Part shown: positions 1 through 64,000 of the stretch, one piece after another
Position numbering within the stretch: position 1 is the stretch's first letter
Layout of the letters: each line of letters starts with the position of its first letter
NCBI GenBank assembly: GCA_021108295.1
Contig: JAIORF010000005.1
Coordinates: 8,531-72,530 of the forward strand
From: a bacterium
Lineage (GTDB): Bacteria; Patescibacteriota; Dojkabacteria; SC72
Length of the DNA stretch: 64,000 bases
Reading direction: 5' to 3'
Program-made: the position numbers and the translations under genes
The notes under the pieces: model-generated
What the model was told of the DNA's origin: nothing
What the model saw: the letters and a program-made list of their open reading frames with translations, nothing else
The model's database searches: none

Positions 1-575
1 TTCAAAATTAGACCACCATACAGAATAATAAGATTTATTCGTTGGAAAAGTCCTGTATATTTTAAAATCCCTTTACCTTCCTTCCCAAAGGCTAAGAATA
101 TTCCAAAACTGACAATTCCTAAGATGAAGATAATGATGTTTACGGTTACACTTGTATTAAATTCAGGTATCGAAATAGCCCAAAGGGGATTAAAGATTAA
201 GAAGAGAAATCCTAGACCAGAAGCAATACCGTGTATCTTTCCCGAGGTACTCTCTTTACTTCCTCTAGAATCTTCAGGATAAATTCCTGCGATTATACTA
301 CCTATTCCAAAAGCGACAATACCCAAAATATATAGGTTGTGACTCCAACAGAGATTGTTAAATAGTCCATATTGTCCAATTGCGAAAATAGTAAATAGAA
401 AGCCACTAATGATTAAACTCCAACCTCCTTGTTTCTGTACTGGGCTTTCTCTTGTTCCCAATGTACTGATTGTATCAAAGAGATGATTGTAATTAGGGTA
501 TTTAAATCCTAGAAAGACGGGTGTAATTAAATCAGAGAGAGAAGCAATTAACAAAACTATTAAATACGTATTCAT
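1..575 (-). CDS. Hypothetical polytopic membrane protein. Start ATG at 573-575; the C-terminus runs off the left edge of the window.
   Basis: Reverse-complement translation from the ATG at 575 gives MNTYLIVLLIASLSDLITPVF... with several hydrophobic helices and no stop before coordinate 1. Not listed in the ORF track because it is edge-truncated. Confidence 0.45.
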   Translation of the reverse strand, partial: MNTYLIVLLIASLSDLITPVFLGFKYPNYNHLFDTISTLGTRESPVQKQGGWSLIISGFLFTIFAIGQYGLFNNLCWSHNLYILGIVAFGIGSIIAGIYPEDSRGSKESTSGKIHGIASGLGFLFLIFNPLWAISIPEFNTSVTVNIIIFILGIVSFGIFLAFGKEGKGILKYTGLFQRINLIILYGGLIL

Positions 576-594
576 TTTATTGAGTAATTGTAAA

Positions 595-669
595 TGGTTG
601 CGGGGGTTGGATTCGAACCAACGACCTTCAGGTTATGAGCCTGACGAGCTGCCACTGCTCTACCCCGCG
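595..669 (-). tRNA. tRNA-Met, initiator type, anticodon CAT.
   Basis: Reverse complement reads CGCGGGGTAGAGCAGTGGCAGCTCGTCAGGCTCATAACCTGAAGGTCGTTGGTTCGAATCCAACCCCCGCAACCA. It has a cloverleaf, a CTCATAA anticodon loop, a C1·A72 mismatch and an A11:U24 pair, both hallmarks of bacterial initiator tRNA. It is very similar to E. coli tRNA-fMet. Confidence 0.85.
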
Positions 670-713
670 ATTATACGGATTGATTATATCAAAATATCAA
701 TGTTTTTGGCAAA

Positions 714-1166
714 TTAGTACCCTTCTACTACAAACCTCACCCACTCATCCCACATACTTACCTCCTCTATATCACTCTCTGGATTAAGAATATCGCCTAC
801 CCTCTGCATACCTATCTCTACCAATTCATCACTTATCACAAACACTACTTCATTCTCCTGTCCATAGTTTAGTCTATCCCTAGCCTCCCTCTCTAAGTGA
901 TCTGTTGTACTAGCCTCCTCTATTTCCAACGAAAGTTCCAAATTCTCTATCCTTAACTCATCAACCTCATGCTCTGCTTGTTTAAGCAAAGAGATCTTTT
1001 GTCCCATCTGTTTGAAGGATCTAACTACACTAAGGATCATAAGGAGAGAAACTCCCAGTAAGATTATCTTACCAATACCACTATTAAAAACCCTATTAAC
1101 AAAACTTTCCCTTTCTTTTGTCTTCTTATTTCTCCTTTGTTTAAAGTCATATCTTACTTTGTTCAT
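714..1166 (-). CDS. FtsB/DivIC-like septum-formation initiator. The ORF is open to 1331, but the internal Met at 1166 (MNKVRY...) gives the typical short cytoplasmic N-terminus, one TM and a coiled coil.
   Basis: TM segment IILLGVSLLMILSVV is followed by a coiled coil and the conserved DivIC/FtsB C-terminal motif LEREARDRLNYGQENEVVFVI. Confidence 0.6.
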   Translation of the reverse strand: MNKVRYDFKQRRNKKTKERESFVNRVFNSGIGKIILLGVSLLMILSVVRSFKQMGQKISLLKQAEHEVDELRIENLELSLEIEEASTTDHLEREARDRLNYGQENEVVFVISDELVEIGMQRVGDILNPESDIEEVSMWDEWVRFVVEGY

Positions 1167-1292
1167 ATTACATATTAGCAAATAGCAACCCAAAAGGAAA
1201 TTTATTATAGTAAAGATTATATACAAATGTTTTGCAATTGCTCCCAACTTATAGTATATTATGCTAAGACTATTAATTAAGTAACTACTACA

Positions 1293-2189
1293 TTGATAAA
1301 GGTAAGAAATTCCAATTTTGCTCAGTTTCATAAAAACTTCCTTGTCGACCTCAAAGAGAAAGGTCGTTCAGAGTCCACCTTAATTGCTTACGCCAAAGAT
1401 ACGGAGCAATTGCTCAACTTCTTTTCAGACAAAGGGGTTCTAAAACTAGAGGAGACTTCTATAGAAATACTAGAGCTCTATAAAAAATATTTACAGGATA
1501 GTAACTATACACCAAAGAGTGTTTCAAGAAAGATAAATAGTACAAGAACATTCTATAAATATCTTGTAGAGACTAATTTGCTCCCAGACAATCCTTCTGA
1601 CAAGTTAGCACACCCTAAGTTTGAGACCAAACCTCCTAGAGTACTCTCTGAGATGGAATATAGAGCACTAAGAGATGTGAGCAGAGTTGACACAAGACTC
1701 TACTCTATCATTGAGATATTGCTTCAGACAGGTATTAGGATTGGGGAGTTAGCTGCACTTACCATTGATGATATGAGAACTCATCAGACAGGAACTAAAT
1801 CAATAAATATTCTCTTTATCGCAGAATATGGTAGTCATCCTTCAAGAAAGGTACCTCTAAATGCTTCTGCAAAGAAAGCAATTGATGATTACTTAGAGAT
1901 TAGACCAGAAACAGAAGAAGAAACCCTCTTTATCACAAAGAATGGTAGACCATTACTTGTTAGAAATATTAGGACTACGATAGATAAGGCGTTTGAGAGA
2001 GCAGGTATTAAGAATGCTAAGGTAAATGATCTTAGAAATACATTCATATCTCATCATCTAGCTAACGGTGTAAGTCTAGTAACTGTTTCTAAACTAGTAG
2101 GTCATAAGAGACTCTCTACTACAGAGAAGTATCTAAACCTTGTAGAGAGTAAGAAACCAGAAGCAGAGAAGAGTCTAAAGGAACTTTAA
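1293..2189 (+). CDS. Tyrosine site-specific recombinase, XerC/XerD-like. Apparent TTG start.
   Basis: N-terminal SAM-like core-binding region (FLVDLKEKGRSESTLIAYAKDTEQLLNFF). The catalytic region has R (RIGELAALTIDDM), HxxR and the tyrosine (LVGHKRLSTTEKYLNL). At 298 aa it is Xer-sized. Confidence 0.85.
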   Translation: MIKVRNSNFAQFHKNFLVDLKEKGRSESTLIAYAKDTEQLLNFFSDKGVLKLEETSIEILELYKKYLQDSNYTPKSVSRKINSTRTFYKYLVETNLLPDNPSDKLAHPKFETKPPRVLSEMEYRALRDVSRVDTRLYSIIEILLQTGIRIGELAALTIDDMRTHQTGTKSINILFIAEYGSHPSRKVPLNASAKKAIDDYLEIRPETEEETLFITKNGRPLLVRNIRTTIDKAFERAGIKNAKVNDLRNTFISHHLANGVSLVTVSKLVGHKRLSTTEKYLNLVESKKPEAEKSLKEL

Positions 2190-2211
2190 ATTTCCAACAC
2201 ATTAAACGAAC

Positions 2212-2616
2212 ATGACGGAAAAACCAACGACCGAACTGATAGCAATCTCCATGGAAGAAGCATGTCAGAAACTTGCTGAGCTAGAAAAGTACATTCCAGA
2301 CGATACATCAAACGGATTACTCTATGAGTACGGACGTTTTTTGGTAGATTATCTCAATCCAGAACTAAATTCAAAGGGCTTCTACTTCGGGTGTAGTCTC
2401 GCGCTTTACGATTTGCAAAGGGGTGTAAACGGATTCACAGGTGAACCAATTCAAAGTGGATTCTCGCATTATCCACCGATAATTTTTAATCTTTTGAGAG
2501 CAGAGATTCCTCGTATCGCTGATGCAATTTTTCCAGAGGATTTCGCCCAGGAGGTAAAACAGCACATCGAAGAGGTTGAGAAAAGCATTTACGGAACCAC
2601 TCCACCAGAGGCTTAA
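2212..2616 (+). CDS. Hypothetical protein with GC-richer, atypical codon usage. Possibly horizontally acquired.
   Basis: 134-aa ORF with no recognisable motif. Its DNA is enriched in CG-containing codons (acg, ccg, gcg, tcg) that are rare in the rest of the window. Its stop lies 2 nt from the convergent stop of the giant gene. Confidence 0.5.
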   Translation: MTEKPTTELIAISMEEACQKLAELEKYIPDDTSNGLLYEYGRFLVDYLNPELNSKGFYFGCSLALYDLQRGVNGFTGEPIQSGFSHYPPIIFNLLRAEIPRIADAIFPEDFAQEVKQHIEEVEKSIYGTTPPEA

Positions 2617-2618
2617 AG

Positions 2619-5600
2619 CTACTCACAAAATACTTCTACCCCTAATCCACACAGTGCTTCTTTCATTGCATCATTCTCTGACTTAAGCATATCAATATCA
2701 GAATCATGACTATCTACTTGCTCAACTAGAGCAACAAACTCTTCATTTTCACTTAAATCACCCAAAGTCTCTATCTCTATCTGCTGTTCCTTGATAGCCT
2801 CAATCAAGATTGCCCCTATCCTAGCATATGATACTCCCCAATATTCTCCGTTAGTATCAACAATCTCTGGGAAATACCCCTCTACCTCTTGAGCAATTAC
2901 ACCAATCTCTGTATTGTCTGTTCCAATAAAGTTGTACCTCACTCCTCTCATACCAAGAACACTCTCCAAAGCATTATCAATAGTATCAACATTCTCTTTA
3001 AGACGAATATCTGAATTAGAAGTCCAAGAAGTTGCATCTTGGGCTATATAGACACCATTATCATCATCATCATCTGTGATATATAACCTATCAGAATTAT
3101 TACCATCATTGAAAATATTCCATTTCACAGTCCCACTTTCCGACAAGTTAATTTCCGCATCATTATTTAACCCTGTATCAATAGTTAAGACGGTATCACC
3201 TGAAGATTCAAGCTCTAAGATACTCACAGGTGCAAGTGCACCGATACCTACATTACCTCCCATAACACACATTGAACTTGTTTGATTACAAGTCCTTGGA
3301 GTAGCATCTAAACCAATAGCCACAATATGGGAGTTTGGTCCCGCGGTAATTGAATTTCCAATTGTAAATCCATAAAGTCCCGAAGCAGTTGTGCTATAAC
3401 CCGTTGCAGTTGCACCAGTCGCTGAAGCAGTTGTATCAAAACCCATTGCAGTTGATATCTGCCCTGAAGCTGTAGTAGCACGACCCATTGCAGTTGCATA
3501 ATCATTTGAAGCGGTTGTGTGAGCACCCATCGCAGTTGTATATAAATCTGAAGCAAGTGTATAAGAACCGAACGCTGTTGAAACAGATGCTGTAGCTCTT
3601 GTACTCTGACCTGTTGCAACTGACCAAGATCCTATATTAGCATCATTCCATTGAGTACCATCTACATCTCCTGCTCTAAAAGCTGCCTTCCTTGGATACC
3701 ACATCATTCTTACCCCTGATCCAAGATTTGGTTCTGTCCAACCAGAAACCAATGCTCCAGTAGCCAAAACAGATCCATCACCACTAAGTTCTAATGATGT
3801 CCTTGGAGTATTTGTATTAATACCAACATTATCTGTACTTGCATCTACAAAAAGCAGGTTTGCTTCTGTATCACCTTCAATTCTAAAATCAACATCCAAG
3901 CTGTATTCATTAATTACAACTGAATCACTGACCCCTTCTATAAGACTCAACATCCTCACTCCACCTGCCCTTATTTCAAGACTATCCTCATCTTCAAAAT
4001 CAATATATGTATCTAGATCAGTCCGACGAACAATCTGAGATCCAACATATAAAGATTTACCAATTTCAATATACTGATCAACATATAGAGATCCACTTCC
4101 AAAAATATGAGTTGGTGTTGCATCACCAACGATAACCTCTCCTCTACTTTTTATAGACATTCTAATATCACCTTTTGCTACTTCAGTTGAATCAGCATTA
4201 TTATCCGTAGCAAATATTAAATCACCTCTGCCATAAGTATCTGTTCTATTGAAAAATATACCTCCTTTTGCAGGACTTGTACCTAAATTCCCTGATACAG
4301 CAAACAACAATCCTGCTTCATCATCGTTACCCCCATCTGAATCATGAATAAGGATTCTTGCTTCATCATGATCTCCTGAGATTTGGAATTTATGAATTGG
4401 AGATGAAGTCCCAATTCCCAACCTATTATTGGTGTCATTCCAGAAAAGGTTTGCGTTATCCTGAGACAACAAACCACTTGCCCCAAAGAATGGCATAGAT
4501 CCTGTGGCCATATCTACTAGACTTAATGTTTCTCCTGTGTTGAGCAATAGATCATCACCAGATGTGGTCGGTGAAAGATTTGTACCAGTTTTTGTCCAAA
4601 CCGCAACACCTCCTACACTTGCCCAAGTTAATGTTCCACTACCATCTGTTTGCAGTACTTCACCATTAGCTCCATCTACAGTTGGAAAACTGTAAGTATT
4701 GTTAAATCTAACTACTCCACTCTCACCAATTGCCATTCTTATGATTCCACCATTCCTAAACGACAAGTCCCCTGAAAAGGCAGATTTTATAATATCCGAT
4801 TCTTTTGTACCAGAGATGAATTGCACCCGTGTATCATTATTGGTAGTACCACCATTTTCAATAGTTATTCCAGTATATCCCATATTAAGGGCATCATATA
4901 CATGGAGTTGGCTAGTAGGGCTGTTTGTCCCAATCCCTACCCTATCATTCCCAGCATCAACAAAGAACATATCGGTATTATCATCACTCTCTATTCTAAA
5001 GTCCTGATCCGTACTACTCTCATTAAAAACAATCTCACTCAAGGAGGCAGTTAGAATATCATTGGCTGTACTAAACCCATCATCTAATATTCGCAAGTGA
5101 ATTGCATCTGAATATGCCACTATATCAAAAGCTCTACTTCCAGAGGTATTACTTGTCGCATACCACTCAGACCTAGGGGAACTTCCACGAATATGAACCG
5201 CTCCTGCTGATCCATCTCCTTCTATGTATAAATTTCTACCAGAAATCCCCGTTTGAGTTGTAGATCCAATTAAAACATCATCCGAGGTATTAGTAGCATA
5301 CATCGTACCAGTACCAGCACCTGTCCAATCAGTATCTGAACCACCTGCTGTTGCCCAACTCAAAGCTCCAGTACCATCTGTTTGCAAAACCTGACCACTA
5401 GTACCATCAGTAGTTGGGAAAGTATAGGCACCATTAAATTGTACTGCTCCTGCTGAAGAGATATTTAATCGATATGCATTATTCACTCGGAAAAACATAG
5501 AATCTGTTCCATGATCATATCCCACCTGTCCAATGAGGTTGTTCTCAGGATCACCAAACACTATTCTACCCGAACCTGTGTTGGTAGTTAGTAGCGACAA

Positions 5601-8600
5601 GTAAGATTCATTACTATTCTCTATAGTTATATAACTGTGTGCAACTGGAGTAGCACCAGAGGCTCCAGCAAGAACATGAATCATGGTATTACTATGAGGG
5701 GCATTTGTACCTACTCCAACCTGACCGTGAGCATTAATTATAAATGGAGTAGTATCCGCACTCTGATCATTAACCACTAAACTATTACCACTCCCTAAGT
5801 TTGTAAATTGGTATGCGTTAGTTGTGGAATCAGAGTCTGTAGAAAATACTGCATTACCATCATTAGCTATTGTCAAAGAGTTTTGAAGAGCACCAAAAGC
5901 ACCACCTGTTTGGAAAACATAGTCACTCCCTTGCTGTACTAATTGAGAATATGTTGAAGTATTGAAATCCACTGAAGCCATAGTTCCCCGACCACCAGCT
6001 AAAGCATTTGTTCCCCCAATCACTATCCCATGTCCATCAGTATCAACTAATAAATAATTTCCTGACGCTGTAGCTGCCTGTGTATTTGAAAACCTTGCTA
6101 TTACATTATCTGTATTTACTTCATCTTCAGTAATGTATAGTCCATAGCCTGTACCAGAATGATTTATCTGCACACCATTCGGATTGTTTGTAGTATCGTT
6201 TTGATTTACTACTAAACCAACATTGTTAGAAGTATCTGAAACCGTTATCTCAACAGCTCCAGTATCAGCTGTGATTTGTCTTCCAACACCTGCACCACCA
6301 GAGTCGTAGGCTTGATCTAACGTTCCACTACCACTACCTGTTGCAAATGCAAGCCACCCAGTGTTAGTTCCACTTCCCGTATGTTTTATATACATATCCC
6401 CACCAGTTCCATCAATAGCTAAATCACCAATTGAACCAGTTACGGAACTTTCTGGTGTTGCGTCTGTTCTAAATATTTGGAAATCTCCTGCTGTGTTTTC
6501 TAGAGTTAGTATTGCTGATGTATTTACTGCATTGCTATCTATATGGAGTATTGTCGAGGGGGTAAGTATTCCAATACCGATATTCCCTCCATTAAAATAG
6601 GTATCTCCATTTCCATTAATTTTAACTGTATTTACATTATTATCTTTAATATTTAACGAATTTTCACTATTACCATTAACTTGAATAGATACAGCAACAT
6701 CACCACCTGCAGACTCATATACCTGAAGTGGATTCTCCCAAGCATCTATCGGGCTAATAAGCATCTGTCCAGTATTTATATGAATATTTCCACTGACTTC
6801 CAATACCTCTCCTGGAGTTGTTGTCCCTATTCCTAACCTGTTCGTAGTATCATTCCAAAACAGATTAGCATTATCCTCTACCACTTCACTACCTGAAGTA
6901 AAGAGAAGAGAACCAGCTGTATATGCTGCTGGAGTATCTGTAAGAGCCAAGAATGTGGAAGCTCCACTACCTGTTGCAAAAGATAACCACCCTGTATTAG
7001 TTCCACTTCCAGAATTCTTTATATACATCTCTCCACTACTACCATCTACTGCCAAGTCCCCTATCGATCCTGTTACAGAACTCTCCGGTGTTGCATCTGT
7101 TCTAAATACTTGGAAATCTCCTGCTGTGTTTTCTAGAGTTAAGATTGCTGCTGTGTTTGCTGCATTGCTATCTATGTGAAGTATTGATGAGGGGGCAATC
7201 GTTCCCATTCCTACTTCTCCACCCATAATACACATTGAATTAGCTTGATTGCATTGAAGAGTAGCCATATCATCTAAACCAATTGCCACAACATAATCTG
7301 CATCTGCGGTAATACGATGACCCATTGCAATAGAATGATTACCAGCAGCCCGCGCTACGTTACCTATTGCAATAGCATGCTCACCAACAGCCGTCACTGA
7401 TGTACCCATTGCAACGGAATAATCACCATTAGCAATTCCCCACCCTAACGCAACAGAATAACTCCCCTGGGCATCCGAATGAAAACCTAATGCGGTTGCT
7501 CCTACGTCAGTAGCGTATGCACCACCCCCTATCGCAACAGTATTAGATTCAGTAGCAAAAGCACCACCCCCTATTGCAACAGATGTACTTCCTGAAGCAA
7601 CTGATTCTTCTCCTGCTACGAATGAATAATCTCCTGAAGCAATATTATCAAGTCCGAATGCAACTGAATACTCACCGATATTTGCGTCATCCCAGTGATC
7701 GTCATCTACATATCCTGCTCTAAAGGCAGCTTTCCTTGGATACCACATCATTCTTGTTCCTGCTCCTAAGTTTGGTTCTACCCAACCTGAACCAAGTTCA
7801 CCAGTTGCTAGAATAGCTCCGTCACCACCCATAGCGCCATTACCAATATCTAATGCTACTCTTGGAGTTACATTTCCAATCCCAATATTATCTGTTAAAA
7901 CTTTCTGGTAAATATATCCATTTACACTATCTCTTTCCCATGGAGAAGCACTAGAAACTTGAACATCTACATATCCCTTATCCACCAAAGAACGATCTAT
8001 GAAGTGGGCAGAATAGTCAGCAGCGTAAAGAGCTCCTCTACTACTCAAAAGATCAGTGATTGTGATATTATCCCCTACTTCAAGACTAACTCTATTTGCA
8101 GGCCCTCCTGGATCATGATAAAGGAGATTTGAAACATGATTATAAACTATCCCAGAATCAATTAACCCATCAGTCATGTTAAATTCTACTTGATTTCCCC
8201 CTGTTCCAGAAATCAATCTATTCTCAGATATTGTTCCATCGTCTGTGTAGATATTGCTCGTGGTAGCACTAGTAGCAACCTGCACCCAACCAATGTTAGT
8301 GCCAGTACCAGAATTCTTTATATACATCTCTCCACTACTACCATCTACTGCCAAGTCCCCTATCGATCCTGTTACAGAACTCTCCGGTGTTGCATCTGTT
8401 CTAAATACTTGGAAATCTCCTGCTGTGTTTTCTAGAGTTAAGATTGCTGCTGTGTTTACTACGTTGCTATCTACATGAAGTATTGTTGAAGGGGCAATTG
8501 TTCCCATTCCTACTTCTCCACCCATAATACACATTGAATTTGCTTGGTTACACTGAAGTCCCATCATATTATCTAAACCAATAGCTACAACATAATCTGC

Positions 8601-11135
8601 ATTTGTATTAATACGATGACCCATTGCAATAGAATAATCACCATCAGCATACGCGCTTCGACCCATTGCAATTGAGTAATTACCAACAGCCCACGGATTC
8701 ATTCCTAACGCAAGAGCATAATCCCCAGAACCCCGTGCACCTGAACCTATTCCAACTGCTTCAATTCCAAGACCCCGTGCCTGAGACCCAATTGCAATAG
8801 CACCAAATGAAGTAGAACTTGCTCCTGACCCTATTGCAACAGAAACAGTTCCTGAAGCAACTGTTTCCTCTCCTGCTGCGAATGAATAATCTCCTGAAGC
8901 AATTGAATCAAGTCCGAATGCAACGGAAAAATCACCAATATTTGCATCATCCCATTGATCATCTTCTACATGCCCAGCTCTAAAAGCTGCTTTCCTTGGA
9001 TACCACATCATTCTTGTTCCTGCTCCTAAGTTTGGTTCTATCCAACCTGAACCATATTCACCAGTTGCTAAAATAGCTCCGTCACCACCCATAGCACCAT
9101 TACCAATATCTAAAGCTACTCTTGGAGTTACATTTCCAATCCCAATATTATCTGTTAAAACTTTTTGATAAATATATCCATTTACACTATCTCTTTCCCA
9201 AGGTGAAGCACTAGAAACTTGAACATCTACATACCCCTTATCCACCAAAGAACGATCTGCAAAATTGGCAGAGTAATCACCTGAATATACTACTCCGACT
9301 TGTGCTGCTCCAACCCTATCATCAGTAAATCTAAATGAATTTGTACTATCATCTAAATGGAAACTAAAATTAGGAGCATCAAAAGAAAAGTCTCTTCCAG
9401 CTTTAACTTCATACTTAACAGAACCACCATCATCATCTATTTCATAAGAAGGCATATTCATAAAGAAAGAATTACCACCTCCAACTTGATTATCAAGTGC
9501 TCCCTGCCATGTTAATGCACCAACATGATCATCAACATACTCTTTATCAACAAGCGATCTGTCTACAAAATTAGCAGAATAATCTTTATCATAAGTAGCA
9601 CCCTGAAATGATGTATCTCCTGTATATATTTCCATTAACCCTGTTTCCAACCTAAGAGATGTTTCATTTGCTCCTCCTCCAACAGTATTTCCTTTTAATG
9701 ACAAAACTCCTGCATTATTACCTACAACCATTGCCGCTTGGAATGTTGCATTATTCTGTGCATACATCTGAAAGAAAGATGGCTCTATATCAAATCGACT
9801 CCTACTTGCACCACTATCAACAATTATTGCAGAAGTATCTTCATTTATTTCATAAGTAACCCAATTATTCAGTATATGCAAACTATTACCATTAGCATTA
9901 ACAGTTCTAGCACCTGTCAATGTACCATCAGCATTATAGATATTCACCACCCCACCAGTTATTGCATCATCCACATACTCTTTATCAACCAAAGACCTGT
10001 CTGTAAATCCTGTAGCATAATCAGCCGCATATTCAAATCCCTTGGTTATAGCTCTGTTATCTGTAATGATTGAATCTACATTATTAACATCTATATCAAA
10101 ATTAGAAGTAGTATTAGTCACATACCAGAATAGTGAATCCTGATGCCCTATTTCAAATTGACCAGCACCAGATGCTGCAAGCTTTAATATTGCTCCATCA
10201 TATTCTATTTCAGCATCTGTTCCATAAAAGCCATATGCACCCAAATTATTAAACCATAAGTGATTTCCATTACCATCAATACTTCTAACTCCTGTCAATG
10301 TACCGTCAGCAGTATAAATATTATCCACTGCTAAGGTCGAACTATCTACCCAATCAGTTCCACCTACAGTTGAGACCAGAACTTGCCCTGCTGTTCCAGC
10401 ATCATCACTAGTATCAAAAAACGCCCCTTCTAATCTCATATCATCTGCAATGTGAAGTGATACTGTAGGAACTGACACCCCCACTCCTACATTTCCATTA
10501 TTAAGTATCACAAAAGATGTTGTTCCATTATTCTGTACCTCAAACAGACTACCCGTACCTATCTGATTAATAATTAGGGCTGGAGTCACATCATTAGAAG
10601 TCATCTGTACATTACCTGCTGAGTTAAACACTACATTACCTGAGTTCTCTGTCTGTATATTCACATCCTCACTATCACCAAACAAGCCTCCTGCTGTATG
10701 TGCGTAGGGATTACTAGAAAGAGGAATTCTTGGTGTTGCCTCTCCATCTGCTCCTACCTTTACTCCTATGTAGTACTCATCTGTGAAGTCCATATATGCA
10801 GGGAAGGAAACACAAGTACCTAATCTCTGTCCAAAGATACCCTCTGCATCTGGATCTATCTGCATACAATTACCTACTACTTGATCATATGTTTCTGTCC
10901 AAAGAAGGGGGCCTGTAGAAGATGGTATATCACTAGGTGCTCCAGTACTGATATTATTGTAGATTGAGAACTGTATGGTGGTAGGGTCTGCAATTGGTGT
11001 TCCTACATTGTCTTTAAGTTTACCTTGGTAGTTAAGATTTTCTGGGATTGCAGCTTGCACTTGGATGGTAAAAAGAAGCAGAAAAGCACATACGAGTAGG
11101 AGTATTCTTTTTTTAGATGAGGGCAGATTATCCAT
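2619..11135 (-). CDS. Giant secreted modular fibre/adhesin-like protein (2838 aa). Signal peptide, Hep_Hag-like heptad runs, repeated modules, and a C-terminal intramolecular-chaperone (Peptidase_S74-like) domain.
   Basis: N-terminus MDNLPSSKKRILLLVCAFLLLFTIQVQA is a signal peptide. Runs of S-x-A-x-G heptads (e.g. YSFAAGEETVASGTVSVAIGSGAS) each end in CNQANSMCIMGGEVGMG. The TILHIDSNAVNTAAILTLENTAGDFQVFRTDATPESSVTGSIGDL module occurs three times. C-terminus is ...SDIRLKENVDTIDNALESVLGMRGVRYNFIG...GVIAQEVEGYFPEIV..., matching the tail-fibre/endosialidase chaperone domain. Confidence 0.85.
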   Translation of the reverse strand: MDNLPSSKKRILLLVCAFLLLFTIQVQAAIPENLNYQGKLKDNVGTPIADPTTIQFSIYNNISTGAPSDIPSSTGPLLWTETYDQVVGNCMQIDPDAEGIFGQRLGTCVSFPAYMDFTDEYYIGVKVGADGEATPRIPLSSNPYAHTAGGLFGDSEDVNIQTENSGNVVFNSAGNVQMTSNDVTPALIINQIGTGSLFEVQNNGTTSFVILNNGNVGVGVSVPTVSLHIADDMRLEGAFFDTSDDAGTAGQVLVSTVGGTDWVDSSTLAVDNIYTADGTLTGVRSIDGNGNHLWFNNLGAYGFYGTDAEIEYDGAILKLAASGAGQFEIGHQDSLFWYVTNTTSNFDIDVNNVDSIITDNRAITKGFEYAADYATGFTDRSLVDKEYVDDAITGGVVNIYNADGTLTGARTVNANGNSLHILNNWVTYEINEDTSAIIVDSGASRSRFDIEPSFFQMYAQNNATFQAAMVVGNNAGVLSLKGNTVGGGANETSLRLETGLMEIYTGDTSFQGATYDKDYSANFVDRSLVDKEYVDDHVGALTWQGALDNQVGGGNSFFMNMPSYEIDDDGGSVKYEVKAGRDFSFDAPNFSFHLDDSTNSFRFTDDRVGAAQVGVVYSGDYSANFADRSLVDKGYVDVQVSSASPWERDSVNGYIYQKVLTDNIGIGNVTPRVALDIGNGAMGGDGAILATGEYGSGWIEPNLGAGTRMMWYPRKAAFRAGHVEDDQWDDANIGDFSVAFGLDSIASGDYSFAAGEETVASGTVSVAIGSGASSTSFGAIAIGSQARGLGIEAVGIGSGARGSGDYALALGMNPWAVGNYSIAMGRSAYADGDYSIAMGHRINTNADYVVAIGLDNMMGLQCNQANSMCIMGGEVGMGTIAPSTILHVDSNVVNTAAILTLENTAGDFQVFRTDATPESSVTGSIGDLAVDGSSGEMYIKNSGTGTNIGWVQVATSATTSNIYTDDGTISENRLISGTGGNQVEFNMTDGLIDSGIVYNHVSNLLYHDPGGPANRVSLEVGDNITITDLLSSRGALYAADYSAHFIDRSLVDKGYVDVQVSSASPWERDSVNGYIYQKVLTDNIGIGNVTPRVALDIGNGAMGGDGAILATGELGSGWVEPNLGAGTRMMWYPRKAAFRAGYVDDDHWDDANIGEYSVAFGLDNIASGDYSFVAGEESVASGSTSVAIGGGAFATESNTVAIGGGAYATDVGATALGFHSDAQGSYSVALGWGIANGDYSVAMGTSVTAVGEHAIAIGNVARAAGNHSIAMGHRITADADYVVAIGLDDMATLQCNQANSMCIMGGEVGMGTIAPSSILHIDSNAANTAAILTLENTAGDFQVFRTDATPESSVTGSIGDLAVDGSSGEMYIKNSGSGTNTGWLSFATGSGASTFLALTDTPAAYTAGSLLFTSGSEVVEDNANLFWNDTTNRLGIGTTTPGEVLEVSGNIHINTGQMLISPIDAWENPLQVYESAGGDVAVSIQVNGNSENSLNIKDNNVNTVKINGNGDTYFNGGNIGIGILTPSTILHIDSNAVNTSAILTLENTAGDFQIFRTDATPESSVTGSIGDLAIDGTGGDMYIKHTGSGTNTGWLAFATGSGSGTLDQAYDSGGAGVGRQITADTGAVEITVSDTSNNVGLVVNQNDTTNNPNGVQINHSGTGYGLYITEDEVNTDNVIARFSNTQAATASGNYLLVDTDGHGIVIGGTNALAGGRGTMASVDFNTSTYSQLVQQGSDYVFQTGGAFGALQNSLTIANDGNAVFSTDSDSTTNAYQFTNLGSGNSLVVNDQSADTTPFIINAHGQVGVGTNAPHSNTMIHVLAGASGATPVAHSYITIENSNESYLSLLTTNTGSGRIVFGDPENNLIGQVGYDHGTDSMFFRVNNAYRLNISSAGAVQFNGAYTFPTTDGTSGQVLQTDGTGALSWATAGGSDTDWTGAGTGTMYATNTSDDVLIGSTTQTGISGRNLYIEGDGSAGAVHIRGSSPRSEWYATSNTSGSRAFDIVAYSDAIHLRILDDGFSTANDILTASLSEIVFNESSTDQDFRIESDDNTDMFFVDAGNDRVGIGTNSPTSQLHVYDALNMGYTGITIENGGTTNNDTRVQFISGTKESDIIKSAFSGDLSFRNGGIIRMAIGESGVVRFNNTYSFPTVDGANGEVLQTDGSGTLTWASVGGVAVWTKTGTNLSPTTSGDDLLLNTGETLSLVDMATGSMPFFGASGLLSQDNANLFWNDTNNRLGIGTSSPIHKFQISGDHDEARILIHDSDGGNDDEAGLLFAVSGNLGTSPAKGGIFFNRTDTYGRGDLIFATDNNADSTEVAKGDIRMSIKSRGEVIVGDATPTHIFGSGSLYVDQYIEIGKSLYVGSQIVRRTDLDTYIDFEDEDSLEIRAGGVRMLSLIEGVSDSVVINEYSLDVDFRIEGDTEANLLFVDASTDNVGINTNTPRTSLELSGDGSVLATGALVSGWTEPNLGSGVRMMWYPRKAAFRAGDVDGTQWNDANIGSWSVATGQSTRATASVSTAFGSYTLASDLYTTAMGAHTTASNDYATAMGRATTASGQISTAMGFDTTASATGATATGYSTTASGLYGFTIGNSITAGPNSHIVAIGLDATPRTCNQTSSMCVMGGNVGIGALAPVSILELESSGDTVLTIDTGLNNDAEINLSESGTVKWNIFNDGNNSDRLYITDDDDDNGVYIAQDATSWTSNSDIRLKENVDTIDNALESVLGMRGVRYNFIGTDNTEIGVIAQEVEGYFPEIVDTNGEYWGVSYARIGAILIEAIKEQQIEIETLGDLSENEEFVALVEQVDSHDSDIDMLKSENDAMKEALCGLGVEVFCE
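7010..7270. repeat. Direct DNA repeat, about 97% identical to 8310..8570. Part of a roughly 1.26-1.30 kb tandem duplication unit inside the giant gene. A second pair is 7725..7998 versus 8987..9258, and a more diverged third copy lies near 6360..6600.
   Basis: Long near-identical strings seen directly, e.g. ...ctttatatacatctctccactactaccatctactgccaagtcccctatcgatcctgttacagaactctccggtgttgcatctgttctaaatacttggaaatctcctgctgtgttttctagagttaagattgctgctgtgttt... at both places. Confidence 0.8.
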
Positions 11136-11285
11136 CTATACTTTTCTTAAGTTTTACTAACTAAATAGTAGTACACTATATACTGTATACGATACCACTA
11201 AATAGATACTAGACGCAAGAGAATATATACTAGGAAAGAATTTACGTAACATTGCCCTGTTAGAAAAAAAGGGTTATAGGAACAC
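10505..11285. repeat. Duplicated segment of about 780 bp, about 95% identical (about 250 bp effectively identical), with its partner at 24155..24948. It carries the upstream non-coding region, ATG, signal peptide and first ~210 codons of two different giant genes.
   Basis: 11136-11285 and 24789-24948 (ttatccatctatacttt.cttaagtttt.ctaactaaatagtagtacactatatactgtatac.ataccactaaa.agatactagacgcaagagaatatatactaggaaagaatttacgtaacat) differ at a few bases. The encoded N-termini are identical over more than 100 aa (GNCMQIDPDAEG...SLFEVQ). Confidence 0.85.
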
Positions 11286-11290
11286 CCCCA
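11136..11290 (-). promoter_or_regulatory. Conserved (duplicated) upstream region likely holding the promoter/5'UTR for the giant gene at 11135. Its twin at 24789..24948 serves the gene at 24788.
   Basis: 155-bp AT-rich non-coding block conserved with its twin. The sense strand holds TTGCGT ... TATACAGTATATAGT sigma70-like hexamer candidates. Exact -35/-10 not resolved. Confidence 0.4.
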
Positions 11291-14200
11291 CTACTCCTCA
11301 CACCAACTATATGAGTCGTCCTTTGTACAAAGTTCATCCTCCAACACACCAAGCTGATCTTCTATATCACTTACTTGTTCGAATAGTGCCATAAAGTCTT
11401 CATTCTTACTTAAATCACCTAAAGTCTCTATCTCTATCTGTTGCTCTTGTACTGCGTTAATAAGAGGTACTATAAAGGTTGAGTAACTTAAAGAGTAGAA
11501 GTCGTCTTCACTCTGTGGTTTGTTCAATCCACTAAACTCAACACCTTCAAGCGCTGCTTCTACCTCTTGTGCAATAAGGCCGGTATACTCTATGCCCTCC
11601 TGTCCTTCTGCTTTGTAATTAAAAGTGACAGGGTTTAGCTTGTTGATAAACTCAAGACCTAGGACACTCTCCTCTATATTCTCTTTCAAGCGTCTGTCTG
11701 ATGGGTAAGACCATGCTACTTGCCCTTCAATAGCGGTAACAGAACCATTACCAATCCTCACCTTGTTACTTGCGTTAACAGTAGTAGTATCTCCAATAGC
11801 TGTAGCGTTTGTCAGATTAGCGGTACTTACATTTGCTTGATTTCCAATTGCAGTATTGCTAGAGCCAGTGGTGTTTGTATTGAGAGCGCTACGACCAACA
11901 GCAGTATTGTAATTCCCCGTGGTAGTACCAAAAAGAGCATTACGACCGTCAGCTACATTTCCTATTCCTGAAGTGTTACTGTAAAGAGCATTATGTCCAG
12001 TTGCTGTATTTCCAGTTGCTACATTAGAATAAAGAGCGTTGTATCCACTGGCTGTATTATATTGTCCTGTGCTATTGGTATAAAGCGAGCCATCACCAAT
12101 AGCTGTATTATAATTCCCTGTAGTATTGGTGTAGAGAGCATCATGACCAAGTGCTGAGTTCCTACTTCCTGAGGAAGTAGATAAAAGTGAACTATCACCA
12201 ATAGAGGTATTGTATTGCCCAGTATTATTCGCTGCGGTAGGGCTTCCTCTTAATGCCTCATAACCAACCGCAGTATTATAGGTATCTCTACCAGTTGCCC
12301 TGTTATCTGCATAAAACATTGCATTAGATCCCATTGCTGTACTTCTGCTATTAGCTATATTGTAGTAAAGAGCACGATAGCCACTAGCCGTATTATGACT
12401 TCCTGCAACATTAGAACGAAGAGCAGTGAACCCCATAACAGTATTGTAATCCCCTGTGGTATTATCAGTAAGAGAATAGGCACCAGTAGTTGTATTATAA
12501 CTCCCAACAGTGTTGTCAACGAAGGCGCTATAACCATTAGCCGTATTACGATTTCCTATAGTATTAGCACTTCCTACCTCAATACCTACAAAAGTATTAT
12601 AATATCCTTCGTGAGGATTTACATGAGAAAGGTTCGTTCCACCATTTCCAACAACCAAAGATCCAGTAAACCCATCTTCTGCTTGAGCGTTGTAAAGAGT
12701 TTGTTCTCCATCTATCTTTATTGCCTGCGATATATCAATATCTCCACCACTCTCTATCTTAAGTCTCTCTACATCGTTTGTAAGGAAGCTCAATGCAAAA
12801 GCATCTGTATTACCCAATGTCCTGTCTGCTCCTCCTGCTTCTCCTCCATCTGAATAGTCTCCACCACTACCACCAGTAGCAAACTGTGTCCAGCCGGTAT
12901 TAGTTCCACTACCACTCGTTTTAAGATACATAGTCCCATTATTACTATCCACCACCAAATCACCTACCGAACCAGTCACTGTACTCTCTGGAGTTGTATC
13001 TGTCCTAAATATTTGGAAATTACCAGCACTATTCTCTAATGTTAACATTGCAACTGTATTAGCTGCATTGGAATCAACATGCAAAGTAGAACTTGGTGAA
13101 ACTATCCCTATACCAACCATCCCAGTATCTCCCTGTGGGAATATTAAAAACCTACTATTCGCTGGTGCGAAGGTTTGTCCTCCATCATCATATCCCCAAA
13201 TAAAGGTTCCATCACCTGAACTTGCCCTCATATTCCTACCACCAGTAAACGAAGACCTTCCAGCTGCATACGAATCCTGTCCAATAGCTGTTGAAATTGT
13301 TCCAGAAGCAATCGTTCCCCAACCCAATGCCGTTGAACTTTCTCCAGAAGCTGTTGTGTCATAACCCAGCGCTGTTGACCTTACTCCAGAAGCCGTTGTA
13401 TCACGACCCATTGCCAATGCATACTCTCCTGATGCAGTTGTACCATATCCAAAAGCCATTGCCTGTTGAGCCGAAGCTAAGGTCCCCATACCTATCGCCG
13501 TAGAATAATCTGCCGAAGCAGTTGAAGAATATCCTATCGCTGTTGAAGAAGTACCTGAAGCGTCTGTAAGACGGCCTAGTGCTGTTGCATAATTCCCTGG
13601 TGCAGTCGCGTTCCAACCAAAAGCCATTGAAATACTCCCCACATTAACATTATCCCACTGAGTACCATCTACCATTCCAGCTCTGAAAGAGCCCTCAGAC
13701 TTATCAAAGAACATTCTATGATCATGATCTGTATTCCCATCATCTGCTAATTGACTAGACCCAAACACAAAATCGTCTGTAGCTAATGTACCAGGTGAAT
13801 TACTAGTCACATTAAGTGTAGTACTAAATGCTCCTCCACTCCCACCTGCCAACAAATCATTAGATGTTGAGCCGTCATAGAAGTATAGCTCTGTACCATT
13901 CCACCATAGATCTCCTGAATTTGGTGATGTTGGATCTATACCAGCGGATGTCTCTAATCTTAATTGTGAACTAGAGGCAGTAGTTGGAGCTAGATGAAGT
14001 AAGGCTGTAGGACTACCTGTTCCAATACCTACTTCTCCTCCCATAATACACAGGGAATTAGCTTGATTACATGTTCTGTAAGTACTATCTAAACCAATGG
14101 CTACAATATTAGAGTTTGTTCCTGCTGTAATCGACTGTCCAATTGAAGTTGTATAAAGCCCTGAAGCAACTGTTTGATAACCCATTGCTGTCGAATAGTT

Positions 14201-17200
14201 TGCTGAAGCTTCTGTTTCAAAACCCAATGCTGTTGAAGTCTCCCCTGAAGCGACTGTATTTTCACCCACTGCTATCGAATTCTCTCCTGTAGCCTCAGTG
14301 TTATAACCCATTGCTGTTGAATAGTCCCCAGAAGCTTCTGTACCATAACTCATTGCTATTGAATAACTCCCCGAAGCATCAGTATTACGCCCCATGGCTA
14401 CTGCATTTATTCCGGAAGCGATTGTATCACGACCAAATGCTGCTGAGTATACCCCAATATAAGCATCATCCCATTGAGTCCCCGTTACACGACCAGCTCT
14501 GAAAGAGCCCTTAGACTTATCAAAGAACATTCTATAATCATGATCTGTATTCCCATCATCTGCTAGTTGACTAGATCCAAAAACAAAATCGTCTGTAGCT
14601 AATGTACCCGGTGAATTACTAGTCACATTAAGTGTAGTACTGAATGCTCCTCCTCCTGAACCAAAAGCAACCCAACCAGTATTTGTAGCATCACCAGTGT
14701 TCTTGATATATAACACACCGTTAGTACCATCTACTGCTAAATCACCAACTGAACCTGTTATTGCAGATTCCGGTGTAGCATCTGCTCTAAACACCTGGAA
14801 GTCACCAGCAGTATTTTCTAAAGTTAATATTGCTGTTGTATTAGCAGAATTACTATCTGCATGCAATATACTGTCTGGATCTATAGTCCCAATTCCTACC
14901 TCTCCATCTGTTTCTATTCTCATACTCTCATTCAATGTTCCATCACTAGTAAAGAACTGTAGGTATCCATATGTAATACTAGTATGTATTGATCCAGTAA
15001 TTTTAGCACTCACCCTACCAGCTCCATTACTATTGTAAAACTCAATATTTGAAATAGCACCAGTTCCAGACTGGTTCCTACTTAATCGCAGTGTTGTGTC
15101 AGCTATACCCTCAACCTCAAGGAGAGTCCCCGGTGTGTTAGTACCTATCCCTATCCTATTGTTATCAACATCTGCAAAGAAAAGATAGGAATATGCATCA
15201 CCTTCAATACGGAAGTCTAAAGTACTTATTCCACCATCATTCCATGCAAATCCGGCAGTTCTAGTTAGTAACAGGACATCACGATAATTCCCAACATCAA
15301 ATCTAATTGTATCATCATCAATTCCTTCCTCTACTTGAATCCCTGTGTCTAAATCAGCATCCCAAATAGCATCTGAGGAACTTCCCCCACCTGCCAACAA
15401 ATCATTAGATGTTGAGCCATCGTAGAAGTATAGCTCTGTACCATTCCACCATAGATCTCCTGAGTTAGGAGTTGTTGGATCTGTACCCGCTGATGTTTCT
15501 AATCTAAATTGTGCTCTAGAAGTAGTAGTTGGAGCTAAGTGAAGTGAAGCTGTAGGAGCTACTGCCCCAATACCAACTTCTCCTCCCATAATACACAGGG
15601 AATTAGCTTGATTACATGTTCTTGCAGTACTATCTAAACCAATGGCTATAATATCGCCGTTTATTCCTGCAGTAATTGCCCTCCCTATTGCGGTTGTAGC
15701 TACCCCAGAAGCAGTTGTTTGATAACCTATTGCAGTTGATGCATTTCCTGAAGCTGTGGTACTCCAACCTATTGCAGTTGATCCCTGTCCCGAAGCCTCT
15801 GTCTCACGACCCATTGCAGTTGCATAGTCATTCGAAGCCAGTGTATATCCTCCCAGTGCCGTTGAATGAGCTCCCGAAGCAGTTGTTACCCAACCTAGAG
15901 CTGTGGATGTGTATGCCGAAGCAGTTGTGTCATAACCCATTGCAGTTGAATAGGTACCGACACTGCCGTCATCCCACTGAGTGCCAGACACACCCCCTGC
16001 TCTAAAAGCTGCCTTTCTTGGATACCACATCATTCTTGTTCCTGCTCCAAGATCTGGTTCTGTCCAACCTGCGCTATAAGTTCCTGTTGCTAAAATGGCT
16101 CCATCGCCACTAAGTTCTAGTGCTGTTCTAGGAGTTGCCGTTCCAATTCCTATATTATCAGTCAGAACTTTCTGATAAATATATCCATTTACACTATCTC
16201 TTTCCCATGGAGCAACACTAGAAACTAGAACATCTACATACCCCTTATCAACTAAAGAACGATCTACAAAATTAGTAGAATAGTCAGCAGAATATCGAAG
16301 CCCTAAACTACTATCCGTCCTAACTGTCCCAAAAGTAGAAGCATCTAATATTATAGAGGATATTCCTGTACCAGAACCTCCTTGATTATCATCCGACAAC
16401 ATCACAACACTTGATTGTGTAGCTCTAAAGTGATTAATTGTATTCCCAAGTGCCGCCGCACTTAATCTTGCATCTCCCATATTAAGATTCACCGCAGCAG
16501 AAACAGAAGAAGTGTCTGTTGAATCAAATCGAAGTGTATAGTCTCCAGAAACTTGTGTATTTTCTACCAATATCCCCCCTAACTGAATAGTTCCAGAGTC
16601 ATTTGTAAGTCCATTATTGGCAGGGACATTATTCACAATACCATCTACATACCCTTTATCAACTAAAGAACGATCTACAAAATTAGCAGAATAGTCAGCA
16701 CCATATTGGAACCCTGCAAAACTACCATAACTTGAAGTAATTGTTGTTATTTCATTACCAATATTAAAGTCTGTAGAAGTTCCTCCTCCACTTTGTTCTA
16801 TATGCATATTCCAATTAGTATCGTCCATCGATACATTGGAATAATAATTTTCAAAAGACACCTTATCATCAAAAGTTAATTGAATATTTGCATATTGTGT
16901 TCCCTGCAGTGTCAAATTATTTCCACCAGTATTGAGTGTTCTATCACCTGTCAAAGTTCCATTTACTGTATATATATTACTTATGGTAGAACCAGTTGCT
17001 ACCTGTACCCAACCAGTATTGGTTCCATCACCAGTGTCTTTAAGATAAAGTGCTCCACCAGTATTATCCATAAAGAGAGAACCCAACTGAGCAGTAACAA
17101 CACCCTCTGGTGTAGCATTACCCGTAAAGAAACCAACTGAGTCTGAATTGGTTGAATCAGTAAAACGAAGGAACTCTGTATTCTCAGCAGCCTCAATATC

Positions 17201-20200
17201 AAGATCTGCATCTGGTGAAGCAGCATTTATACCTATATTACCCGTAGAATCATCAATCCTCATAACTGCAGTACCATCTAATTTGAATACTAGTGAATTA
17301 GTACCAACAGCATCCATGAAGAACTCTTGTTCAACCTTATTTATACGAAGTATTCCCTGATTGACTCCAACATCTAAATAAACTGAAGCCGATGCAGGCA
17401 TAGGAACTGTTGAACCTGTTGTGATCCTAAACTCAGTATCAATATCAACACCATTTGAATCACCCTCTAAACTCATCCCAACATCCGTAGTTGTACCAGA
17501 CCCTCCAATCGTTACTAAACCATCACTGTCTATAGTCATCCTCTCTGTACCACCAGCATCAAACCGAATAATATCCTCATTTGGTAACTCCTCTACTTGA
17601 ATACCAGTATCACTATTCGCATCCCATATAGAGTTCACACCTGCTCCAGCACTTGCCCAAGTTAATGTTCCACTACCATCTGTTTGTAATACTTGTCCAT
17701 TTGTTCCATCTACCATAGGGAAGGTGTAAGCATCGTTAAATTGAATGGCTCCCGTTGCAGCAATTTCCATTCGTTCTGTCGCATTGGTACCTAACCGAAG
17801 AGGAAGAGCGTTGTATGTAGTAAGCGTCATATGTCCACTACCCAAAGAGAGTCCACCTCTAGAAGTTGGACCAGCTGACAACCACAAATCAGCATTTCCA
17901 TCTATAGTCCAATTGTTTTGAATCTCAAGTCCAAAGTTATTCGTATTAGCTACTCCATATAAATGCATGATTCTACTCCCACTTGGAGCTGCAGTTCCTA
18001 TTCCAATTTGACCAGTATCTGTTATAACCATTCTCTCACTACTATTTGTATCAAATCTAATAAAGTCCTCATCTCCTGTCTCTTCCACTTGAATACCAGT
18101 ATCTGAATCACCATCCCACATAGAAGTTTCCCCACCAACATTTGTCCAACTCAATGCTCCACTACCATCTGTAATTAGAGCCTGCCCACTTGTACCATCT
18201 ACAGTAGGAAAGGTGTAAGCACTATTAAAGGTAATCGCACCACTACCAGTAGCATTAGCAAGATGTATACGAGTAACTCCATTAGTCCTAATATCCAAAA
18301 CATGATTATCATTTGTACCTATAATCCCACCCTGTGAGAACATATTACCACCCTGTCTCCAAGCACTTGTTCCTCCACTAGCAATCTCTGTCCAAGCATC
18401 ATCCAATACCCCAGTCTTAATCCACAGATGAGTACCTACTACAGCCAATGAACCAAGAGGTGCTGGATAACCAGCTGTTGGTGTTTCATCAAGAGAAACA
18501 AGATCAAAGTAACTACCCAGTCCGTTTTGAATCCTCACCACCTGATGTGGATTGAGAGCCTGATTACTAACTATATGAAGCGGAACTGCTGGAGTAGTAG
18601 TACCAATACCAACCCTATCATCACTAGTAAGTCTCATAACTTCTGAACCATTAATATTGGAAATAATTGGAGAGGTGTCTGCAGTAAAAATATGCAATGC
18701 ATTATTAACCCATCCACTTGTATATCCAATACCAAACATATTCTTCACAATACCAGCATCCCCTGAACCACCACCATGCATAATCAAACCCTCTGCCATA
18801 TCAGTTCCACGAGTTTCAAAAAATGTATCATAACCATCACCCTCTATACCTATAACAAGATCTCCAACAGAACTCATAATCTGATCTCCACTACTGACAA
18901 TCAAATTCCCCATTGTGGTATTACTTGTTCCAATAGCTACATTACCATCTGATCCTATCCTCATTCTTTCAGTAGAATTAGTTTGAAAAGCAATATCAGT
19001 ATCAACTGCATACCCCCCTGTTCTTATTATAAACTCATTAGTTCCACCATCATACACAATTCCACCACCCTCACTCAATCCACCATCACCATTATAAAAA
19101 CTCAATATTGCATCATTAGCTACTCCATTTGCTTCGATAATTGCTGAAGTATTCCCAGCACCAGGACTCCTGACATGAAAATTCCCGTCTAATGATGCTG
19201 GTGATATACCCACACTAAGTCTCTGAGCTACATGTACATGCCCCCCCATTATCCATGTACGATCATTAACAGAATCAAAAGCAAGCCCTGCCATACTAGG
19301 ATCACTCCCCGCTAAATCAGACGGATTATCAATATTAAAGTAAGCACTTACATACCCCCCATCCATCCAATGCAACTCTCCAGTGTTACTAATAAACATT
19401 CTCTCTACTCCAAAAGTGTCAAAACGAATGAAATCCTCATCACCAACCTCCTCTACTTGAATACCCGTATCTATATCTCCATCCCAAAGAGAAGTTGCAC
19501 CACTACCAGTGGATATCCAACTCAAAGCTCCACTACCATCTGTTGCCAACACCTGATTGTTTGTACCATCTACATTAGGAAAACTGTAAGCATTTGCAAA
19601 TCGAATACTACCCTGTGTCCCTGCCCCACTTGCAACACCAGGTATTAAATTAATATTCCCAGAAGTACCATCTACTACACTCCCAGTTTCAATATTAAGA
19701 GCTGTAGTCCCTATCGCCCCTGTCTTATCTTTAGTTGTTAAATTCAAACCACCATCAGCTTCAATATCCAACACCCCATCCTGCTGATCAATTATCATAT
19801 CTCCATTGCTATTCTGTATTGTAAACACTCCAGAATTGACGTAGATAACACGCTCCATCGCTCCACCATCGAACATAAGCATAGCACCATCATCTATAGT
19901 CACATTATCACCACCAGTTGCAGTAGACAAAAGAGTACCAGTTCTAGACCAGAAAGAGGATCCAGCACTATTAACAGCATAGGTACCTACCGCATTCAAA
20001 GCATGAACAAGAGAAGTAGAAGTTTCTCCTAAACCTATGGTAGAACCTATAGCTCCCCCAGAGGCGTATATCTCTGCAAGACTGTTTAGTAAATCATCTC
20101 CTAGAGCACTCCCCGTCTGGGAGAGGTATAAACTTTCATTCACATCAGCAATCCTAACTGTTCCATTAGTCATCTGCATAATTGCCCCGGCTGTCTGAAA

Positions 20201-22051
20201 AGTAATCTCAGAAGTTCCTGTACCAGAAGTGTTTACCGCAAGCAAATGAATTAGAACATCATCGGAATCGTTATTCTCGTAAGCCCCTATAAAAGCCCTA
20301 CGTGTAGGAGAGGTAGACATAGGATTGGAATTGGCAGCATCTATTGCTGCGAACTCTTGCAAGCCTGCTCCCAATGTTGAACCAGTATAGTTTCCTAACA
20401 TCACATATCCCATACCACCTAGTACAGGATCAAGACCATGAGGATCAATTGATAGTCCAGCTGTCGCTATTGTTGGATTCTCATTATCAACCCACCCTCC
20501 CTGACCAACTGTAAAGTCTTGCATAATTACCATATTCCCAAAAGGATTTAGTTCCAGCGTACCTTCAGTCCCACCAGTAGTAGAGATCGTCAAATTACCA
20601 TCTCCAGAATCTGATCTAACCAAACTCCCATCTGAGAGTGTAGTAGTAGCCCCCACTACAAAAGCTCCGTCTGTATAAATATTACCCTCCACCCCTAACT
20701 GATCCTGCACAAACATATCCCCTATATCCAATATAAACCCTGCATTCTCCAATGTCTCTGCCTGATCTATTCCAACTATCACCCCTTTATCATCCTCAAA
20801 AACACCATTTGTACCATCCTCCCAAAAACCACCACCACTACCTGCACCTACTAATGTACCATTCCAGTAAAGGTTGCCCCCTACATTATAAAGTTTGTCA
20901 GTAGTAACAGTAGGCTCAGCAATCTGACCTAAAGAAATTGATCCATCATTATTAACCACAAACAAATCAGCAGTCGTACTATTACCAAAAGTGATAAGAG
21001 CGCCACTACCAAACTGCCTACCCCACAACAAAGCATCACCCGTTGAATACGAAGAAAGAGTACCTGTCTCAAAATAAGACTTCTCTGCAATACATTCACA
21101 AGGATCCCCATCACTATCAGCAGTTCCAGTAGATGAACTATTGGTCCCTGCACAAGTCCCCGATACACCACCAACCGTCATGGTACACGCCTCTCCTGTT
21201 ACAATCTCACAACCATTCCCACTACCACCAGTATCAATATCTGCATCCCCATCATTGTCATCGAAATCGATATTACCAGATTGACAACCACAAACCCCAC
21301 TACCACCAGAACAGTAAGTAGTCCAAGCATGTCCTCCACAACTAGCAGTACCATGATATTGAGATTCACAACCATTTCCAGCAGTAGCAGTTGAAGAATC
21401 ACAATCGAAGTGATTAGATGTACTTCCCGATGTTCCTGTCCCACTCACAGCGTCATATCTACATGTACAAGCTCCAGAGGCTCCAGAACAACCAAGATAA
21501 TCTCCTTGACTAGAAATACCACAACTATCTCCATCATGAATTTCACAACTCTGATTATCACCATCACAATCATGGTAATCTGCATGACAACTTCCAGAAC
21601 ACTCATAGGAACTAGCTTGATATGCAAATGTATTAGCTTTACAAATGGTATTCCTATGCCAAGTTACACACTGAGGATCACGATTACACCAGAAGTTCCC
21701 ACTATTATCACAATATGGAGAACCTGCATCGACTGCGGTATAGCAATCAACTACATAACCACCATTGGTAAGACTATTGTACTGAGTATTGGATGCTGCA
21801 CTATCTGAACCAGGAGCAACCATCGTAGACATATCGTAACACTGAGATGTACCACTATCATCTCCACAAATGAGAAGTGATCCTGGACAACTCTGTCCAG
21901 GGAAATTTGTATTATCAGATGCAGGACAAGAATTAGGATTCTCCTGCCAATTTACAGCCGCATAAGCCAATTTAGCACCAAGAGTCCAACTTCCGACCAG
22001 AAAGACTGATACTATTAGTACTATTCTTAAATTGTTTCTTTTAATTCTCAT
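11291..22051 (-). CDS. Giant secreted modular fibre/adhesin-like protein (3586 aa). Signal peptide, Cys-rich Ca-binding-like N-terminal region, shared repeat modules, NTAxG-type fibre repeats, C-terminal intramolecular-chaperone (S74-like) domain.
   Basis: MRIKRNNLRIVLIVSVFLVGSWTLGAKLAYA is a signal peptide. N-terminal ~300 aa are rich in Cys and D-x-D-x-D-G motifs (DDNDGDADIDTGG, DSDGDPCEC). Modules shared with the other giant genes include GW.EP.LGAGTRMMWYPRKAAFRAG, CNQANSLCIMGGEVGIG and LENTAGDFQ.FR.D.TPES. The C-terminal third has GxxNTAxGxxALxxNTTGxxNTAxG repeats. It ends in SDRRLKENIEESVLGLEFINKLNPVTFNYK...GLIAQEVEAALEGVEF. Confidence 0.85.
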   Translation of the reverse strand: MRIKRNNLRIVLIVSVFLVGSWTLGAKLAYAAVNWQENPNSCPASDNTNFPGQSCPGSLLICGDDSGTSQCYDMSTMVAPGSDSAASNTQYNSLTNGGYVVDCYTAVDAGSPYCDNSGNFWCNRDPQCVTWHRNTICKANTFAYQASSYECSGSCHADYHDCDGDNQSCEIHDGDSCGISSQGDYLGCSGASGACTCRYDAVSGTGTSGSTSNHFDCDSSTATAGNGCESQYHGTASCGGHAWTTYCSGGSGVCGCQSGNIDFDDNDGDADIDTGGSGNGCEIVTGEACTMTVGGVSGTCAGTNSSSTGTADSDGDPCECIAEKSYFETGTLSSYSTGDALLWGRQFGSGALITFGNSTTADLFVVNNDGSISLGQIAEPTVTTDKLYNVGGNLYWNGTLVGAGSGGGFWEDGTNGVFEDDKGVIVGIDQAETLENAGFILDIGDMFVQDQLGVEGNIYTDGAFVVGATTTLSDGSLVRSDSGDGNLTISTTGGTEGTLELNPFGNMVIMQDFTVGQGGWVDNENPTIATAGLSIDPHGLDPVLGGMGYVMLGNYTGSTLGAGLQEFAAIDAANSNPMSTSPTRRAFIGAYENNDSDDVLIHLLAVNTSGTGTSEITFQTAGAIMQMTNGTVRIADVNESLYLSQTGSALGDDLLNSLAEIYASGGAIGSTIGLGETSTSLVHALNAVGTYAVNSAGSSFWSRTGTLLSTATGGDNVTIDDGAMLMFDGGAMERVIYVNSGVFTIQNSNGDMIIDQQDGVLDIEADGGLNLTTKDKTGAIGTTALNIETGSVVDGTSGNINLIPGVASGAGTQGSIRFANAYSFPNVDGTNNQVLATDGSGALSWISTGSGATSLWDGDIDTGIQVEEVGDEDFIRFDTFGVERMFISNTGELHWMDGGYVSAYFNIDNPSDLAGSDPSMAGLAFDSVNDRTWIMGGHVHVAQRLSVGISPASLDGNFHVRSPGAGNTSAIIEANGVANDAILSFYNGDGGLSEGGGIVYDGGTNEFIIRTGGYAVDTDIAFQTNSTERMRIGSDGNVAIGTSNTTMGNLIVSSGDQIMSSVGDLVIGIEGDGYDTFFETRGTDMAEGLIMHGGGSGDAGIVKNMFGIGYTSGWVNNALHIFTADTSPIISNINGSEVMRLTSDDRVGIGTTTPAVPLHIVSNQALNPHQVVRIQNGLGSYFDLVSLDETPTAGYPAPLGSLAVVGTHLWIKTGVLDDAWTEIASGGTSAWRQGGNMFSQGGIIGTNDNHVLDIRTNGVTRIHLANATGSGAITFNSAYTFPTVDGTSGQALITDGSGALSWTNVGGETSMWDGDSDTGIQVEETGDEDFIRFDTNSSERMVITDTGQIGIGTAAPSGSRIMHLYGVANTNNFGLEIQNNWTIDGNADLWLSAGPTSRGGLSLGSGHMTLTTYNALPLRLGTNATERMEIAATGAIQFNDAYTFPMVDGTNGQVLQTDGSGTLTWASAGAGVNSIWDANSDTGIQVEELPNEDIIRFDAGGTERMTIDSDGLVTIGGSGTTTDVGMSLEGDSNGVDIDTEFRITTGSTVPMPASASVYLDVGVNQGILRINKVEQEFFMDAVGTNSLVFKLDGTAVMRIDDSTGNIGINAASPDADLDIEAAENTEFLRFTDSTNSDSVGFFTGNATPEGVVTAQLGSLFMDNTGGALYLKDTGDGTNTGWVQVATGSTISNIYTVNGTLTGDRTLNTGGNNLTLQGTQYANIQLTFDDKVSFENYYSNVSMDDTNWNMHIEQSGGGTSTDFNIGNEITTITSSYGSFAGFQYGADYSANFVDRSLVDKGYVDGIVNNVPANNGLTNDSGTIQLGGILVENTQVSGDYTLRFDSTDTSSVSAAVNLNMGDARLSAAALGNTINHFRATQSSVVMLSDDNQGGSGTGISSIILDASTFGTVRTDSSLGLRYSADYSTNFVDRSLVDKGYVDVLVSSVAPWERDSVNGYIYQKVLTDNIGIGTATPRTALELSGDGAILATGTYSAGWTEPDLGAGTRMMWYPRKAAFRAGGVSGTQWDDGSVGTYSTAMGYDTTASAYTSTALGWVTTASGAHSTALGGYTLASNDYATAMGRETEASGQGSTAIGWSTTASGNASTAIGYQTTASGVATTAIGRAITAGINGDIIAIGLDSTARTCNQANSLCIMGGEVGIGAVAPTASLHLAPTTTSRAQFRLETSAGTDPTTPNSGDLWWNGTELYFYDGSTSNDLLAGGGSSSDAIWDADLDTGIQVEEGIDDDTIRFDVGNYRDVLLLTRTAGFAWNDGGISTLDFRIEGDAYSYLFFADVDNNRIGIGTNTPGTLLEVEGIADTTLRLSRNQSGTGAISNIEFYNSNGAGRVSAKITGSIHTSITYGYLQFFTSDGTLNESMRIETDGEVGIGTIDPDSILHADSNSANTTAILTLENTAGDFQVFRADATPESAITGSVGDLAVDGTNGVLYIKNTGDATNTGWVAFGSGGGAFSTTLNVTSNSPGTLATDDFVFGSSQLADDGNTDHDYRMFFDKSKGSFRAGRVTGTQWDDAYIGVYSAAFGRDTIASGINAVAMGRNTDASGSYSIAMSYGTEASGDYSTAMGYNTEATGENSIAVGENTVASGETSTALGFETEASANYSTAMGYQTVASGLYTTSIGQSITAGTNSNIVAIGLDSTYRTCNQANSLCIMGGEVGIGTGSPTALLHLAPTTASSSQLRLETSAGIDPTSPNSGDLWWNGTELYFYDGSTSNDLLAGGSGGAFSTTLNVTSNSPGTLATDDFVFGSSQLADDGNTDHDHRMFFDKSEGSFRAGMVDGTQWDNVNVGSISMAFGWNATAPGNYATALGRLTDASGTSSTAIGYSSTASADYSTAIGMGTLASAQQAMAFGYGTTASGEYALAMGRDTTASGVRSTALGYDTTASGESSTALGWGTIASGTISTAIGQDSYAAGRSSFTGGRNMRASSGDGTFIWGYDDGGQTFAPANSRFLIFPQGDTGMVGIGIVSPSSTLHVDSNAANTVAMLTLENSAGNFQIFRTDTTPESTVTGSVGDLVVDSNNGTMYLKTSGSGTNTGWTQFATGGSGGDYSDGGEAGGADRTLGNTDAFALSFLTNDVERLKIESGGDIDISQAIKIDGEQTLYNAQAEDGFTGSLVVGNGGTNLSHVNPHEGYYNTFVGIEVGSANTIGNRNTANGYSAFVDNTVGSYNTTTGAYSLTDNTTGDYNTVMGFTALRSNVAGSHNTASGYRALYYNIANSRSTAMGSNAMFYADNRATGRDTYNTAVGYEALRGSPTAANNTGQYNTSIGDSSLLSTSSGSRNSALGHDALYTNTTGNYNTAIGDGSLYTNSTGQYNTASGYNALYSNVATGNTATGHNALYSNTSGIGNVADGRNALFGTTTGNYNTAVGRSALNTNTTGSSNTAIGNQANVSTANLTNATAIGDTTTVNASNKVRIGNGSVTAIEGQVAWSYPSDRRLKENIEESVLGLEFINKLNPVTFNYKAEGQEGIEYTGLIAQEVEAALEGVEFSGLNKPQSEDDFYSLSYSTFIVPLINAVQEQQIEIETLGDLSKNEDFMALFEQVSDIEDQLGVLEDELCTKDDSYSWCEE

Positions 22052-22055
22052 ACTT

Positions 22056-24788
22056 TTATTGACAACAACTTAAAGGTAACGTAGTCTCACAACTTACCAA
22101 CCAACCCTTTCCACCACCAGTACTATCATATGCCCAGTAAGCACCAAGCTGAGCTGTTCCATTATTCGTCCAACCACTACAGTCATTTGAATTAGAGGTA
22201 TACCCTGGAGGACCTTCAGCTATCCAAGCATCAGCAGCAAAACCAGCAATACTGTGTTCTGCAATAAACTGTATTATCTCATCAGTCCTACAAAAGTGAC
22301 TACCTGGGAACTCTGAATTACAAATGTCGTTAGCTGCTTGATAACCGACATACCCACCACTGCTAAACGAACCACTATACGAAGCTACAGTCTTACTAAT
22401 ACTTGTAGAACCACCAGTCACTTCTGTAGCTAAAGCTAGTCGTTCCCAACCTGTGTTAGTCCCATCACCAGAGGCTTTGATATATAAATCACCATTAGTT
22501 CCATCTACAGTCAAATCACCAATTGATCCTGCTACCGAAGATTCAGGAGTAGCATCTACTCTGAAGAATTGGAAGTCCCCAGCTGTATTTGCCAGAGTAA
22601 GAAGAGCTGTAGCATTAACTGCATTTGAATTAATATGAAGAGTAGTAGAAGGAGTGCTTGTACCAATACCTACATTCCCACTATTTTCAATCCGCATCCC
22701 TTCACTTGGAGAACCCACAGTTCCTGTAGAAAAGATTATTGATCCATTCCCATCATCTGTATAAGCATGGATATTTGTATCTCTCGCTATTATATCTGTA
22801 TCAAATCCAAGTCTATAACTCGAGCCATCTCCATGCCAAGTCCCAAATGACCTATTACTCCAATCAGTAATAATATTTCCAACAACTTCCAGTCTTTGCC
22901 TTGGGTTTATCCCAAATCCTGTACCAATACCCACATAGCCACCATTTGTAATACGCATCCTTTCGCTTGGAGAACCTACAGTACCTGTAGAAAACCCTAT
23001 CGATCCAAGTCCGTCACTTGAATAGGAATGAATATTTGTAACTCTACTGCCTACATCTGTGTCAAACCCCAATCTAAAGTTCGAACCATCTCCATGCCAT
23101 GTGCCAAAAAACCTGTCGTTAAAATCAGTAATAATATTCCCTGTGATATCAAGGGTTTGTCTTGGAGCATTTGTCCCTATCCCCAATCTATCAGTAGTAT
23201 CATCCCAAAAGAGATTAGCGTTGTCTTCTGTTACTCCACTTCCTGAAGTAAATAGTACTGACCCAGCAGTATATGCCATAGGGGTGTCTGTAAGAGCCAA
23301 GAAAGTTGTAGATCCACTACCTCCTGCTAGTAAATCATTAGAAAGTGTACCGTCAAAGAAGTATAACTCTGTACCATTCCACCATAGATCCCCTGAGTTT
23401 GGAGTAGTTGGATTTGTACCGGCAGAAGACTCTAGTCTAAATTGCGACCTAGTTGCAGTAGCTGGATTTAAATGAAGTGAAGCAGTAGGAGCAATAGTTC
23501 CAATTCCTACTTCTCCACCCATAATACATAGTGAGTTAGCTTGGTTACAGTTTGTCCCTGTCATATTATCCAATCCAATAGCAATAGTATAAGTTGAACT
23601 TGCTTCAATTCCACTCCCTATTGCAGTTGCCCAATCTCCTGAAGCAGTTGTACCCTGACCCAATGCAGTTGAGAAATGTCCCGAAGCAGTTGTGTCATAA
23701 CCCATTGCAGTTGCACCATCGTGTGTAGCAGATGTATTGTGACCTATTGCAATTGAACCGTCCATTGTGGAAGTTGCTCCACTACCCATTGCGATTGAAC
23801 CAACACCAGAAGAACTCGTATTATGACCCATTGCGATTGAATAAGACCCCGAAGCAGTTGATTCCCTTCCCATAGCTACTGCAGCATCTCCATCAGCCAT
23901 TGTGCTTTCACCAACAGCAAACGAATACTCTCCAATATTACCATTATCCCATTGAGTACCATCTACATATCCTGCTCTAAACGCTGCCTTTCTTGGATAC
24001 CACAACATCCTTGTACCCTCGCCAAGATCTGGCTCTGTCCAGCCCTCGTCAAAAACTCCAGTTGCTAGAATAGCACCATCACCTTCTCCAGCACCATCAC
24101 CTATCTCCAATGCCACTCGAGGACTATCTGTCCCAATCCCTACATTACCTCCATCAAGTATTACAAAAGATGTTACACCATTATCCTGTACCTCAAAAAG
24201 ACTACCTGTACCTATCTGATTAATTATCAATGCCGGTGTCACATCATTAGAAGTCATCTGTACATTACCTGCTGAGTTAAACACTACATTACCTGAGTTC
24301 TCTGTCTGTATATTCACATCCTCACTATCACCAAACAAGCCTCCTGCTGTATGTGCGTAGGGATTACTAGAAAGAGGAATTCTTGGTGTTGCTTCTCCAT
24401 CTGCTCCGACCTTTACCCCTATGTAATACTCATCTGTAAAATCCATATATGCAGGGAAGGAAACACAAGTACCTAATCTTTGTCCAAAGATACCCTCTGC
24501 GTCTGGATCTATCTGCATACAATTACCTACTCCTTGATCATATATCTCTGTCCAAAGCAATGGACCAACAGCAGATGGTACATCACTAGGTAATCCAGTA
24601 GTAATATTGTTGTAAATGGAGAACTGTATGGTAGTAGCCGTAGTTATTGGTATTCCCCCACTGTCTTTTAGCTTACCTTGGTAGTTAAGATTCTCTGGGG
24701 TTGCAGCTTGCACTTGGATGGTAAAAAGAAGCAGAAAAGCACATACGAGTAGGAGTATTCTTTTTTTAGATGAGGGCAGATTATCCAT
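22056..24788 (-). CDS. Secreted modular fibre/adhesin-like protein (910 aa). Shares its first ~210 aa with the 2838-aa protein. Has a C-terminal Cys-containing, possibly C-type-lectin-like domain.
   Basis: N-terminus is identical or near-identical to the 2619..11135 product. Contains the module ATGVFDEGWTEPDLGEGTRMLWYPRKAAFRAGYVDGTQWDNGNIGEYSFAVG, heptad runs, CNQANSLCIMGGEVGIG and TTLHINSNAVNATALLTLANTAGDFQFFRVDATPESSVAGSIGDL. C-terminus is ...DICNSEFPGSHFCRTDEI...AWIAEGPPGY..NDCSGWTNNG...GKGWLVSCETTLPLSCCQ. Its stop is 4 nt upstream of the next gene's ATG. Confidence 0.85.
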   Translation of the reverse strand: MDNLPSSKKRILLLVCAFLLLFTIQVQAATPENLNYQGKLKDSGGIPITTATTIQFSIYNNITTGLPSDVPSAVGPLLWTEIYDQGVGNCMQIDPDAEGIFGQRLGTCVSFPAYMDFTDEYYIGVKVGADGEATPRIPLSSNPYAHTAGGLFGDSEDVNIQTENSGNVVFNSAGNVQMTSNDVTPALIINQIGTGSLFEVQDNGVTSFVILDGGNVGIGTDSPRVALEIGDGAGEGDGAILATGVFDEGWTEPDLGEGTRMLWYPRKAAFRAGYVDGTQWDNGNIGEYSFAVGESTMADGDAAVAMGRESTASGSYSIAMGHNTSSSGVGSIAMGSGATSTMDGSIAIGHNTSATHDGATAMGYDTTASGHFSTALGQGTTASGDWATAIGSGIEASSTYTIAIGLDNMTGTNCNQANSLCIMGGEVGIGTIAPTASLHLNPATATRSQFRLESSAGTNPTTPNSGDLWWNGTELYFFDGTLSNDLLAGGSGSTTFLALTDTPMAYTAGSVLFTSGSGVTEDNANLFWDDTTDRLGIGTNAPRQTLDITGNIITDFNDRFFGTWHGDGSNFRLGFDTDVGSRVTNIHSYSSDGLGSIGFSTGTVGSPSERMRITNGGYVGIGTGFGINPRQRLEVVGNIITDWSNRSFGTWHGDGSSYRLGFDTDIIARDTNIHAYTDDGNGSIIFSTGTVGSPSEGMRIENSGNVGIGTSTPSTTLHINSNAVNATALLTLANTAGDFQFFRVDATPESSVAGSIGDLTVDGTNGDLYIKASGDGTNTGWERLALATEVTGGSTSISKTVASYSGSFSSGGYVGYQAANDICNSEFPGSHFCRTDEIIQFIAEHSIAGFAADAWIAEGPPGYTSNSNDCSGWTNNGTAQLGAYWAYDSTGGGKGWLVSCETTLPLSCCQ

Positions 24789-24948
24789 CTATACTTTCTT
24801 AAGTTTTGCTAACTAAATAGTAGTACACTATATACTGTATACAATACCACTAAACAGATACTAGACGCAAGAGAATATATACTAGGAAAGAATTTACGTA
24901 ACATCGCTCTGTTGGATAAAAAAGTTTATGGGAATTATCGAAGAATAT
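24789..24948 (-). promoter_or_regulatory. Twin copy of the conserved upstream/promoter block (see 11136..11290).
   Basis: Near-identical to 11136..11285. Confidence 0.4.
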
Positions 24949-24966
24949 TATAGTTAAATTGATTGG

Positions 24967-25806
24967 TTATTCCAATCGTTTTTTGATCTTCTTTTCTTTG
25001 AAATGGTTTCTTTTTGATATGACACTCTTTCCAAGTTCTTTCTCTGTTTCCTTGCGGGCTTTTCCTGCAACTCCCCCTCCTCTTTTGGCCACCTTCTTAC
25101 TTTTACTAAAAGTCTCTGGCTTTTCCTTTTTAGATATTTCAGTAGTTACTTTCTCACCAAGCATATTGAAAATGAGCTCCAAGTCTGTCATATGATCTCT
25201 CAAGTTTTCCCTGTCTAATTTCTTCAATTTCTTGTATTGACTTGGTGTAATTCCAAAGGTTGCTTTAGATATCTCTGCTGTTAGAATTGCGTAGTCTTTC
25301 TTACTCTCTATTCCTCTTTTGTGCCACTCGTCTGTTAGATTTTGCCTAATTGCAATTCCTCTTACCCGTTTATTAATCCAGTCTTTAGGGTACCCTTTCT
25401 GTTCATAGATCCTTTTCATCCTTTCTTGAGCTAATTCAGGATTCTCTATCTCTTGTATCCTCTCATAACCTACCTTGGCTAGCCATCGTTTAAAGGGTTC
25501 TGCTTTTTTAGAAGGAATTGATTGAATTATACGAAATATCCCTTCGGTATTGGCACAATCTGTCTCACGCATTTTGCCATCCAGTGCTTGTAATTTCAAT
25601 CCGTGACAAAATGTCACGACTTCAGTACTTTCCTTATTCAAGCGCTGTTTTAACTTTCGCCAATAAGATCCTGCATCAACACTTTCTGTTAATACCTCGC
25701 ACACATCCACAACAGAAAACCACCATTCGTTGTTATGGATAATCTTACGAATTTCTTTCTTCTGAAAAATTGATATCTTTGTTGTAATTGATTTGTCTTT
25801 TGACAT
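24967..25806 (-). CDS. BRO-N domain protein (phage antirepressor / Bro family) with a basic C-terminal tail.
   Basis: N-terminus FQKKEIRKIIHNNEWWFSVVDVCEVL matches the BRO-N pattern (...IR.I...GEPWFVAKDVCEVLG). The middle region resembles the antirepressor C-terminal part. The C-terminus is Lys/Arg-rich. Confidence 0.7.
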   Translation of the reverse strand: MSKDKSITTKISIFQKKEIRKIIHNNEWWFSVVDVCEVLTESVDAGSYWRKLKQRLNKESTEVVTFCHGLKLQALDGKMRETDCANTEGIFRIIQSIPSKKAEPFKRWLAKVGYERIQEIENPELAQERMKRIYEQKGYPKDWINKRVRGIAIRQNLTDEWHKRGIESKKDYAILTAEISKATFGITPSQYKKLKKLDRENLRDHMTDLELIFNMLGEKVTTEISKKEKPETFSKSKKVAKRGGGVAGKARKETEKELGKSVISKRNHFKEKKIKKRLE

Positions 25807-25940
25807 ACTAAAAGGGTTTGTATTATTACCCTATACAATATCATCCAATGGATGGAGAATACAAGGGAAATGGGAGGCAGTTAATGAAAGAATATTAGGG
25901 AACAGAGATTCTTTGTTCCCTAATATTATAGTGTCTCTAT

Positions 25941-28900
25941 CTATTCTTCACAAAACTCAACTCTTCCTAACTCACAGAGTGCTTGTTCCATTGCATTCAT
26001 CTCAGAATCTTTCTCATCAAGTCTATCTTCTATACCACTTACCCTTTCAACCAGTGCAACAAAGTCCTCATCCTCACTTAAATCACCTAGCTCATCTATT
26101 CGTACCTCTAAGCTAGCTACTGAGTCACCTAACTCTTCAATGGAGAGAGTTTGGTCTGTAAATCCATTAACTTTCTCGTCCAGTTCTTGTACTGCGTTAA
26201 TAAGGGGGACTATGAAGGTTGAGTAACTTAGAGAGTAGAAATCATCTCCACTCTGAGGTCTATTCAAACCACTAAACTCAACACCCTCAAGTGCTGCTTC
26301 TACCTCTTGTGCAATGAGGCCGGTATATTCAGTACCTGTGTTACCCTCTTTGTAATTAAAGGTAACAGGGTTTAGCTTGTTGATAAACTCAAGACCTAGA
26401 ACACTCTCCTCTATATTCTCCTTCAAACGTCTGTCTGATGGATTTGACCATGCTACTTGCCCTTCAATAACAGAAACATTAGTGTCTCCAATTCTCACCT
26501 TATTGTTAGCGTTAACGGTAGCACCATTACCAATGGCTGTAGCGTTAGTAAGACCACTAGTAGAAACATCAGCCTCATAGCCAAGAGCTGTATTGTTACT
26601 TCCGGTGGTGTTTGTATCCATTGCGTATCTACCCATTGCAACATTACCACTCCCTGAATTGTTAGCTAATAAAGCGCTCCACCCTACCGCAACATTGCTA
26701 TCTCCGCTTGAATTAACCAGCAATGTAGAGTGCCCAAGAGCTGTATTTCTCTGTCCTGAGTTAGCACTTGCCGTAGTGCTTCCTCTCAATGCTTCATACC
26801 CAACGGCTGTATTATAAGTGGACTGTCCTGATGTTCTATTATCTGCATAGTACATTGCACCATATCCTACTGCTGTACTTTCACTATTTGCTACATTATT
26901 ACGAAGAGCATTCACTCCATTAGCTGTGTTGGAGCCTCCTGTAGAGTTGAGATAGAGAGAATTTACACCATTAGCTGTGTTGAAGTATCCTGTGGTGTTA
27001 ACACGGAGAGCATCATTACCATTAGCTGTGTTGTAGCTTCCTGTGGTGTTAGCGTAGAGAGCACTATCCCCAACTGCAGTGTTGCGTTGACCTGTATTAT
27101 TAGCAGCTGTACCACTTCCTCTTAATGCTTCATAACCAACAGCTGTATTATATGTATCTCTTCCTGCTATACGACTATCTGCATAGTACATTGCGCCGTA
27201 TCCCATTGCTGTACTTCTACTGTTGGCTACATTGGAGTTGAGAGCATACATACCACTAGCTGTGTTGTAGCCTCCTGTGGTGTTGGAATAGAGAGAAAAG
27301 TAACCACTGGCTGTATTGCGACTCCCCGTGGTATTATTTTCAAGCGACTCAGAGCCATTGGCCGTATTAAAACTTCCTGAATTATTATTATAAAGTGCAG
27401 TAAGACCAGTAGCTGTATTATGGTACCCGGAAACATTTGAATAAAGTGCTCCACGCCCATTAGCTGTGTTAGCATAACCTGTAGTATTAGCATTTCCCGC
27501 CCCGATACCTACGAATGTATTTAATTGTCCATCAGCTCCCGCTGTATGAGATAGATTGGTTCCACCATCTCCTATGACTAAAGATCCAGTAAAACTCGTT
27601 TGATCAGGAAGATAAACAACCTGAGTACTATTAATACCTATCTTCCTATCAATGACTGACGAACTCCCAACAATTTCCAATCTAAAATTTGGAGTAGCTG
27701 TCCCTATCCCCACCCTATCCGTTGAACCGTCAGTGAAGAAAAGATGAGTTTCATTATCACCTTCTACTCGAAAATCAGTTTGAGTTCCTCCTTCGTTAAT
27801 AGCTATCTCACTACTACTAAATTGAGCATCTATCATCGCTCGACCACCAGTAAATAGCTGCCAACGATCCGGACTAAAATATGTATGAGTATTAGCATCT
27901 CCATTATGGTAGATATAGTCATTAATACCAACATCACCAGCCACTTCCAATTTATAAATCGGTAAAACAGGAGTATCAATCCCCACATTACCACTCGTGT
28001 CAATTATTAACCGATTAGCAACAGCTGTCTGATCACTAATATAAAAAATTCCGTTGTTGTGTGAATTTATACTCCACTCCCTACCTCCACCAGTATTTGT
28101 TATAGCAATTTTTAAACTCCCGTCTCCCTCAACACCAGAAAGATGAAGCGGATAATTAGGACTTGTTGTCCCAATTCCTACATCACCATTCTGTAGAAAT
28201 GTCATAAGGGCAGATCCTATATCATTGTTATGTCCCACATCTACCCCACTAGCTATATCCATACGATAGTTTTCTCCAGCATCTCGTCCTATTAGTGCCC
28301 AGCCTTGATCAACCACCGCTTCAGAACCAAATTTTATCACTGCTTCGGAATTGGCATTTGTCACACTTAAAAAAGCATCATATGTAAAACCATAAAACTC
28401 AAGCTCACTATCATCACTGTTTGCAGTTACTTCAAGAGCATGCCCTAAATTCTGTGCTGAAACCTCTATCGCAGCTGTTGGTGAGTTTGTCCCAACACCC
28501 AACCTATCACTACTATTATCCCAGAACAAATTAGTATTCGCTTCTGTAACTGTACTACCCGTTGTGAAAAGAACTGATCCTGCTGTATATCCAGAAGGTG
28601 TATCTGTAAGACCTAGGAAAGTTGTAGCTCCTACTCCTCCCGTATCTATTGCACACGCCCACGCCGAACCATTCCATTTCATTATTTCTCCACTTGCACA
28701 TCCGTTCTGTCCTATATCACCCAAAAGAATACTAGATGTTAAGTTAAGCTTTGAGTAAGCAATTGATGCTGTATCAGAAATATCCACATTTGCTATTGTC
28801 CCATCCTCTATTTTAAGTGAAGTTACTACACCATCAAAAAGTTTTGATGTAGTTATTGCTCCGTCTTTTATCTTCACAGAGGTCACACTACTACTACCCA

Positions 28901-29519
28901 AGTGCTGAGTGAGAACTACTGCATCTTGAAGTTTACCTGAGGAAATTGAACCATCAAGTATCTTTACTGTTGTTACACTTCCATTTGCTAGTTTCTCAGT
29001 TGTTACTGCACCATTTGCTAACTTCACTGTTATCACGCTTCCATCCTCTATCTCAGTTGAACCACCATCATCTGTTGTAGTCCCTTCTGCTTCTTCTAGC
29101 TTTACAATTCTATCTACAAACACCTTTGCTAACTTCTCCTCAGTAATACTCCCATCTTCAACCTCAATTTCAGTCGGTGCATATTCTGTTACTGTACCCT
29201 CTATTATCTCACCATCTGCTGTTTCTAACTGAAGATTCCCCGAAGGCATTCCATCTGCTATGTTTCCACTCACCATCTTTGCTGTAGTCGTAGTTCCATC
29301 TGGAAGCTCTATCTCTACCGAAGTAAACACATCTTCTGCCAGTTTGTCGTAGGAAATAGATCCTTCCTCTAACTCTCCTCCTCGGAGTTCTTCCAATTCA
29401 ACCTGTTGCTTACTATTGTGGATTACTTGAACAGTGGTAGCACCGACCAAGCCAACTGCCATAACTATTAGGAATACTACACTTGCGAAACCTTTGAAAT
29501 ATGATTTGTGATTGGGCAT
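25941..29519 (-). CDS. Large secreted/anchored modular fibre-like protein (1192 aa) with an N-terminal signal-anchor, 11-residue KIxDGxIxxxKL repeats, NTAxG fibre repeats and a C-terminal intramolecular-chaperone (S74-like) domain.
   Basis: MPNHKSYFKGFASVVFLIVMAVGLVGA. Repeats ITTEKLANGSVTTVKILDGSISSGKLQD.... Module TTFLGLTDTPSGYTAGSVLFTTGSTVTEANTNLFWDN shared with other giant genes. C-terminus SDRRLKENIEESVLGLEFINKLNPVTFNYKEGNTGTEYTGLIAQEVEAALEGVEF. DNA at 26170..26470 is about 90% identical to 11440..11740. Confidence 0.85.
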   Translation of the reverse strand: MPNHKSYFKGFASVVFLIVMAVGLVGATTVQVIHNSKQQVELEELRGGELEEGSISYDKLAEDVFTSVEIELPDGTTTTAKMVSGNIADGMPSGNLQLETADGEIIEGTVTEYAPTEIEVEDGSITEEKLAKVFVDRIVKLEEAEGTTTDDGGSTEIEDGSVITVKLANGAVTTEKLANGSVTTVKILDGSISSGKLQDAVVLTQHLGSSSVTSVKIKDGAITTSKLFDGVVTSLKIEDGTIANVDISDTASIAYSKLNLTSSILLGDIGQNGCASGEIMKWNGSAWACAIDTGGVGATTFLGLTDTPSGYTAGSVLFTTGSTVTEANTNLFWDNSSDRLGVGTNSPTAAIEVSAQNLGHALEVTANSDDSELEFYGFTYDAFLSVTNANSEAVIKFGSEAVVDQGWALIGRDAGENYRMDIASGVDVGHNNDIGSALMTFLQNGDVGIGTTSPNYPLHLSGVEGDGSLKIAITNTGGGREWSINSHNNGIFYISDQTAVANRLIIDTSGNVGIDTPVLPIYKLEVAGDVGINDYIYHNGDANTHTYFSPDRWQLFTGGRAMIDAQFSSSEIAINEGGTQTDFRVEGDNETHLFFTDGSTDRVGIGTATPNFRLEIVGSSSVIDRKIGINSTQVVYLPDQTSFTGSLVIGDGGTNLSHTAGADGQLNTFVGIGAGNANTTGYANTANGRGALYSNVSGYHNTATGLTALYNNNSGSFNTANGSESLENNTTGSRNTASGYFSLYSNTTGGYNTASGMYALNSNVANSRSTAMGYGAMYYADSRIAGRDTYNTAVGYEALRGSGTAANNTGQRNTAVGDSALYANTTGSYNTANGNDALRVNTTGYFNTANGVNSLYLNSTGGSNTANGVNALRNNVANSESTAVGYGAMYYADNRTSGQSTYNTAVGYEALRGSTTASANSGQRNTALGHSTLLVNSSGDSNVAVGWSALLANNSGSGNVAMGRYAMDTNTTGSNNTALGYEADVSTSGLTNATAIGNGATVNANNKVRIGDTNVSVIEGQVAWSNPSDRRLKENIEESVLGLEFINKLNPVTFNYKEGNTGTEYTGLIAQEVEAALEGVEFSGLNRPQSGDDFYSLSYSTFIVPLINAVQELDEKVNGFTDQTLSIEELGDSVASLEVRIDELGDLSEDEDFVALVERVSGIEDRLDEKDSEMNAMEQALCELGRVEFCEE

Positions 29520-29606
29520 GTTTAAAAGACCTTATTTTAATTACTAATAGAATAGCATAAGGTGAAGAAACACTTCAAGAAAACGGGAGCTTATAGCCTT
29601 TGTTCT

Positions 29607-30314
29607 TTATTGCTGTAGAGTCGCATCTCGGAAGGTAAACCCTTCCTGTTTTATAAACACAAACTCAAAAATCTCCTTCTCTATTTCATCCCCTCTTTGC
29701 CAAAAGTAAGTGACTATTGTTTTGTACTCCTCACCATCCCTATCCACCTCTCTACTAACCTGCACCTCTATTGGACCACTCAATCCTTCATCAGTATGAC
29801 TATCCCTCCAACTATTCTTAACTGCTAGATATTCATCTTCTGTATACTCTTCCTTTTGTTCTGCCTCTAGATACTGATACAGAATCCTGTACTTCCTAAA
29901 CCTCTCGGCATCTTCAATCTGACGTGAGAACTCAAGTACACTACTCTCAATACCTATATCTATACTCTTTCTCTTCTTCACTGGTATTCTCACCTCTTCA
30001 AAGAAATCACTCCCTACAAGAACTAGAGTGTCATCATCCCAAACTTCTAGACTAAACTCCCCCCTCTCGTCTGTCTTTGTATCTGTCTCTCCATCTATTA
30101 GACTGTTTACCTCTACTCCTTTCAATGGGCTATCTGTCTCTAAATCATATACTCTACCTTCCACCGTTATTCTCTCTGCAGGTATTTCCCTGTTGATATA
30201 TTTAAAGAGAAGGAATATGGATAGGGCGATTACACCAAGAATGAGAACTATACGAAAGATCTTATTGTTCCAGAGAAGTCTTAGTATTGATGTCCTTTTC
30301 TTTTTACGTATCAT
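29607..30314 (-). CDS. Hypothetical membrane-anchored protein with a carboxypeptidase-regulatory-like (prealbumin fold) domain.
   Basis: N-terminal TM IVLILGVIALSIFLLF, then ITVEGRVYDLETDSPLKGVEVNSLIDGETDTKTDERGEFSLEV (pattern GxVxDxxTxxPLxGxxV...TDxxGxFxL). Its start abuts the stop of the upstream gene (30314/30317). Confidence 0.55.
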   Translation of the reverse strand: MIRKKKRTSILRLLWNNKIFRIVLILGVIALSIFLLFKYINREIPAERITVEGRVYDLETDSPLKGVEVNSLIDGETDTKTDERGEFSLEVWDDDTLVLVGSDFFEEVRIPVKKRKSIDIGIESSVLEFSRQIEDAERFRKYRILYQYLEAEQKEEYTEDEYLAVKNSWRDSHTDEGLSGPIEVQVSREVDRDGEEYKTIVTYFWQRGDEIEKEIFEFVFIKQEGFTFRDATLQQ

Positions 30315-30316
30315 CT

Positions 30317-32521
30317 TTATTGTTGTTTTCTAAGTTTATCCCACTTTCTATATTGCCAAATATTGATGATAATGAGGATAACTACAATTATCCAGAACCA
30401 CCAAGGTATTAGTTGTTTACGCACTATTTCAAACTCTCCCATCCACTTCTCATCCACAATTTCCTTACCACCTTTTGTAGAAACTGCATATACATCATGT
30501 ACTCCCTCTGGAAGGATATTAGCTGCTCGTATTTGCCACTTACCTTCATCATCTGATGTAGTCATCAGGATGAGTGGGTCAGATTTAATCATGATAGCGA
30601 CCATCATATTTGGTTCTGCTTCTCCCTCGAAGATAATTTCATCACCTTCTATCTTTATTCTCACCGTTATATCCCCTACTATCTGACCATTGATCTCAGA
30701 GAGTGATACGGATTCTAGACCAGAAGCAGACGGCAATATTATCTTCGCACTTGTACATATCAGCTCCCCTATTCTCTGAATCTCCTCTGCTGGTAAGGTG
30801 ATAATTTCTGCGTCAATTTCTGGACACTCTTCACACTCCTCACATTCTTCACAGGTTGGACAGGTCTCACAAATTGGACAGTCTGCAGGCTCTGTAGTTC
30901 CTACTGCTAGACCGTATGAGACTTGGTCCATAGAGTTACTAGCTAAGTCACTCACATTGATAATGACCTCAAGAGCGTAGTAAAGATCTATGTCATCATC
31001 GGGGTTGATTGTAATAAAGTAGTCAGAAGAATCTCCAGAGTATGAGAATGGATGTACTCCTGCTCTAGTATATGTCACTCCATCTACTATGATTGATAGA
31101 CTATCTATATCTACCCCTGTACCATCATCTGTACAGTGGAAAGTAATATCATCAGAAATTGCCATAGATACAGAATTCCTCTCTGGAGTATACAAACTAC
31201 ACTCAGGAGCAACAGTATCTGCAGTTGTGAAAGAGTAAGAGGTATTTAGGGTATTGATGGTTGGTAGTCCGTAGTCGTCTACAGTGATACTCACACTCAC
31301 AAGGGTATTCTCTGGAAAGTCGGTTGTTGGATTGATACTAATATTGTAATCATACACATTTCCATAGTCATTGTTTCCTAGTACCGTCACTGTCATTTCT
31401 AAATCTGCACTGTCGTACACAAAAGTCCCCCAAGCTGGTGCAGAGATAGTTACACTCAAGGTAGAGATATCAACACCAGTACCCGGATAGCCTCCTGGTA
31501 CAGCAAGATCTCTTACATTGAAATTAACATTGGTAACTGTAGATACCCCACTCTGTCCATTGTTAGGATTACGATTGTAAACGGAAGGTGCATCATTATC
31601 ATCTTCAACTGTAAAGGTGTATGTATGGTTTGAAAGCGTATGAACAGTAGGTACTCCTAAATCGGAGATGGTAATATCAACCGTCATGACTTCAGTGTAG
31701 TAGAAGTTGTTGGCTGGATTAATGACTACATCACAGTAGTCTACCCTGTTAGCATTTGTAGTATGGCAATTGTACGACACTCCCGCACTTACTTCAGTGT
31801 AATTAACAGTCCCCCAATTAGCACCAGAAACACTCACTTCCAGAGTGCTAATATCTACACCAGCATCTCCATCGTTAAGTCTAAACTCAATATTGTCATT
31901 AGCGGCCACATCAACTGCACCATCATCAGGATCACGATCACTTACAGTGGGAGTATCAGCGTCTGCCAGCAACGATACGGTGTAGTCATCTGCCTGTTCC
32001 AAGATATCATTCCCTGTACCATACTCAGCTAAATTACAATCAGTAGTTACCCCAGGAGTGAAATCGTAGTCCCAATCGTAGTTACCACTATCCGACAAAA
32101 CCGTAAAGTAGAAATATGCGAAAGTACCAGTACCATTGTAAGAGTTCCCTGGATTGTTGTAAGAACCTAGCTTAATCTGAGTAGCAGATACAATATTGTT
32201 GGTATAGTTGTTGTACTGAGAACCAGTATATATAGAGGTAGCAGCAGTAGAACAATTGCTCTGTACAATCTCAACTAAAGTATTGTCGTAATCAATAACC
32301 AAGTCAGCACCACCCGTATTATGACCATCTGTATCAAGTACAACATTAGCTCGTACACACCTACCTCTATAGAATTCATTATTCAATCCTCCCTGTCCCT
32401 GAGGAATATCAAAAGTAAAAGAAGTTGCAGCTTGTACAACAGAAGGAACTGCTAGAAACACAAAAGCTATCCCAACGAATATGAATATTTGAACTACCCT
32501 TCTATACATACTATTTATCAT
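30317..32521 (-). CDS. Surface protein with a signal peptide, a candidate cohesin-like N-terminal module, three Ig-like repeats, a Cys-rich CxxC/EEC stalk and a C-terminal TM anchor. The ORF is open to 32557; the start is probably an internal Met.
   Basis: FIFVGIAFVFLAVPSVVQA is a signal peptide. ANVVLDTDGHNTGGADLVIDYDNTLVEIVQ ... GTFAYFYFTVLSD resembles the cohesin signature (..F.L.YDp.vLe.v). Three repeats of P.V..R.P..G...V.....I.F.....G.GVDI.TL.V.. are Big/SbsA-like. Then CPICETCPTCEECEECEECPE and the C-terminal LIPWWFWIIVVILIIINIW anchor. Confidence 0.6.
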   Translation of the reverse strand: MINSMYRRVVQIFIFVGIAFVFLAVPSVVQAATSFTFDIPQGQGGLNNEFYRGRCVRANVVLDTDGHNTGGADLVIDYDNTLVEIVQSNCSTAATSIYTGSQYNNYTNNIVSATQIKLGSYNNPGNSYNGTGTFAYFYFTVLSDSGNYDWDYDFTPGVTTDCNLAEYGTGNDILEQADDYTVSLLADADTPTVSDRDPDDGAVDVAANDNIEFRLNDGDAGVDISTLEVSVSGANWGTVNYTEVSAGVSYNCHTTNANRVDYCDVVINPANNFYYTEVMTVDITISDLGVPTVHTLSNHTYTFTVEDDNDAPSVYNRNPNNGQSGVSTVTNVNFNVRDLAVPGGYPGTGVDISTLSVTISAPAWGTFVYDSADLEMTVTVLGNNDYGNVYDYNISINPTTDFPENTLVSVSITVDDYGLPTINTLNTSYSFTTADTVAPECSLYTPERNSVSMAISDDITFHCTDDGTGVDIDSLSIIVDGVTYTRAGVHPFSYSGDSSDYFITINPDDDIDLYYALEVIINVSDLASNSMDQVSYGLAVGTTEPADCPICETCPTCEECEECEECPEIDAEIITLPAEEIQRIGELICTSAKIILPSASGLESVSLSEINGQIVGDITVRIKIEGDEIIFEGEAEPNMMVAIMIKSDPLILMTTSDDEGKWQIRAANILPEGVHDVYAVSTKGGKEIVDEKWMGEFEIVRKQLIPWWFWIIVVILIIINIWQYRKWDKLRKQQ

Positions 32522-32537
32522 ATCACTTTGTCTAATT

Positions 32538-33314
32538 TTAATCTCCATCTGTTCCATAGTTATTAATTAATTTCGTCATATCCAAAGAATTGACCTGGTG
32601 GTTTTCATCAACATCAGCTCGCTCATCAGAAACACCAGCATCGTTTTCTCCCCAATGCGAAACTAGATATGTTGCATCCAAAGAGTTCACTTGATTGTCC
32701 CCATCAGGGATTGTACCACTAGTATATACATCACCACATAAGAGAGGATCTGCACCAGCTAAGGTAAAATCTAAAACATTTGCACCCTCTACCAAAGATT
32801 GGGCTGACAACATCTTCTTCAAATGGGCATAGCCCTTTACTACTACATCGTAAGTCCCAGGAGGGATACCAGTTAACAAAAGGTTTGAGTACTCTCCATC
32901 ATTGTTAGTAGCTACAGCTGCATAGGTTTGTAAAGCTGTTGTCTCTCCCACATTTCTAATTTCAATAATTGCTAGGGTAGAGTTATTACCAACCGCAGGA
33001 AGACGCTTTTCAGGGATTACAGTAAAGTCAATAAGGACATCCCCAGCATCTCCGTACAGATATCCGTGTAAAATATTGAAGTTAGCACTATCAGACTCAC
33101 CAATAGCCAAGTCTCCAACCTGCTGATTCTCAATCTCGTAACCTGCAGAAGAAGAGTCCTCTCCCCCACTGTTCCCCGCATTATCCGGTTCAATTGTATA
33201 GTTAGTAGAGGAAGTTGCTCTTACTTCACCCTGTAATGTAATCCCCAACAAGAGAACTACAATGGGTAAAGAGATATAGATTGCTACTTTTTTAGATATA
33301 GGCAGTTTCCCCAT
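32538..33314 (-). CDS. Secreted protein with a C-terminal dockerin-like tandem Ca-binding module. Start at Met 33314 (MGKLPISKK...).
   Basis: Signal peptide VAIYISLPIVVLLLGITLQG. The C-terminus has two EF-hand-like segments, IPDGDNQVNSLDATYLVSHWG and DVDENHQVNSLDMTKLINNYG. The second fits the dockerin loop D1-x-(N/D)3-x-(D/N)5-x-x-x-N9-x-x-D12 followed by an L..Y helix. Compare GDVNDDGKVNSTDAVALKRYVL. Confidence 0.6.
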   Translation of the reverse strand: MGKLPISKKVAIYISLPIVVLLLGITLQGEVRATSSTNYTIEPDNAGNSGGEDSSSAGYEIENQQVGDLAIGESDSANFNILHGYLYGDAGDVLIDFTVIPEKRLPAVGNNSTLAIIEIRNVGETTALQTYAAVATNNDGEYSNLLLTGIPPGTYDVVVKGYAHLKKMLSAQSLVEGANVLDFTLAGADPLLCGDVYTSGTIPDGDNQVNSLDATYLVSHWGENDAGVSDERADVDENHQVNSLDMTKLINNYGTDGD

Positions 33315-33472
33315 GCTATTTATATATATAGTTACCTTATACAATACCACCAAATGAAGCTACTTCGCAATGCTCGTTAGGAAGGCTTATATTATTTCCC
33401 CTTTGCTTTTTCCTCTTGCATCATATATATTTAAGTTAGTGATTTATTCATTTAATTTTTTTATTAATAAAT

Positions 33473-33946
33473 ATGAAAGAAGCAAAAACATCACCAAAGA
33501 AGAAGGGCTTTGTTAAGTTACTCCTACCCCTTTTAGTTGTAGTACTATTGGGAGCACTTGCCTTCCTATACCTTCAATATGATGAGGCTCAGAAGGAGAT
33601 TGTAAAACTTGGAGATCCTGCATACATCTCGGAATTGCAAGAGAATCAAGCAAAGATAACTCTGGATAGGCTTGGAAAGATTATGTTACTTCCAGATGAG
33701 AGTCCTACTATTGCAACCATTGTAGATGCAGATGCATTAAGAGGAGAGAACGAGCTCTTTTACAAGGATGCACAGAATGATGATAAGTTAATTATCTTTT
33801 CTGATAAGGCAATTCTCTTTAGAGAGAGTGAAGACTTAGTCATAAATGTTGCTCCTGTATTTCTAAATCCAGAGGCTGAACAAGCAGTAGACGATGCAGA
33901 AACAGTAGATGAAGTAGCAGATGAGACTACAGAGGAAACGTTCTAA
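33473..33946 (+). CDS. Hypothetical membrane-anchored protein with an acidic C-terminus.
   Basis: N-terminal TM LLLPLLVVVLLGALAFLYL. No recognisable domain. Confidence 0.5.
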   Translation: MKEAKTSPKKKGFVKLLLPLLVVVLLGALAFLYLQYDEAQKEIVKLGDPAYISELQENQAKITLDRLGKIMLLPDESPTIATIVDADALRGENELFYKDAQNDDKLIIFSDKAILFRESEDLVINVAPVFLNPEAEQAVDDAETVDEVADETTEETF

Positions 33947-33974
33947 TCTCTGATTCTAACGATATCTAACGAAT

Positions 33975-34008
33975 TAGACAGGATTAATATCCTGTCTAGT
34001 TTTTTATA
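33975..34008 (+). terminator. Rho-independent terminator after the 33473..33946 gene.
   Basis: Perfect 10-bp stem tagacaggat / atcctgtcta with loop taat, followed by gttttttata. Confidence 0.6.
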
Positions 34009-34057
34009 CCCTGTGAATATGAAATAGCATGGAACCTAAAGAGGGTAGAACTTTAAT

Positions 34058-34516
34058 CTATAACCTAACTTCCAAACCTAAGTCTATTTCTTCAAAGCCT
34101 TCTTTTTTATAAAACCCAATAGCACCGCTGTTTTGCCAGTATGCAGTCACATACATCTTAGTAGCTCCCTCGGTTTTAGACCATTCTTTAGCTTTCTCTA
34201 CAAGGATATGCCCTATTCCCTGAGATCTATATTGGGGCAGAACTCCCATATTCTCTAATTCCACGAACTTACCCTTTCTATAACCAAAATCTTTAAAACC
34301 CAATGCTATATATCCGACTGCTTCCCCATCTACTTCTGCAATAAAACTTTTTCCATAACTTCCATCTGCTAATTCCTTGTAATATTTAACCCCAACTTCA
34401 GAGAAGGGCCATTCCAGATCTAGATCTTTATCGAACTCTTTGTCGTGGATAAAAACTTCATTATTGAGAGATTGGAGGACTTTCCAATCATTAAGATTGG
34501 TTTCCTGAATATTCAT
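34058..34516 (-). CDS. GNAT family N-acetyltransferase.
   Basis: Acetyl-CoA binding motif VLPQYRSQGIGHILVEKAKEW (Q/R-x-x-G-x-G/A) and GNAT fold length (152 aa). Confidence 0.8.
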   Translation of the reverse strand: MNIQETNLNDWKVLQSLNNEVFIHDKEFDKDLDLEWPFSEVGVKYYKELADGSYGKSFIAEVDGEAVGYIALGFKDFGYRKGKFVELENMGVLPQYRSQGIGHILVEKAKEWSKTEGATKMYVTAYWQNSGAIGFYKKEGFEEIDLGLEVRL

Positions 34517-34569
34517 AGAAATAACATTATAGATTATTTTCGTATTATATCATCTTATCTGTAAGAACA

Positions 34570-34646
34570 TGGTGGGAGTAGATGGGCTTGAACCATCGAC
34601 CTCGGCTTTATAAGAACCGTGCTCTAACCACCTGAGCTATACTCCC
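34570..34646 (-). tRNA. tRNA-Ile with anticodon UAU (reads AUA).
   Basis: Reverse complement GGGAGTATAGCTCAGGTGGTTAGAGCACGGTTCTTATAAAGCCGAGGTCGATGGTTCAAGCCCATCTACTCCCACCA. Anticodon stem CGGTT/AGCCG, loop CTTATAA. The body is highly similar to bacterial tRNA-Ile(GAU). Confidence 0.7.
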
Positions 34647-34679
34647 ATATCCTGTGATTCTACCAAAAAAGCCCCTAAA

Positions 34680-37199
34680 CTAAAACCCCATTGGAGGGAA
34701 ACCACCACTCTTTGGTGCAGGTTTAACCTCTTTGTCTAGATCTGCTCTTCTCTTAATATCAGCATTAACCACATTAACATCCCTACCATACTTAGTCCTA
34801 GAAAGATTCTTAATAAGAGCAGAAGCCTCCTTATTAACCGTCATATCAAACCCTGACATAGGGAACTCACTACCATACAAAGTATTAAGAGAAAACGGAC
34901 CAGGATAGTTACCATTGCTAAGCATCTTCGCATAGTAATGACCCAAACCCTGATTAATCAAATCCCCAGCGGTAAGTATAGGGTCAAACTGAGGCTCTAA
35001 GAACTGACCATCCTCCGCACTACACCTTGAGATAAAGAGAGAACCCACATTACCAAATACAGCATCCTTAATGTTTTCTGGTAACTGCCCAATATACTGA
35101 TGAGCCATAGTCAAATTCAAACGATACTTCCTAGCTTCAGACAATATCGAACAAAAATCATCCGTTGCAAAATTCTGAAACTCATCAGCATAGAAAAAGA
35201 AATCCTTCCTCTGACCCTCCTCCACATCCTGCCTACTAAGTGCTGCTGCCAACATCTTCTGTACTAACAGAAGCCCCACAAAAGACATATTCTCCTCACC
35301 AAGAACTCCCTTAGAAAGATTTATGATAAGGATTTTTTGGTTATCCATTACATCTCTAAAATCAAAAGAGGATTTAGACTGACCAATGATATTCCTAATA
35401 GCTAAGTTGGTAGTAAACTTATCGAATTTGGAAATAAAGTAACCCAAACTCTCAGCCTTAGTCTTCTGATCGGTCTTAGCCACCTGATCTACCCAATATC
35501 TCTTTACCAACTCATCCTTGATGATAGGCAACCACTTATCCTTAACCCATTGCTCATCCTGTAAGACACGCACCACTTCGATAAGGGTAGAACCCTCCTC
35601 AGACATAACGGTAAGCATAGAATTACGTACAGCCTGTTGCATCATAGGACCAACAAACCCCTGATTATTCGGATCAAACATACGTAGAAGTAATGCAATA
35701 AAACTATTCACAATCTGATGCTTATGCTGCTCATTGTAATACTCCATAATATTTAGACCAAAAGGCCTATCAAAATCCCCGGCATTGAAATATATGACAT
35801 CCTCTACCCTCTCAGGAGGAATCCTCTCTAAAACCATCTCTGCAGTCTCACCGTGAGGATCGATAAAACAAACACCGTCACCATTGTAAATATCCTGCAC
35901 TATCATCCTAGTTAGAAGCCAAGACTTACCAGTACCTGTCTGACCAAGAATATATGAATGCCTCCTCCTATCAACCCTATTAAAACAAACCCTCTGCACC
36001 TTCCCCCTATACTCATTATTCCCCATCCATATCGTATCTATACTATCGATATCTTGACTAATCTCATTAGAAGCAGGTATCGCTCTAGAAAGTAGCCAAT
36101 GAATATTGGGAGTAGTGATCTCCTTGTTGGGGAAATGATACAGTGCTGCAAGCTCTTCAATATTTAACACAGTCTTACAATCTAGAGGAGTTCTCCTGTA
36201 GATAACATCATTCATAAAATCTTTTTCATCTTTCTTCTTAACCTTCTTCTTCTTCAGCTTATTAATCCCTGGATTACTAAACTGACTAAACGCACCTACA
36301 ATATTATCCAAATGCATCTTAGCTAATTCTTTACTCGGAGCACTAGCTACAATACGGATATCTGTAAGAAAACCAACCTTAGATATCTTCTTACTAATAT
36401 CCTGCATCTTCTCCTGAGACACCTCTATACGCTTCTTCTCAGGATCCGCATTATTAGACTCCACCTTACTCACAAACTTCTCACCATTCTTTCTCCACTT
36501 ACTACCTGCAGGAGACATCACTATCTGAATCATTGCACCCTCTCCATCTGACATCTTACTCATAGTGCTTAGGATATTTGAAAGAGGATCACCTTGAAAA
36601 TCTTCAGCAACTCTAATAGGGCAATAGTTGTCCTCCTCTAACTCCAACCTTGTATATTCTACATGCGTATTTTCATCAAATATATTGTAATCATTCACCT
36701 GCTTAACATCAGCATCTTGATATGATCCTAATATCTGCTTTTCTACTAACTCAGATAAATTCTTAGGACAGTGTACATAGAAACGTAACTCTCCGGGTAC
36801 AGCCATTATCTCAAAACTAATAGCATTGTTTACAGTAAAGTTCTCGGCTAAACCTTTCCCCCTACCCCCTATACTTGCTAAATTAGCAAACATCTTCTCA
36901 GCCTCCCCTATCTCTATCTCATTCACTCTAGGGACTCTTACTTCATAGAGTGTCCACTTCTTAGCTTTTTCATCTCTATCTTTCTTCTCAAGTTTCTTCT
37001 TAAGAACAAAGAAGAGAGCTATTAACATACCAAGGAACAGAAATACAAAGATTATCCATCCCCATGGAATATTTATATCATTAACATTGTAAGAATCTCT
37101 GGAATACTCAGTCTGTACACCTGGTAAAACAACATCAGAAGAAGGCGTAGGTCCCACCTGTGCAATTATTTCATCTTTAAGAAAATATTCTATACTCAT
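34680..37199 (-). CDS. T4SS-type P-loop ATPase, VirD4/TraG/TrwB-like coupling-protein family (VirB4 not excluded), with an N-terminal TM segment.
   Basis: TM WIIFVFLFLGMLIALFFVL. Walker A ILGQTGTGKSWLL is followed by FIDPHGE (DPxGE motif of VirB4/VirD4). Walker B/C-terminal motifs FFFYADEFQNF ... EARKYRLNLTMAHQYIGQL ... FGNVGSLFISR parallel the TraG/VirD4 LDEF..ARKYG..TQS..QL signatures. Confidence 0.65.
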   Translation of the reverse strand: MSIEYFLKDEIIAQVGPTPSSDVVLPGVQTEYSRDSYNVNDINIPWGWIIFVFLFLGMLIALFFVLKKKLEKKDRDEKAKKWTLYEVRVPRVNEIEIGEAEKMFANLASIGGRGKGLAENFTVNNAISFEIMAVPGELRFYVHCPKNLSELVEKQILGSYQDADVKQVNDYNIFDENTHVEYTRLELEEDNYCPIRVAEDFQGDPLSNILSTMSKMSDGEGAMIQIVMSPAGSKWRKNGEKFVSKVESNNADPEKKRIEVSQEKMQDISKKISKVGFLTDIRIVASAPSKELAKMHLDNIVGAFSQFSNPGINKLKKKKVKKKDEKDFMNDVIYRRTPLDCKTVLNIEELAALYHFPNKEITTPNIHWLLSRAIPASNEISQDIDSIDTIWMGNNEYRGKVQRVCFNRVDRRRHSYILGQTGTGKSWLLTRMIVQDIYNGDGVCFIDPHGETAEMVLERIPPERVEDVIYFNAGDFDRPFGLNIMEYYNEQHKHQIVNSFIALLLRMFDPNNQGFVGPMMQQAVRNSMLTVMSEEGSTLIEVVRVLQDEQWVKDKWLPIIKDELVKRYWVDQVAKTDQKTKAESLGYFISKFDKFTTNLAIRNIIGQSKSSFDFRDVMDNQKILIINLSKGVLGEENMSFVGLLLVQKMLAAALSRQDVEEGQRKDFFFYADEFQNFATDDFCSILSEARKYRLNLTMAHQYIGQLPENIKDAVFGNVGSLFISRCSAEDGQFLEPQFDPILTAGDLINQGLGHYYAKMLSNGNYPGPFSLNTLYGSEFPMSGFDMTVNKEASALIKNLSRTKYGRDVNVVNADIKRRADLDKEVKPAPKSGGFPPMGF

Positions 37200-37253
37200 A
37201 TTGAGTACAGTTTAGCATAGAAAATGGAAGTTGAGAATTTTATTTATACAAGA

Positions 37254-37577
37254 CTAATTATTACAAAAGGAATAACCAAATGGTACTGCTCCTTCTGATT
37301 TCTCCTTTACTAACCCAGAAAATGTTGTCTCTGTTACAGGGTCGTCGAGATCCTTCTGAGAAACTAAAGTCTCACTTACTGGTATATTTGCTTGAGCAAT
37401 AGCACTAGCACCACTTGCAATCTTTGGAGTTTGCGTATTCTCACCTACTTCAGCAGTTTTAGTAGGAACTACTCCTACACCCTCTAAACTTGAAGGTACT
37501 TCTACTTGAATAGGCTCTTGATTTGTTTCTATTGTATTTGGATCCATAGGAGCAGTCATCCTATTTAAATTACTCAT
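37254..37577 (-). CDS. Hypothetical small protein, low complexity.
   Basis: 107-aa ORF starting 11 nt downstream of the smpB stop. No recognisable motifs. Confidence 0.35.
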   Translation of the reverse strand: MSNLNRMTAPMDPNTIETNQEPIQVEVPSSLEGVGVVPTKTAEVGENTQTPKIASGASAIAQANIPVSETLVSQKDLDDPVTETTFSGLVKEKSEGAVPFGYSFCNN

Positions 37578-37588
37578 AACCTATAACA

Positions 37589-38032
37589 TTATACCATATA
37601 CTTTCTCTTCACTCTAGCCATATCCCTCTTTACATCCCTATCCTTCTCTACATTCTTCTTCTCATGTTTCCTCTTACCCTTCCCCAATCCTACTTGAACC
37701 TTAATAAGATTTCTAGTGGTATATACACTAACCGGTATTAAAGCTAACCTTCCCTGCTTAAGCTTGACCTCCAACTGATCTATTTCCCTTCTCTTCACAA
37801 GCAACCGTCTACTCCTAGCACTATCATAGTCAGGATTACCATCATACTTATACCTAGCAATATCTGCATTGACTAGCCATAATTGGTTATCAATAATCTT
37901 AACGTAAGCATCAGAAAGATTGCACCTACCGCCCCTGATAGACTTAACCTCTGCGCCAGTCAACACAATACCAGCCTCAAAGGTGTCCTTAATCTCATAA
38001 TTGAAATATGCTTTCTTATTAGTAATTTTCAT
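37589..38032 (-). CDS. smpB: SsrA-binding protein SmpB.
   Basis: Canonical SmpB sequence: KKAYFNYEIKDTFEAGIVLTGAEVKSIRGGRCNLSDAYV...DGNPDYDSARSRRLLVKRREI...GLGKGKRKHEKK. Confidence 0.9.
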   Translation of the reverse strand: MKITNKKAYFNYEIKDTFEAGIVLTGAEVKSIRGGRCNLSDAYVKIIDNQLWLVNADIARYKYDGNPDYDSARSRRLLVKRREIDQLEVKLKQGRLALIPVSVYTTRNLIKVQVGLGKGKRKHEKKNVEKDRDVKRDMARVKRKYMV

Positions 38033-38043
38033 ACACGATTATA

Positions 38044-40218
38044 CTACAAACCCATTCTCCATACATTATTACCATCAAGAATATACATATACTCCTCACT
38101 CCTGTCGATAACAATATCCTTCACATCACTCCACATATCTTCATCTGGACCCCTATACACATACTGATTAAGAAGAACTAACTGATCAGGATGCAATTTA
38201 TCATTATATGAGTCTCTCGGCTTTTCAAACCTTAAAATCCTCCTATTCGTACTATCAAACACATACAAACCAAATTCCTGATTTACAGTAGTATCACCAC
38301 AACACAAATCCCCAAGTTCTCCCTCTACACCAAGTATCTCAACTGGTCTAGGATCACCCGCAGTATATCTCAATATTCCACTATTCCCAGACGCAAGGGC
38401 ATAGATACTGAAATCTGCAAAAAAATCAGTAGTACCTACAAGCCCAGAATCCTCTACGGACTTTACAGTACTACTACTATACCCAGAACCATAGTTGACA
38501 CTCTTTGATATCTTCCCATTCACATTATCAAGATAGTAGAGGTTATCACCATAGACACCAAACTCAGCAACCATATCTATCTTAATATTCCCAATACCAG
38601 CCCCTATTATCCTCCTAAAAGACCTCCAGCCAGAATCCTGCTTAGAAGCCTTCACTACGCCAGACTGTGCATCAAAAATATAGATACTGGAATCCTCCCC
38701 AATGTCTACAAACATAGGCTCTTTTAAAAGCCCTTCATCATCTACTAGCTTCTCTTTCTTCTTTTCGAAAATTGATACACGATATACTTCACCTCTCCCC
38801 TTATCAGTAACTATCAATATCTCATTACCCGAATCATCGAGGATATATTTTATATCCATAAATTCAGAATTGTCCTCAAAAAAGCCAACCAAAGACTCTG
38901 GTGTAACTTCCACCCTCTTATACAAACTGTCCTCTACTCCCAAGGCTTCTTCCTCAAGGGTATGTAATCTGTCAATATATTCCTGATCTATACCATCAGG
39001 GACTTCAGAAAGAAGAGTGTTCACAGAGAACAGTATTACCTCAGCACCATCCCTATCTGTACTCAACTTCTCTTTAGCAATATCCAACTTACTCTCAGCC
39101 TCTTCAAACTTCTCTTCTGCTAAAACATGCAAATCTCTTAATTCTTTCTGTTTCCTTGTATATTGATAACCTCCTACTAGAAGTATGACAGCGAAGGTTG
39201 CCAATATCACTATCTTAAACCTTTTAATCTTCACATTCTTAACCTTGTACCCATCTATCCTCATATTAATTCTCTTACCGCTTCTCAGCCTCTTTTCAGA
39301 GACCTTTGCAGTATACTTCTTAAACCACGTCTTGTTACCAAACTTCTTAACTACCAATATATTTACCTTAGAAAAGGACTTCTTAAAGATTCCCACAATA
39401 TCACTACACTTCTTACTAAGAAAACTGTATCCCTTTTGGAATAGGGTAATAGCTTTTGTAATATATTTCTTAACCCCAATCTTCTTTACTTCAGGCTTAA
39501 TCTCCTTAGGTAAAATTACAGGAGAAACACTCTCTACACTCTTAGGGGTATTCTCTTTCACTACTGGTTCAGATTCTATCTTTATATCTCCCTCTGTATG
39601 AAGACACAACATTCCTTGGTCTGGAAGAAGAGTCTTACCCAACAAGTTTAATCCTTTCAATATCTCCCCTTTATCACCCTTCCCTACCAATACATGCATA
39701 TTTTCAGTAAGTAGAGACGATGTAGATACTACAACAAGGTCTTCGCTGTCTATAGAGAAGCCAGCTGTCTGAGCACTACTCTTTTCTAAAACATCTATAA
39801 TATTTACAATCTTTCCACCCTTGTAAACAAATATCTCGTTCTCCCCAAGGTTGGCAATATATACCCCTTCTTTGGTAGGAGCTATGATGACAAGACTAAT
39901 ATCTATCCCCCTCTGTTCCAAGCTCTTACTGTTACGCATCAATTCTTTTAATCTTCGTGTAAATTCTACAGTTGCTGCTTTAAGTGACTCTGAAATAGAT
40001 TTTGTACTAGAGTACATATAGCCTTCAACTACACCGTCCCAAGCCATATGGGCAACTCTCTCTGCTGGGAAATCTTGTTCACTTGATATCTCTAAAAGAG
40101 CATATAGTTCTCCCTCTTTTATAGATTTAACCCCTGAAGTCTTTACATATCTAAATACTCCAACAAAGGAGTTTCCTTTCTCACTATTCCTAATATATTT
40201 TACTGAAGTAACTGACAT
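38044..40218 (-). CDS. Hypothetical bitopic membrane protein (724 aa). The C-terminal half has four hYhhD blade-like repeats (beta-propeller-like).
   Basis: Central TM FKIVILATFAVILLVGGYQY. C-terminal repeats IYIFD, LYYLD, LYVFD and MYILD are spaced like propeller blades. No catalytic motif recognised. Confidence 0.55.
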   Translation of the reverse strand: MSVTSVKYIRNSEKGNSFVGVFRYVKTSGVKSIKEGELYALLEISSEQDFPAERVAHMAWDGVVEGYMYSSTKSISESLKAATVEFTRRLKELMRNSKSLEQRGIDISLVIIAPTKEGVYIANLGENEIFVYKGGKIVNIIDVLEKSSAQTAGFSIDSEDLVVVSTSSLLTENMHVLVGKGDKGEILKGLNLLGKTLLPDQGMLCLHTEGDIKIESEPVVKENTPKSVESVSPVILPKEIKPEVKKIGVKKYITKAITLFQKGYSFLSKKCSDIVGIFKKSFSKVNILVVKKFGNKTWFKKYTAKVSEKRLRSGKRINMRIDGYKVKNVKIKRFKIVILATFAVILLVGGYQYTRKQKELRDLHVLAEEKFEEAESKLDIAKEKLSTDRDGAEVILFSVNTLLSEVPDGIDQEYIDRLHTLEEEALGVEDSLYKRVEVTPESLVGFFEDNSEFMDIKYILDDSGNEILIVTDKGRGEVYRVSIFEKKKEKLVDDEGLLKEPMFVDIGEDSSIYIFDAQSGVVKASKQDSGWRSFRRIIGAGIGNIKIDMVAEFGVYGDNLYYLDNVNGKISKSVNYGSGYSSSTVKSVEDSGLVGTTDFFADFSIYALASGNSGILRYTAGDPRPVEILGVEGELGDLCCGDTTVNQEFGLYVFDSTNRRILRFEKPRDSYNDKLHPDQLVLLNQYVYRGPDEDMWSDVKDIVIDRSEEYMYILDGNNVWRMGL

Positions 40219-40227
40219 ACAACTACT

Positions 40228-40482
40228 TTAGAGTAGAATTAATATGAATGCTAATATCCCACCTCCTATAGATACAAAGATATTCAGCATTATCATTTGT
40301 TTTGTAATATCATTCTTAGCAACATGGAGAGTATCTCTAAGTACTCTAACCTTAAGGATGAGCATAAAGGCGTAGAAGATAATGGCAAAGAGTAAAATCC
40401 CTACAAAGAGTTTCATTGCCCCATCAGCGAATGAAAAACCTGGGTTAAAGTCAGTGTACATACTTGTATATTCAATATCCAT
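40228..40482 (-). CDS. Small membrane protein (84 aa, two TM segments).
   Basis: Hydrophobic segments LFVGILLFAIIFYAFMLIL and IFVSIGGGILAFILILL. Confidence 0.45.
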   Translation of the reverse strand: MDIEYTSMYTDFNPGFSFADGAMKLFVGILLFAIIFYAFMLILKVRVLRDTLHVAKNDITKQMIMLNIFVSIGGGILAFILILL

Positions 40483-40491
40483 ATTTCCTCC

Positions 40492-41118
40492 TTACAACTT
40501 CCCCTTGTGGGTAAGTTCTACTAAATTATCGATAACATCCTGAACATCTCTTGGGCAAGGTACAAAGGTAAGCGTCAGGTCAACTCCTTCTCCTGCAGTA
40601 TCTATATACATATTTCCAAGATCAAGCATTGAGCTAAGTGGTCCTACACTGTCATGGCTAACATCTTGAACTTTTCTCCAGAGGATTTCTATATAGTCGT
40701 GCTGAAATACGTTTGCAACCGTTAAAGCAACAATTTTCTTATCCGTGATTATAGAAACATTGTAGTACCACTGCATAAAGGCTGTCACCAAGATGTTTGC
40801 AGATATCACTACAGACACAACAAAGAGTCCTAAATACAAAGTAGTACCACCGTAGGTATCAGAAATCTTGTGTGTAACAAGAAGCAGAACTAATGGTACT
40901 ATTAAAACAATTAGGGCTAGGAGTACGTGAGCAAGGTATGCAATCCAGTGTCTTCGAACAACAAGTATAACTTCTTCATCTTGAGCTTTTCTTGCAAACC
41001 CAACATTCTTAGGAAAAAGCTTTAAGGTTCTATCTTCCTCTTTTCCATTTGCAAGATTATTTATAAAGGTAAATTCCTTATTCCTAAACTTCTTTGGTAT
41101 GCTTGTTTTCTGTGCCAT
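40492..41118 (-). CDS. Membrane protein with a bacterial PH-like (YdbS/YdbT-type) topology.
   Basis: A hydrophobic hairpin (VLLALIVLIVPLVLLLV ... LYLGLFVVSVVISANILVTAF) is followed by a ~90-aa soluble domain, as in bPH_2 proteins. Confidence 0.5.
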   Translation of the reverse strand: MAQKTSIPKKFRNKEFTFINNLANGKEEDRTLKLFPKNVGFARKAQDEEVILVVRRHWIAYLAHVLLALIVLIVPLVLLLVTHKISDTYGGTTLYLGLFVVSVVISANILVTAFMQWYYNVSIITDKKIVALTVANVFQHDYIEILWRKVQDVSHDSVGPLSSMLDLGNMYIDTAGEGVDLTLTFVPCPRDVQDVIDNLVELTHKGKL

Positions 41119-41210
41119 AGTATATATTAAGATATCACAGAACTAGCTTCAGGACAAGGAATTAAGGGGTACTAATATGCACTTTAAAAGCCTTCGTGGC
41201 CTCCTATTCT

Positions 41211-43061
41211 CTAATTCTTCTCAACATTGACATGCACAAACCCACTCTGAGGAATTCTTAGATGACCAGGGGCTCTCATATTGTAAATTGTTTTGAAATC
41301 ATTACCACTCATAGAGAATGATCCTGCGTTAGTGTAGAAAGTTACATTGCTTGTAGATCCATTACTGCTAGTTGAAACAGAGGTAGATACAGATGTAACA
41401 GGTTTAGCAGCTAAGTTTCTTAATTCAGAATGAGAGTAAGGGTTGGCACCTGATGGAGGATTTCCTCTTAAACGACAAGGATCGTTGATCGTGATAGGGA
41501 CGATTCTACTATCACTCCTATTATGCGCAACCCATACCTGATACGCATTGATAATGTCTGACATTTCTGCCTGAGTTAACCAAGGATTACGGTAACAACT
41601 ATCCCAATTTACAGAATTACCATAGGTATATGAATACCTATACCATGTCTTGTAAAACCAAGATACTCCAGAAATACTGTCATATGCATTAGCCATCCAA
41701 TCACCATTCCCATTCCCAGTAGTAGTATCCCAACCAGATGTATTACTCCACCCACCATGTACAGCTGCATATTGAGTAGACGAAGGCCTTCCAGCAGAGT
41801 CAGTAAGTATCACTCCCCTTGTTGCCTCTACAGCATCTGCCCAAGCTCCAGTTTTCTTAGTTGTACCTACAACTTGGCAATATTCATTCGTACATATTGA
41901 CCTATCTCCATTCCCTGTGTAATTAACAGCGTAGGTTCTTGCAGCAATAACTTGGGCCTTAAGTGCTTCCAAAGGGAAATATTCTGGCATTTCACCAAGC
42001 CTTAAGAGATAATCATCCTCAAAGTTTAGTGTTCCATATGTTGTTGTTGAAATATTGGTCATAATGTTCTCTGGGCTACTGTGTATTAACACTGTACCTG
42101 TTCGAAGAGTCTTGCCAGGATAGTATTGATTCAGTAACTGAGTATAACTCTGCCCTGCATCTGCTCTAGCTCTTGCCCCCCACTGACTCATACCATTCCT
42201 GTGTGTATATGCACCAACAGAGAACACTGCGAAAGTATTGCTAGGAGCATTGGCCCTAAACCCAGCCAAAGAACCATTAACATCCGAACTACTAGCAGGT
42301 ACCGAATTACTATTCACATTTGTACCACCCTGCCTTACTATCAACAACTGATACTGCAAGTCAGACAGCTCTGCCTTAAGACCATTCACTGTCCTACTCA
42401 CCAAATCCCTACTATTGTACTTCTCATTCAACTCACTCTGTAACTTGTTCTTCTCTGCCATCAAAAGATCGTAAGAATCATCCAGCTCTCCCCTCTGCTC
42501 ATCTAACTCCTTCTTCTCGTCCTCTAACTCCTGTTTAAGATTATTCAAACTCTCAAACTCTCCAGTAATCCCTGCAATCTCATCCTTAAGTACAGATATT
42601 GCAGTCCTTTTTATGTAATACGATTGCATTACATCCTCTATACGACCACTTGAGAAAAGGAAATCTACAGAACTAACCCTACTCTCCATGTATAGTTGAC
42701 TAGATATCGAAGAAAGAGAACCCTTCTTCTCAAGCAGGATTTTTTCCTTAGCCTCTATCTCCTCCAACTTCTCATCTATCTCTTCGTCCTTAGTATCTAT
42801 CTCTTCTTGCATATCACTAATCTCACTATTAAGAAGGTCAATCTTTTGAGTAACCGAGTAATTGCTATTGGAAATTTCAGAAATCCTAGCCTCAATACTT
42901 TCCAAAAGAGACTCGTTCTCCTCTAACTCATCCTGTGTATCCCCTATCTCATCCTCTAAGTCATCTTCAGCACCAGAGTAGACAAAACTATATTGCGAAA
43001 AGAAAAAGAAGGAAAGGATTATTAAAAAGAAAGATAGTTGTAATATTGGCAGTTTTCTCAT
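41211..43061 (-). CDS. Secreted coiled-coil protein with a SpoIID/LytB-type peptidoglycan-remodelling domain.
   Basis: Signal/TM FFLIILSFFFFSQYSFVYS, long acidic coiled coil, then TFAVFSVGAYTHRNGMSQWGARARADAGQSYTQLLNQYYPG containing the SpoIID/LytB GMSQWGA signature. Confidence 0.7.
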   Translation of the reverse strand: MRKLPILQLSFFLIILSFFFFSQYSFVYSGAEDDLEDEIGDTQDELEENESLLESIEARISEISNSNYSVTQKIDLLNSEISDMQEEIDTKDEEIDEKLEEIEAKEKILLEKKGSLSSISSQLYMESRVSSVDFLFSSGRIEDVMQSYYIKRTAISVLKDEIAGITGEFESLNNLKQELEDEKKELDEQRGELDDSYDLLMAEKNKLQSELNEKYNSRDLVSRTVNGLKAELSDLQYQLLIVRQGGTNVNSNSVPASSSDVNGSLAGFRANAPSNTFAVFSVGAYTHRNGMSQWGARARADAGQSYTQLLNQYYPGKTLRTGTVLIHSSPENIMTNISTTTYGTLNFEDDYLLRLGEMPEYFPLEALKAQVIAARTYAVNYTGNGDRSICTNEYCQVVGTTKKTGAWADAVEATRGVILTDSAGRPSSTQYAAVHGGWSNTSGWDTTTGNGNGDWMANAYDSISGVSWFYKTWYRYSYTYGNSVNWDSCYRNPWLTQAEMSDIINAYQVWVAHNRSDSRIVPITINDPCRLRGNPPSGANPYSHSELRNLAAKPVTSVSTSVSTSSNGSTSNVTFYTNAGSFSMSGNDFKTIYNMRAPGHLRIPQSGFVHVNVEKN

Positions 43062-43073
43062 TACACAATTATC

Positions 43074-43442
43074 CTACATTCCCACTATGTAATCAACTAG
43101 ACCTTGAATCAACAAACCAACGAGAAGAAGAAGTACCAAACCAATGATGGCCCAAGTAAGAGTCGCTTGTGCTTGTTTTATTTTCTCAGGATCTCCTGCA
43201 GAAGACATCCACTTATACCCACCAAGGATTACCATGAGGACGGCAAGTAGTATACCAAGAGGAACAAGACTGTCAATAAGACTATCAAAGTTATCAAACA
43301 GATCCGCTAACTTCGGTGGAGAGTAGGTAGAGGAACTCATGTCCTCTCTCTCCCAGGGTTGCAATAGTTCATTCGGCCGAGCCGATGGAGCTGACGGAGT
43401 CGGTGGAGATGTTGTACTGGCAATAATAGCGTTAAACTTCAT
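43074..43442 (-). CDS. TrbC/VirB2-like T4SS pilin-family protein (CPR T4SS_pilin type), paralog 1. ORF open to 43454; the Met at 43442 avoids overlap.
   Basis: Two TM helices flank LGGYKWMSSAGDPEKIKQAQATLTWAIIGLVLLLLVGLL. This is the conserved core G-Y-x-(W/F/Y)-(I/M)-x-S-A-G-D-P-E-K shared with the four neighbouring paralogs. Confidence 0.7.
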   Translation of the reverse strand: MKFNAIIASTTSPPTPSAPSARPNELLQPWEREDMSSSTYSPPKLADLFDNFDSLIDSLVPLGILLAVLMVILGGYKWMSSAGDPEKIKQAQATLTWAIIGLVLLLLVGLLIQGLVDYIVGM

Positions 43443-43443
43443 C

Positions 43444-43716
43444 TTATATTCCAATATTTAATTGATCTACTACAAACTTCACCAAAAGCGGAGCAACAAA
43501 CACTATTACCAAACCAATCAATGCAAACATTAAAGACTTAGTTGCACTCTGTATCTTGTCCTCATCACCCATTGCAAAGATATATTTGAAACCAGAAATG
43601 ATTAGAGCCACAACAGCAAGTAATACAGACAAACCTATTGCATAATTCAAAACATATTGAATAAAGGCTTCAAGGTTCTCATACGTTGTTGGATTAGTAA
43701 CAATACTAAAGTCCAT
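43444..43716 (-). CDS. TrbC/VirB2-like pilin-family protein, paralog 2.
   Basis: IISGFKYIFAMGDEDKIQSATKSLMFALIGLVIVFV flanked by TM helices. Confidence 0.7.
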   Translation of the reverse strand: MDFSIVTNPTTYENLEAFIQYVLNYAIGLSVLLAVVALIISGFKYIFAMGDEDKIQSATKSLMFALIGLVIVFVAPLLVKFVVDQLNIGI

Positions 43717-43728
43717 ATAACTCCTTTC

Positions 43729-44073
43729 CTATTCTGCTACCCCTTGTCCAAGAATATCTGATAATACAAAGGTTACTAACATCGCTGCTACAAAACAGAT
43801 TACCAAACCAATGATTGCAAATGTTAATGACTTTGTTGCTTTCTCAACCTTGGCTTCGTCACCACCAGCGGTAATGTACATATAACCAGAAGCGATTAGA
43901 ATTGCTACACATGCTACAGCTGCAGTACCTACTGCAAAGTTAAGACCATCCTTAACAAATTCCCCAAGAGTCCCACTTACTGTATCAATCTCAACAATAT
44001 CAACCAACTGTGCAGATACTGTACTAAGTGCTAGAACTGGATATGTTGCTAATGTTGCTAATATCTTTTTCAT
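43729..44073 (-). CDS. TrbC/VirB2-like pilin-family protein, paralog 3, with a signal peptide.
   Basis: MKKILATLATYPVLALSTVSA ... ILIASGYMYITAGGDEAKVEKATKSLTFAIIGLVICFVAAMLV. Confidence 0.7.
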   Translation of the reverse strand: MKKILATLATYPVLALSTVSAQLVDIVEIDTVSGTLGEFVKDGLNFAVGTAAVACVAILIASGYMYITAGGDEAKVEKATKSLTFAIIGLVICFVAAMLVTFVLSDILGQGVAE

Positions 44074-44139
44074 AAATAGATAATTATAAATAATTTATAT
44101 AGTATAGATTTTATCAAACATAACTAATTATATCAATAT

Positions 44140-44475
44140 CTAACCTGTATAACCAACAAACTCCAATAACCATTTGACCACCATTCCTGCAATCCAGACT
44201 ACCACTAAACCAACCACAGCACCCGTTAAAGTCCTCTGCCCCTGCTCTGCCTTCTCTGGATCCCCTGCAGAAAAAATAAAGGTATAACCACCAACAATAA
44301 TCATTGCAACTGCCACTACAGAACCCAAACCTATTAAAACATTAATCAAAGAAGTGGCATCATCAAAAACATCTTTGATAGACAACCACTTACCATCAAT
44401 AGGGACATCTACATTAACACCACCAATGATGACAAAAAGCCTCTTATTTAAATACTTTGTTATTTTCTTCCTCAT
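44140..44475 (-). CDS. TrbC/VirB2-like pilin-family protein, paralog 4.
   Basis: MIIVGGYTFIFSAGDPEKAEQGQRTLTGAVVGLVVVWIAGMVV. Confidence 0.7.
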   Translation of the reverse strand: MRKKITKYLNKRLFVIIGGVNVDVPIDGKWLSIKDVFDDATSLINVLIGLGSVVAVAMIIVGGYTFIFSAGDPEKAEQGQRTLTGAVVGLVVVWIAGMVVKWLLEFVGYTG

Positions 44476-44477
44476 AC

Positions 44478-44819
44478 CTATGTCCCACTAATATTAAGAT
44501 CAAAAACATTGGAGATTAGAAGTAGTATTGCTACTGAAAGAAGTATAAATACTAAACCAACCACAGCATTCGTAATCATCTCCTTCGCATCATTAAGCTT
44601 CTCTGGATTACCCTGACTTGTAATCATCTTAAGACTAGCCCCTACTATTAAAAGGATAGCCACAATCCCTGCCAAAGGCATCGCTATCTTTACAATTGTT
44701 CCTACGATATCACCGACACCACTCTGCCCTTCTAATTCAGTAACCTGATTGAGAGTATCAGACAGTGTACTAGCATATACTTTTGTAATTATTCTATTCA
44801 TATCTCGTATTATACACAA
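44478..44819 (-). CDS. TrbC/VirB2-like pilin-family protein, paralog 5.
   Basis: LLIVGASLKMITSQGNPEKLNDAKEMITNAVVGLVFILLSVAILLLI. Separated from paralog 4 by 2 nt. Confidence 0.65.
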   Translation of the reverse strand: MCIIRDMNRIITKVYASTLSDTLNQVTELEGQSGVGDIVGTIVKIAMPLAGIVAILLIVGASLKMITSQGNPEKLNDAKEMITNAVVGLVFILLSVAILLLISNVFDLNISGT

Positions 44820-44996
44820 TCTTCAAGATTAACTAAACCGTAGAGTTATCACAAACCATTTTCAGTTAAGAAAGATGTATAGTGCAAAAGTACAAGCAAG
44901 AAGTGCTAAACCAATTGCACTCATTACCAATATTCTTACTAACTTATCCGCTCGAGGCTTTTCTTCTTTCATCTTTTTAATATATATATTAGATAC

Positions 44997-45866
44997 TTAC
45001 TTGGCTAACTTCTTCATCATCTTAATTTCCTCTTCCATTGTATCATTAGTTTTGAGTGCAGGAGTTTCTAGTATGAATGGGATATTCTTAAACTCTTTCC
45101 TATGTAAAATCTTTTTTACAGTTTTAATCCCCAACTCCCCCTCCCCTAGATTTGCATGCCTATCTTTGTTCGATGAGAGTTTGGTCAAGGAGTCGTTAAG
45201 GTGTATTGCCTTAACATTTGACATTCCCAATTCTCTATCCATATCCTCGATTACACTGTCCATTTCATTCACCCAATCATATCCTGCTACATATGTGTGT
45301 TGTGTGTCCATTACAAAACCCACTCTTTTCTTGTCTTCTACACCTTCTCTCATTAGTTTTAATTCTGTAAAGCTTCTACCCAGATTCTTACCCGTTCCCG
45401 CTGTTGTCTCTATCAGTAGCTTCTGTTTACCTTCTACCTTTTCCAACACCCAGTTCATACCGTAAGAGATTCTTTCAATGCTGTCTTCGTATGAGAGTTC
45501 TTTTTGGGATCCTGGATGGAAGCATACTCCCAATATTTCACAATCAATATTGTTTTTCTCAATTAGTTCCCCTACTCTTTCTGCGAAGTCTAGGTATATG
45601 ACTAATCCCATCTTACTAAGGTGGAAGAGTTTCTTGTCTTTTCTAGCTAAATTGGTTAGATATATTCCATGTAGTAATATTTTCTTTAGATTGGATGTTT
45701 TGAGTTGTTCTACAAACTTTTCAATGTTTTCTTGGGGTATTAGTTTAATAGCCCATCTCATTGGTGGTGTAGGCATCATTTGTATTGTATTGATGTTGTA
45801 CTTGTCAGCAGTTTTAATTGCATTTTCTATTCCTCCTGCTGTTGATACGTGTGCTCCTAGATACAT
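44997..45866 (-). CDS. nfo: Endonuclease IV (apurinic/apyrimidinic endonuclease).
   Basis: MYLGAHVSTAGGIENAI..., HGIYLTNL, CFHPGS, LLIETTAGTG, FVMDTQHTYVAGYD, AIHLNDS, DRHANLGEGELG. These are the canonical Nfo metal-binding motifs in order. Confidence 0.9.
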   Translation of the reverse strand: MYLGAHVSTAGGIENAIKTADKYNINTIQMMPTPPMRWAIKLIPQENIEKFVEQLKTSNLKKILLHGIYLTNLARKDKKLFHLSKMGLVIYLDFAERVGELIEKNNIDCEILGVCFHPGSQKELSYEDSIERISYGMNWVLEKVEGKQKLLIETTAGTGKNLGRSFTELKLMREGVEDKKRVGFVMDTQHTYVAGYDWVNEMDSVIEDMDRELGMSNVKAIHLNDSLTKLSSNKDRHANLGEGELGIKTVKKILHRKEFKNIPFILETPALKTNDTMEEEIKMMKKLAK

Positions 45867-45941
45867 ACCTTTATTTTAGCTTTGATGCATAGAAAATACA
45901 AATTGGATAATTAACAAACGTTTGATATAATACAGACGTAT

Positions 45942-46033
45942 GGAGAGGTGCCTGAGTGGTCGAAAGGAACTCACTGCTAACGAGTCATAGGTGTTACAGC
46001 CTATCGCGGGTTCGAATCCCGCCCTCTCCGCCA
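45942..46033 (+). tRNA. tRNA-Ser, anticodon GCU (type II, long variable arm).
   Basis: GGAGAGGTGCCTGAGTGGTCGAAAGGAACTCACTGCTAACGAGTCATAGGTGTTACAGCCTATCGCGGGTTCGAATCCCGCCCTCTCCGCCA. Acceptor GGAGAGG/CCTCTCC, anticodon loop CTGCTAA. Confidence 0.85.
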
Positions 46034-46037
46034 ACAA

Positions 46038-48374
46038 TTACTTCCTTATCTTGCCTACCCGCCTCTTCAAAGAACCCGCTACTGCTCTATATTTCTTAAT
46101 AATTATTGATCCCCCAGATGTTAAATCTACAACACCCGCTAGAACAATAGTAGAATCTAAAGCCCCCTTTATTGTTTTATAATTATCAATCTTATACTCA
46201 ACCTCTTTTAACAATGTCATCTCTTTCCTCTCCAGTAGGTTACGATCCTCGTCATATGCACGAATCTCTATTATATTCTCCCCTGGTTGAAGATGTTTAC
46301 CTATCTTACTAATTGAGAAACTCATCTCCCAATCTTCCGTATTTGCATAAACAGACGCTATTGTGTGGTCTTCAAGCTTAGCAATTATCCACACCTTCTC
46401 AAACGCAAGGCCCTTTAACTGCATCGTATCTCCATCTTCAATATCTATCTCAGCGATATATATATCAAAAACCTCCTCATATTCTTCTAAGGTGGTATCC
46501 ACTACCTCCTCTTCGTCTTCATCCTCGTCATCACCTGATTGTGTGCTTGGAGGAACATAAGTGTCATCGTCATCATCATCTGGATCATCAGCAGTACCTG
46601 TACTGTAAACAAGTTCTATAGAATCTATCTCAACCTGTTGCGTATTATCCGATGTAAGAAACGCTCTGAAGTAGAAATCTCCAGTACCTACCGAACTATG
46701 GAATGTTGAAAGGTTGGAAGATATCTCACTAGCCGTACTTGCCTCAGAAGGGGATCCTTGTCCTGTCTCTTTACTCCATTGAAAACCATTCCAGTAGTAC
46801 CACTCTATACTATCCTTAGATATCTGATATCCTACCTCTCCCTCATTGTTCGCACCCAATACTTCTGTAAAGGATATAAGTTCCGCATATGCTGGACCTG
46901 CATTGTTTGAGACTTCAGGGCTAGATGTCGAGTAATGATCTGGACCTATTGTTACATTCTTTAGTTCTGGTGTGTAAGAAGAATTGTCTGTTTCAAAATA
47001 TGCTTTGTATTGGAAATATCTATTATCCGAGACATTCGTTAGATTAAAACTTGGTGTACCAAGAGTTGGATTGGATAATTCGTCGTAGTAGTCTCCTGTC
47101 GTACCATCAGGTCCAACAAAATCCCCTACCAAAGGGTCTGCGTCCCCACTTCGCACCTGAAGTTTAAGTCTTACTGCTCCCCTTTTGTAAATATTCAGTA
47201 TCTCAGTTGCGGATAGACTTCTGTTCCAAACTGCTACCTCGTCTAATGTTCCATAAAAGGTGGTACTCGCTACATTAGCATACCATCTACCGAGAACTGT
47301 ATCTATCTCAAGAGGATATAGGGTCATACCTGTTTGAGTGTCGGTTTGTTGTATACCGTTGACATAGATATACATCGTCCCATTGTCTACAACTCCTACT
47401 ACATGATACCAAGTTCCTGTAACTGCTGGATCATTTGAAAATACTGTCCAGTACGAAGGATTGTTTTGACCTACAAAAAAGGTCCATCTCTGATCTGTCC
47501 ATTTCCCCAATGTAGTACCTCTTCTATTACCAGTCGAATTACTTCCACCATACATTCCTTGATAGCTACCCAAGCTATCTAACTTAACCCAAGAAGACAC
47601 TGTTATATCCCCTCCAATTTGTAGACTACTACCACTCCCACAACTAATAACATCATTACCGTCGAAACCAATAGCTCCTCCCAATTTCCCTGATTGGGAG
47701 TACAATGCTCCATTGTAAGTCCCACTATTCCCCTGTCCACTTGAATCCACTATCGTTCCACTTGCTTCATTCATATGCATTAAGAGTACATTACCACTCA
47801 TATTTGCATTGCCTGTACTGTATGCTGTCTCTGTCTGAGCATTACTAGGAAGCTCTTTGTATATCGGTCGCTGTGGAATCCAAGACATATTACCCCATTC
47901 AGTACTACTATCCACATCAAATATTCTTGATACAAAATTTCCACTACCACTTGTCTGTCCAGCAGATGTTAACTCTACCCACTCACTCCCACTAGCCCAC
48001 TGAGTATCAGAATGTGTCCCTGCTCCAAACCCGCTCTGTGTGTCATCAGAATCTATCTGATCAGATGGTATTAACTTTGTAACTCCACTAGATATTTCTG
48101 TAATCGTATCGTCTGACAATGTGTATTTAGACGAATCCGAGAAATCCCATTTCACTATTCCACTTTCTACGCCCAATATTGTTCCATCTACCTCCAGTAT
48201 GGAATAACTCTTTTCTTCTCCAAATACAGGTAGAAGAAATCTAAAGAGTAGAAGTATCACAAGGAAACTTGTCAACAGGATAGGTAAAAGGAATATGTTC
48301 CTCTTCAAGTTTTGTATTTTTGGTTTTAAGCTCTTAATTCTTTCTATCATCTTGTTTTCAATCTCTCTATACAA
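46038..48374 (-). CDS. Membrane-anchored LamG/concanavalin-A-like lectin domain protein with a poly-Asp/Glu tract (778 aa).
   Basis: TM IFLLPILLTSFLVILLLF. LamG_3-type core GAIGFDGNDVISCGSGSSLQIGGDITVSSWVKLDS...WYHVVGVVDNGTMYIYVNGIQ...LDEVAVWNRSLSATEILNIYKRG. Acidic tract DDPDDDDDDTYVPPSTQSGDDEDEDEEE. Confidence 0.75.
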   Translation of the reverse strand: MYREIENKMIERIKSLKPKIQNLKRNIFLLPILLTSFLVILLLFRFLLPVFGEEKSYSILEVDGTILGVESGIVKWDFSDSSKYTLSDDTITEISSGVTKLIPSDQIDSDDTQSGFGAGTHSDTQWASGSEWVELTSAGQTSGSGNFVSRIFDVDSSTEWGNMSWIPQRPIYKELPSNAQTETAYSTGNANMSGNVLLMHMNEASGTIVDSSGQGNSGTYNGALYSQSGKLGGAIGFDGNDVISCGSGSSLQIGGDITVSSWVKLDSLGSYQGMYGGSNSTGNRRGTTLGKWTDQRWTFFVGQNNPSYWTVFSNDPAVTGTWYHVVGVVDNGTMYIYVNGIQQTDTQTGMTLYPLEIDTVLGRWYANVASTTFYGTLDEVAVWNRSLSATEILNIYKRGAVRLKLQVRSGDADPLVGDFVGPDGTTGDYYDELSNPTLGTPSFNLTNVSDNRYFQYKAYFETDNSSYTPELKNVTIGPDHYSTSSPEVSNNAGPAYAELISFTEVLGANNEGEVGYQISKDSIEWYYWNGFQWSKETGQGSPSEASTASEISSNLSTFHSSVGTGDFYFRAFLTSDNTQQVEIDSIELVYSTGTADDPDDDDDDTYVPPSTQSGDDEDEDEEEVVDTTLEEYEEVFDIYIAEIDIEDGDTMQLKGLAFEKVWIIAKLEDHTIASVYANTEDWEMSFSISKIGKHLQPGENIIEIRAYDEDRNLLERKEMTLLKEVEYKIDNYKTIKGALDSTIVLAGVVDLTSGGSIIIKKYRAVAGSLKRRVGKIRK

Positions 48375-48423
48375 AAAGGTAACTCTTATAGTTTCCCATT
48401 ATATCCATTTTTATTGGATTTGA

Positions 48424-50784
48424 CTATTTCTTTTTTACACGCCGTTTTGGAAATTTAAAACCTTTCTTATAATTCCTAACAAGAAATGCCCCTCCAGATG
48501 CCATATCAACACTTCCTATAAATATAAGGGATATATCTAGACTGTCCTTTATCGTTTGGTAATGGTCAATTTTATAATCCTCTTCTCCAAGTATTGTCAC
48601 TTCTTTACTATCTAATAGATTCCTTTCCTCGTCGTATGCGTTTATTTCAATTATATTCTCCCCAGGTTCTAGATTCTTCTTTATATTATCAATTGAGAAG
48701 TTCATCTCCCACTCCTTTGTATCTACAAAAGTCGCCATTATTGTCTCACCCTTGTATTTTGCCACAATCCACACTTCCTCGTATGCAAGACCTTTAAGTT
48801 GAATTTCTCCGTTATCATCCGAATTCAATAGTGCCATATATATTTCAAACTTATCTTCTTCTACTTCTGGAGTAGTTTCTTCCACTTCCTCCTTTTTGTC
48901 CGACGTTGTTTTTTGAGTAACATAGACAATCTTTGTATCATCAGACTCCTCCTCTTCCTCCTCATCATCATCTGGTGGAGGATCAGCAGTACCTGTACTG
49001 TAATTTAGTTCTATAGAATCTATCTCAACTTGTTGTGTACTATCCGATGTAAGAAATGCCCTAAAGTAGAAATCTCCAATACCAACTGAACTCTGAAAAG
49101 TTGAAAGGTTGGATGATATATTACTAGCTGTACTTGCCTCAGAAGGAGCACCCTGCCCTGTTTCTTTACTCCACTGGGTACCATCCCAGTAGTACCAATC
49201 TACATTGTCATTAGATATTTGATATCTTACTACTCCCTCATTGTTCGTACCCAAAACTTCTGCAAAGGATGTTAACTGAGTATATGCTGTTCCTGTATTG
49301 TTCGAAACTGTAGGACTAGAGGGGGTGTAATGGTCTGGCCCTATTGTCACATTCTTTAGTTCTGGTGTGTAAGAAGCGTTGTCTGTTTCAAAATATGCTT
49401 TGTACTGAAAGTATCTATTATCTGAGACATTAGTTAGATTAAAACTTGGTGTACCAAGAGTTGTATTGGATAATTCTTCGTAGTAGTTTCCTGTCGTACC
49501 ATCAGGTCCAACAAAATCTCCCGTAAGAGGGTCTGTATCTCCACTTCTTACCTGCAGCTTGAGCCTTACTGCTCCTCTTTTGTAAATATCAAGTACTTCA
49601 GTTGGAGAAAGATTTCTGCTCCATATTCCCGTTTCATCTATTACCCCACCGAATAGGTATCCATTTCCAAAACCAGATGACCCTATCTTCGTATTTGCCA
49701 CCTTGTTGTTAAAGGCCGCAGAGGATAGTGGGTATGTATTTACTTCAACCCCATCTACATATACTCTTGCTGTTGTACCATCCCAAGAGTTTACAACATG
49801 ATACCAAGTACCAATTTGAGCATTTATCCCAGTAGCTCCTGCCATATATCCTGGTCCTGAACCAGCTCCAATTGTAGCTACAATTTGGTGAGAACCTGAT
49901 TCTAATCCGATAAAGAAAACAGAAGAACCAACAGAAGTCCCGTCATTTCTATGGAGCATAGTTATCCAAGCTCCTGGGAAAGAGGTTGCTTTCCACCATG
50001 AACTAATAGTCATAGATGTGTAATCTCCATCTGCTGTATTTCCACAATCAACATAGTCATCTGTCCCATCGAAACCAATAGCACCTCCCAATTTCCCTGC
50101 TTGAGAGTATAGAATCCCATTGTAAGTCCCATTGTTCCCTTGTCCACTTGAGTCTACTATTGCTCCACTTGATTCGTTCATATGCGTCAGAAGAATATTT
50201 CCACTCATATTTGCATTACCTGTACTGTATACTGTCTCTGTTTGGGCATTACTTGGTAGCTCTTTGTACATAGGTCGCTGTGGGACCCAAGACATACTCT
50301 CCCAACTTGCACTACCTCCCACATCAAATATTCGTGACACAAAATCTCCACTACCATTGGTCTGCCCAGTAGCTGTTAATTCTACCCACTCACTTCCACC
50401 GTTCCACTGAGTTTCAGAATTGGTACCTGCACCAAATCCACTTACTGTATTGTCCGAATCTGTTTGATCCTTTTGTATAAGTTTTACAATACCTCCCGAT
50501 ATTTCCGTCGCAATATTGTCAGAGAGTGTATATTCAGAAACCTCTGAGAAATTCCACTCCACTGTTCCACTTTGCACACCTAATATTGTCTTCTCCATAT
50601 CCAATATTGAATACTGCATTTCCTTTCCAAGGACTGGAAGAAGAACTCTAACGATAGATACAACCACAAAAGAAACCGTCAATGCAATGACTAAGGGAAG
50701 TGTCTTTTTCTTTACAACCTTCTTTTTAACCCTTCTACTCTTAGCTTTTGTTTTCTTCACTTTTTTCGTCAATTCTCTAGTCAA
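48424..50784 (-). CDS. Tandem paralog of the preceding LamG/concanavalin-like lectin domain protein (786 aa).
   Basis: Same architecture: GAIGFDGTDDYVDCGNTADGDYTSMTISSWWKAT...WYHVVNSWDGTTARVYVDGVEV...TGIWSRNLSPTEVLDIYKRG. Long blocks are near-identical to the paralog (YKRGAVRLKLQVRSGD.DPL.GDFVGPDGTTG.YY.ELSN.TLGTPSFNLTNVSDNRYFQYKAYFETDN.SYTPELKNVTIGPDHY). Acidic tract PPPDDDEEEEEESDD. Confidence 0.75.
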   Translation of the reverse strand: MTRELTKKVKKTKAKSRRVKKKVVKKKTLPLVIALTVSFVVVSIVRVLLPVLGKEMQYSILDMEKTILGVQSGTVEWNFSEVSEYTLSDNIATEISGGIVKLIQKDQTDSDNTVSGFGAGTNSETQWNGGSEWVELTATGQTNGSGDFVSRIFDVGGSASWESMSWVPQRPMYKELPSNAQTETVYSTGNANMSGNILLTHMNESSGAIVDSSGQGNNGTYNGILYSQAGKLGGAIGFDGTDDYVDCGNTADGDYTSMTISSWWKATSFPGAWITMLHRNDGTSVGSSVFFIGLESGSHQIVATIGAGSGPGYMAGATGINAQIGTWYHVVNSWDGTTARVYVDGVEVNTYPLSSAAFNNKVANTKIGSSGFGNGYLFGGVIDETGIWSRNLSPTEVLDIYKRGAVRLKLQVRSGDTDPLTGDFVGPDGTTGNYYEELSNTTLGTPSFNLTNVSDNRYFQYKAYFETDNASYTPELKNVTIGPDHYTPSSPTVSNNTGTAYTQLTSFAEVLGTNNEGVVRYQISNDNVDWYYWDGTQWSKETGQGAPSEASTASNISSNLSTFQSSVGIGDFYFRAFLTSDSTQQVEIDSIELNYSTGTADPPPDDDEEEEEESDDTKIVYVTQKTTSDKKEEVEETTPEVEEDKFEIYMALLNSDDNGEIQLKGLAYEEVWIVAKYKGETIMATFVDTKEWEMNFSIDNIKKNLEPGENIIEINAYDEERNLLDSKEVTILGEEDYKIDHYQTIKDSLDISLIFIGSVDMASGGAFLVRNYKKGFKFPKRRVKKK

Positions 50785-50879
50785 AAGATTTTAACCTATA
50801 TAATTATCCATTATACCCATTTCTGTTACATAATGTCGAAAGTTTTTCCCCCACACAAAAGATTTGATATACTTCTCTT

Positions 50880-52589
50880 GTGAATCCTCTAAAACATCTT
50901 AAAAAATATATAACCAAAAAAGAATACCTCCTGATAATGGTTGGAGGTTTTTTCGCACTAATTCTCGCCCACTCTGTAGAACTTCTCTTCCCAACTCTAG
51001 TGTCTCAAGTCCTTGATCAATATAATATTACACAAACAATAGATAGTAAATACTACCTCTATACATGCATCATACTTCTGATAGGTACGACATTCACATA
51101 CCTAAGCACATACCTAAATGCACTCTTAGGGGAAAAGATAGGACAAGATCTTAAAAACAGACTCTTTAGAAAAGTCCTCAAACACAACTACTCCTACCTA
51201 GTACACAACAAGCCCTCCAAAATATTGACTGTAATCAACAGTGACACCATATACATCAAAAACACCTTCGCACAATCACTTGGGTTGATACTCTCTTCGA
51301 TATTCTTACTAATAGGAAGTGTAGTATTGATGTTCTCTCTAAACTCCCAACTAGCGACAATAATTGTAATTGCAGTTCCTACTGTGATAATCATTCTACT
51401 ACTACTCATCAAAGATAAATTCAAACTCTTTAAAGTTGTTCAAGAATTAAGAGATGCCCTCAACAAGATTACTAGTGAAAATATTAAAGCAACTATGCTT
51501 GTAAAAGTTTTTGTGTCTGAAAAAACAGAAATTAAGAAATTTAAAAAGGTAAACCAGAAAAACAAAGATATCGGATTAGAAATCAATCGCATTTTCTCCC
51601 TTGTAGTACCAATTGTAAATTCTCTGGCGATAATAGCTACAATGATAATAATATACTTCGGTGGAAAACAAATAATCTATGGTGATATGACAATAGGAGA
51701 AGTGACTGCATTCAATACCTACGTACAGCTCTTCACACTACCAATCCTAATGCTTGCTCTAATGACAGCAATGATAGGACAAGCAATAGCTTCTCTTAAA
51801 CGTATAAATGAGATTCTGAGTGCTCCAGTAACCTTCAAAGATGGGAAATTAGCAGTAAAGAAACTTGAAACCTTCGAAGTAAAAGATCTCTCACTTAAAA
51901 TTGAAGATACCGAGATATTAAAAGGTGTAAACTTTGAAATAAGGAGAGGAGAAAAGATTGGGATAGTCGGATTAACAGGATCTGGGAAAACAATGTTTCT
52001 AAAACACTTACTCCGAGCATTAGAACCAACCTCTGGAGAAATACTCCTAAACAAACATCCTCTGAGAGATTACAAGATTAAAGATGTTAGAAACATTACA
52101 GGATTTTCTTTCCAAGAGAACTTCCTTTTTAACTCCTCCGTCCTAGACAATATTAAGTTCGGGAGAAAAATACCAACAGAGAAAGTAATGCAAGTCGCAC
52201 AAATAGCAGAGGTCGACAAGTTTGTAAAAGATATGCAAGACGGCTACAACAGTAATGTAGGAGAATTAGGGGGAAATCTCTCTGGTGGAGAGAAACAAAG
52301 GATAATGATAGCTAGAGCATTAGCAGGAGACCCTCAACTACTCGTACTAGATGACGCTACAAGCAGATTAGACATAGCTACTGAGGATAAGGTGTTTGAA
52401 AATATTAGAAAGAATCACAAAGACATCTCTATCATCCTCGTTGCCCAAAAGATCTCTTCTGTAAAAGATTGTGATCGTATATATATTTTCGATCAAGGGA
52501 AAATAACAGAATTTGGTACACACGAAGAATTACTTAAACACTCTGTTCTCTATCAAGAAATAGAGCTCTCACAAAAAAACTATGGATAA
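50880..52589 (+). CDS. ABC transporter, fused permease/ATP-binding subunit (type I exporter, half-transporter A).
   Basis: Six-TM N-terminal domain, Walker A GLTGSGKT, ABC signature LSGGEKQRIMIARAL, Walker B LLVLDDATS. Confidence 0.9.
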   Translation: MNPLKHLKKYITKKEYLLIMVGGFFALILAHSVELLFPTLVSQVLDQYNITQTIDSKYYLYTCIILLIGTTFTYLSTYLNALLGEKIGQDLKNRLFRKVLKHNYSYLVHNKPSKILTVINSDTIYIKNTFAQSLGLILSSIFLLIGSVVLMFSLNSQLATIIVIAVPTVIIILLLLIKDKFKLFKVVQELRDALNKITSENIKATMLVKVFVSEKTEIKKFKKVNQKNKDIGLEINRIFSLVVPIVNSLAIIATMIIIYFGGKQIIYGDMTIGEVTAFNTYVQLFTLPILMLALMTAMIGQAIASLKRINEILSAPVTFKDGKLAVKKLETFEVKDLSLKIEDTEILKGVNFEIRRGEKIGIVGLTGSGKTMFLKHLLRALEPTSGEILLNKHPLRDYKIKDVRNITGFSFQENFLFNSSVLDNIKFGRKIPTEKVMQVAQIAEVDKFVKDMQDGYNSNVGELGGNLSGGEKQRIMIARALAGDPQLLVLDDATSRLDIATEDKVFENIRKNHKDISIILVAQKISSVKDCDRIYIFDQGKITEFGTHEELLKHSVLYQEIELSQKNYG

Positions 52590-54351
52590 AGATTACAACC
52601 TAAACAAAGATGAAAAAGTGAATACAAAGAAAGGTCTCTCTCTAATAGTTCGTCATTTCAAACCATACCTCTACACACTAATCCTAATATCTTTCGCACT
52701 CCTCGCTTCCAACATTTTGGGTGTTGTTTTAATCCCTAAGCTTGTTCAAAGAGCAATAGATATAGATATTGCCAACAAGGATATTGATGGACTCTTAAAT
52801 ACTGTCACTATAGCACTCTTTGTCCTAATTTTCACAGCTATAGCTAACTATATAAGAGTAAGAACCACAGGAATCCTCTCTCAAAAGGTCCTTTTTAATA
52901 TAAGAGCAGAAATATTTAAAAAGATTCAAGAGTTACCAACACAGTTTGTTTCAGATAATCAGACAGGGGACATAATACAAAGACTTACAGGGAATGTTGA
53001 TGGTCTTAACAAGTTCTTCTCAGAAGGATTAGTTCGTCTCATGAACATAACTTTTATGATGATCACTGTGCTCGTAACAATCTTTCTCCTTGATTGGAGA
53101 ATAGCTTTAATATCCTTACTTTCTACTACAACAGTATTTCTCTTCCTCCTCTTCCAAGGGAAATTCCTAGAAAAACCCATCAAACAAGCTTTAGATAAAG
53201 AAGGTATGGTAAGTGCTAAAGTACAAGAATCTTTAGACGGATTTCTCCCTATTCAATCAAGCAATCAACAAGGTAATTGGTCTAAACAGTTGGAAACTCT
53301 CACAAAGAGCTACTACAAAACCTCAAAGAGAGTTTCAGCTATATCCGCAAGTGCAGACACCTTTATCACAATGATGAGTATCCTTTCTGTTGGTACTACC
53401 CTCCTCTATTCTCTTCACCTCATGTCCGCAGGGATTGTCACTTTGGGTATGGTCGTCCTTTTTAATGCATACTCTCGACAGCTTTTTAGTGGCTTAAACA
53501 AAATCTCCTATATTTGGCAGAATATTAAAACGGGATTAGCCTCAGCTTCTAGATTGAGTGAGATCTTGGAATTAGAGAATAATATTTTTTCTCCCAAGAA
53601 GGCATACTCTCCAAAAGAAATTAAGGGAGAGATAGAGTTTAGGGATGTAGACTTTGGATACAACAGTAATGATGTTGTACTCAAGGATATCAACTTTGTA
53701 GCATATCCTGGCAAAACAATAGCTATTGTCGGTCCTACTGGCGGTGGTAAGACTACCTTCGTAAACCTCATTGCGCGACTCTATGATGTTAAGAGTGGAA
53801 AGATTTTAGTAGATGGTACAGATGTAAAGGATTGGGATTTAGATACTCTCAGAAAAGGTATTGGTTATCTAATTCAAGACACTTTTCTTTTTGAAGATAG
53901 TATATTGAATAACTTGAGGTATGATAATCCGAGGGTAACAGAACAGGAGGCTTTAGATATGTTTAAGTTCTTAGGTGTTTCCCCTTTTATAAAGTCTCTG
54001 TCAAAGGGTCTTCATACAAAGATAGGGAGTGATGGGGATGGTCTTAGTTCTGGACAGAGACAGATTATCGCATTAGCAAGAATTCTTCTTAGAGATCCTA
54101 AGATATTAGTTCTTGATGAGGCTACAGCTAGGATAGATACAAAGTCAGAGAAGTTGCTTCAGGTAGCTATAGAGAAGGCTATCGAGGGTAAGACTACTTT
54201 TGTAATTGCACATAGGTTGAGTACCATATTTAATGCAAATCACATCATATTGATAAAGGATAATACAATTTTGGAACAGGGTAATCATAAGCAGCTAATA
54301 GAACAGAAGGGTTTCTACTACGAGATGTATTCTAAGTTTGCGGGTGATTGA
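52582..54351 (+). CDS. ABC transporter, fused permease/ATP-binding subunit (half-transporter B). Overlaps the upstream partner by 8 nt, giving a heterodimeric exporter.
   Basis: Walker A GPTGGGKTT, signature LSSGQRQIIALARIL, Walker B ILVLDEATA, H-loop AHRLST. Confidence 0.9.
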   Translation: MDKDYNLNKDEKVNTKKGLSLIVRHFKPYLYTLILISFALLASNILGVVLIPKLVQRAIDIDIANKDIDGLLNTVTIALFVLIFTAIANYIRVRTTGILSQKVLFNIRAEIFKKIQELPTQFVSDNQTGDIIQRLTGNVDGLNKFFSEGLVRLMNITFMMITVLVTIFLLDWRIALISLLSTTTVFLFLLFQGKFLEKPIKQALDKEGMVSAKVQESLDGFLPIQSSNQQGNWSKQLETLTKSYYKTSKRVSAISASADTFITMMSILSVGTTLLYSLHLMSAGIVTLGMVVLFNAYSRQLFSGLNKISYIWQNIKTGLASASRLSEILELENNIFSPKKAYSPKEIKGEIEFRDVDFGYNSNDVVLKDINFVAYPGKTIAIVGPTGGGKTTFVNLIARLYDVKSGKILVDGTDVKDWDLDTLRKGIGYLIQDTFLFEDSILNNLRYDNPRVTEQEALDMFKFLGVSPFIKSLSKGLHTKIGSDGDGLSSGQRQIIALARILLRDPKILVLDEATARIDTKSEKLLQVAIEKAIEGKTTFVIAHRLSTIFNANHIILIKDNTILEQGNHKQLIEQKGFYYEMYSKFAGD

Positions 54352-54360
54352 AGTTCGAGC

Positions 54361-54951
54361 TTATGCTTTAAAAGAGGATGTATCCTTGATGTACCAGAAA
54401 TTGTACCCAATCGCTCCTCTCCTTTGTAAAAGTTTTTCAATTTCTACCGGCGTCCAATCATTATAATTATTCAAGATGCGATTAAGAATGACAAGATCTT
54501 TAGAGTCTGGCCTTCCACCCTTAAGAAATTCTCTCCCAAAAACCTTTATTGGGGATCTCCCCTCTTCAAGACAGATTGCTATGAACTTGTTTGTCGTAGA
54601 ATTTATACCCCAATCCCCAACTTCTTTAAGATCGTCAATCTGATTCATTAGCTCCCTAGAATATTCCATATCCTCCTGCACAGTTTCCTGGGACAATTTA
54701 CAAGCTTCCTTACAACTCTCTATGACTAAAGGCTCTACCATCTCTCCCTTCCCCTCAAGAAGAATGTACCCTAAAACTTCTAGTGGTGAAACTCCCTCGT
54801 CTTCACAATCTTCCAAAAACAACTCTACTTGATCTTCTACAGACACCTGTTCGTGTTCAATATCAATACCAAGGAGTTCCCTCGTTAACAGTTCCATTAC
54901 TGTAACTTCCCCTGTTTCAACTGTAGCACCATACTTTTCTTTCTCTACCAT
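54361..54951 (-). CDS. Hypothetical acidic protein (196 aa).
   Basis: Uninterrupted ORF convergent on the ABC pair. No recognisable motif. Confidence 0.45.
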   Translation of the reverse strand: MVEKEKYGATVETGEVTVMELLTRELLGIDIEHEQVSVEDQVELFLEDCEDEGVSPLEVLGYILLEGKGEMVEPLVIESCKEACKLSQETVQEDMEYSRELMNQIDDLKEVGDWGINSTTNKFIAICLEEGRSPIKVFGREFLKGGRPDSKDLVILNRILNNYNDWTPVEIEKLLQRRGAIGYNFWYIKDTSSFKA

Positions 54952-55104
54952 TATTTTATTCTCTCATGAATTTAATTCTTCAATTACTTAGTGGAATATA
55001 ATACTATAAGTCCCTTGTCTAGGTCAATTCCTCTATATATTGAAGTTAAAGCCCTTTTCTGTAAGAATATAGTATGTAAGATTTAAGTTTAGAGGGTAAC
55101 TAAT

Positions 55105-56019
55105 ATGGAAAGAGAAATATTAAAAAAGAAGAAGGTTGTAAAAAAGAGAGAGAGTCTTAAAGGTCCTAAGCCTCAAGTAAAGAAGAAGGTCCCTAGTACA
55201 ACCCCACCTCCCACCCCTACTCCTACCTATACTCCACCTCCACCTCCACAGAAGAGTAAGGGTACAAGTAAAGGATTGGTAGGTCTAGTAGCCTTTGTTG
55301 CTTTTTTGTGTATAGGCATTGCTGGATATATCATCTATACTGATTTCTTTGTTAAACCTCCTGAGGAAGTAGCGGTTGTTAAGGATGATGATTCTAAACC
55401 AGAGGTAGTGGTTGAGGACGAAGAGGAGGAGGAGGAAGAGGTAGTTGAGGATACTGATACAGAGTTTGAGGGAGAGGTGTTGTCTGCTACACTTCCTGTT
55501 GGTTGGACCATTATTGAATATTTTGATGGAGATGGTACTGAGTCTTTGCCAGATATGACAGAGTATTTTGGTTTAACTGCTTTTGATATTGTTAATCCGG
55601 ATAGTGAGCAGGTGTTTACTGTACAGGCAGTGTCTGGTATTGGGTTTGCTGGTTGTCCTGAGTATGCACTATTTGATGATAATGGAGAGGCTTATATGGC
55701 TGAGCAGGAGAGTGCTAGTAATGATATGGGAGAGGTTCTTAATGTTGTAGATTATACAGATGAAGATTATGAAGAGTTTGAGTTTCTTAATACAACTTTT
55801 AGGAGGATTGGTAAGAAGTATTTCTATGATACACAGGAGGGGAATAACTATTTTGAACCACCTTGTGTAGATGGTTTGTTTACTTTAGAGGGTTTGTATT
55901 TTGAAGATGAGGATGGTTATACCTATGAGGCATACTTCTATGGCGCTACAGAGGTAAGTACAGAGATAGATTTATTGGTAGTAGATGTGATATTGGAGAG
56001 TATGGGGGTTGTGGATTAG
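55105..56019 (+). CDS. Hypothetical type-II membrane protein with a Pro-rich linker and a poly-Glu tract.
   Basis: TPPPTPTPTYTPPPPPQ, TM LVGLVAFVAFLCIGIAGYIIY, EDEEEEEEEVVED. Confidence 0.5.
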   Translation: MEREILKKKKVVKKRESLKGPKPQVKKKVPSTTPPPTPTPTYTPPPPPQKSKGTSKGLVGLVAFVAFLCIGIAGYIIYTDFFVKPPEEVAVVKDDDSKPEVVVEDEEEEEEEVVEDTDTEFEGEVLSATLPVGWTIIEYFDGDGTESLPDMTEYFGLTAFDIVNPDSEQVFTVQAVSGIGFAGCPEYALFDDNGEAYMAEQESASNDMGEVLNVVDYTDEDYEEFEFLNTTFRRIGKKYFYDTQEGNNYFEPPCVDGLFTLEGLYFEDEDGYTYEAYFYGATEVSTEIDLLVVDVILESMGVVD

Positions 56020-56090
56020 GGGGTTCTAGCTGTGTCATAAAAGAAACAACTTGTCTTGTTTATATGATATAAATTGATTTTGATTTAGTA

Positions 56091-56552
56091 ATGCAAGAAA
56101 CTCAGAAACCTACAAGGGTTAAGAGCGATATTCCCGCAGCTATTATAATGGGCATTGTCCTCTTTGCAATTTTAATGTATTTTGCTTCACAAGTAGATAA
56201 TGATACAAATACAGATACAGAAAGGGAAACAACAATCGTTCAAGAAGAAACTCTGCCTACTAACACAGATATTGAAGATCCTCTTGTTGAAGAAGAGATT
56301 CCCCCTAAATGGTTTGGTAAAACATACAAAATTGATAGTGTTGAGTTTGATGGTTTGTCGTACCAAAAAGCTAACCTATGGGAATCCTATGATGATAGAA
56401 GTTTGATAATCGCTGTTCCTAGACATTCAGATATAACCTTGTTAGGTTATAGAAAAGATCATGATTACTGCAAGATTGAATACAATGGAGAGGCGGGCTG
56501 GTGTTCTTGTGGTTGGATTTCGGGACTCCCAGCAGACATGACAGATTACTAG
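56091..56552 (+). CDS. Membrane-anchored protein with a C-terminal SH3b-like domain.
   Basis: TM AAIIMGIVLFAILMYFA. C-terminus SYQKANLWESYDDRSLIIAVPRHSDITLLGYRKDHDYCKIEYNGEAGWCSCGWISG fits the bacterial SH3 pattern (...NVR.GPS..V...G..V........W.KI...G..GWV). Confidence 0.45.
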   Translation: MQETQKPTRVKSDIPAAIIMGIVLFAILMYFASQVDNDTNTDTERETTIVQEETLPTNTDIEDPLVEEEIPPKWFGKTYKIDSVEFDGLSYQKANLWESYDDRSLIIAVPRHSDITLLGYRKDHDYCKIEYNGEAGWCSCGWISGLPADMTDY

Positions 56553-56627
56553 GAAAATTTGTAGGAGAATCTTCCTATTGTTATAGTCGTCAGATTTAAC
56601 ATCCTTTCTAGATTATTTTCAAAAAAA

Positions 56628-57860
56628 CTAAGCCCTTTTTGATATTTCCGCAATAGTTTTGTATAAAACGTCATCTTTATTCGTAGAATCGAAACCCAAG
56701 TCCCACTCTATCTGCTTCATAAGTTCAACAATATAAGAATCTCTGTCAGCAAGAACATTAAGTATATTTGTATCCAATCTCATATCCCAGACATAATGAT
56801 TCAGAAAAGAGATCTTTGGATCTCTCCATTGAAAGCTATTTTCCTGCGACACATCATAAAGCCTAACATCATTTGGAAGATCCAGCACAATCTTTCCACT
56901 AAGAACTCCAACATAGCCAATTTCGTTATATACTTTCTCAAGGTCTCCAAAAATCCCAATAAGTCGATGGAGAATCGAGAATAGCCTTACATTCATAATC
57001 TCGTCTTCTACACTAGCAATATCCTCAATCCAGTAGAAGACACCTGAAGCCTGCAGAACTAGATACCTGTAATGGCCACTATGTAAATCATACATATGCC
57101 CATGCAGTCCTCTTGGATATGGTTTAAAAGTATTAGAAATATCTAGAACATCATTCTCTCTTGCAATTCTAACTAACTCCTTCATAGATACAGTGTTCTG
57201 AATAGAAAAAAAAGGCTGCAAAGAAACTTCAAGATTTGCGGAATTGCTCCCTAAGGAATCATTGTTGTCACATTTTCCATTTTGACATTTTATTATCCTC
57301 TCCTTCTCTGCAAGCTCCAAAGCTTTTCCAAAGCTAGTTTTAACAAAATTAAGATTGTTTTCCCTATAAACCTCTGCCTTGTTGCTTTTCTCAAATAAAA
57401 CCTTAGTATAATCAGGACTTGCCAAATCGATAAGCTTCGTGATGTTATGTGACCTAATATATATATTATTATCGTCATACACATAATAAGGAGTCGCATC
57501 TCCCTCAGAGATTCTTATAACAACAAAAACCTTTCCCTTCTCTAAAGGATCTGTAACATGGCAAGAATATGTTGGTAAGGGATCAACATTAGAGGCGCTC
57601 TGGTTTATACTTTCAATAATTTTCTTTTCATTCTTAACTCCTTCCCATTTAATGGGAACTCCAGTCTCTGAGTCTTCTTCTACACCAATAATAATATCTC
57701 CACCTCTTGTATTCGAGAACGCGGCAAAATGCTTTGCTAAACCTTTAGCGGAAGCCTCTTTTTTATAATCTAAGTTCACTCCCTCTGGATATTTCTCTTT
57801 ACAAAAGTTAATAATATCTGAAGAGGTTATCTCTCTTATTTCTTTTCTTAAATAATTCAT
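56628..57860 (-). CDS. AlbA_2 / Schlafen-like (divergent AAA/DNA-binding) domain protein with a ~250-aa C-terminal extension of unknown function.
   Basis: N-terminus EGVNLDYKKEASAKGLAKHFAAFSNTRGGDIIIGVEEDSETGVPIKWEGV matches the AlbA_2 core (E..LD.K.......L.K...AFAN..GG.I.IGV.D..G...G). Confidence 0.6.
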   Translation of the reverse strand: MNYLRKEIREITSSDIINFCKEKYPEGVNLDYKKEASAKGLAKHFAAFSNTRGGDIIIGVEEDSETGVPIKWEGVKNEKKIIESINQSASNVDPLPTYSCHVTDPLEKGKVFVVIRISEGDATPYYVYDDNNIYIRSHNITKLIDLASPDYTKVLFEKSNKAEVYRENNLNFVKTSFGKALELAEKERIIKCQNGKCDNNDSLGSNSANLEVSLQPFFSIQNTVSMKELVRIARENDVLDISNTFKPYPRGLHGHMYDLHSGHYRYLVLQASGVFYWIEDIASVEDEIMNVRLFSILHRLIGIFGDLEKVYNEIGYVGVLSGKIVLDLPNDVRLYDVSQENSFQWRDPKISFLNHYVWDMRLDTNILNVLADRDSYIVELMKQIEWDLGFDSTNKDDVLYKTIAEISKRA

Positions 57861-57911
57861 CTGTTATTTCTTAAATGGTTTACTTTATAATGAGGAAGGT
57901 ATTTATCAATC

Positions 57912-58330
57912 TGGTGGAGACGATGGGAATTGAACCCATGTCCAAAAGCGTCATCAATAGTTATGTACAAAAATAGTTAATCTTGATTAGCAAAATATAC
58001 CTAAAAGATTAACGAAAAAGTATATATGCTTAGAACTTAGTTTCTTACATACCCTCTTCTAAATTAAGAATATGTATATATCCTACAAACGACTGTTTAT
58101 TAAAACCTGTATAGGTGCAAGTAATAAAAACACTAACCTAAACTAATAAGTTAGACTTATGCAAATTGGTAAGCATAAACAGGAGCTGCAAAAGCAGTTT
58201 TTACTGTATCAGCTACACCACTTACAAAAGCGTTCAAACGATTTGTTACACTTATCTGTGTTCAGTTAACGAGATGAACTCGATTTGAAACATACTGAAT
58301 CTAAACTTCTGTCGAAAGCCTAGCGTCCCC
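57912..58330 (-). ncRNA. ssrA: tmRNA (ssrA).
   Basis: 5' end GGGGACGCTAGGCTTTCGACAG... and 3' end ...GGACATGGGTTCAATTCCCATCGTCTCCACCA form a tRNA-Ala-like acceptor (GGGGACG/CGTCTCC) with the G3·U70 wobble and a T-arm ATGGG-TTCAATT-CCCAT. An internal short ORF ends ...GCAGCTCCTGTTTATGCTTACCAATTTGCATAA, a candidate tag. Length about 419 nt. Confidence 0.75.
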
Positions 58331-58363
58331 ATATTGATAAAGAGCTATGTATTATACCATTTA

Positions 58364-59086
58364 TTATCTTTTTCCTCTACTAACCTCCCACAACCCAATA
58401 CCTGTAGCTATGGAAAGATTAAGAGAATTAATACTCTCACTATGTGGAATAAACACACTCTGTCCGATATCTTTGTACTCCTCTCCTAACCCCTTACTCT
58501 CATTCCCTTGAATAATGCTATGCGGTTCTTTGAACTCTACCTCCCTAATATCCTTACTCCCATCTAACATAAAAGGATAATACGAATGATTCGGATATTC
58601 GGACATATACTCCTGAATGTCTTTGAAATACCTAAAATTCACTCTAAATAGCGCTCCCATCGCAGACCTCACTACTTTTGGATCAAAAACATCTGCACTA
58701 TCCCCTATTAAAGCCAAATTCCTATACTCAAACCCTAGCATTGTCCTAATGACCGTACCTAAGTTCCCCATATTCCTAGGCTCTACAAGTACAAGATGAT
58801 TCTCCTCTGAGTCTAAACTACACTCATACTTATCAAAAACACCCACAACATATGTATTCTCCTTAAAAGCTATTCTCTCTATAGCCCTATCTGCTACCTC
58901 TACTCGTACACCAAGCTCTCTACACAGCTCCTCAACCTCCCTTACGCCCTCTTCTCCACCATCCACTACACTTTTCCTCAGTATTTTAATAACAGAGCTC
59001 CTGTGATGTTTAAGAAGCTCTATAACTGGATATCTTCCAAATGCGTATGAATAGTTAAACTTTTTCTGGTATCTCTTTACTTTCAT
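58364..59086 (-). CDS. SpoU/TrmH-family RNA 2'-O-methyltransferase.
   Basis: LVLVEPRNMGNLGTVIRTM, IIQGNESKGL, IPHSESINSLNLSIATGIGLWE are SPOUT motifs 1-3. Confidence 0.85.
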   Translation of the reverse strand: MKVKRYQKKFNYSYAFGRYPVIELLKHHRSSVIKILRKSVVDGGEEGVREVEELCRELGVRVEVADRAIERIAFKENTYVVGVFDKYECSLDSEENHLVLVEPRNMGNLGTVIRTMLGFEYRNLALIGDSADVFDPKVVRSAMGALFRVNFRYFKDIQEYMSEYPNHSYYPFMLDGSKDIREVEFKEPHSIIQGNESKGLGEEYKDIGQSVFIPHSESINSLNLSIATGIGLWEVSRGKR

Positions 59087-59551
59087 GATATCTACATATT
59101 ACATGAAATTTTAAGATTTGAACACCCTTGGTTGTTATCTCCTATAGTTTCCTATTAGGGAGTACATAGTAATTACCCCTCCGCTTAGTGTTGGTATACC
59201 AGCGTTCTCGACTCCTTCTCCTAGTTATCCACACTCTCTCCTTAGATGTGGTTAATATTAAAAGGCCTTAAAATACAACTCCTTCTCTTCTCGCTTCTCT
59301 CTCTGTCTAGTATCTGTCGGTATAGGACTTCCCCTACTTCTCTTCTTAAAGATTTCCTCATATTCGGACTTTATATGTTTTGGGTAAGATCCCCTTAAAT
59401 ATTGCCCCCTTCTCTGGAGGTCTCCCTTCTCTTTTCTATATCTCTCCTACTGGAGTGTTTTTGATTAAAAATGGGAAATTAAGAACAAAGTATAAAAAAC
59501 TTGTTCTCAAACCATTCCTATTAACTACATGTTGGGATAAATTACCCTATT

Positions 59552-59643
59552 TGGCGGAGAGAGAGGGATTCGAACCCCCGGTATGAAATAAATCATACAA
59601 AGCATTTCGAGTGCTTCCCATTCAACCACTCTGGCATCTCTCC
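59552..59643 (-). tRNA. tRNA-Ser, anticodon CGA (type II).
   Basis: Reverse complement GGAGAGATGCCAGAGTGGTTGAATGGGAAGCACTCGAAATGCTTTGTATGATTTATTTCATACCGGGGGTTCGAATCCCTCTCTCTCCGCCA. Anticodon stem AAGCA/TGCTT, loop CTCGAAA. Confidence 0.8.
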
Positions 59644-59660
59644 AATGGATAATTATATAT

Positions 59661-60332
59661 CTAAACCTTCTCTAACTCTATATACTCACCAAAATTCATC
59701 TTCTCTAACCTCCCCTGCTTCCTCACATCCTTGTACAATACAAACTCCTGTAGAAGAAGGAATATTGGTAACCTATCTTTCTCGTCTATAAGTAAGATTA
59801 GTGTACTAGGAAACCTTAACTCTGTGGTCACTATTAAAAAGTTCTGTTTCTTTCTTTTTGTGAAATAGAAGTCTGTAAACAAAAACCATTCATACAACCT
59901 ATTACTATAATCTATACCCTTTGCTGTGATCTTGTGCTTAACTACCAGAGGTTTAGTAGTGCCAAGAACATAGATGAAGAAAAGGAGAGATATTAGTGCT
60001 GCCATTAGGAAAAACTTCCCTACTATCGCTAAGAAAAGGATCAATATTAAGGATGTCGCTACGATAATGGTGAAATCTTTACTGTCGAAAGCAAACTCGT
60101 ACCTATCAGGCGCTTCCCACTCAAAAAGTTTAATATTTTGTACAACCTTTTTGGGAGCAGTACCCTCTATCTTAGCCTCTTTTTCTACAATCTTTCTTCT
60201 TTTCTCATCCTTTTGGTGTTTAACTGCTTTCTCTTTTAACTTCTTTAGTTTCTCTTCCTTTTTCTTTAGCGCCTTCTCTCCAGAGATTAGCTTTGTAATA
60301 TATTCTAAATCCTTGTCTATTTTACTTGTCAT
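59661..60332 (-). CDS. Hypothetical membrane protein with a Lys-rich N-terminal coiled-coil region.
   Basis: KALKKKEEKLKKLKEKAVKHQKDEKRRKIVEKE, then TM IIVATSLILILFLAIVGKFFLMAALISLLFFIYVLG. Confidence 0.5.
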   Translation of the reverse strand: MTSKIDKDLEYITKLISGEKALKKKEEKLKKLKEKAVKHQKDEKRRKIVEKEAKIEGTAPKKVVQNIKLFEWEAPDRYEFAFDSKDFTIIVATSLILILFLAIVGKFFLMAALISLLFFIYVLGTTKPLVVKHKITAKGIDYSNRLYEWFLFTDFYFTKRKKQNFLIVTTELRFPSTLILLIDEKDRLPIFLLLQEFVLYKDVRKQGRLEKMNFGEYIELEKV

Positions 60333-60338
60333 AGTTCA

Positions 60339-60707
60339 TCATATAACAAGAGCTATGAGTAGAACAAGGGTTAGTACTCCAAAACCGTAGTAAATATTTA
60401 GAATATGTAAGAAATTAAGAACCACAACCATTGTTAACCCTAATGATAAAACTCCCCCTATTTTCAGTGATTGGTATATGAGTTTTTTACTCACCCCCTT
60501 CTTTAGAAATGCTCTGCTTATGGAAATATATATGATAGAGGTTGTATTTATTAAAATGTTTGTTACAAAGAATATAAGGACTACAATGCTTTGCCAATTA
60601 AGTGCTCCACTAGCAAGGTATGGTGAGAATTGTGTGGTGTGGAACAAGTAATACAAAATAATTACGGAGAGCGCTACTAGAAAGCCTTGTCCTAGAAGAA
60701 ATTTCAT
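60339..60707 (-). CDS. Small polytopic membrane protein (122 aa).
   Basis: Three or four hydrophobic helices. Confidence 0.45.
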   Translation of the reverse strand: MKFLLGQGFLVALSVIILYYLFHTTQFSPYLASGALNWQSIVVLIFFVTNILINTTSIIYISISRAFLKKGVSKKLIYQSLKIGGVLSLGLTMVVVLNFLHILNIYYGFGVLTLVLLIALVI

Positions 60708-60787
60708 AAGTTCTGCGATATAGGATTATGAGTTATCACCCTACTATCCTATTCTCTATATATTAAATTAATTACTTTTTTACATAT

Positions 60788-61456
60788 ATGAATATCCTAA
60801 TTATAGAGGAAAGTAAAACAATAGCCCAATTGATTAGTAAGTCTCTCTCTGCTCAAGGGTTTAATATAACATTAGATGATAGTGGGTTTACTAATGAAGT
60901 TTTTGTTAAAAAAGGTCTTTTTGAAATTGTTGTACTTAATACCAACTTACCTAAGGATCGTACAAAGAGAATTATAGAAAAGGTCAAGGCTTTGAATATT
61001 AATATTAAAATATTAGGAATATGTAGTCTTGGAGGATGGAAGGATAAGGTAAGCTTTTTAAAAGATGGTGGTGATGATGTAGTCTCCTACCCTTTCCCTA
61101 TTCAAGAATTAGTTGCAAGAATCTGGTCATTACAAAGACGTCCTAGATCATATATTGATGAAAAACTCTATATTGGAGAATATCTATTGGATAAAGACAA
61201 CCTTCTTGCGAGTAGTAGTGAAAAAGATGTAAAGCTTAGAAGAAAAGAATTTCAATTACTAGAATATCTCATTAAGAACAAGGATAGGACAGTAAGTAGG
61301 TGTGAATTACATGATCATGTATGGGATTACAGAGAGTACTTAGGTTCAAATACTGTGGATGTACATATAAAGAGGATACGAGAAAAGCTAGATAAGAGTC
61401 ACTTAATAGAAACTATACATGGGCAGGGTTATAAGGTTGTCAATCGTAGAAGCTAG
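60788..61456 (+). CDS. OmpR/PhoB-family winged-helix response regulator with an atypical receiver domain (Asn at the phospho-acceptor position).
   Basis: C-terminus RKEFQLLEYLIKNKDRTVSRCELHDHVWDYREYLGSNTVDVHIKRIREKL...IETIHGQGYKV is a canonical OmpR-type wHTH. The receiver has EIVVLNTNLP where LDLMLP(D) is expected, and EE in place of the N-terminal DD pair. Confidence 0.8.
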   Translation: MNILIIEESKTIAQLISKSLSAQGFNITLDDSGFTNEVFVKKGLFEIVVLNTNLPKDRTKRIIEKVKALNINIKILGICSLGGWKDKVSFLKDGGDDVVSYPFPIQELVARIWSLQRRPRSYIDEKLYIGEYLLDKDNLLASSSEKDVKLRRKEFQLLEYLIKNKDRTVSRCELHDHVWDYREYLGSNTVDVHIKRIREKLDKSHLIETIHGQGYKVVNRRS

Positions 61457-62577
61457 AGCATCATAGGCATAACCAAATGTATAAAGCTTTCATCATCCTT
61501 AACTTTAAACACTCCTGGTTTTACTGATTCAGAACATTCTAGAATGACTTCATCTTGTTCTAAGTGACTTAATACATCAGAGAGTAGTCTAGAGCTAAAT
61601 GCTATCTTTACATCATCTCCAGTAATTTCTCCTTCAAATGTGCTCTTATTACTTCCTACATCAGATTGTGATGCAGACATTGTGATAGTACTTTCTTTAC
61701 TCTTAATATCCAGTATTAACTTATTACCCAGTACTGTTCTTGCAATTATATTAGTAACCTTAAGCGAGTTAAGAAAGTCCACCCTATTCAATACACATTG
61801 AGTCTTAAATCCAGTAGGAATTATCTGTCTATACTCTGGGAAATCCCCATCTATTAGTCTGGATACTAAATCTACCTCACCTATTCTAAATATTAGTTGG
61901 TTTCTATCTTCTATAATGAAGATCTCCACACTCTCCTCGTCTTTTGCTACCTCAGAGATTATGAAGGATAGCTCTTGCATAGCTTTCACAGGAACTAACA
62001 AGGATCTATCATTATCACTATTCACATCTAAATCAATACTCTGCCTAGACAATCTTAAACCATCAGTTCCTACAAAGTTAATCTTAGATCCCTCTATTTC
62101 CATAAGTAATCCAGCAAGTACTGGTTTAATATCATCAGTAGCACAACTAAAAGCTACCCTATTAATAGCTTTAACTAAATCTCCTTGTCCAATCTTAAGG
62201 ATAGCTTTCTCCTTCTTAACACTCGCAATCTCAGGGTAGTCATCCGTTGGTATTGTATGGAATTGGGCTGTATTGTTTAGAGTACTAACTACAAAATATT
62301 GTCCTTCAAGATTGATATCAACCTTTTCATTAGGTATAGAGTTTACAAATTCGGACAACTGCTTAGCAGGAACAGTAACACTACCCTCTGATTTAACATC
62401 AGCTCCTATCCAAGTACTCACTCCTATCTCCAAATCTGTAGCTGTCATAAACAACTTCCCTTTAGATGTAGTAAACTTGATATTATTAAGTATAGGTAGT
62501 CCTGGTTTACTACTAACCACCCTGCTTACAATATTGAGGTATTTTGAAAAGGTGTCTTGGTTACATGAAAATTGCAT
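61453..62577 (-). CDS. dnaN: DNA polymerase III beta subunit (sliding clamp).
   Basis: MQFSCNQDTFSKYLNIVSRVVSSKPGLPILNNIKFTTSKGKLFMTATDLEIGVSTWIGA... aligns with the DnaN N-terminus (..L...V...P.LPIL.N.L......L.L.ATDLE...). 374 aa, three-domain length. Confidence 0.9.
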   Translation of the reverse strand: MQFSCNQDTFSKYLNIVSRVVSSKPGLPILNNIKFTTSKGKLFMTATDLEIGVSTWIGADVKSEGSVTVPAKQLSEFVNSIPNEKVDINLEGQYFVVSTLNNTAQFHTIPTDDYPEIASVKKEKAILKIGQGDLVKAINRVAFSCATDDIKPVLAGLLMEIEGSKINFVGTDGLRLSRQSIDLDVNSDNDRSLLVPVKAMQELSFIISEVAKDEESVEIFIIEDRNQLIFRIGEVDLVSRLIDGDFPEYRQIIPTGFKTQCVLNRVDFLNSLKVTNIIARTVLGNKLILDIKSKESTITMSASQSDVGSNKSTFEGEITGDDVKIAFSSRLLSDVLSHLEQDEVILECSESVKPGVFKVKDDESFIHLVMPMML

Positions 62578-63059
62578 TTTATTATCATAAAGATATTAAA
62601 TATAGGCAGTAGTATCTACTCCATTATATGATAATTAGGAAATAGTTGGTAGTAGTGAGCAGTGTTTTGTATTTAAGTGTTTTTTGTTCCTTCTTATTAT
62701 TCTTTTATTTATATAATCAATACCTAATAATAATAAGGGGTATGGATATGTAGATATCTTTTTCTTTTTCATCACTAAACTCTTTGAAGGAAGCAAAAGT
62801 ATTCATATTTATCTTGTGGGTATCTTATACGTAATTAATTATGCAGAAAGGAAAGAAAGCTTATCGTAAAAAGAAGTAATCATGTGGACAGAAAATGTGC
62901 TTAAATACGGATAAGTAAGGGGTATATGTGAATAAGTAGGAGAAGAAGAAAGGTCTTTGCAATACAAGAACGTTGTAGGAGGGGGATATCTTTAATGTGG
63001 GTAAGGAGTTAGTTATCAGAAGCTATCAGATACTTATCCATAGAGTTATACACACCTTT
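62578..63059. promoter_or_regulatory. Candidate oriC / dnaA-dnaN intergenic region with DnaA-box-like 9-mers.
   Basis: AT-rich 480-bp gap between dnaN and dnaA. TTATCCATA at 63034-63042, TTATCAGAA at 63013-63021, CTATCAGAT at 63023-63031, TGTGGACAG at 62883-62891, GGATAAGTA at 62909-62917 (consensus TTATCCACA / TGTGGATAA). Confidence 0.5.
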
Positions 63060-64000
63060 TTACTGACGTAGATGTCTTCTACAAGTATCTATTTTTTCTC
63101 TAAATCTATTATCTTCCTCCATTTTTTTCTCAATCTTAGCGCAGGCATGTAATACTGTAGTATGGTCTTTTCTATTCACTTCTCTAGCGACCTTTTCTAG
63201 AGGGAGCTCTAATTCAACACGTAGGATATACATAACTATTTGTCGAGAGAGAGCAATATATGCAGTTCTCTTACTCCCCTTTATCTCAGAAGGTTTGACA
63301 TCAAAAACATTAGAAACGACATCAATAACTTTCTTTGGGGTAATCTTCTTTCTCTTACTGTCAAGATCTACCTGCAATATCTTTGCGGCCTCTTCGTAGG
63401 AAGGTAGCTCACCTAGTCTTGATAAAGAGAGAAGCTTATTCAAAGCACCTTCTAACTCTCTGACATTACTCTCAATGTTTTTGGATATTAAATCTAAATA
63501 CTCATTTGGCATTTCTAAATTCTTTTCATCTACTATTTGTTGGAGTATAGCCATACGAGTTTCGTAATCAGGAGCTCCAATATCTGCTACCATACCACCT
63601 TCAAACCTAGACCTTAAACGATCAGTTAGATTCTTAATCTCACTAGGGGGTCTATCGGCAGCCAATATTATCTGTTTGTTAGACTGATACAAGGTATTGA
63701 ATGTATGGAAAAGAGCCTCTTGAGTTTTAGGATATGTTTCAACAAATTGAATATCATCAATGATTAACAAGTCTACTTGCCTATATTTATCTCTAAACTC
63801 TTGATCTTTTTTAGACCGGATACTTGCAATGAGCTCATTGAGGAATTGTTCTATTGAAACATACACAACCTCTTTTTTATAATCGTTTTTAATAACTTCA
63901 TTACCTATCGCTTGCATTAAATGAGTCTTTCCTACTCCAGTATTACCGTAAAAGAAGACAGGGTTGTAGAGAGAACCCAACTCTTCAACTACAGCTCTAG
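63060..64000 (-). CDS. dnaA: Chromosomal replication initiator DnaA (domains III-IV). The N-terminus runs off the right edge of the window.
   Basis: ...LYNPVFFYGNTGVGKTHLMQAIGN (Walker A), LLIIDDIQFV (Walker B), ...RDHTTVLHACAKIEK (domain IV DNA-binding helix). The reading frame stays open upstream of the annotated Met to position 64000. Confidence 0.9.
   Translation of the reverse strand, partial: RAVVEELGSLYNPVFFYGNTGVGKTHLMQAIGNEVIKNDYKKEVVYVSIEQFLNELIASIRSKKDQEFRDKYRQVDLLIIDDIQFVETYPKTQEALFHTFNTLYQSNKQIILAADRPPSEIKNLTDRLRSRFEGGMVADIGAPDYETRMAILQQIVDEKNLEMPNEYLDLISKNIESNVRELEGALNKLLSLSRLGELPSYEEAAKILQVDLDSKRKKITPKKVIDVVSNVFDVKPSEIKGSKRTAYIALSRQIVMYILRVELELPLEKVAREVNRKDHTTVLHACAKIEKKMEEDNRFREKIDTCRRHLRQ

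What the first reader, a model, noticed from the sequence alone, without database searches (positions are those of the whole stretch)
34680..44819. T4SS-like cluster: five tandem VirB2/TrbC-family pilin paralogs, a SpoIID/LytB cell-wall remodelling protein, membrane proteins and a VirD4/VirB4-family ATPase, with smpB embedded
Five consecutive small genes (90-126 aa) all encode two hydrophobic helices around a conserved G-Y-x-[WFY]-[IM]-x-S/A-G-[DN]-[PE]-[ED]-K core, with divergent N-terminal extensions (one with a signal peptide). They are immediately followed, on the same strand with 1-12 nt spacers, by a secreted coiled-coil SpoIID/LytB-domain protein (GMSQWGA motif), which could be a functional analogue of the VirB1 lytic transglycosylase. 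Next come a bPH-like membrane protein, a small membrane protein and a 724-aa bitopic propeller-like protein. After smpB and a 107-aa ORF comes an 839-aa membrane ATPase with Walker A, DPHGE and ARKY..TMAHQ motifs of T4SS coupling/energising ATPases. This matches the minimal T4SS-like machinery reported in Patescibacteria, thought to act in DNA uptake or host interaction. The pilin gene amplification, the SpoIID substitution for VirB1, and smpB riding in the operon are unusual here.
Basis: partly seen in the sequence, partly recalled or inferred. Interest (0 to 1): 0.75.

Follow-up and report, generated by a model that had tools for sequence, protein, structure and literature searches.

The report
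Dojkabacteria pilin array beside coupling ATPase
This is the Candidatus Dojkabacteria version of the already described Patescibacteria array of VirB2-like pilin genes, joined to a cell-wall-cutting SpoIID enzyme and lying next to a VirD4-type coupling ATPase; it is not a complete secretion system, because the VirB4 motor is not in the window.

Summary
Twelve co-directional minus-strand genes lie at the stated coordinates. All five small proteins pass Pfam T4SS_pilin (PF18895). The 616-aa protein is a SpoIID/LytB protein.

I found no VirB4, VirB3, VirB6 or VirB8 in the 64-kb window, so this is not a self-contained T4SS.

Tandem arrays of 2-11 divergent VirB2-like pilins in Patescibacteria are already published, as are coupling-protein genes lying far from virB4. 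smpB sits in this position across the whole class.

Points that appear new:
- The five pilins are ancient orthologue groups kept in fixed order across Dojkabacteria, not a recent amplification.
- Pilins and SpoIID are present together or absent together.
- The SpoIID domain is circularly permuted.
- An unrelated SpoIID protein sits next to pilins in a second lineage.
- Outside Dojkabacteria the ATPase sits among housekeeping genes.

Verdict: a new member of a known kind, of moderate interest.

The parts
44478..44819 (-). T4SS pilin, slot 1 (113 aa from the TTG start; an ATG at 44801 would give 107 aa)
   Evidence: PF18895 gives 37 bits against a threshold of 26.6. It has two hydrophobic helices. 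It belongs to the slot-1 orthologue group across Dojkabacteria.
44140..44475 (-). T4SS pilin, slot 2 (111 aa)
   Evidence: PF18895 gives 44 bits. It starts 2 nt after slot 1. It belongs to the slot-2 orthologue group.
43729..44073 (-). T4SS pilin, slot 3 (114 aa), with an N-terminal Sec-type signal peptide
   Evidence: PF18895 gives 42 bits and NF045849 gives 42.5 bits against a cut-off of 40. A third N-terminal hydrophobic segment spans residues 13-28. It follows a 66-nt AT-rich spacer containing a promoter-like site at 44136-44108 (the scan as a whole was not above chance). This slot is the most conserved (52% identity between genomes) and the one that duplicates.
43444..43716 (-). T4SS pilin, slot 4 (90 aa, core only)
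   Evidence: PF18895 gives 50 bits, TrbC PF04956 gives 31.3 bits against 27.9, and NF045849 gives 45.3 bits. The protein in this slot is 89-92 aa long in nearly all relatives.
43074..43454 (-). T4SS pilin, slot 5 (126 aa from the TTG start; more likely 122 aa from the ATG at 43442), with a Pro/Ser/Thr-rich N-terminal extension
   Evidence: PF18895 gives 44 bits. The start-codon context was read. It belongs to the slot-5 orthologue group.
41211..43061 (-). Secreted or membrane-anchored coiled-coil protein with a circularly permuted SpoIID/LytB domain (616 aa); candidate peptidoglycan glycan-strand-cleaving enzyme
   Evidence: PF08486 gives 51 bits and TIGR02669 gives 99 bits. In the alignment to C. 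difficile SpoIID, query residues 278-317 match chain residues 285-324, while query residues 350-388 (containing GEM with Glu357) match chain residues 68-108. The two segments are therefore in swapped order. The same order is seen in other Dojkabacteria. SpoIID is present with the pilins in 44 of 47 loci and absent with them in 2 of 47.
40492..41118 (-). Membrane protein with two transmembrane helices and a weak bacterial PH domain (208 aa)
   Evidence: bPH_2 and bPH_3 score 17.6-17.8 bits, below their thresholds. Relatives carry a precomputed weak bPH_2 hit. It is conserved in every Dojkabacteria locus, including those without pilins.
40228..40482 (-). Small membrane protein of the DUF5657 family (84 aa)
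   Evidence: PF18901 gives 22.6 bits against a threshold of 25 here. Orthologues carry a precomputed PF18901 hit.
38044..40218 (-). Bitopic 724-aa protein: cytoplasmic PP2C-like fold, one membrane helix, extracellular helical stalk and a six-bladed NHL/PknD-like propeller; candidate envelope sensor
   Evidence: The AlphaFold2 model has a mean pLDDT of 76.9. Foldseek matches DFPase and Pizza propellers and the PP2C phosphatases PstP and STP. A sequence profile matches Pizza and PknD. It evolves fast, at 35% identity where the ATPase is 70%. A homologue lies next to the ATPase in a Moranbacteria locus (E 3e-9).
37589..38032 (-). smpB, the housekeeping partner of tmRNA
   Evidence: PF01668 gives 164 bits. 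It occupies the same position in all Dojkabacteria loci. tmRNA is at 57912-58330.
37254..37577 (-). Small, poorly conserved ORF (107 aa) that looks low in complexity on reading
   Evidence: It has no Pfam hit. An ORF of 88-384 aa occupies this position in 76 loci with almost no conserved columns. It is not homologous to the ~137-aa protein that precedes the ATPase in other CPR lineages (hhalign probability 0.1).
34680..37199 (-). 839-aa membrane-anchored ATPase: N-terminal helix, DUF8128 domain and a VirD4-type type IV coupling-protein NTPase domain

Best explanation
The region is a composite locus conserved across the class Candidatus Dojkabacteria (Patescibacteria). It is not a self-contained secretion system.

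Module A is five VirB2-like T4SS pilins plus a secreted, circularly permuted SpoIID-type enzyme. The five pilins are ancient and non-redundant, each kept in its own slot. This suggests a filament built from several specialised subunits (a major pilin plus minor or tip pilins) rather than antigenic variants.

Inferred mechanism for module A:
- The pilins insert into the membrane as two-helix hairpins.
- They are extracted and polymerised by the VirB4-based, monoderm-type T4SS that Dojkabacteria encode elsewhere.
- SpoIID cuts glycan strands locally, so that the filament or channel can cross the wall.
- The filament serves contact with, or uptake from, a host cell.

Module B is a bPH membrane protein, DUF5657, a PP2C-fold/propeller membrane protein, smpB, a small ORF and the DUF8128-VirD4-type ATPase. 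It is an older syntenic block. The ATPase is the CPR-wide coupling-protein homologue, and it belongs to a family that works beside VirB4 and a PF18895 pilin on haloarchaeal plasmids. Whether it serves this pilus in Dojkabacteria is not shown.

Shown: gene identities, fold classes, orthology and synteny. Inferred: pilus assembly, the role of SpoIID, and any coupling of the ATPase to the pilins.
For: Identity of the parts:
- All five pilins pass PF18895.
- The SpoIID family models are passed and the catalytic-region Glu is retained.
- The ATPase is VirD4-like by sequence profile, by fold and by homology to the VirD4-like gene, not the VirB4-like gene, of haloarchaeal plasmid T4SS clusters that also carry a PF18895 pilin.

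Ancient, slot-specific pilins:
- Identity between genomes within the same slot is 41-52%. Between different slots it is 27-28%.
- The nearest neighbour shares the slot in 186 of 190 cases.
- The copy number is five in 30 of 40 loci.

Two modules:
- 44 of 47 Dojkabacteria loci have pilins, SpoIID and the core block.
- Two deep-branching loci lack both pilins and SpoIID but keep bPH through the ATPase, with hrcA-grpE-dnaK or a glycosyltransferase upstream instead.

Independent SpoIID-pilin adjacency:
- In one other lineage, an Amidase_2+SpoIID protein with the canonical domain order lies directly before two pilins.

Not a complete T4SS:
- No VirB4, VirB3, VirB6 or VirB8 was detected in 64 kb.
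- The Dojkabacteria genomes readable in the published survey's table are VirB4-positive.

Published context:
- Pilin arrays and coupling-protein genes distant from virB4 are described in PMC12102498.
- The pilin array is essential in Southlakia (PMC10633639).
- Tubular structures that may be T4SS pili were seen at a parasite-host interface (bioRxiv 10.64898/2026.06.21.733656).
Against: - No experiment or transcript data bear on this genome.
- The VirB4 locus of this organism was not seen; only a 64-kb window was available.
- Synteny within Dojkabacteria extends into plain housekeeping genes (xer, divIC, efp, ftsH, polA), so adjacency within the class is weak evidence of shared function.
- The second SpoIID-pilin case rests on one lineage, represented by two loci.
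- The promoter and terminator scans were no better than shuffled sequence, so operon limits are unknown.
- Only one pilin has a clear signal peptide.
- Conservation by slot would also fit five membrane proteins that never polymerise.
Confidence: 0.62

Rival explanations
1. The whole run from the first pilin to the ATPase is one functional, minimal T4SS-like machine. The VirD4-like ATPase, with the bPH, DUF5657 and 724-aa membrane proteins as a platform, assembles the pilus or moves substrates without a nearby VirB4.
For: - The run is tight and co-directional, with spacers of 1-92 nt.
- The order is conserved in 44 of 47 Dojkabacteria loci.
- The ATPase, a SpoIID protein and pilins recur within 8 kb in a distant lineage.
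- The trio of pilin, DUF8128 and VirD4-like ATPase also occurs on haloarchaeal plasmids.
Against: - In 46 non-Dojkabacteria loci with at least 6 kb of flank, only one has pilins. That is about the rate expected by chance for a window of this size.
- The usual neighbours of the ATPase there are map, adk, dnaX, ndk, pyrH, xer and divIC.
- Deep-branching Dojkabacteria keep the ATPase block without pilins or SpoIID.
- On the haloarchaeal plasmids a separate VirB4-like ATPase is present, so the VirD4-like protein is not the only motor there.
- The coupling-protein homologue was reported as non-essential in Southlakia, while the T4SS genes were essential (PMC12102498).
Confidence: 0.15
2. The ATPase block has nothing to do with pili. 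The DUF8128-VirD4-like protein is a core CPR DNA or macromolecule translocase with a housekeeping role, for example chromosome handling together with the neighbouring Xer recombinase and the divisome protein DivIC, or DNA uptake. It merely sits next to the pilin module in this class.
For: - The family is very large and CPR-wide: 4,626 clusters at 50% identity score E <= 1e-30, with members in Levy-, Woese-, Pace- and Moranbacteria.
- It is highly conserved, at 67-92% identity within the class, while its neighbours fall to 35%.
- The published survey found coupling-protein homologues in 2,918 of 3,035 genomes, nearly all far from virB4.
- Xer and DivIC lie just downstream in nearly all Dojkabacteria loci and in 7 of 43 other loci with enough flank.
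- Its other neighbours are housekeeping genes.
Against: - Its only homologues found in a defined genetic context lie in plasmid T4SS clusters.
- Xer-DivIC adjacency is seen in a minority of loci outside the class.
- No DNA-binding gamma domain or other FtsK-specific feature was detected; PF01580 appeared in only one homologue.
Confidence: 0.18
3. The five small proteins are not filament subunits. They are two-helix membrane proteins with another role, for example holin-like or envelope-organising. SpoIID acts in ordinary wall growth or division, so the locus is a general envelope-biogenesis cluster.
For: - Only one of the five has a recognisable signal peptide.
- Four of the five fall below the TrbC threshold.
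- Fixed, non-redundant slots would also suit subunits of a membrane complex.
- SpoIID homologues in other bacteria act in sporulation and cell-wall remodelling (established knowledge).
Against: - All five pass the curated PF18895 threshold.
- Members of the same family sit in plasmid T4SS clusters next to VirB4 and VirD4 homologues.
- NCBIfam relates them to the pilin-like gene of Mycoplasma ICEs.
- In Southlakia the homologous array lies inside the essential T4SS cluster (PMC10633639).
Confidence: 0.05

Closest known systems
Patescibacteria T4SS with VirB2-like pilin arrays (Southlakia epibionticum SEML1_0006-0019, Wang et al. 2023, PMC10633639; survey by Quinonero-Coronel et al. 2025, PMC12102498)
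   Same: - Tandem, sequence-divergent PF18895/VirB2-like pilins. Paralogues here share 16-27% identity with the first pilin and average 28% within a genome, against a published mean of 25%.
- The locus is chromosomal and lies near the replication origin (dnaN is 17 kb away).
- There is no relaxase nearby.
- A non-VirB1 wall hydrolase lies next to the system.
   Different: - Here the array is not beside VirB4, VirB3, VirB6 or TrsD. It sits beside the VirD4-like coupling-protein homologue, which the survey found near virB4 in only 148 of 5,713 cases.
- The wall enzyme is a SpoIID domain, which that survey's text and the supplementary text held here do not mention.
- The survey suggested that pilin diversity aids adaptation to different hosts. 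Here the five types are ancient and fixed in order.
Haloarchaeal plasmid T4SS clusters (Halorussus limi NZ_CP096663; Halomontanus rarus NZ_CP135526)
   Same: They carry a PF18895 pilin, a DUF8128 protein and a VirD4-like ATPase. These are homologous to the window's pilins and to the two halves of the 839-aa protein: 25% identity (E 7e-21) for DUF8128 and 29% identity (E 4e-35) for the ATPase.
   Different: - They are plasmid-borne.
- DUF8128 is a separate gene.
- A VirB4-like ATPase (CD1110 family, E 1e-52) lies in the same cluster.
- They have no SpoIID, bPH, DUF5657 or propeller protein.
- They carry one pilin, not five.
Mycoplasma ICE conjugation genes (NCBIfam NF045849, the Mbov_0395/MMCAP2_0565 pilin-like protein)
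   Same: Two of the five pilins pass the NF045849 cut-off and the other three match below it. Both systems are of the monoderm type.
   Different: The ICE genes belong to a mobile element with a VirB4 (Mbov_0397 family) beside them. The window's ATPase matches that VirB4 model only at the P-loop (18 bits against a cut-off of 590).
VirD4/TrwB/DotL type IV coupling proteins
   Same: - Conserved Walker A and B motifs.
- PF02534 above its threshold.
- TrwB and DotL are the best sequence-profile matches in the PDB.
- A membrane anchor at the N-terminus.
   Different: - One predicted membrane helix, instead of the two usually described for VirD4-type proteins (from my own knowledge).
- A ~270-residue DUF8128 domain lies between the anchor and the NTPase domain.
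- It is chromosomal, near-universal in CPR, and usually has no T4SS genes or relaxase nearby.
SpoIID of Bacillus and Clostridioides (lytic transglycosylase of sporulation), and VirB1 as the T4SS wall hydrolase
   Same: The SpoIID family models are passed, and the GEM catalytic region and the GMSQxGA motif are conserved. Like VirB1, it is a glycan-strand-cleaving enzyme encoded beside pilin genes.
   Different: - The domain is circularly permuted and preceded by a ~230-residue coiled coil.
- The organism does not sporulate.
- It is not homologous to VirB1 (no SLT or CHAP domain).

Membership tests
T4SS pilin (Pfam PF18895; VirB2/TrbC class) | Score above the curated PF18895 threshold | tested here: met
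   All five score 37.0-50.2 bits against 26.6.
T4SS pilin (Pfam PF18895; VirB2/TrbC class) | Score above the TrbC/VirB2 (PF04956) threshold | tested here: inconclusive
   Only slot 4 passes (31.3 against 27.9). The others score 16.6-21.0 bits.
T4SS pilin (Pfam PF18895; VirB2/TrbC class) | Small protein with two hydrophobic helices joined by a short polar loop | tested here: met
   The alignment and hydropathy analysis show this in all five, with invariant Gly and Lys in the loop.
T4SS pilin (Pfam PF18895; VirB2/TrbC class) | Cleaved signal peptide and polymerisation into a pilus by a VirB4-dependent machine | not testable with these tools
   Only slot 3 has a clear signal peptide. Processing and assembly need experiments.
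Complete T4SS (monoderm MPF-FATA / Patescibacteria clade) | VirB4 ATPase, the hallmark of every T4SS, encoded in the cluster | tested here: not met
   No ORF of 100 aa or more in the window that I scanned matches a VirB4 family. tblastn with a haloarchaeal VirB4-like protein finds nothing in the window. The published table scores the Dojkabacteria genomes I could read as VirB4-positive, so VirB4 is presumably elsewhere in this genome.
Complete T4SS (monoderm MPF-FATA / Patescibacteria clade) | Membrane translocon parts VirB3/PrgI, VirB6/PrgH, VirB8/PrgL and TrsD | tested here: not met
   There are no Pfam or NCBIfam hits to these in the cluster. The only TrbL match is a weak sub-threshold hit inside pilin 4. 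Very divergent versions cannot be excluded.
Complete T4SS (monoderm MPF-FATA / Patescibacteria clade) | VirB1-type wall hydrolase (SLT and/or CHAP domain) | tested here: not met
   No SLT or CHAP domain is present. A SpoIID-domain protein occupies that position.
VirD4-type type IV coupling protein | NTPase domain matching the T4SS-DNA_transf and TrwB models, with Walker A and B motifs | tested here: met
   PF02534 gives 37 bits against 20.1. TrwB_AAD_bind gives 16.6 bits, below its threshold of 20.5, but it is precomputed for most homologues. The motifs are invariant.
VirD4-type type IV coupling protein | Fold of TrwB/DotL/Cag-beta rather than FtsK | tested here: met
VirD4-type type IV coupling protein | Corresponds to the VirD4 gene, not the VirB4 gene, in systems that have both | tested here: met
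   On the Halorussus plasmid it matches the CD1115/TraD-like gene (E 4e-35). It shows no BLASTP similarity to the CD1110 VirB4-like gene (best E 2.8).
VirD4-type type IV coupling protein | Works with a T4SS and a relaxase or other substrate | not testable with these tools
   There is no relaxase or T4SS core in the window. Function needs genetics.
SpoIID/LytB | PF08486 and TIGR02669 above their thresholds, with the catalytic-region Glu | tested here: met
   PF08486 gives 51.2 bits against 23 and TIGR02669 gives 99.3 bits against 83.3. Glu357 in GEM aligns with the GEM of C. difficile SpoIID.
SpoIID/LytB | Canonical order of the domain segments | tested here: not met
   The C-terminal GMSQxGA segment (residues 278-317) precedes the N-terminal catalytic segment (residues 350-388). 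The same order holds in other Dojkabacteria, whereas loci L086 and L168 have the canonical order.

The most novel reading that the evidence does not exclude
In Dojkabacteria, and independently in at least one Microgenomatia-like lineage, VirB2-like pilins, a SpoIID-type wall-cutting enzyme and the DUF8128-VirD4-like ATPase may form a VirB4-independent filament or transport module. In this reading the coupling-protein homologue, helped by the bPH, DUF5657 and PP2C-fold/propeller membrane proteins, is itself the assembly or translocation motor, and the five fixed pilin types build a heteropolymeric filament. That would be a new minimal architecture within the T4SS superfamily. It would also give a function to a near-universal CPR protein that has none so far.
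Probability: 0.1. Interest if true: 0.75.

Novelty: new member of a known kind. Interest (0 to 1): 0.35.

Why it matters
VirB2-like pilin arrays are among the few envelope systems shown to be essential for the epibiotic life of Patescibacteria, and what they do is unknown. This locus adds three testable points.

1. In a whole class the five pilins are old, distinct and kept in a fixed order. That argues for specialised subunits rather than interchangeable variants.
2. A SpoIID-type enzyme travels with the pilins. It is a concrete candidate for the missing wall-opening activity.
3. The near-universal CPR coupling-protein homologue is a fusion of DUF8128 with a VirD4-like NTPase. Its split counterparts sit in haloarchaeal plasmid T4SS clusters, which ties an orphan core protein to a defined machine.

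None of this changes the current picture of Patescibacteria T4SS. It refines it.

Tried and rejected
- **Homology between the 107-aa ORF and the ~137-aa protein that precedes the ATPase in other CPR lineages.** hhalign probability 0.1. Rejected.
- **Homology between the 724-aa protein and the large unknown proteins upstream of the ATPase in loci L085, L086 and L168.** Only the 763-aa protein of L085 matched (E 3e-9).
- **Promoter and terminator scan to set operon limits.** Counts did not differ from shuffled sequence.
- **Attachment-site repeats flanking the 32-kb insert.** Nothing longer than 12 nt.
- **Exact look-up of the window's ATPase, to name the source assembly.** Not on record.
- **Literature searches for DUF8128, and for SpoIID together with 'Candidate Phyla Radiation'.** No papers.
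- **Reaching other classes with the genome-collection scan.** All 80 loci returned were Dojkabacteria. Other classes were reached only through the representative search plus a profile search.
- **Other genes of the haloarchaeal cluster.** They have no counterpart in the window.

Full report
**1. What is there**

Between 44819 and 34680 the minus strand carries twelve consecutive ORFs. They are five small proteins, a 616-aa protein, three membrane proteins (208, 84 and 724 aa), smpB, a 107-aa ORF and an 839-aa ATPase. The run is bounded upstream by nfo (44997-45866) and downstream by a tRNA-Ile gene (34570-34646). The spacers are 2, 66, 12, 1, 12, 92, 9, 9, 11, 11 and 54 nt, taking the ATG start at 43442 for pilin 5.

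Homologues of the ATPase are named Candidatus Dojkabacteria or candidate division WS6 by their sources. dnaN at 61453-62577 places the window next to the replication origin.

**2. The pilins**

All five small proteins pass the curated threshold of Pfam PF18895 T4SS_pilin (37-50 bits against 26.6). One also passes TrbC/VirB2. Two pass NCBIfam NF045849, the pilin-like conjugal transfer protein of Mycoplasma ICEs.

Each has two hydrophobic helices around a short loop with invariant Gly and Lys. The other four pilins share 16-27% identity with the first. Only slot 3 has a clear signal peptide.

**3. The ATPase**

Pfam gives T4SS-DNA_transf (37 bits against 20.1) and DUF87. The precomputed domains of its database cluster add PF26449 DUF8128 at the N-terminus.

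Sequence and fold evidence:
- A 60-sequence profile finds TrwB (E 2e-7) and DotL (E 4e-5) as the best solved relatives, with HerA far weaker.
- The AlphaFold2 model is good (mean pLDDT 84.8, pTM 0.74).

The protein therefore belongs to the VirB4/VirD4/HerA clade and not to FtsK. Fold alone cannot separate VirB4 from VirD4.

Haloarchaeal plasmids settle that question. The nearest plasmid-borne relatives are in haloarchaea, at 26-27% identity over residues 113-828. On the Halorussus limi and Halomontanus rarus plasmids the gene order is:
- a PF18895 pilin;
- three unknown genes;
- a VirB4-like ATPase (NCBIfam CD1110 family, E 1e-52);
- a separate 376-aa protein homologous to our residues 113-368 (E 7e-21);
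- a VirD4-like ATPase homologous to our residues 386-774 (E 4e-35).

Our protein shows no BLASTP similarity to the VirB4-like gene. The 839-aa protein is thus a fusion of DUF8128 with a VirD4-type coupling protein.

**4. The other proteins**

- **616-aa protein.** It passes PF08486 and TIGR02669. It starts with a signal or anchor sequence and a coiled coil of about 230 residues.
- **Its SpoIID domain is permuted.** In the alignment to C. difficile SpoIID, the normally C-terminal GMSQxGA segment (residues 278-317) comes before the normally N-terminal catalytic segment containing GEM (residues 350-388). The domain is therefore circularly permuted. Other Dojkabacteria share this order.
- **724-aa protein.** It has no Pfam match. 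Its model (mean pLDDT 77) shows a cytoplasmic PP2C-like fold, one membrane helix, a helical stalk and a six-bladed NHL/PknD-like propeller. It looks like a transmembrane sensor. One PP2C metal-binding motif seems to be replaced, so it may be a pseudophosphatase. I did not resolve this.
- **208-aa protein.** It is a two-helix membrane protein with a weak bPH domain.
- **84-aa protein.** It is a sub-threshold DUF5657 match.

**5. Conservation within the class**

A scan of one genome per species returned 80 loci, all Dojkabacteria, with 54-92% ATPase identity. The order is essentially invariant: [pilins] - SpoIID - bPH - DUF5657 - 724-aa protein - SmpB - small ORF - ATPase - Xer (opposite strand) - DivIC.

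- Of 47 loci with enough upstream sequence, 44 have everything.
- One locus has a fragmented SpoIID.
- Two deep-branching loci lack both pilins and SpoIID but keep bPH through the ATPase. Upstream they have hrcA-grpE-dnaK or a glycosyltransferase instead.
- Pilin copy number is five in 30 of 40 loci and ranges from 4 to 8; one locus has none.

Pilins and SpoIID therefore behave as one unit (module A) and the remaining genes as another (module B). smpB in this position is a class-wide feature.

**6. The pilins are ancient and slot-specific**

Across 38 genomes with five pilins:
- proteins in the same slot are 41-52% identical between genomes;
- proteins in different slots are 27-28% identical, whether within or between genomes;
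- the nearest neighbour has the same slot in 186 of 190 cases.

Extra copies are mostly duplicates of slot 3. This is not a recent amplification, and it does not fit simple antigenic variation. It fits five specialised subunits.

**7. Outside the class**

The ATPase family is very large. There are 4,626 clusters at 50% identity with E <= 1e-30, and members occur in Levy-, Woese-, Pace- and Moranbacteria.

I examined 85 loci from other lineages. The recurrent neighbours of the ATPase are:
- a ~137-aa unknown protein directly upstream;
- Xer and DivIC downstream, in 7 of 43 loci with enough flank;
- housekeeping genes such as map, adk, dnaX, ndk and pyrH.

My pilin profile found pilins in 1 of 46 loci with adequate flank. 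That is about what chance would give for a 10-20 kb window in an ~800-kb genome (my own rough estimate, not a computed test). The precomputed Pfam tables agreed where both were available.

The positive cases are L086 and L168, which share their flanking genes and look like one lineage. There the ATPase is followed by one or two unknown genes, an Amidase_2+SpoIID protein of about 1,040 aa, and two pilins. That SpoIID has the canonical segment order. It was therefore recruited next to pilins independently of the Dojkabacteria enzyme.

**8. What is missing**

None of the ORFs of 100 aa or more that I scanned (all but one truncated ORF at the window's end and ORFs nested inside longer genes) matches VirB4, VirB3, VirB6, VirB8, TrsD or a relaxase. 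tblastn with the haloarchaeal VirB4-like protein finds nothing in the window or in the 80 Dojkabacteria loci.

The published survey lists Dojkabacteria genomes. The two entries I could read in the cut copy of its Table S1 are scored VirB4-positive. The motor is therefore presumably encoded elsewhere, and this cluster is not a self-contained T4SS.

**9. What is already known**

Quinonero-Coronel et al. 2025 (PMC12102498) report:
- VirB4 in 2,417 of 3,035 Patescibacteria genomes;
- 441 arrays of 2-11 VirB2-like pilins with a mean identity of 25%;
- 5,713 VirD4-like coupling-protein homologues in 2,918 genomes, only 148 of them near virB4;
- the suggestion that other glycosidases replace VirB1.

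Wang et al. 2023 (PMC10633639) showed that the pilin array and T4SS of Southlakia are essential for epibiotic growth. A 2026 preprint reports tubular structures that may be T4SS pili at a parasite-host interface.

SpoIID, smpB and DUF5657 are absent from the survey's main text, and SpoIID, PF08486 and PF18901 are absent from the supplementary text held here. No paper in the library mentions DUF8128, or SpoIID together with 'Candidate Phyla Radiation'.

**10. Most likely mechanism**

Shown: the identities, folds, orthology and synteny above.

Inferred:
- The pilins insert as helical hairpins and are polymerised by the distant VirB4 machine into a filament made of several subunit types.
- The SpoIID enzyme opens the glycan strands for it.
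- The filament serves host contact or uptake.

The ATPase is the coupling-protein homologue of this T4SS lineage. Whether it feeds substrates to this filament, acts alone, or has been put to another use is open. The rivals are scored in the report sections.

**11. Verdict**

This is a new member of a known kind. Four details appear new and are testable: the fixed pilin slots, the pilin-SpoIID unit, the permuted SpoIID, and the DUF8128-VirD4 fusion with its split haloarchaeal counterpart.

Noticed in passing
window 2619-34516: A block of about 32 kb separates the ATPase from Xer (1293-2189) and DivIC (714-1331). In about 70 other Dojkabacteria loci those two genes are the ATPase's immediate neighbours. 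The block holds four giant surface proteins with YadA-head repeats and a Peptidase_S74 chaperone domain (2,838, 3,586, 910 and 1,192 aa). It also holds a BRO-N protein, Ig-like and dockerin proteins and a GNAT. The 92%-identical relative L004 shares it in part. No flanking repeat longer than 12 nt was found.
   Followed up: partly
window 34570-34646 (-): A tRNA-Ile gene with anticodon UAU lies directly after the ATPase, at the edge of the 32-kb block. From memory, most bacteria read AUA with a lysidine-modified CAU tRNA, so a UAU tRNA-Ile is uncommon.
   Followed up: no
window 41211-43061 (-), residues 278-388: The SpoIID domain is circularly permuted: the usually C-terminal GMSQxGA segment precedes the catalytic GEM segment. 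The order is conserved in Dojkabacteria but not in the SpoIID proteins of L086 and L168.
   Followed up: partly
L169 (NZ_CP096663.1 92947-113296) and L171 (NZ_CP135526.1 45738-68201): Haloarchaeal plasmids carry a conserved T4SS-like cluster. It has a PF18895 pilin, a CD1110-type VirB4-like ATPase, a stand-alone DUF8128 protein and a VirD4-like ATPase, followed by a protein with an NrS-1 polymerase domain. PLSDB types these plasmids as non-mobilizable.
   Followed up: partly
window 38044-40218 (-): The 724-aa protein combines a PP2C-like fold, a membrane helix and a PknD-like NHL propeller. The PP2C 'SDG' motif appears as 'STS', so it may be a pseudophosphatase. A homologue lies beside the ATPase in a Moranbacteria locus (L085 12604-14895).
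   Followed up: partly
window 57912-58330 (-): A tmRNA gene with a 30-residue tag peptide lies 20 kb from smpB in the same window.
   Followed up: no
window 46038-48374 and 48424-50784 (-): Two adjacent paralogous ~780-aa membrane-anchored proteins, each with a Laminin_G_3 (concanavalin-like) domain and an acidic low-complexity stretch, lie just upstream of the pilin array beyond nfo and tRNA-Ser.
   Followed up: no
L084-L168, gene directly upstream of the ATPase: In 16 of 18 non-Dojkabacteria loci that carry it, a conserved ~137-aa protein with no Pfam match sits immediately before the DUF8128-VirD4 gene. In several loci a DUF5663 protein and a large unknown protein of 715-963 aa lie just upstream of that. 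This may be the true conserved partner set of the ATPase.
   Followed up: partly
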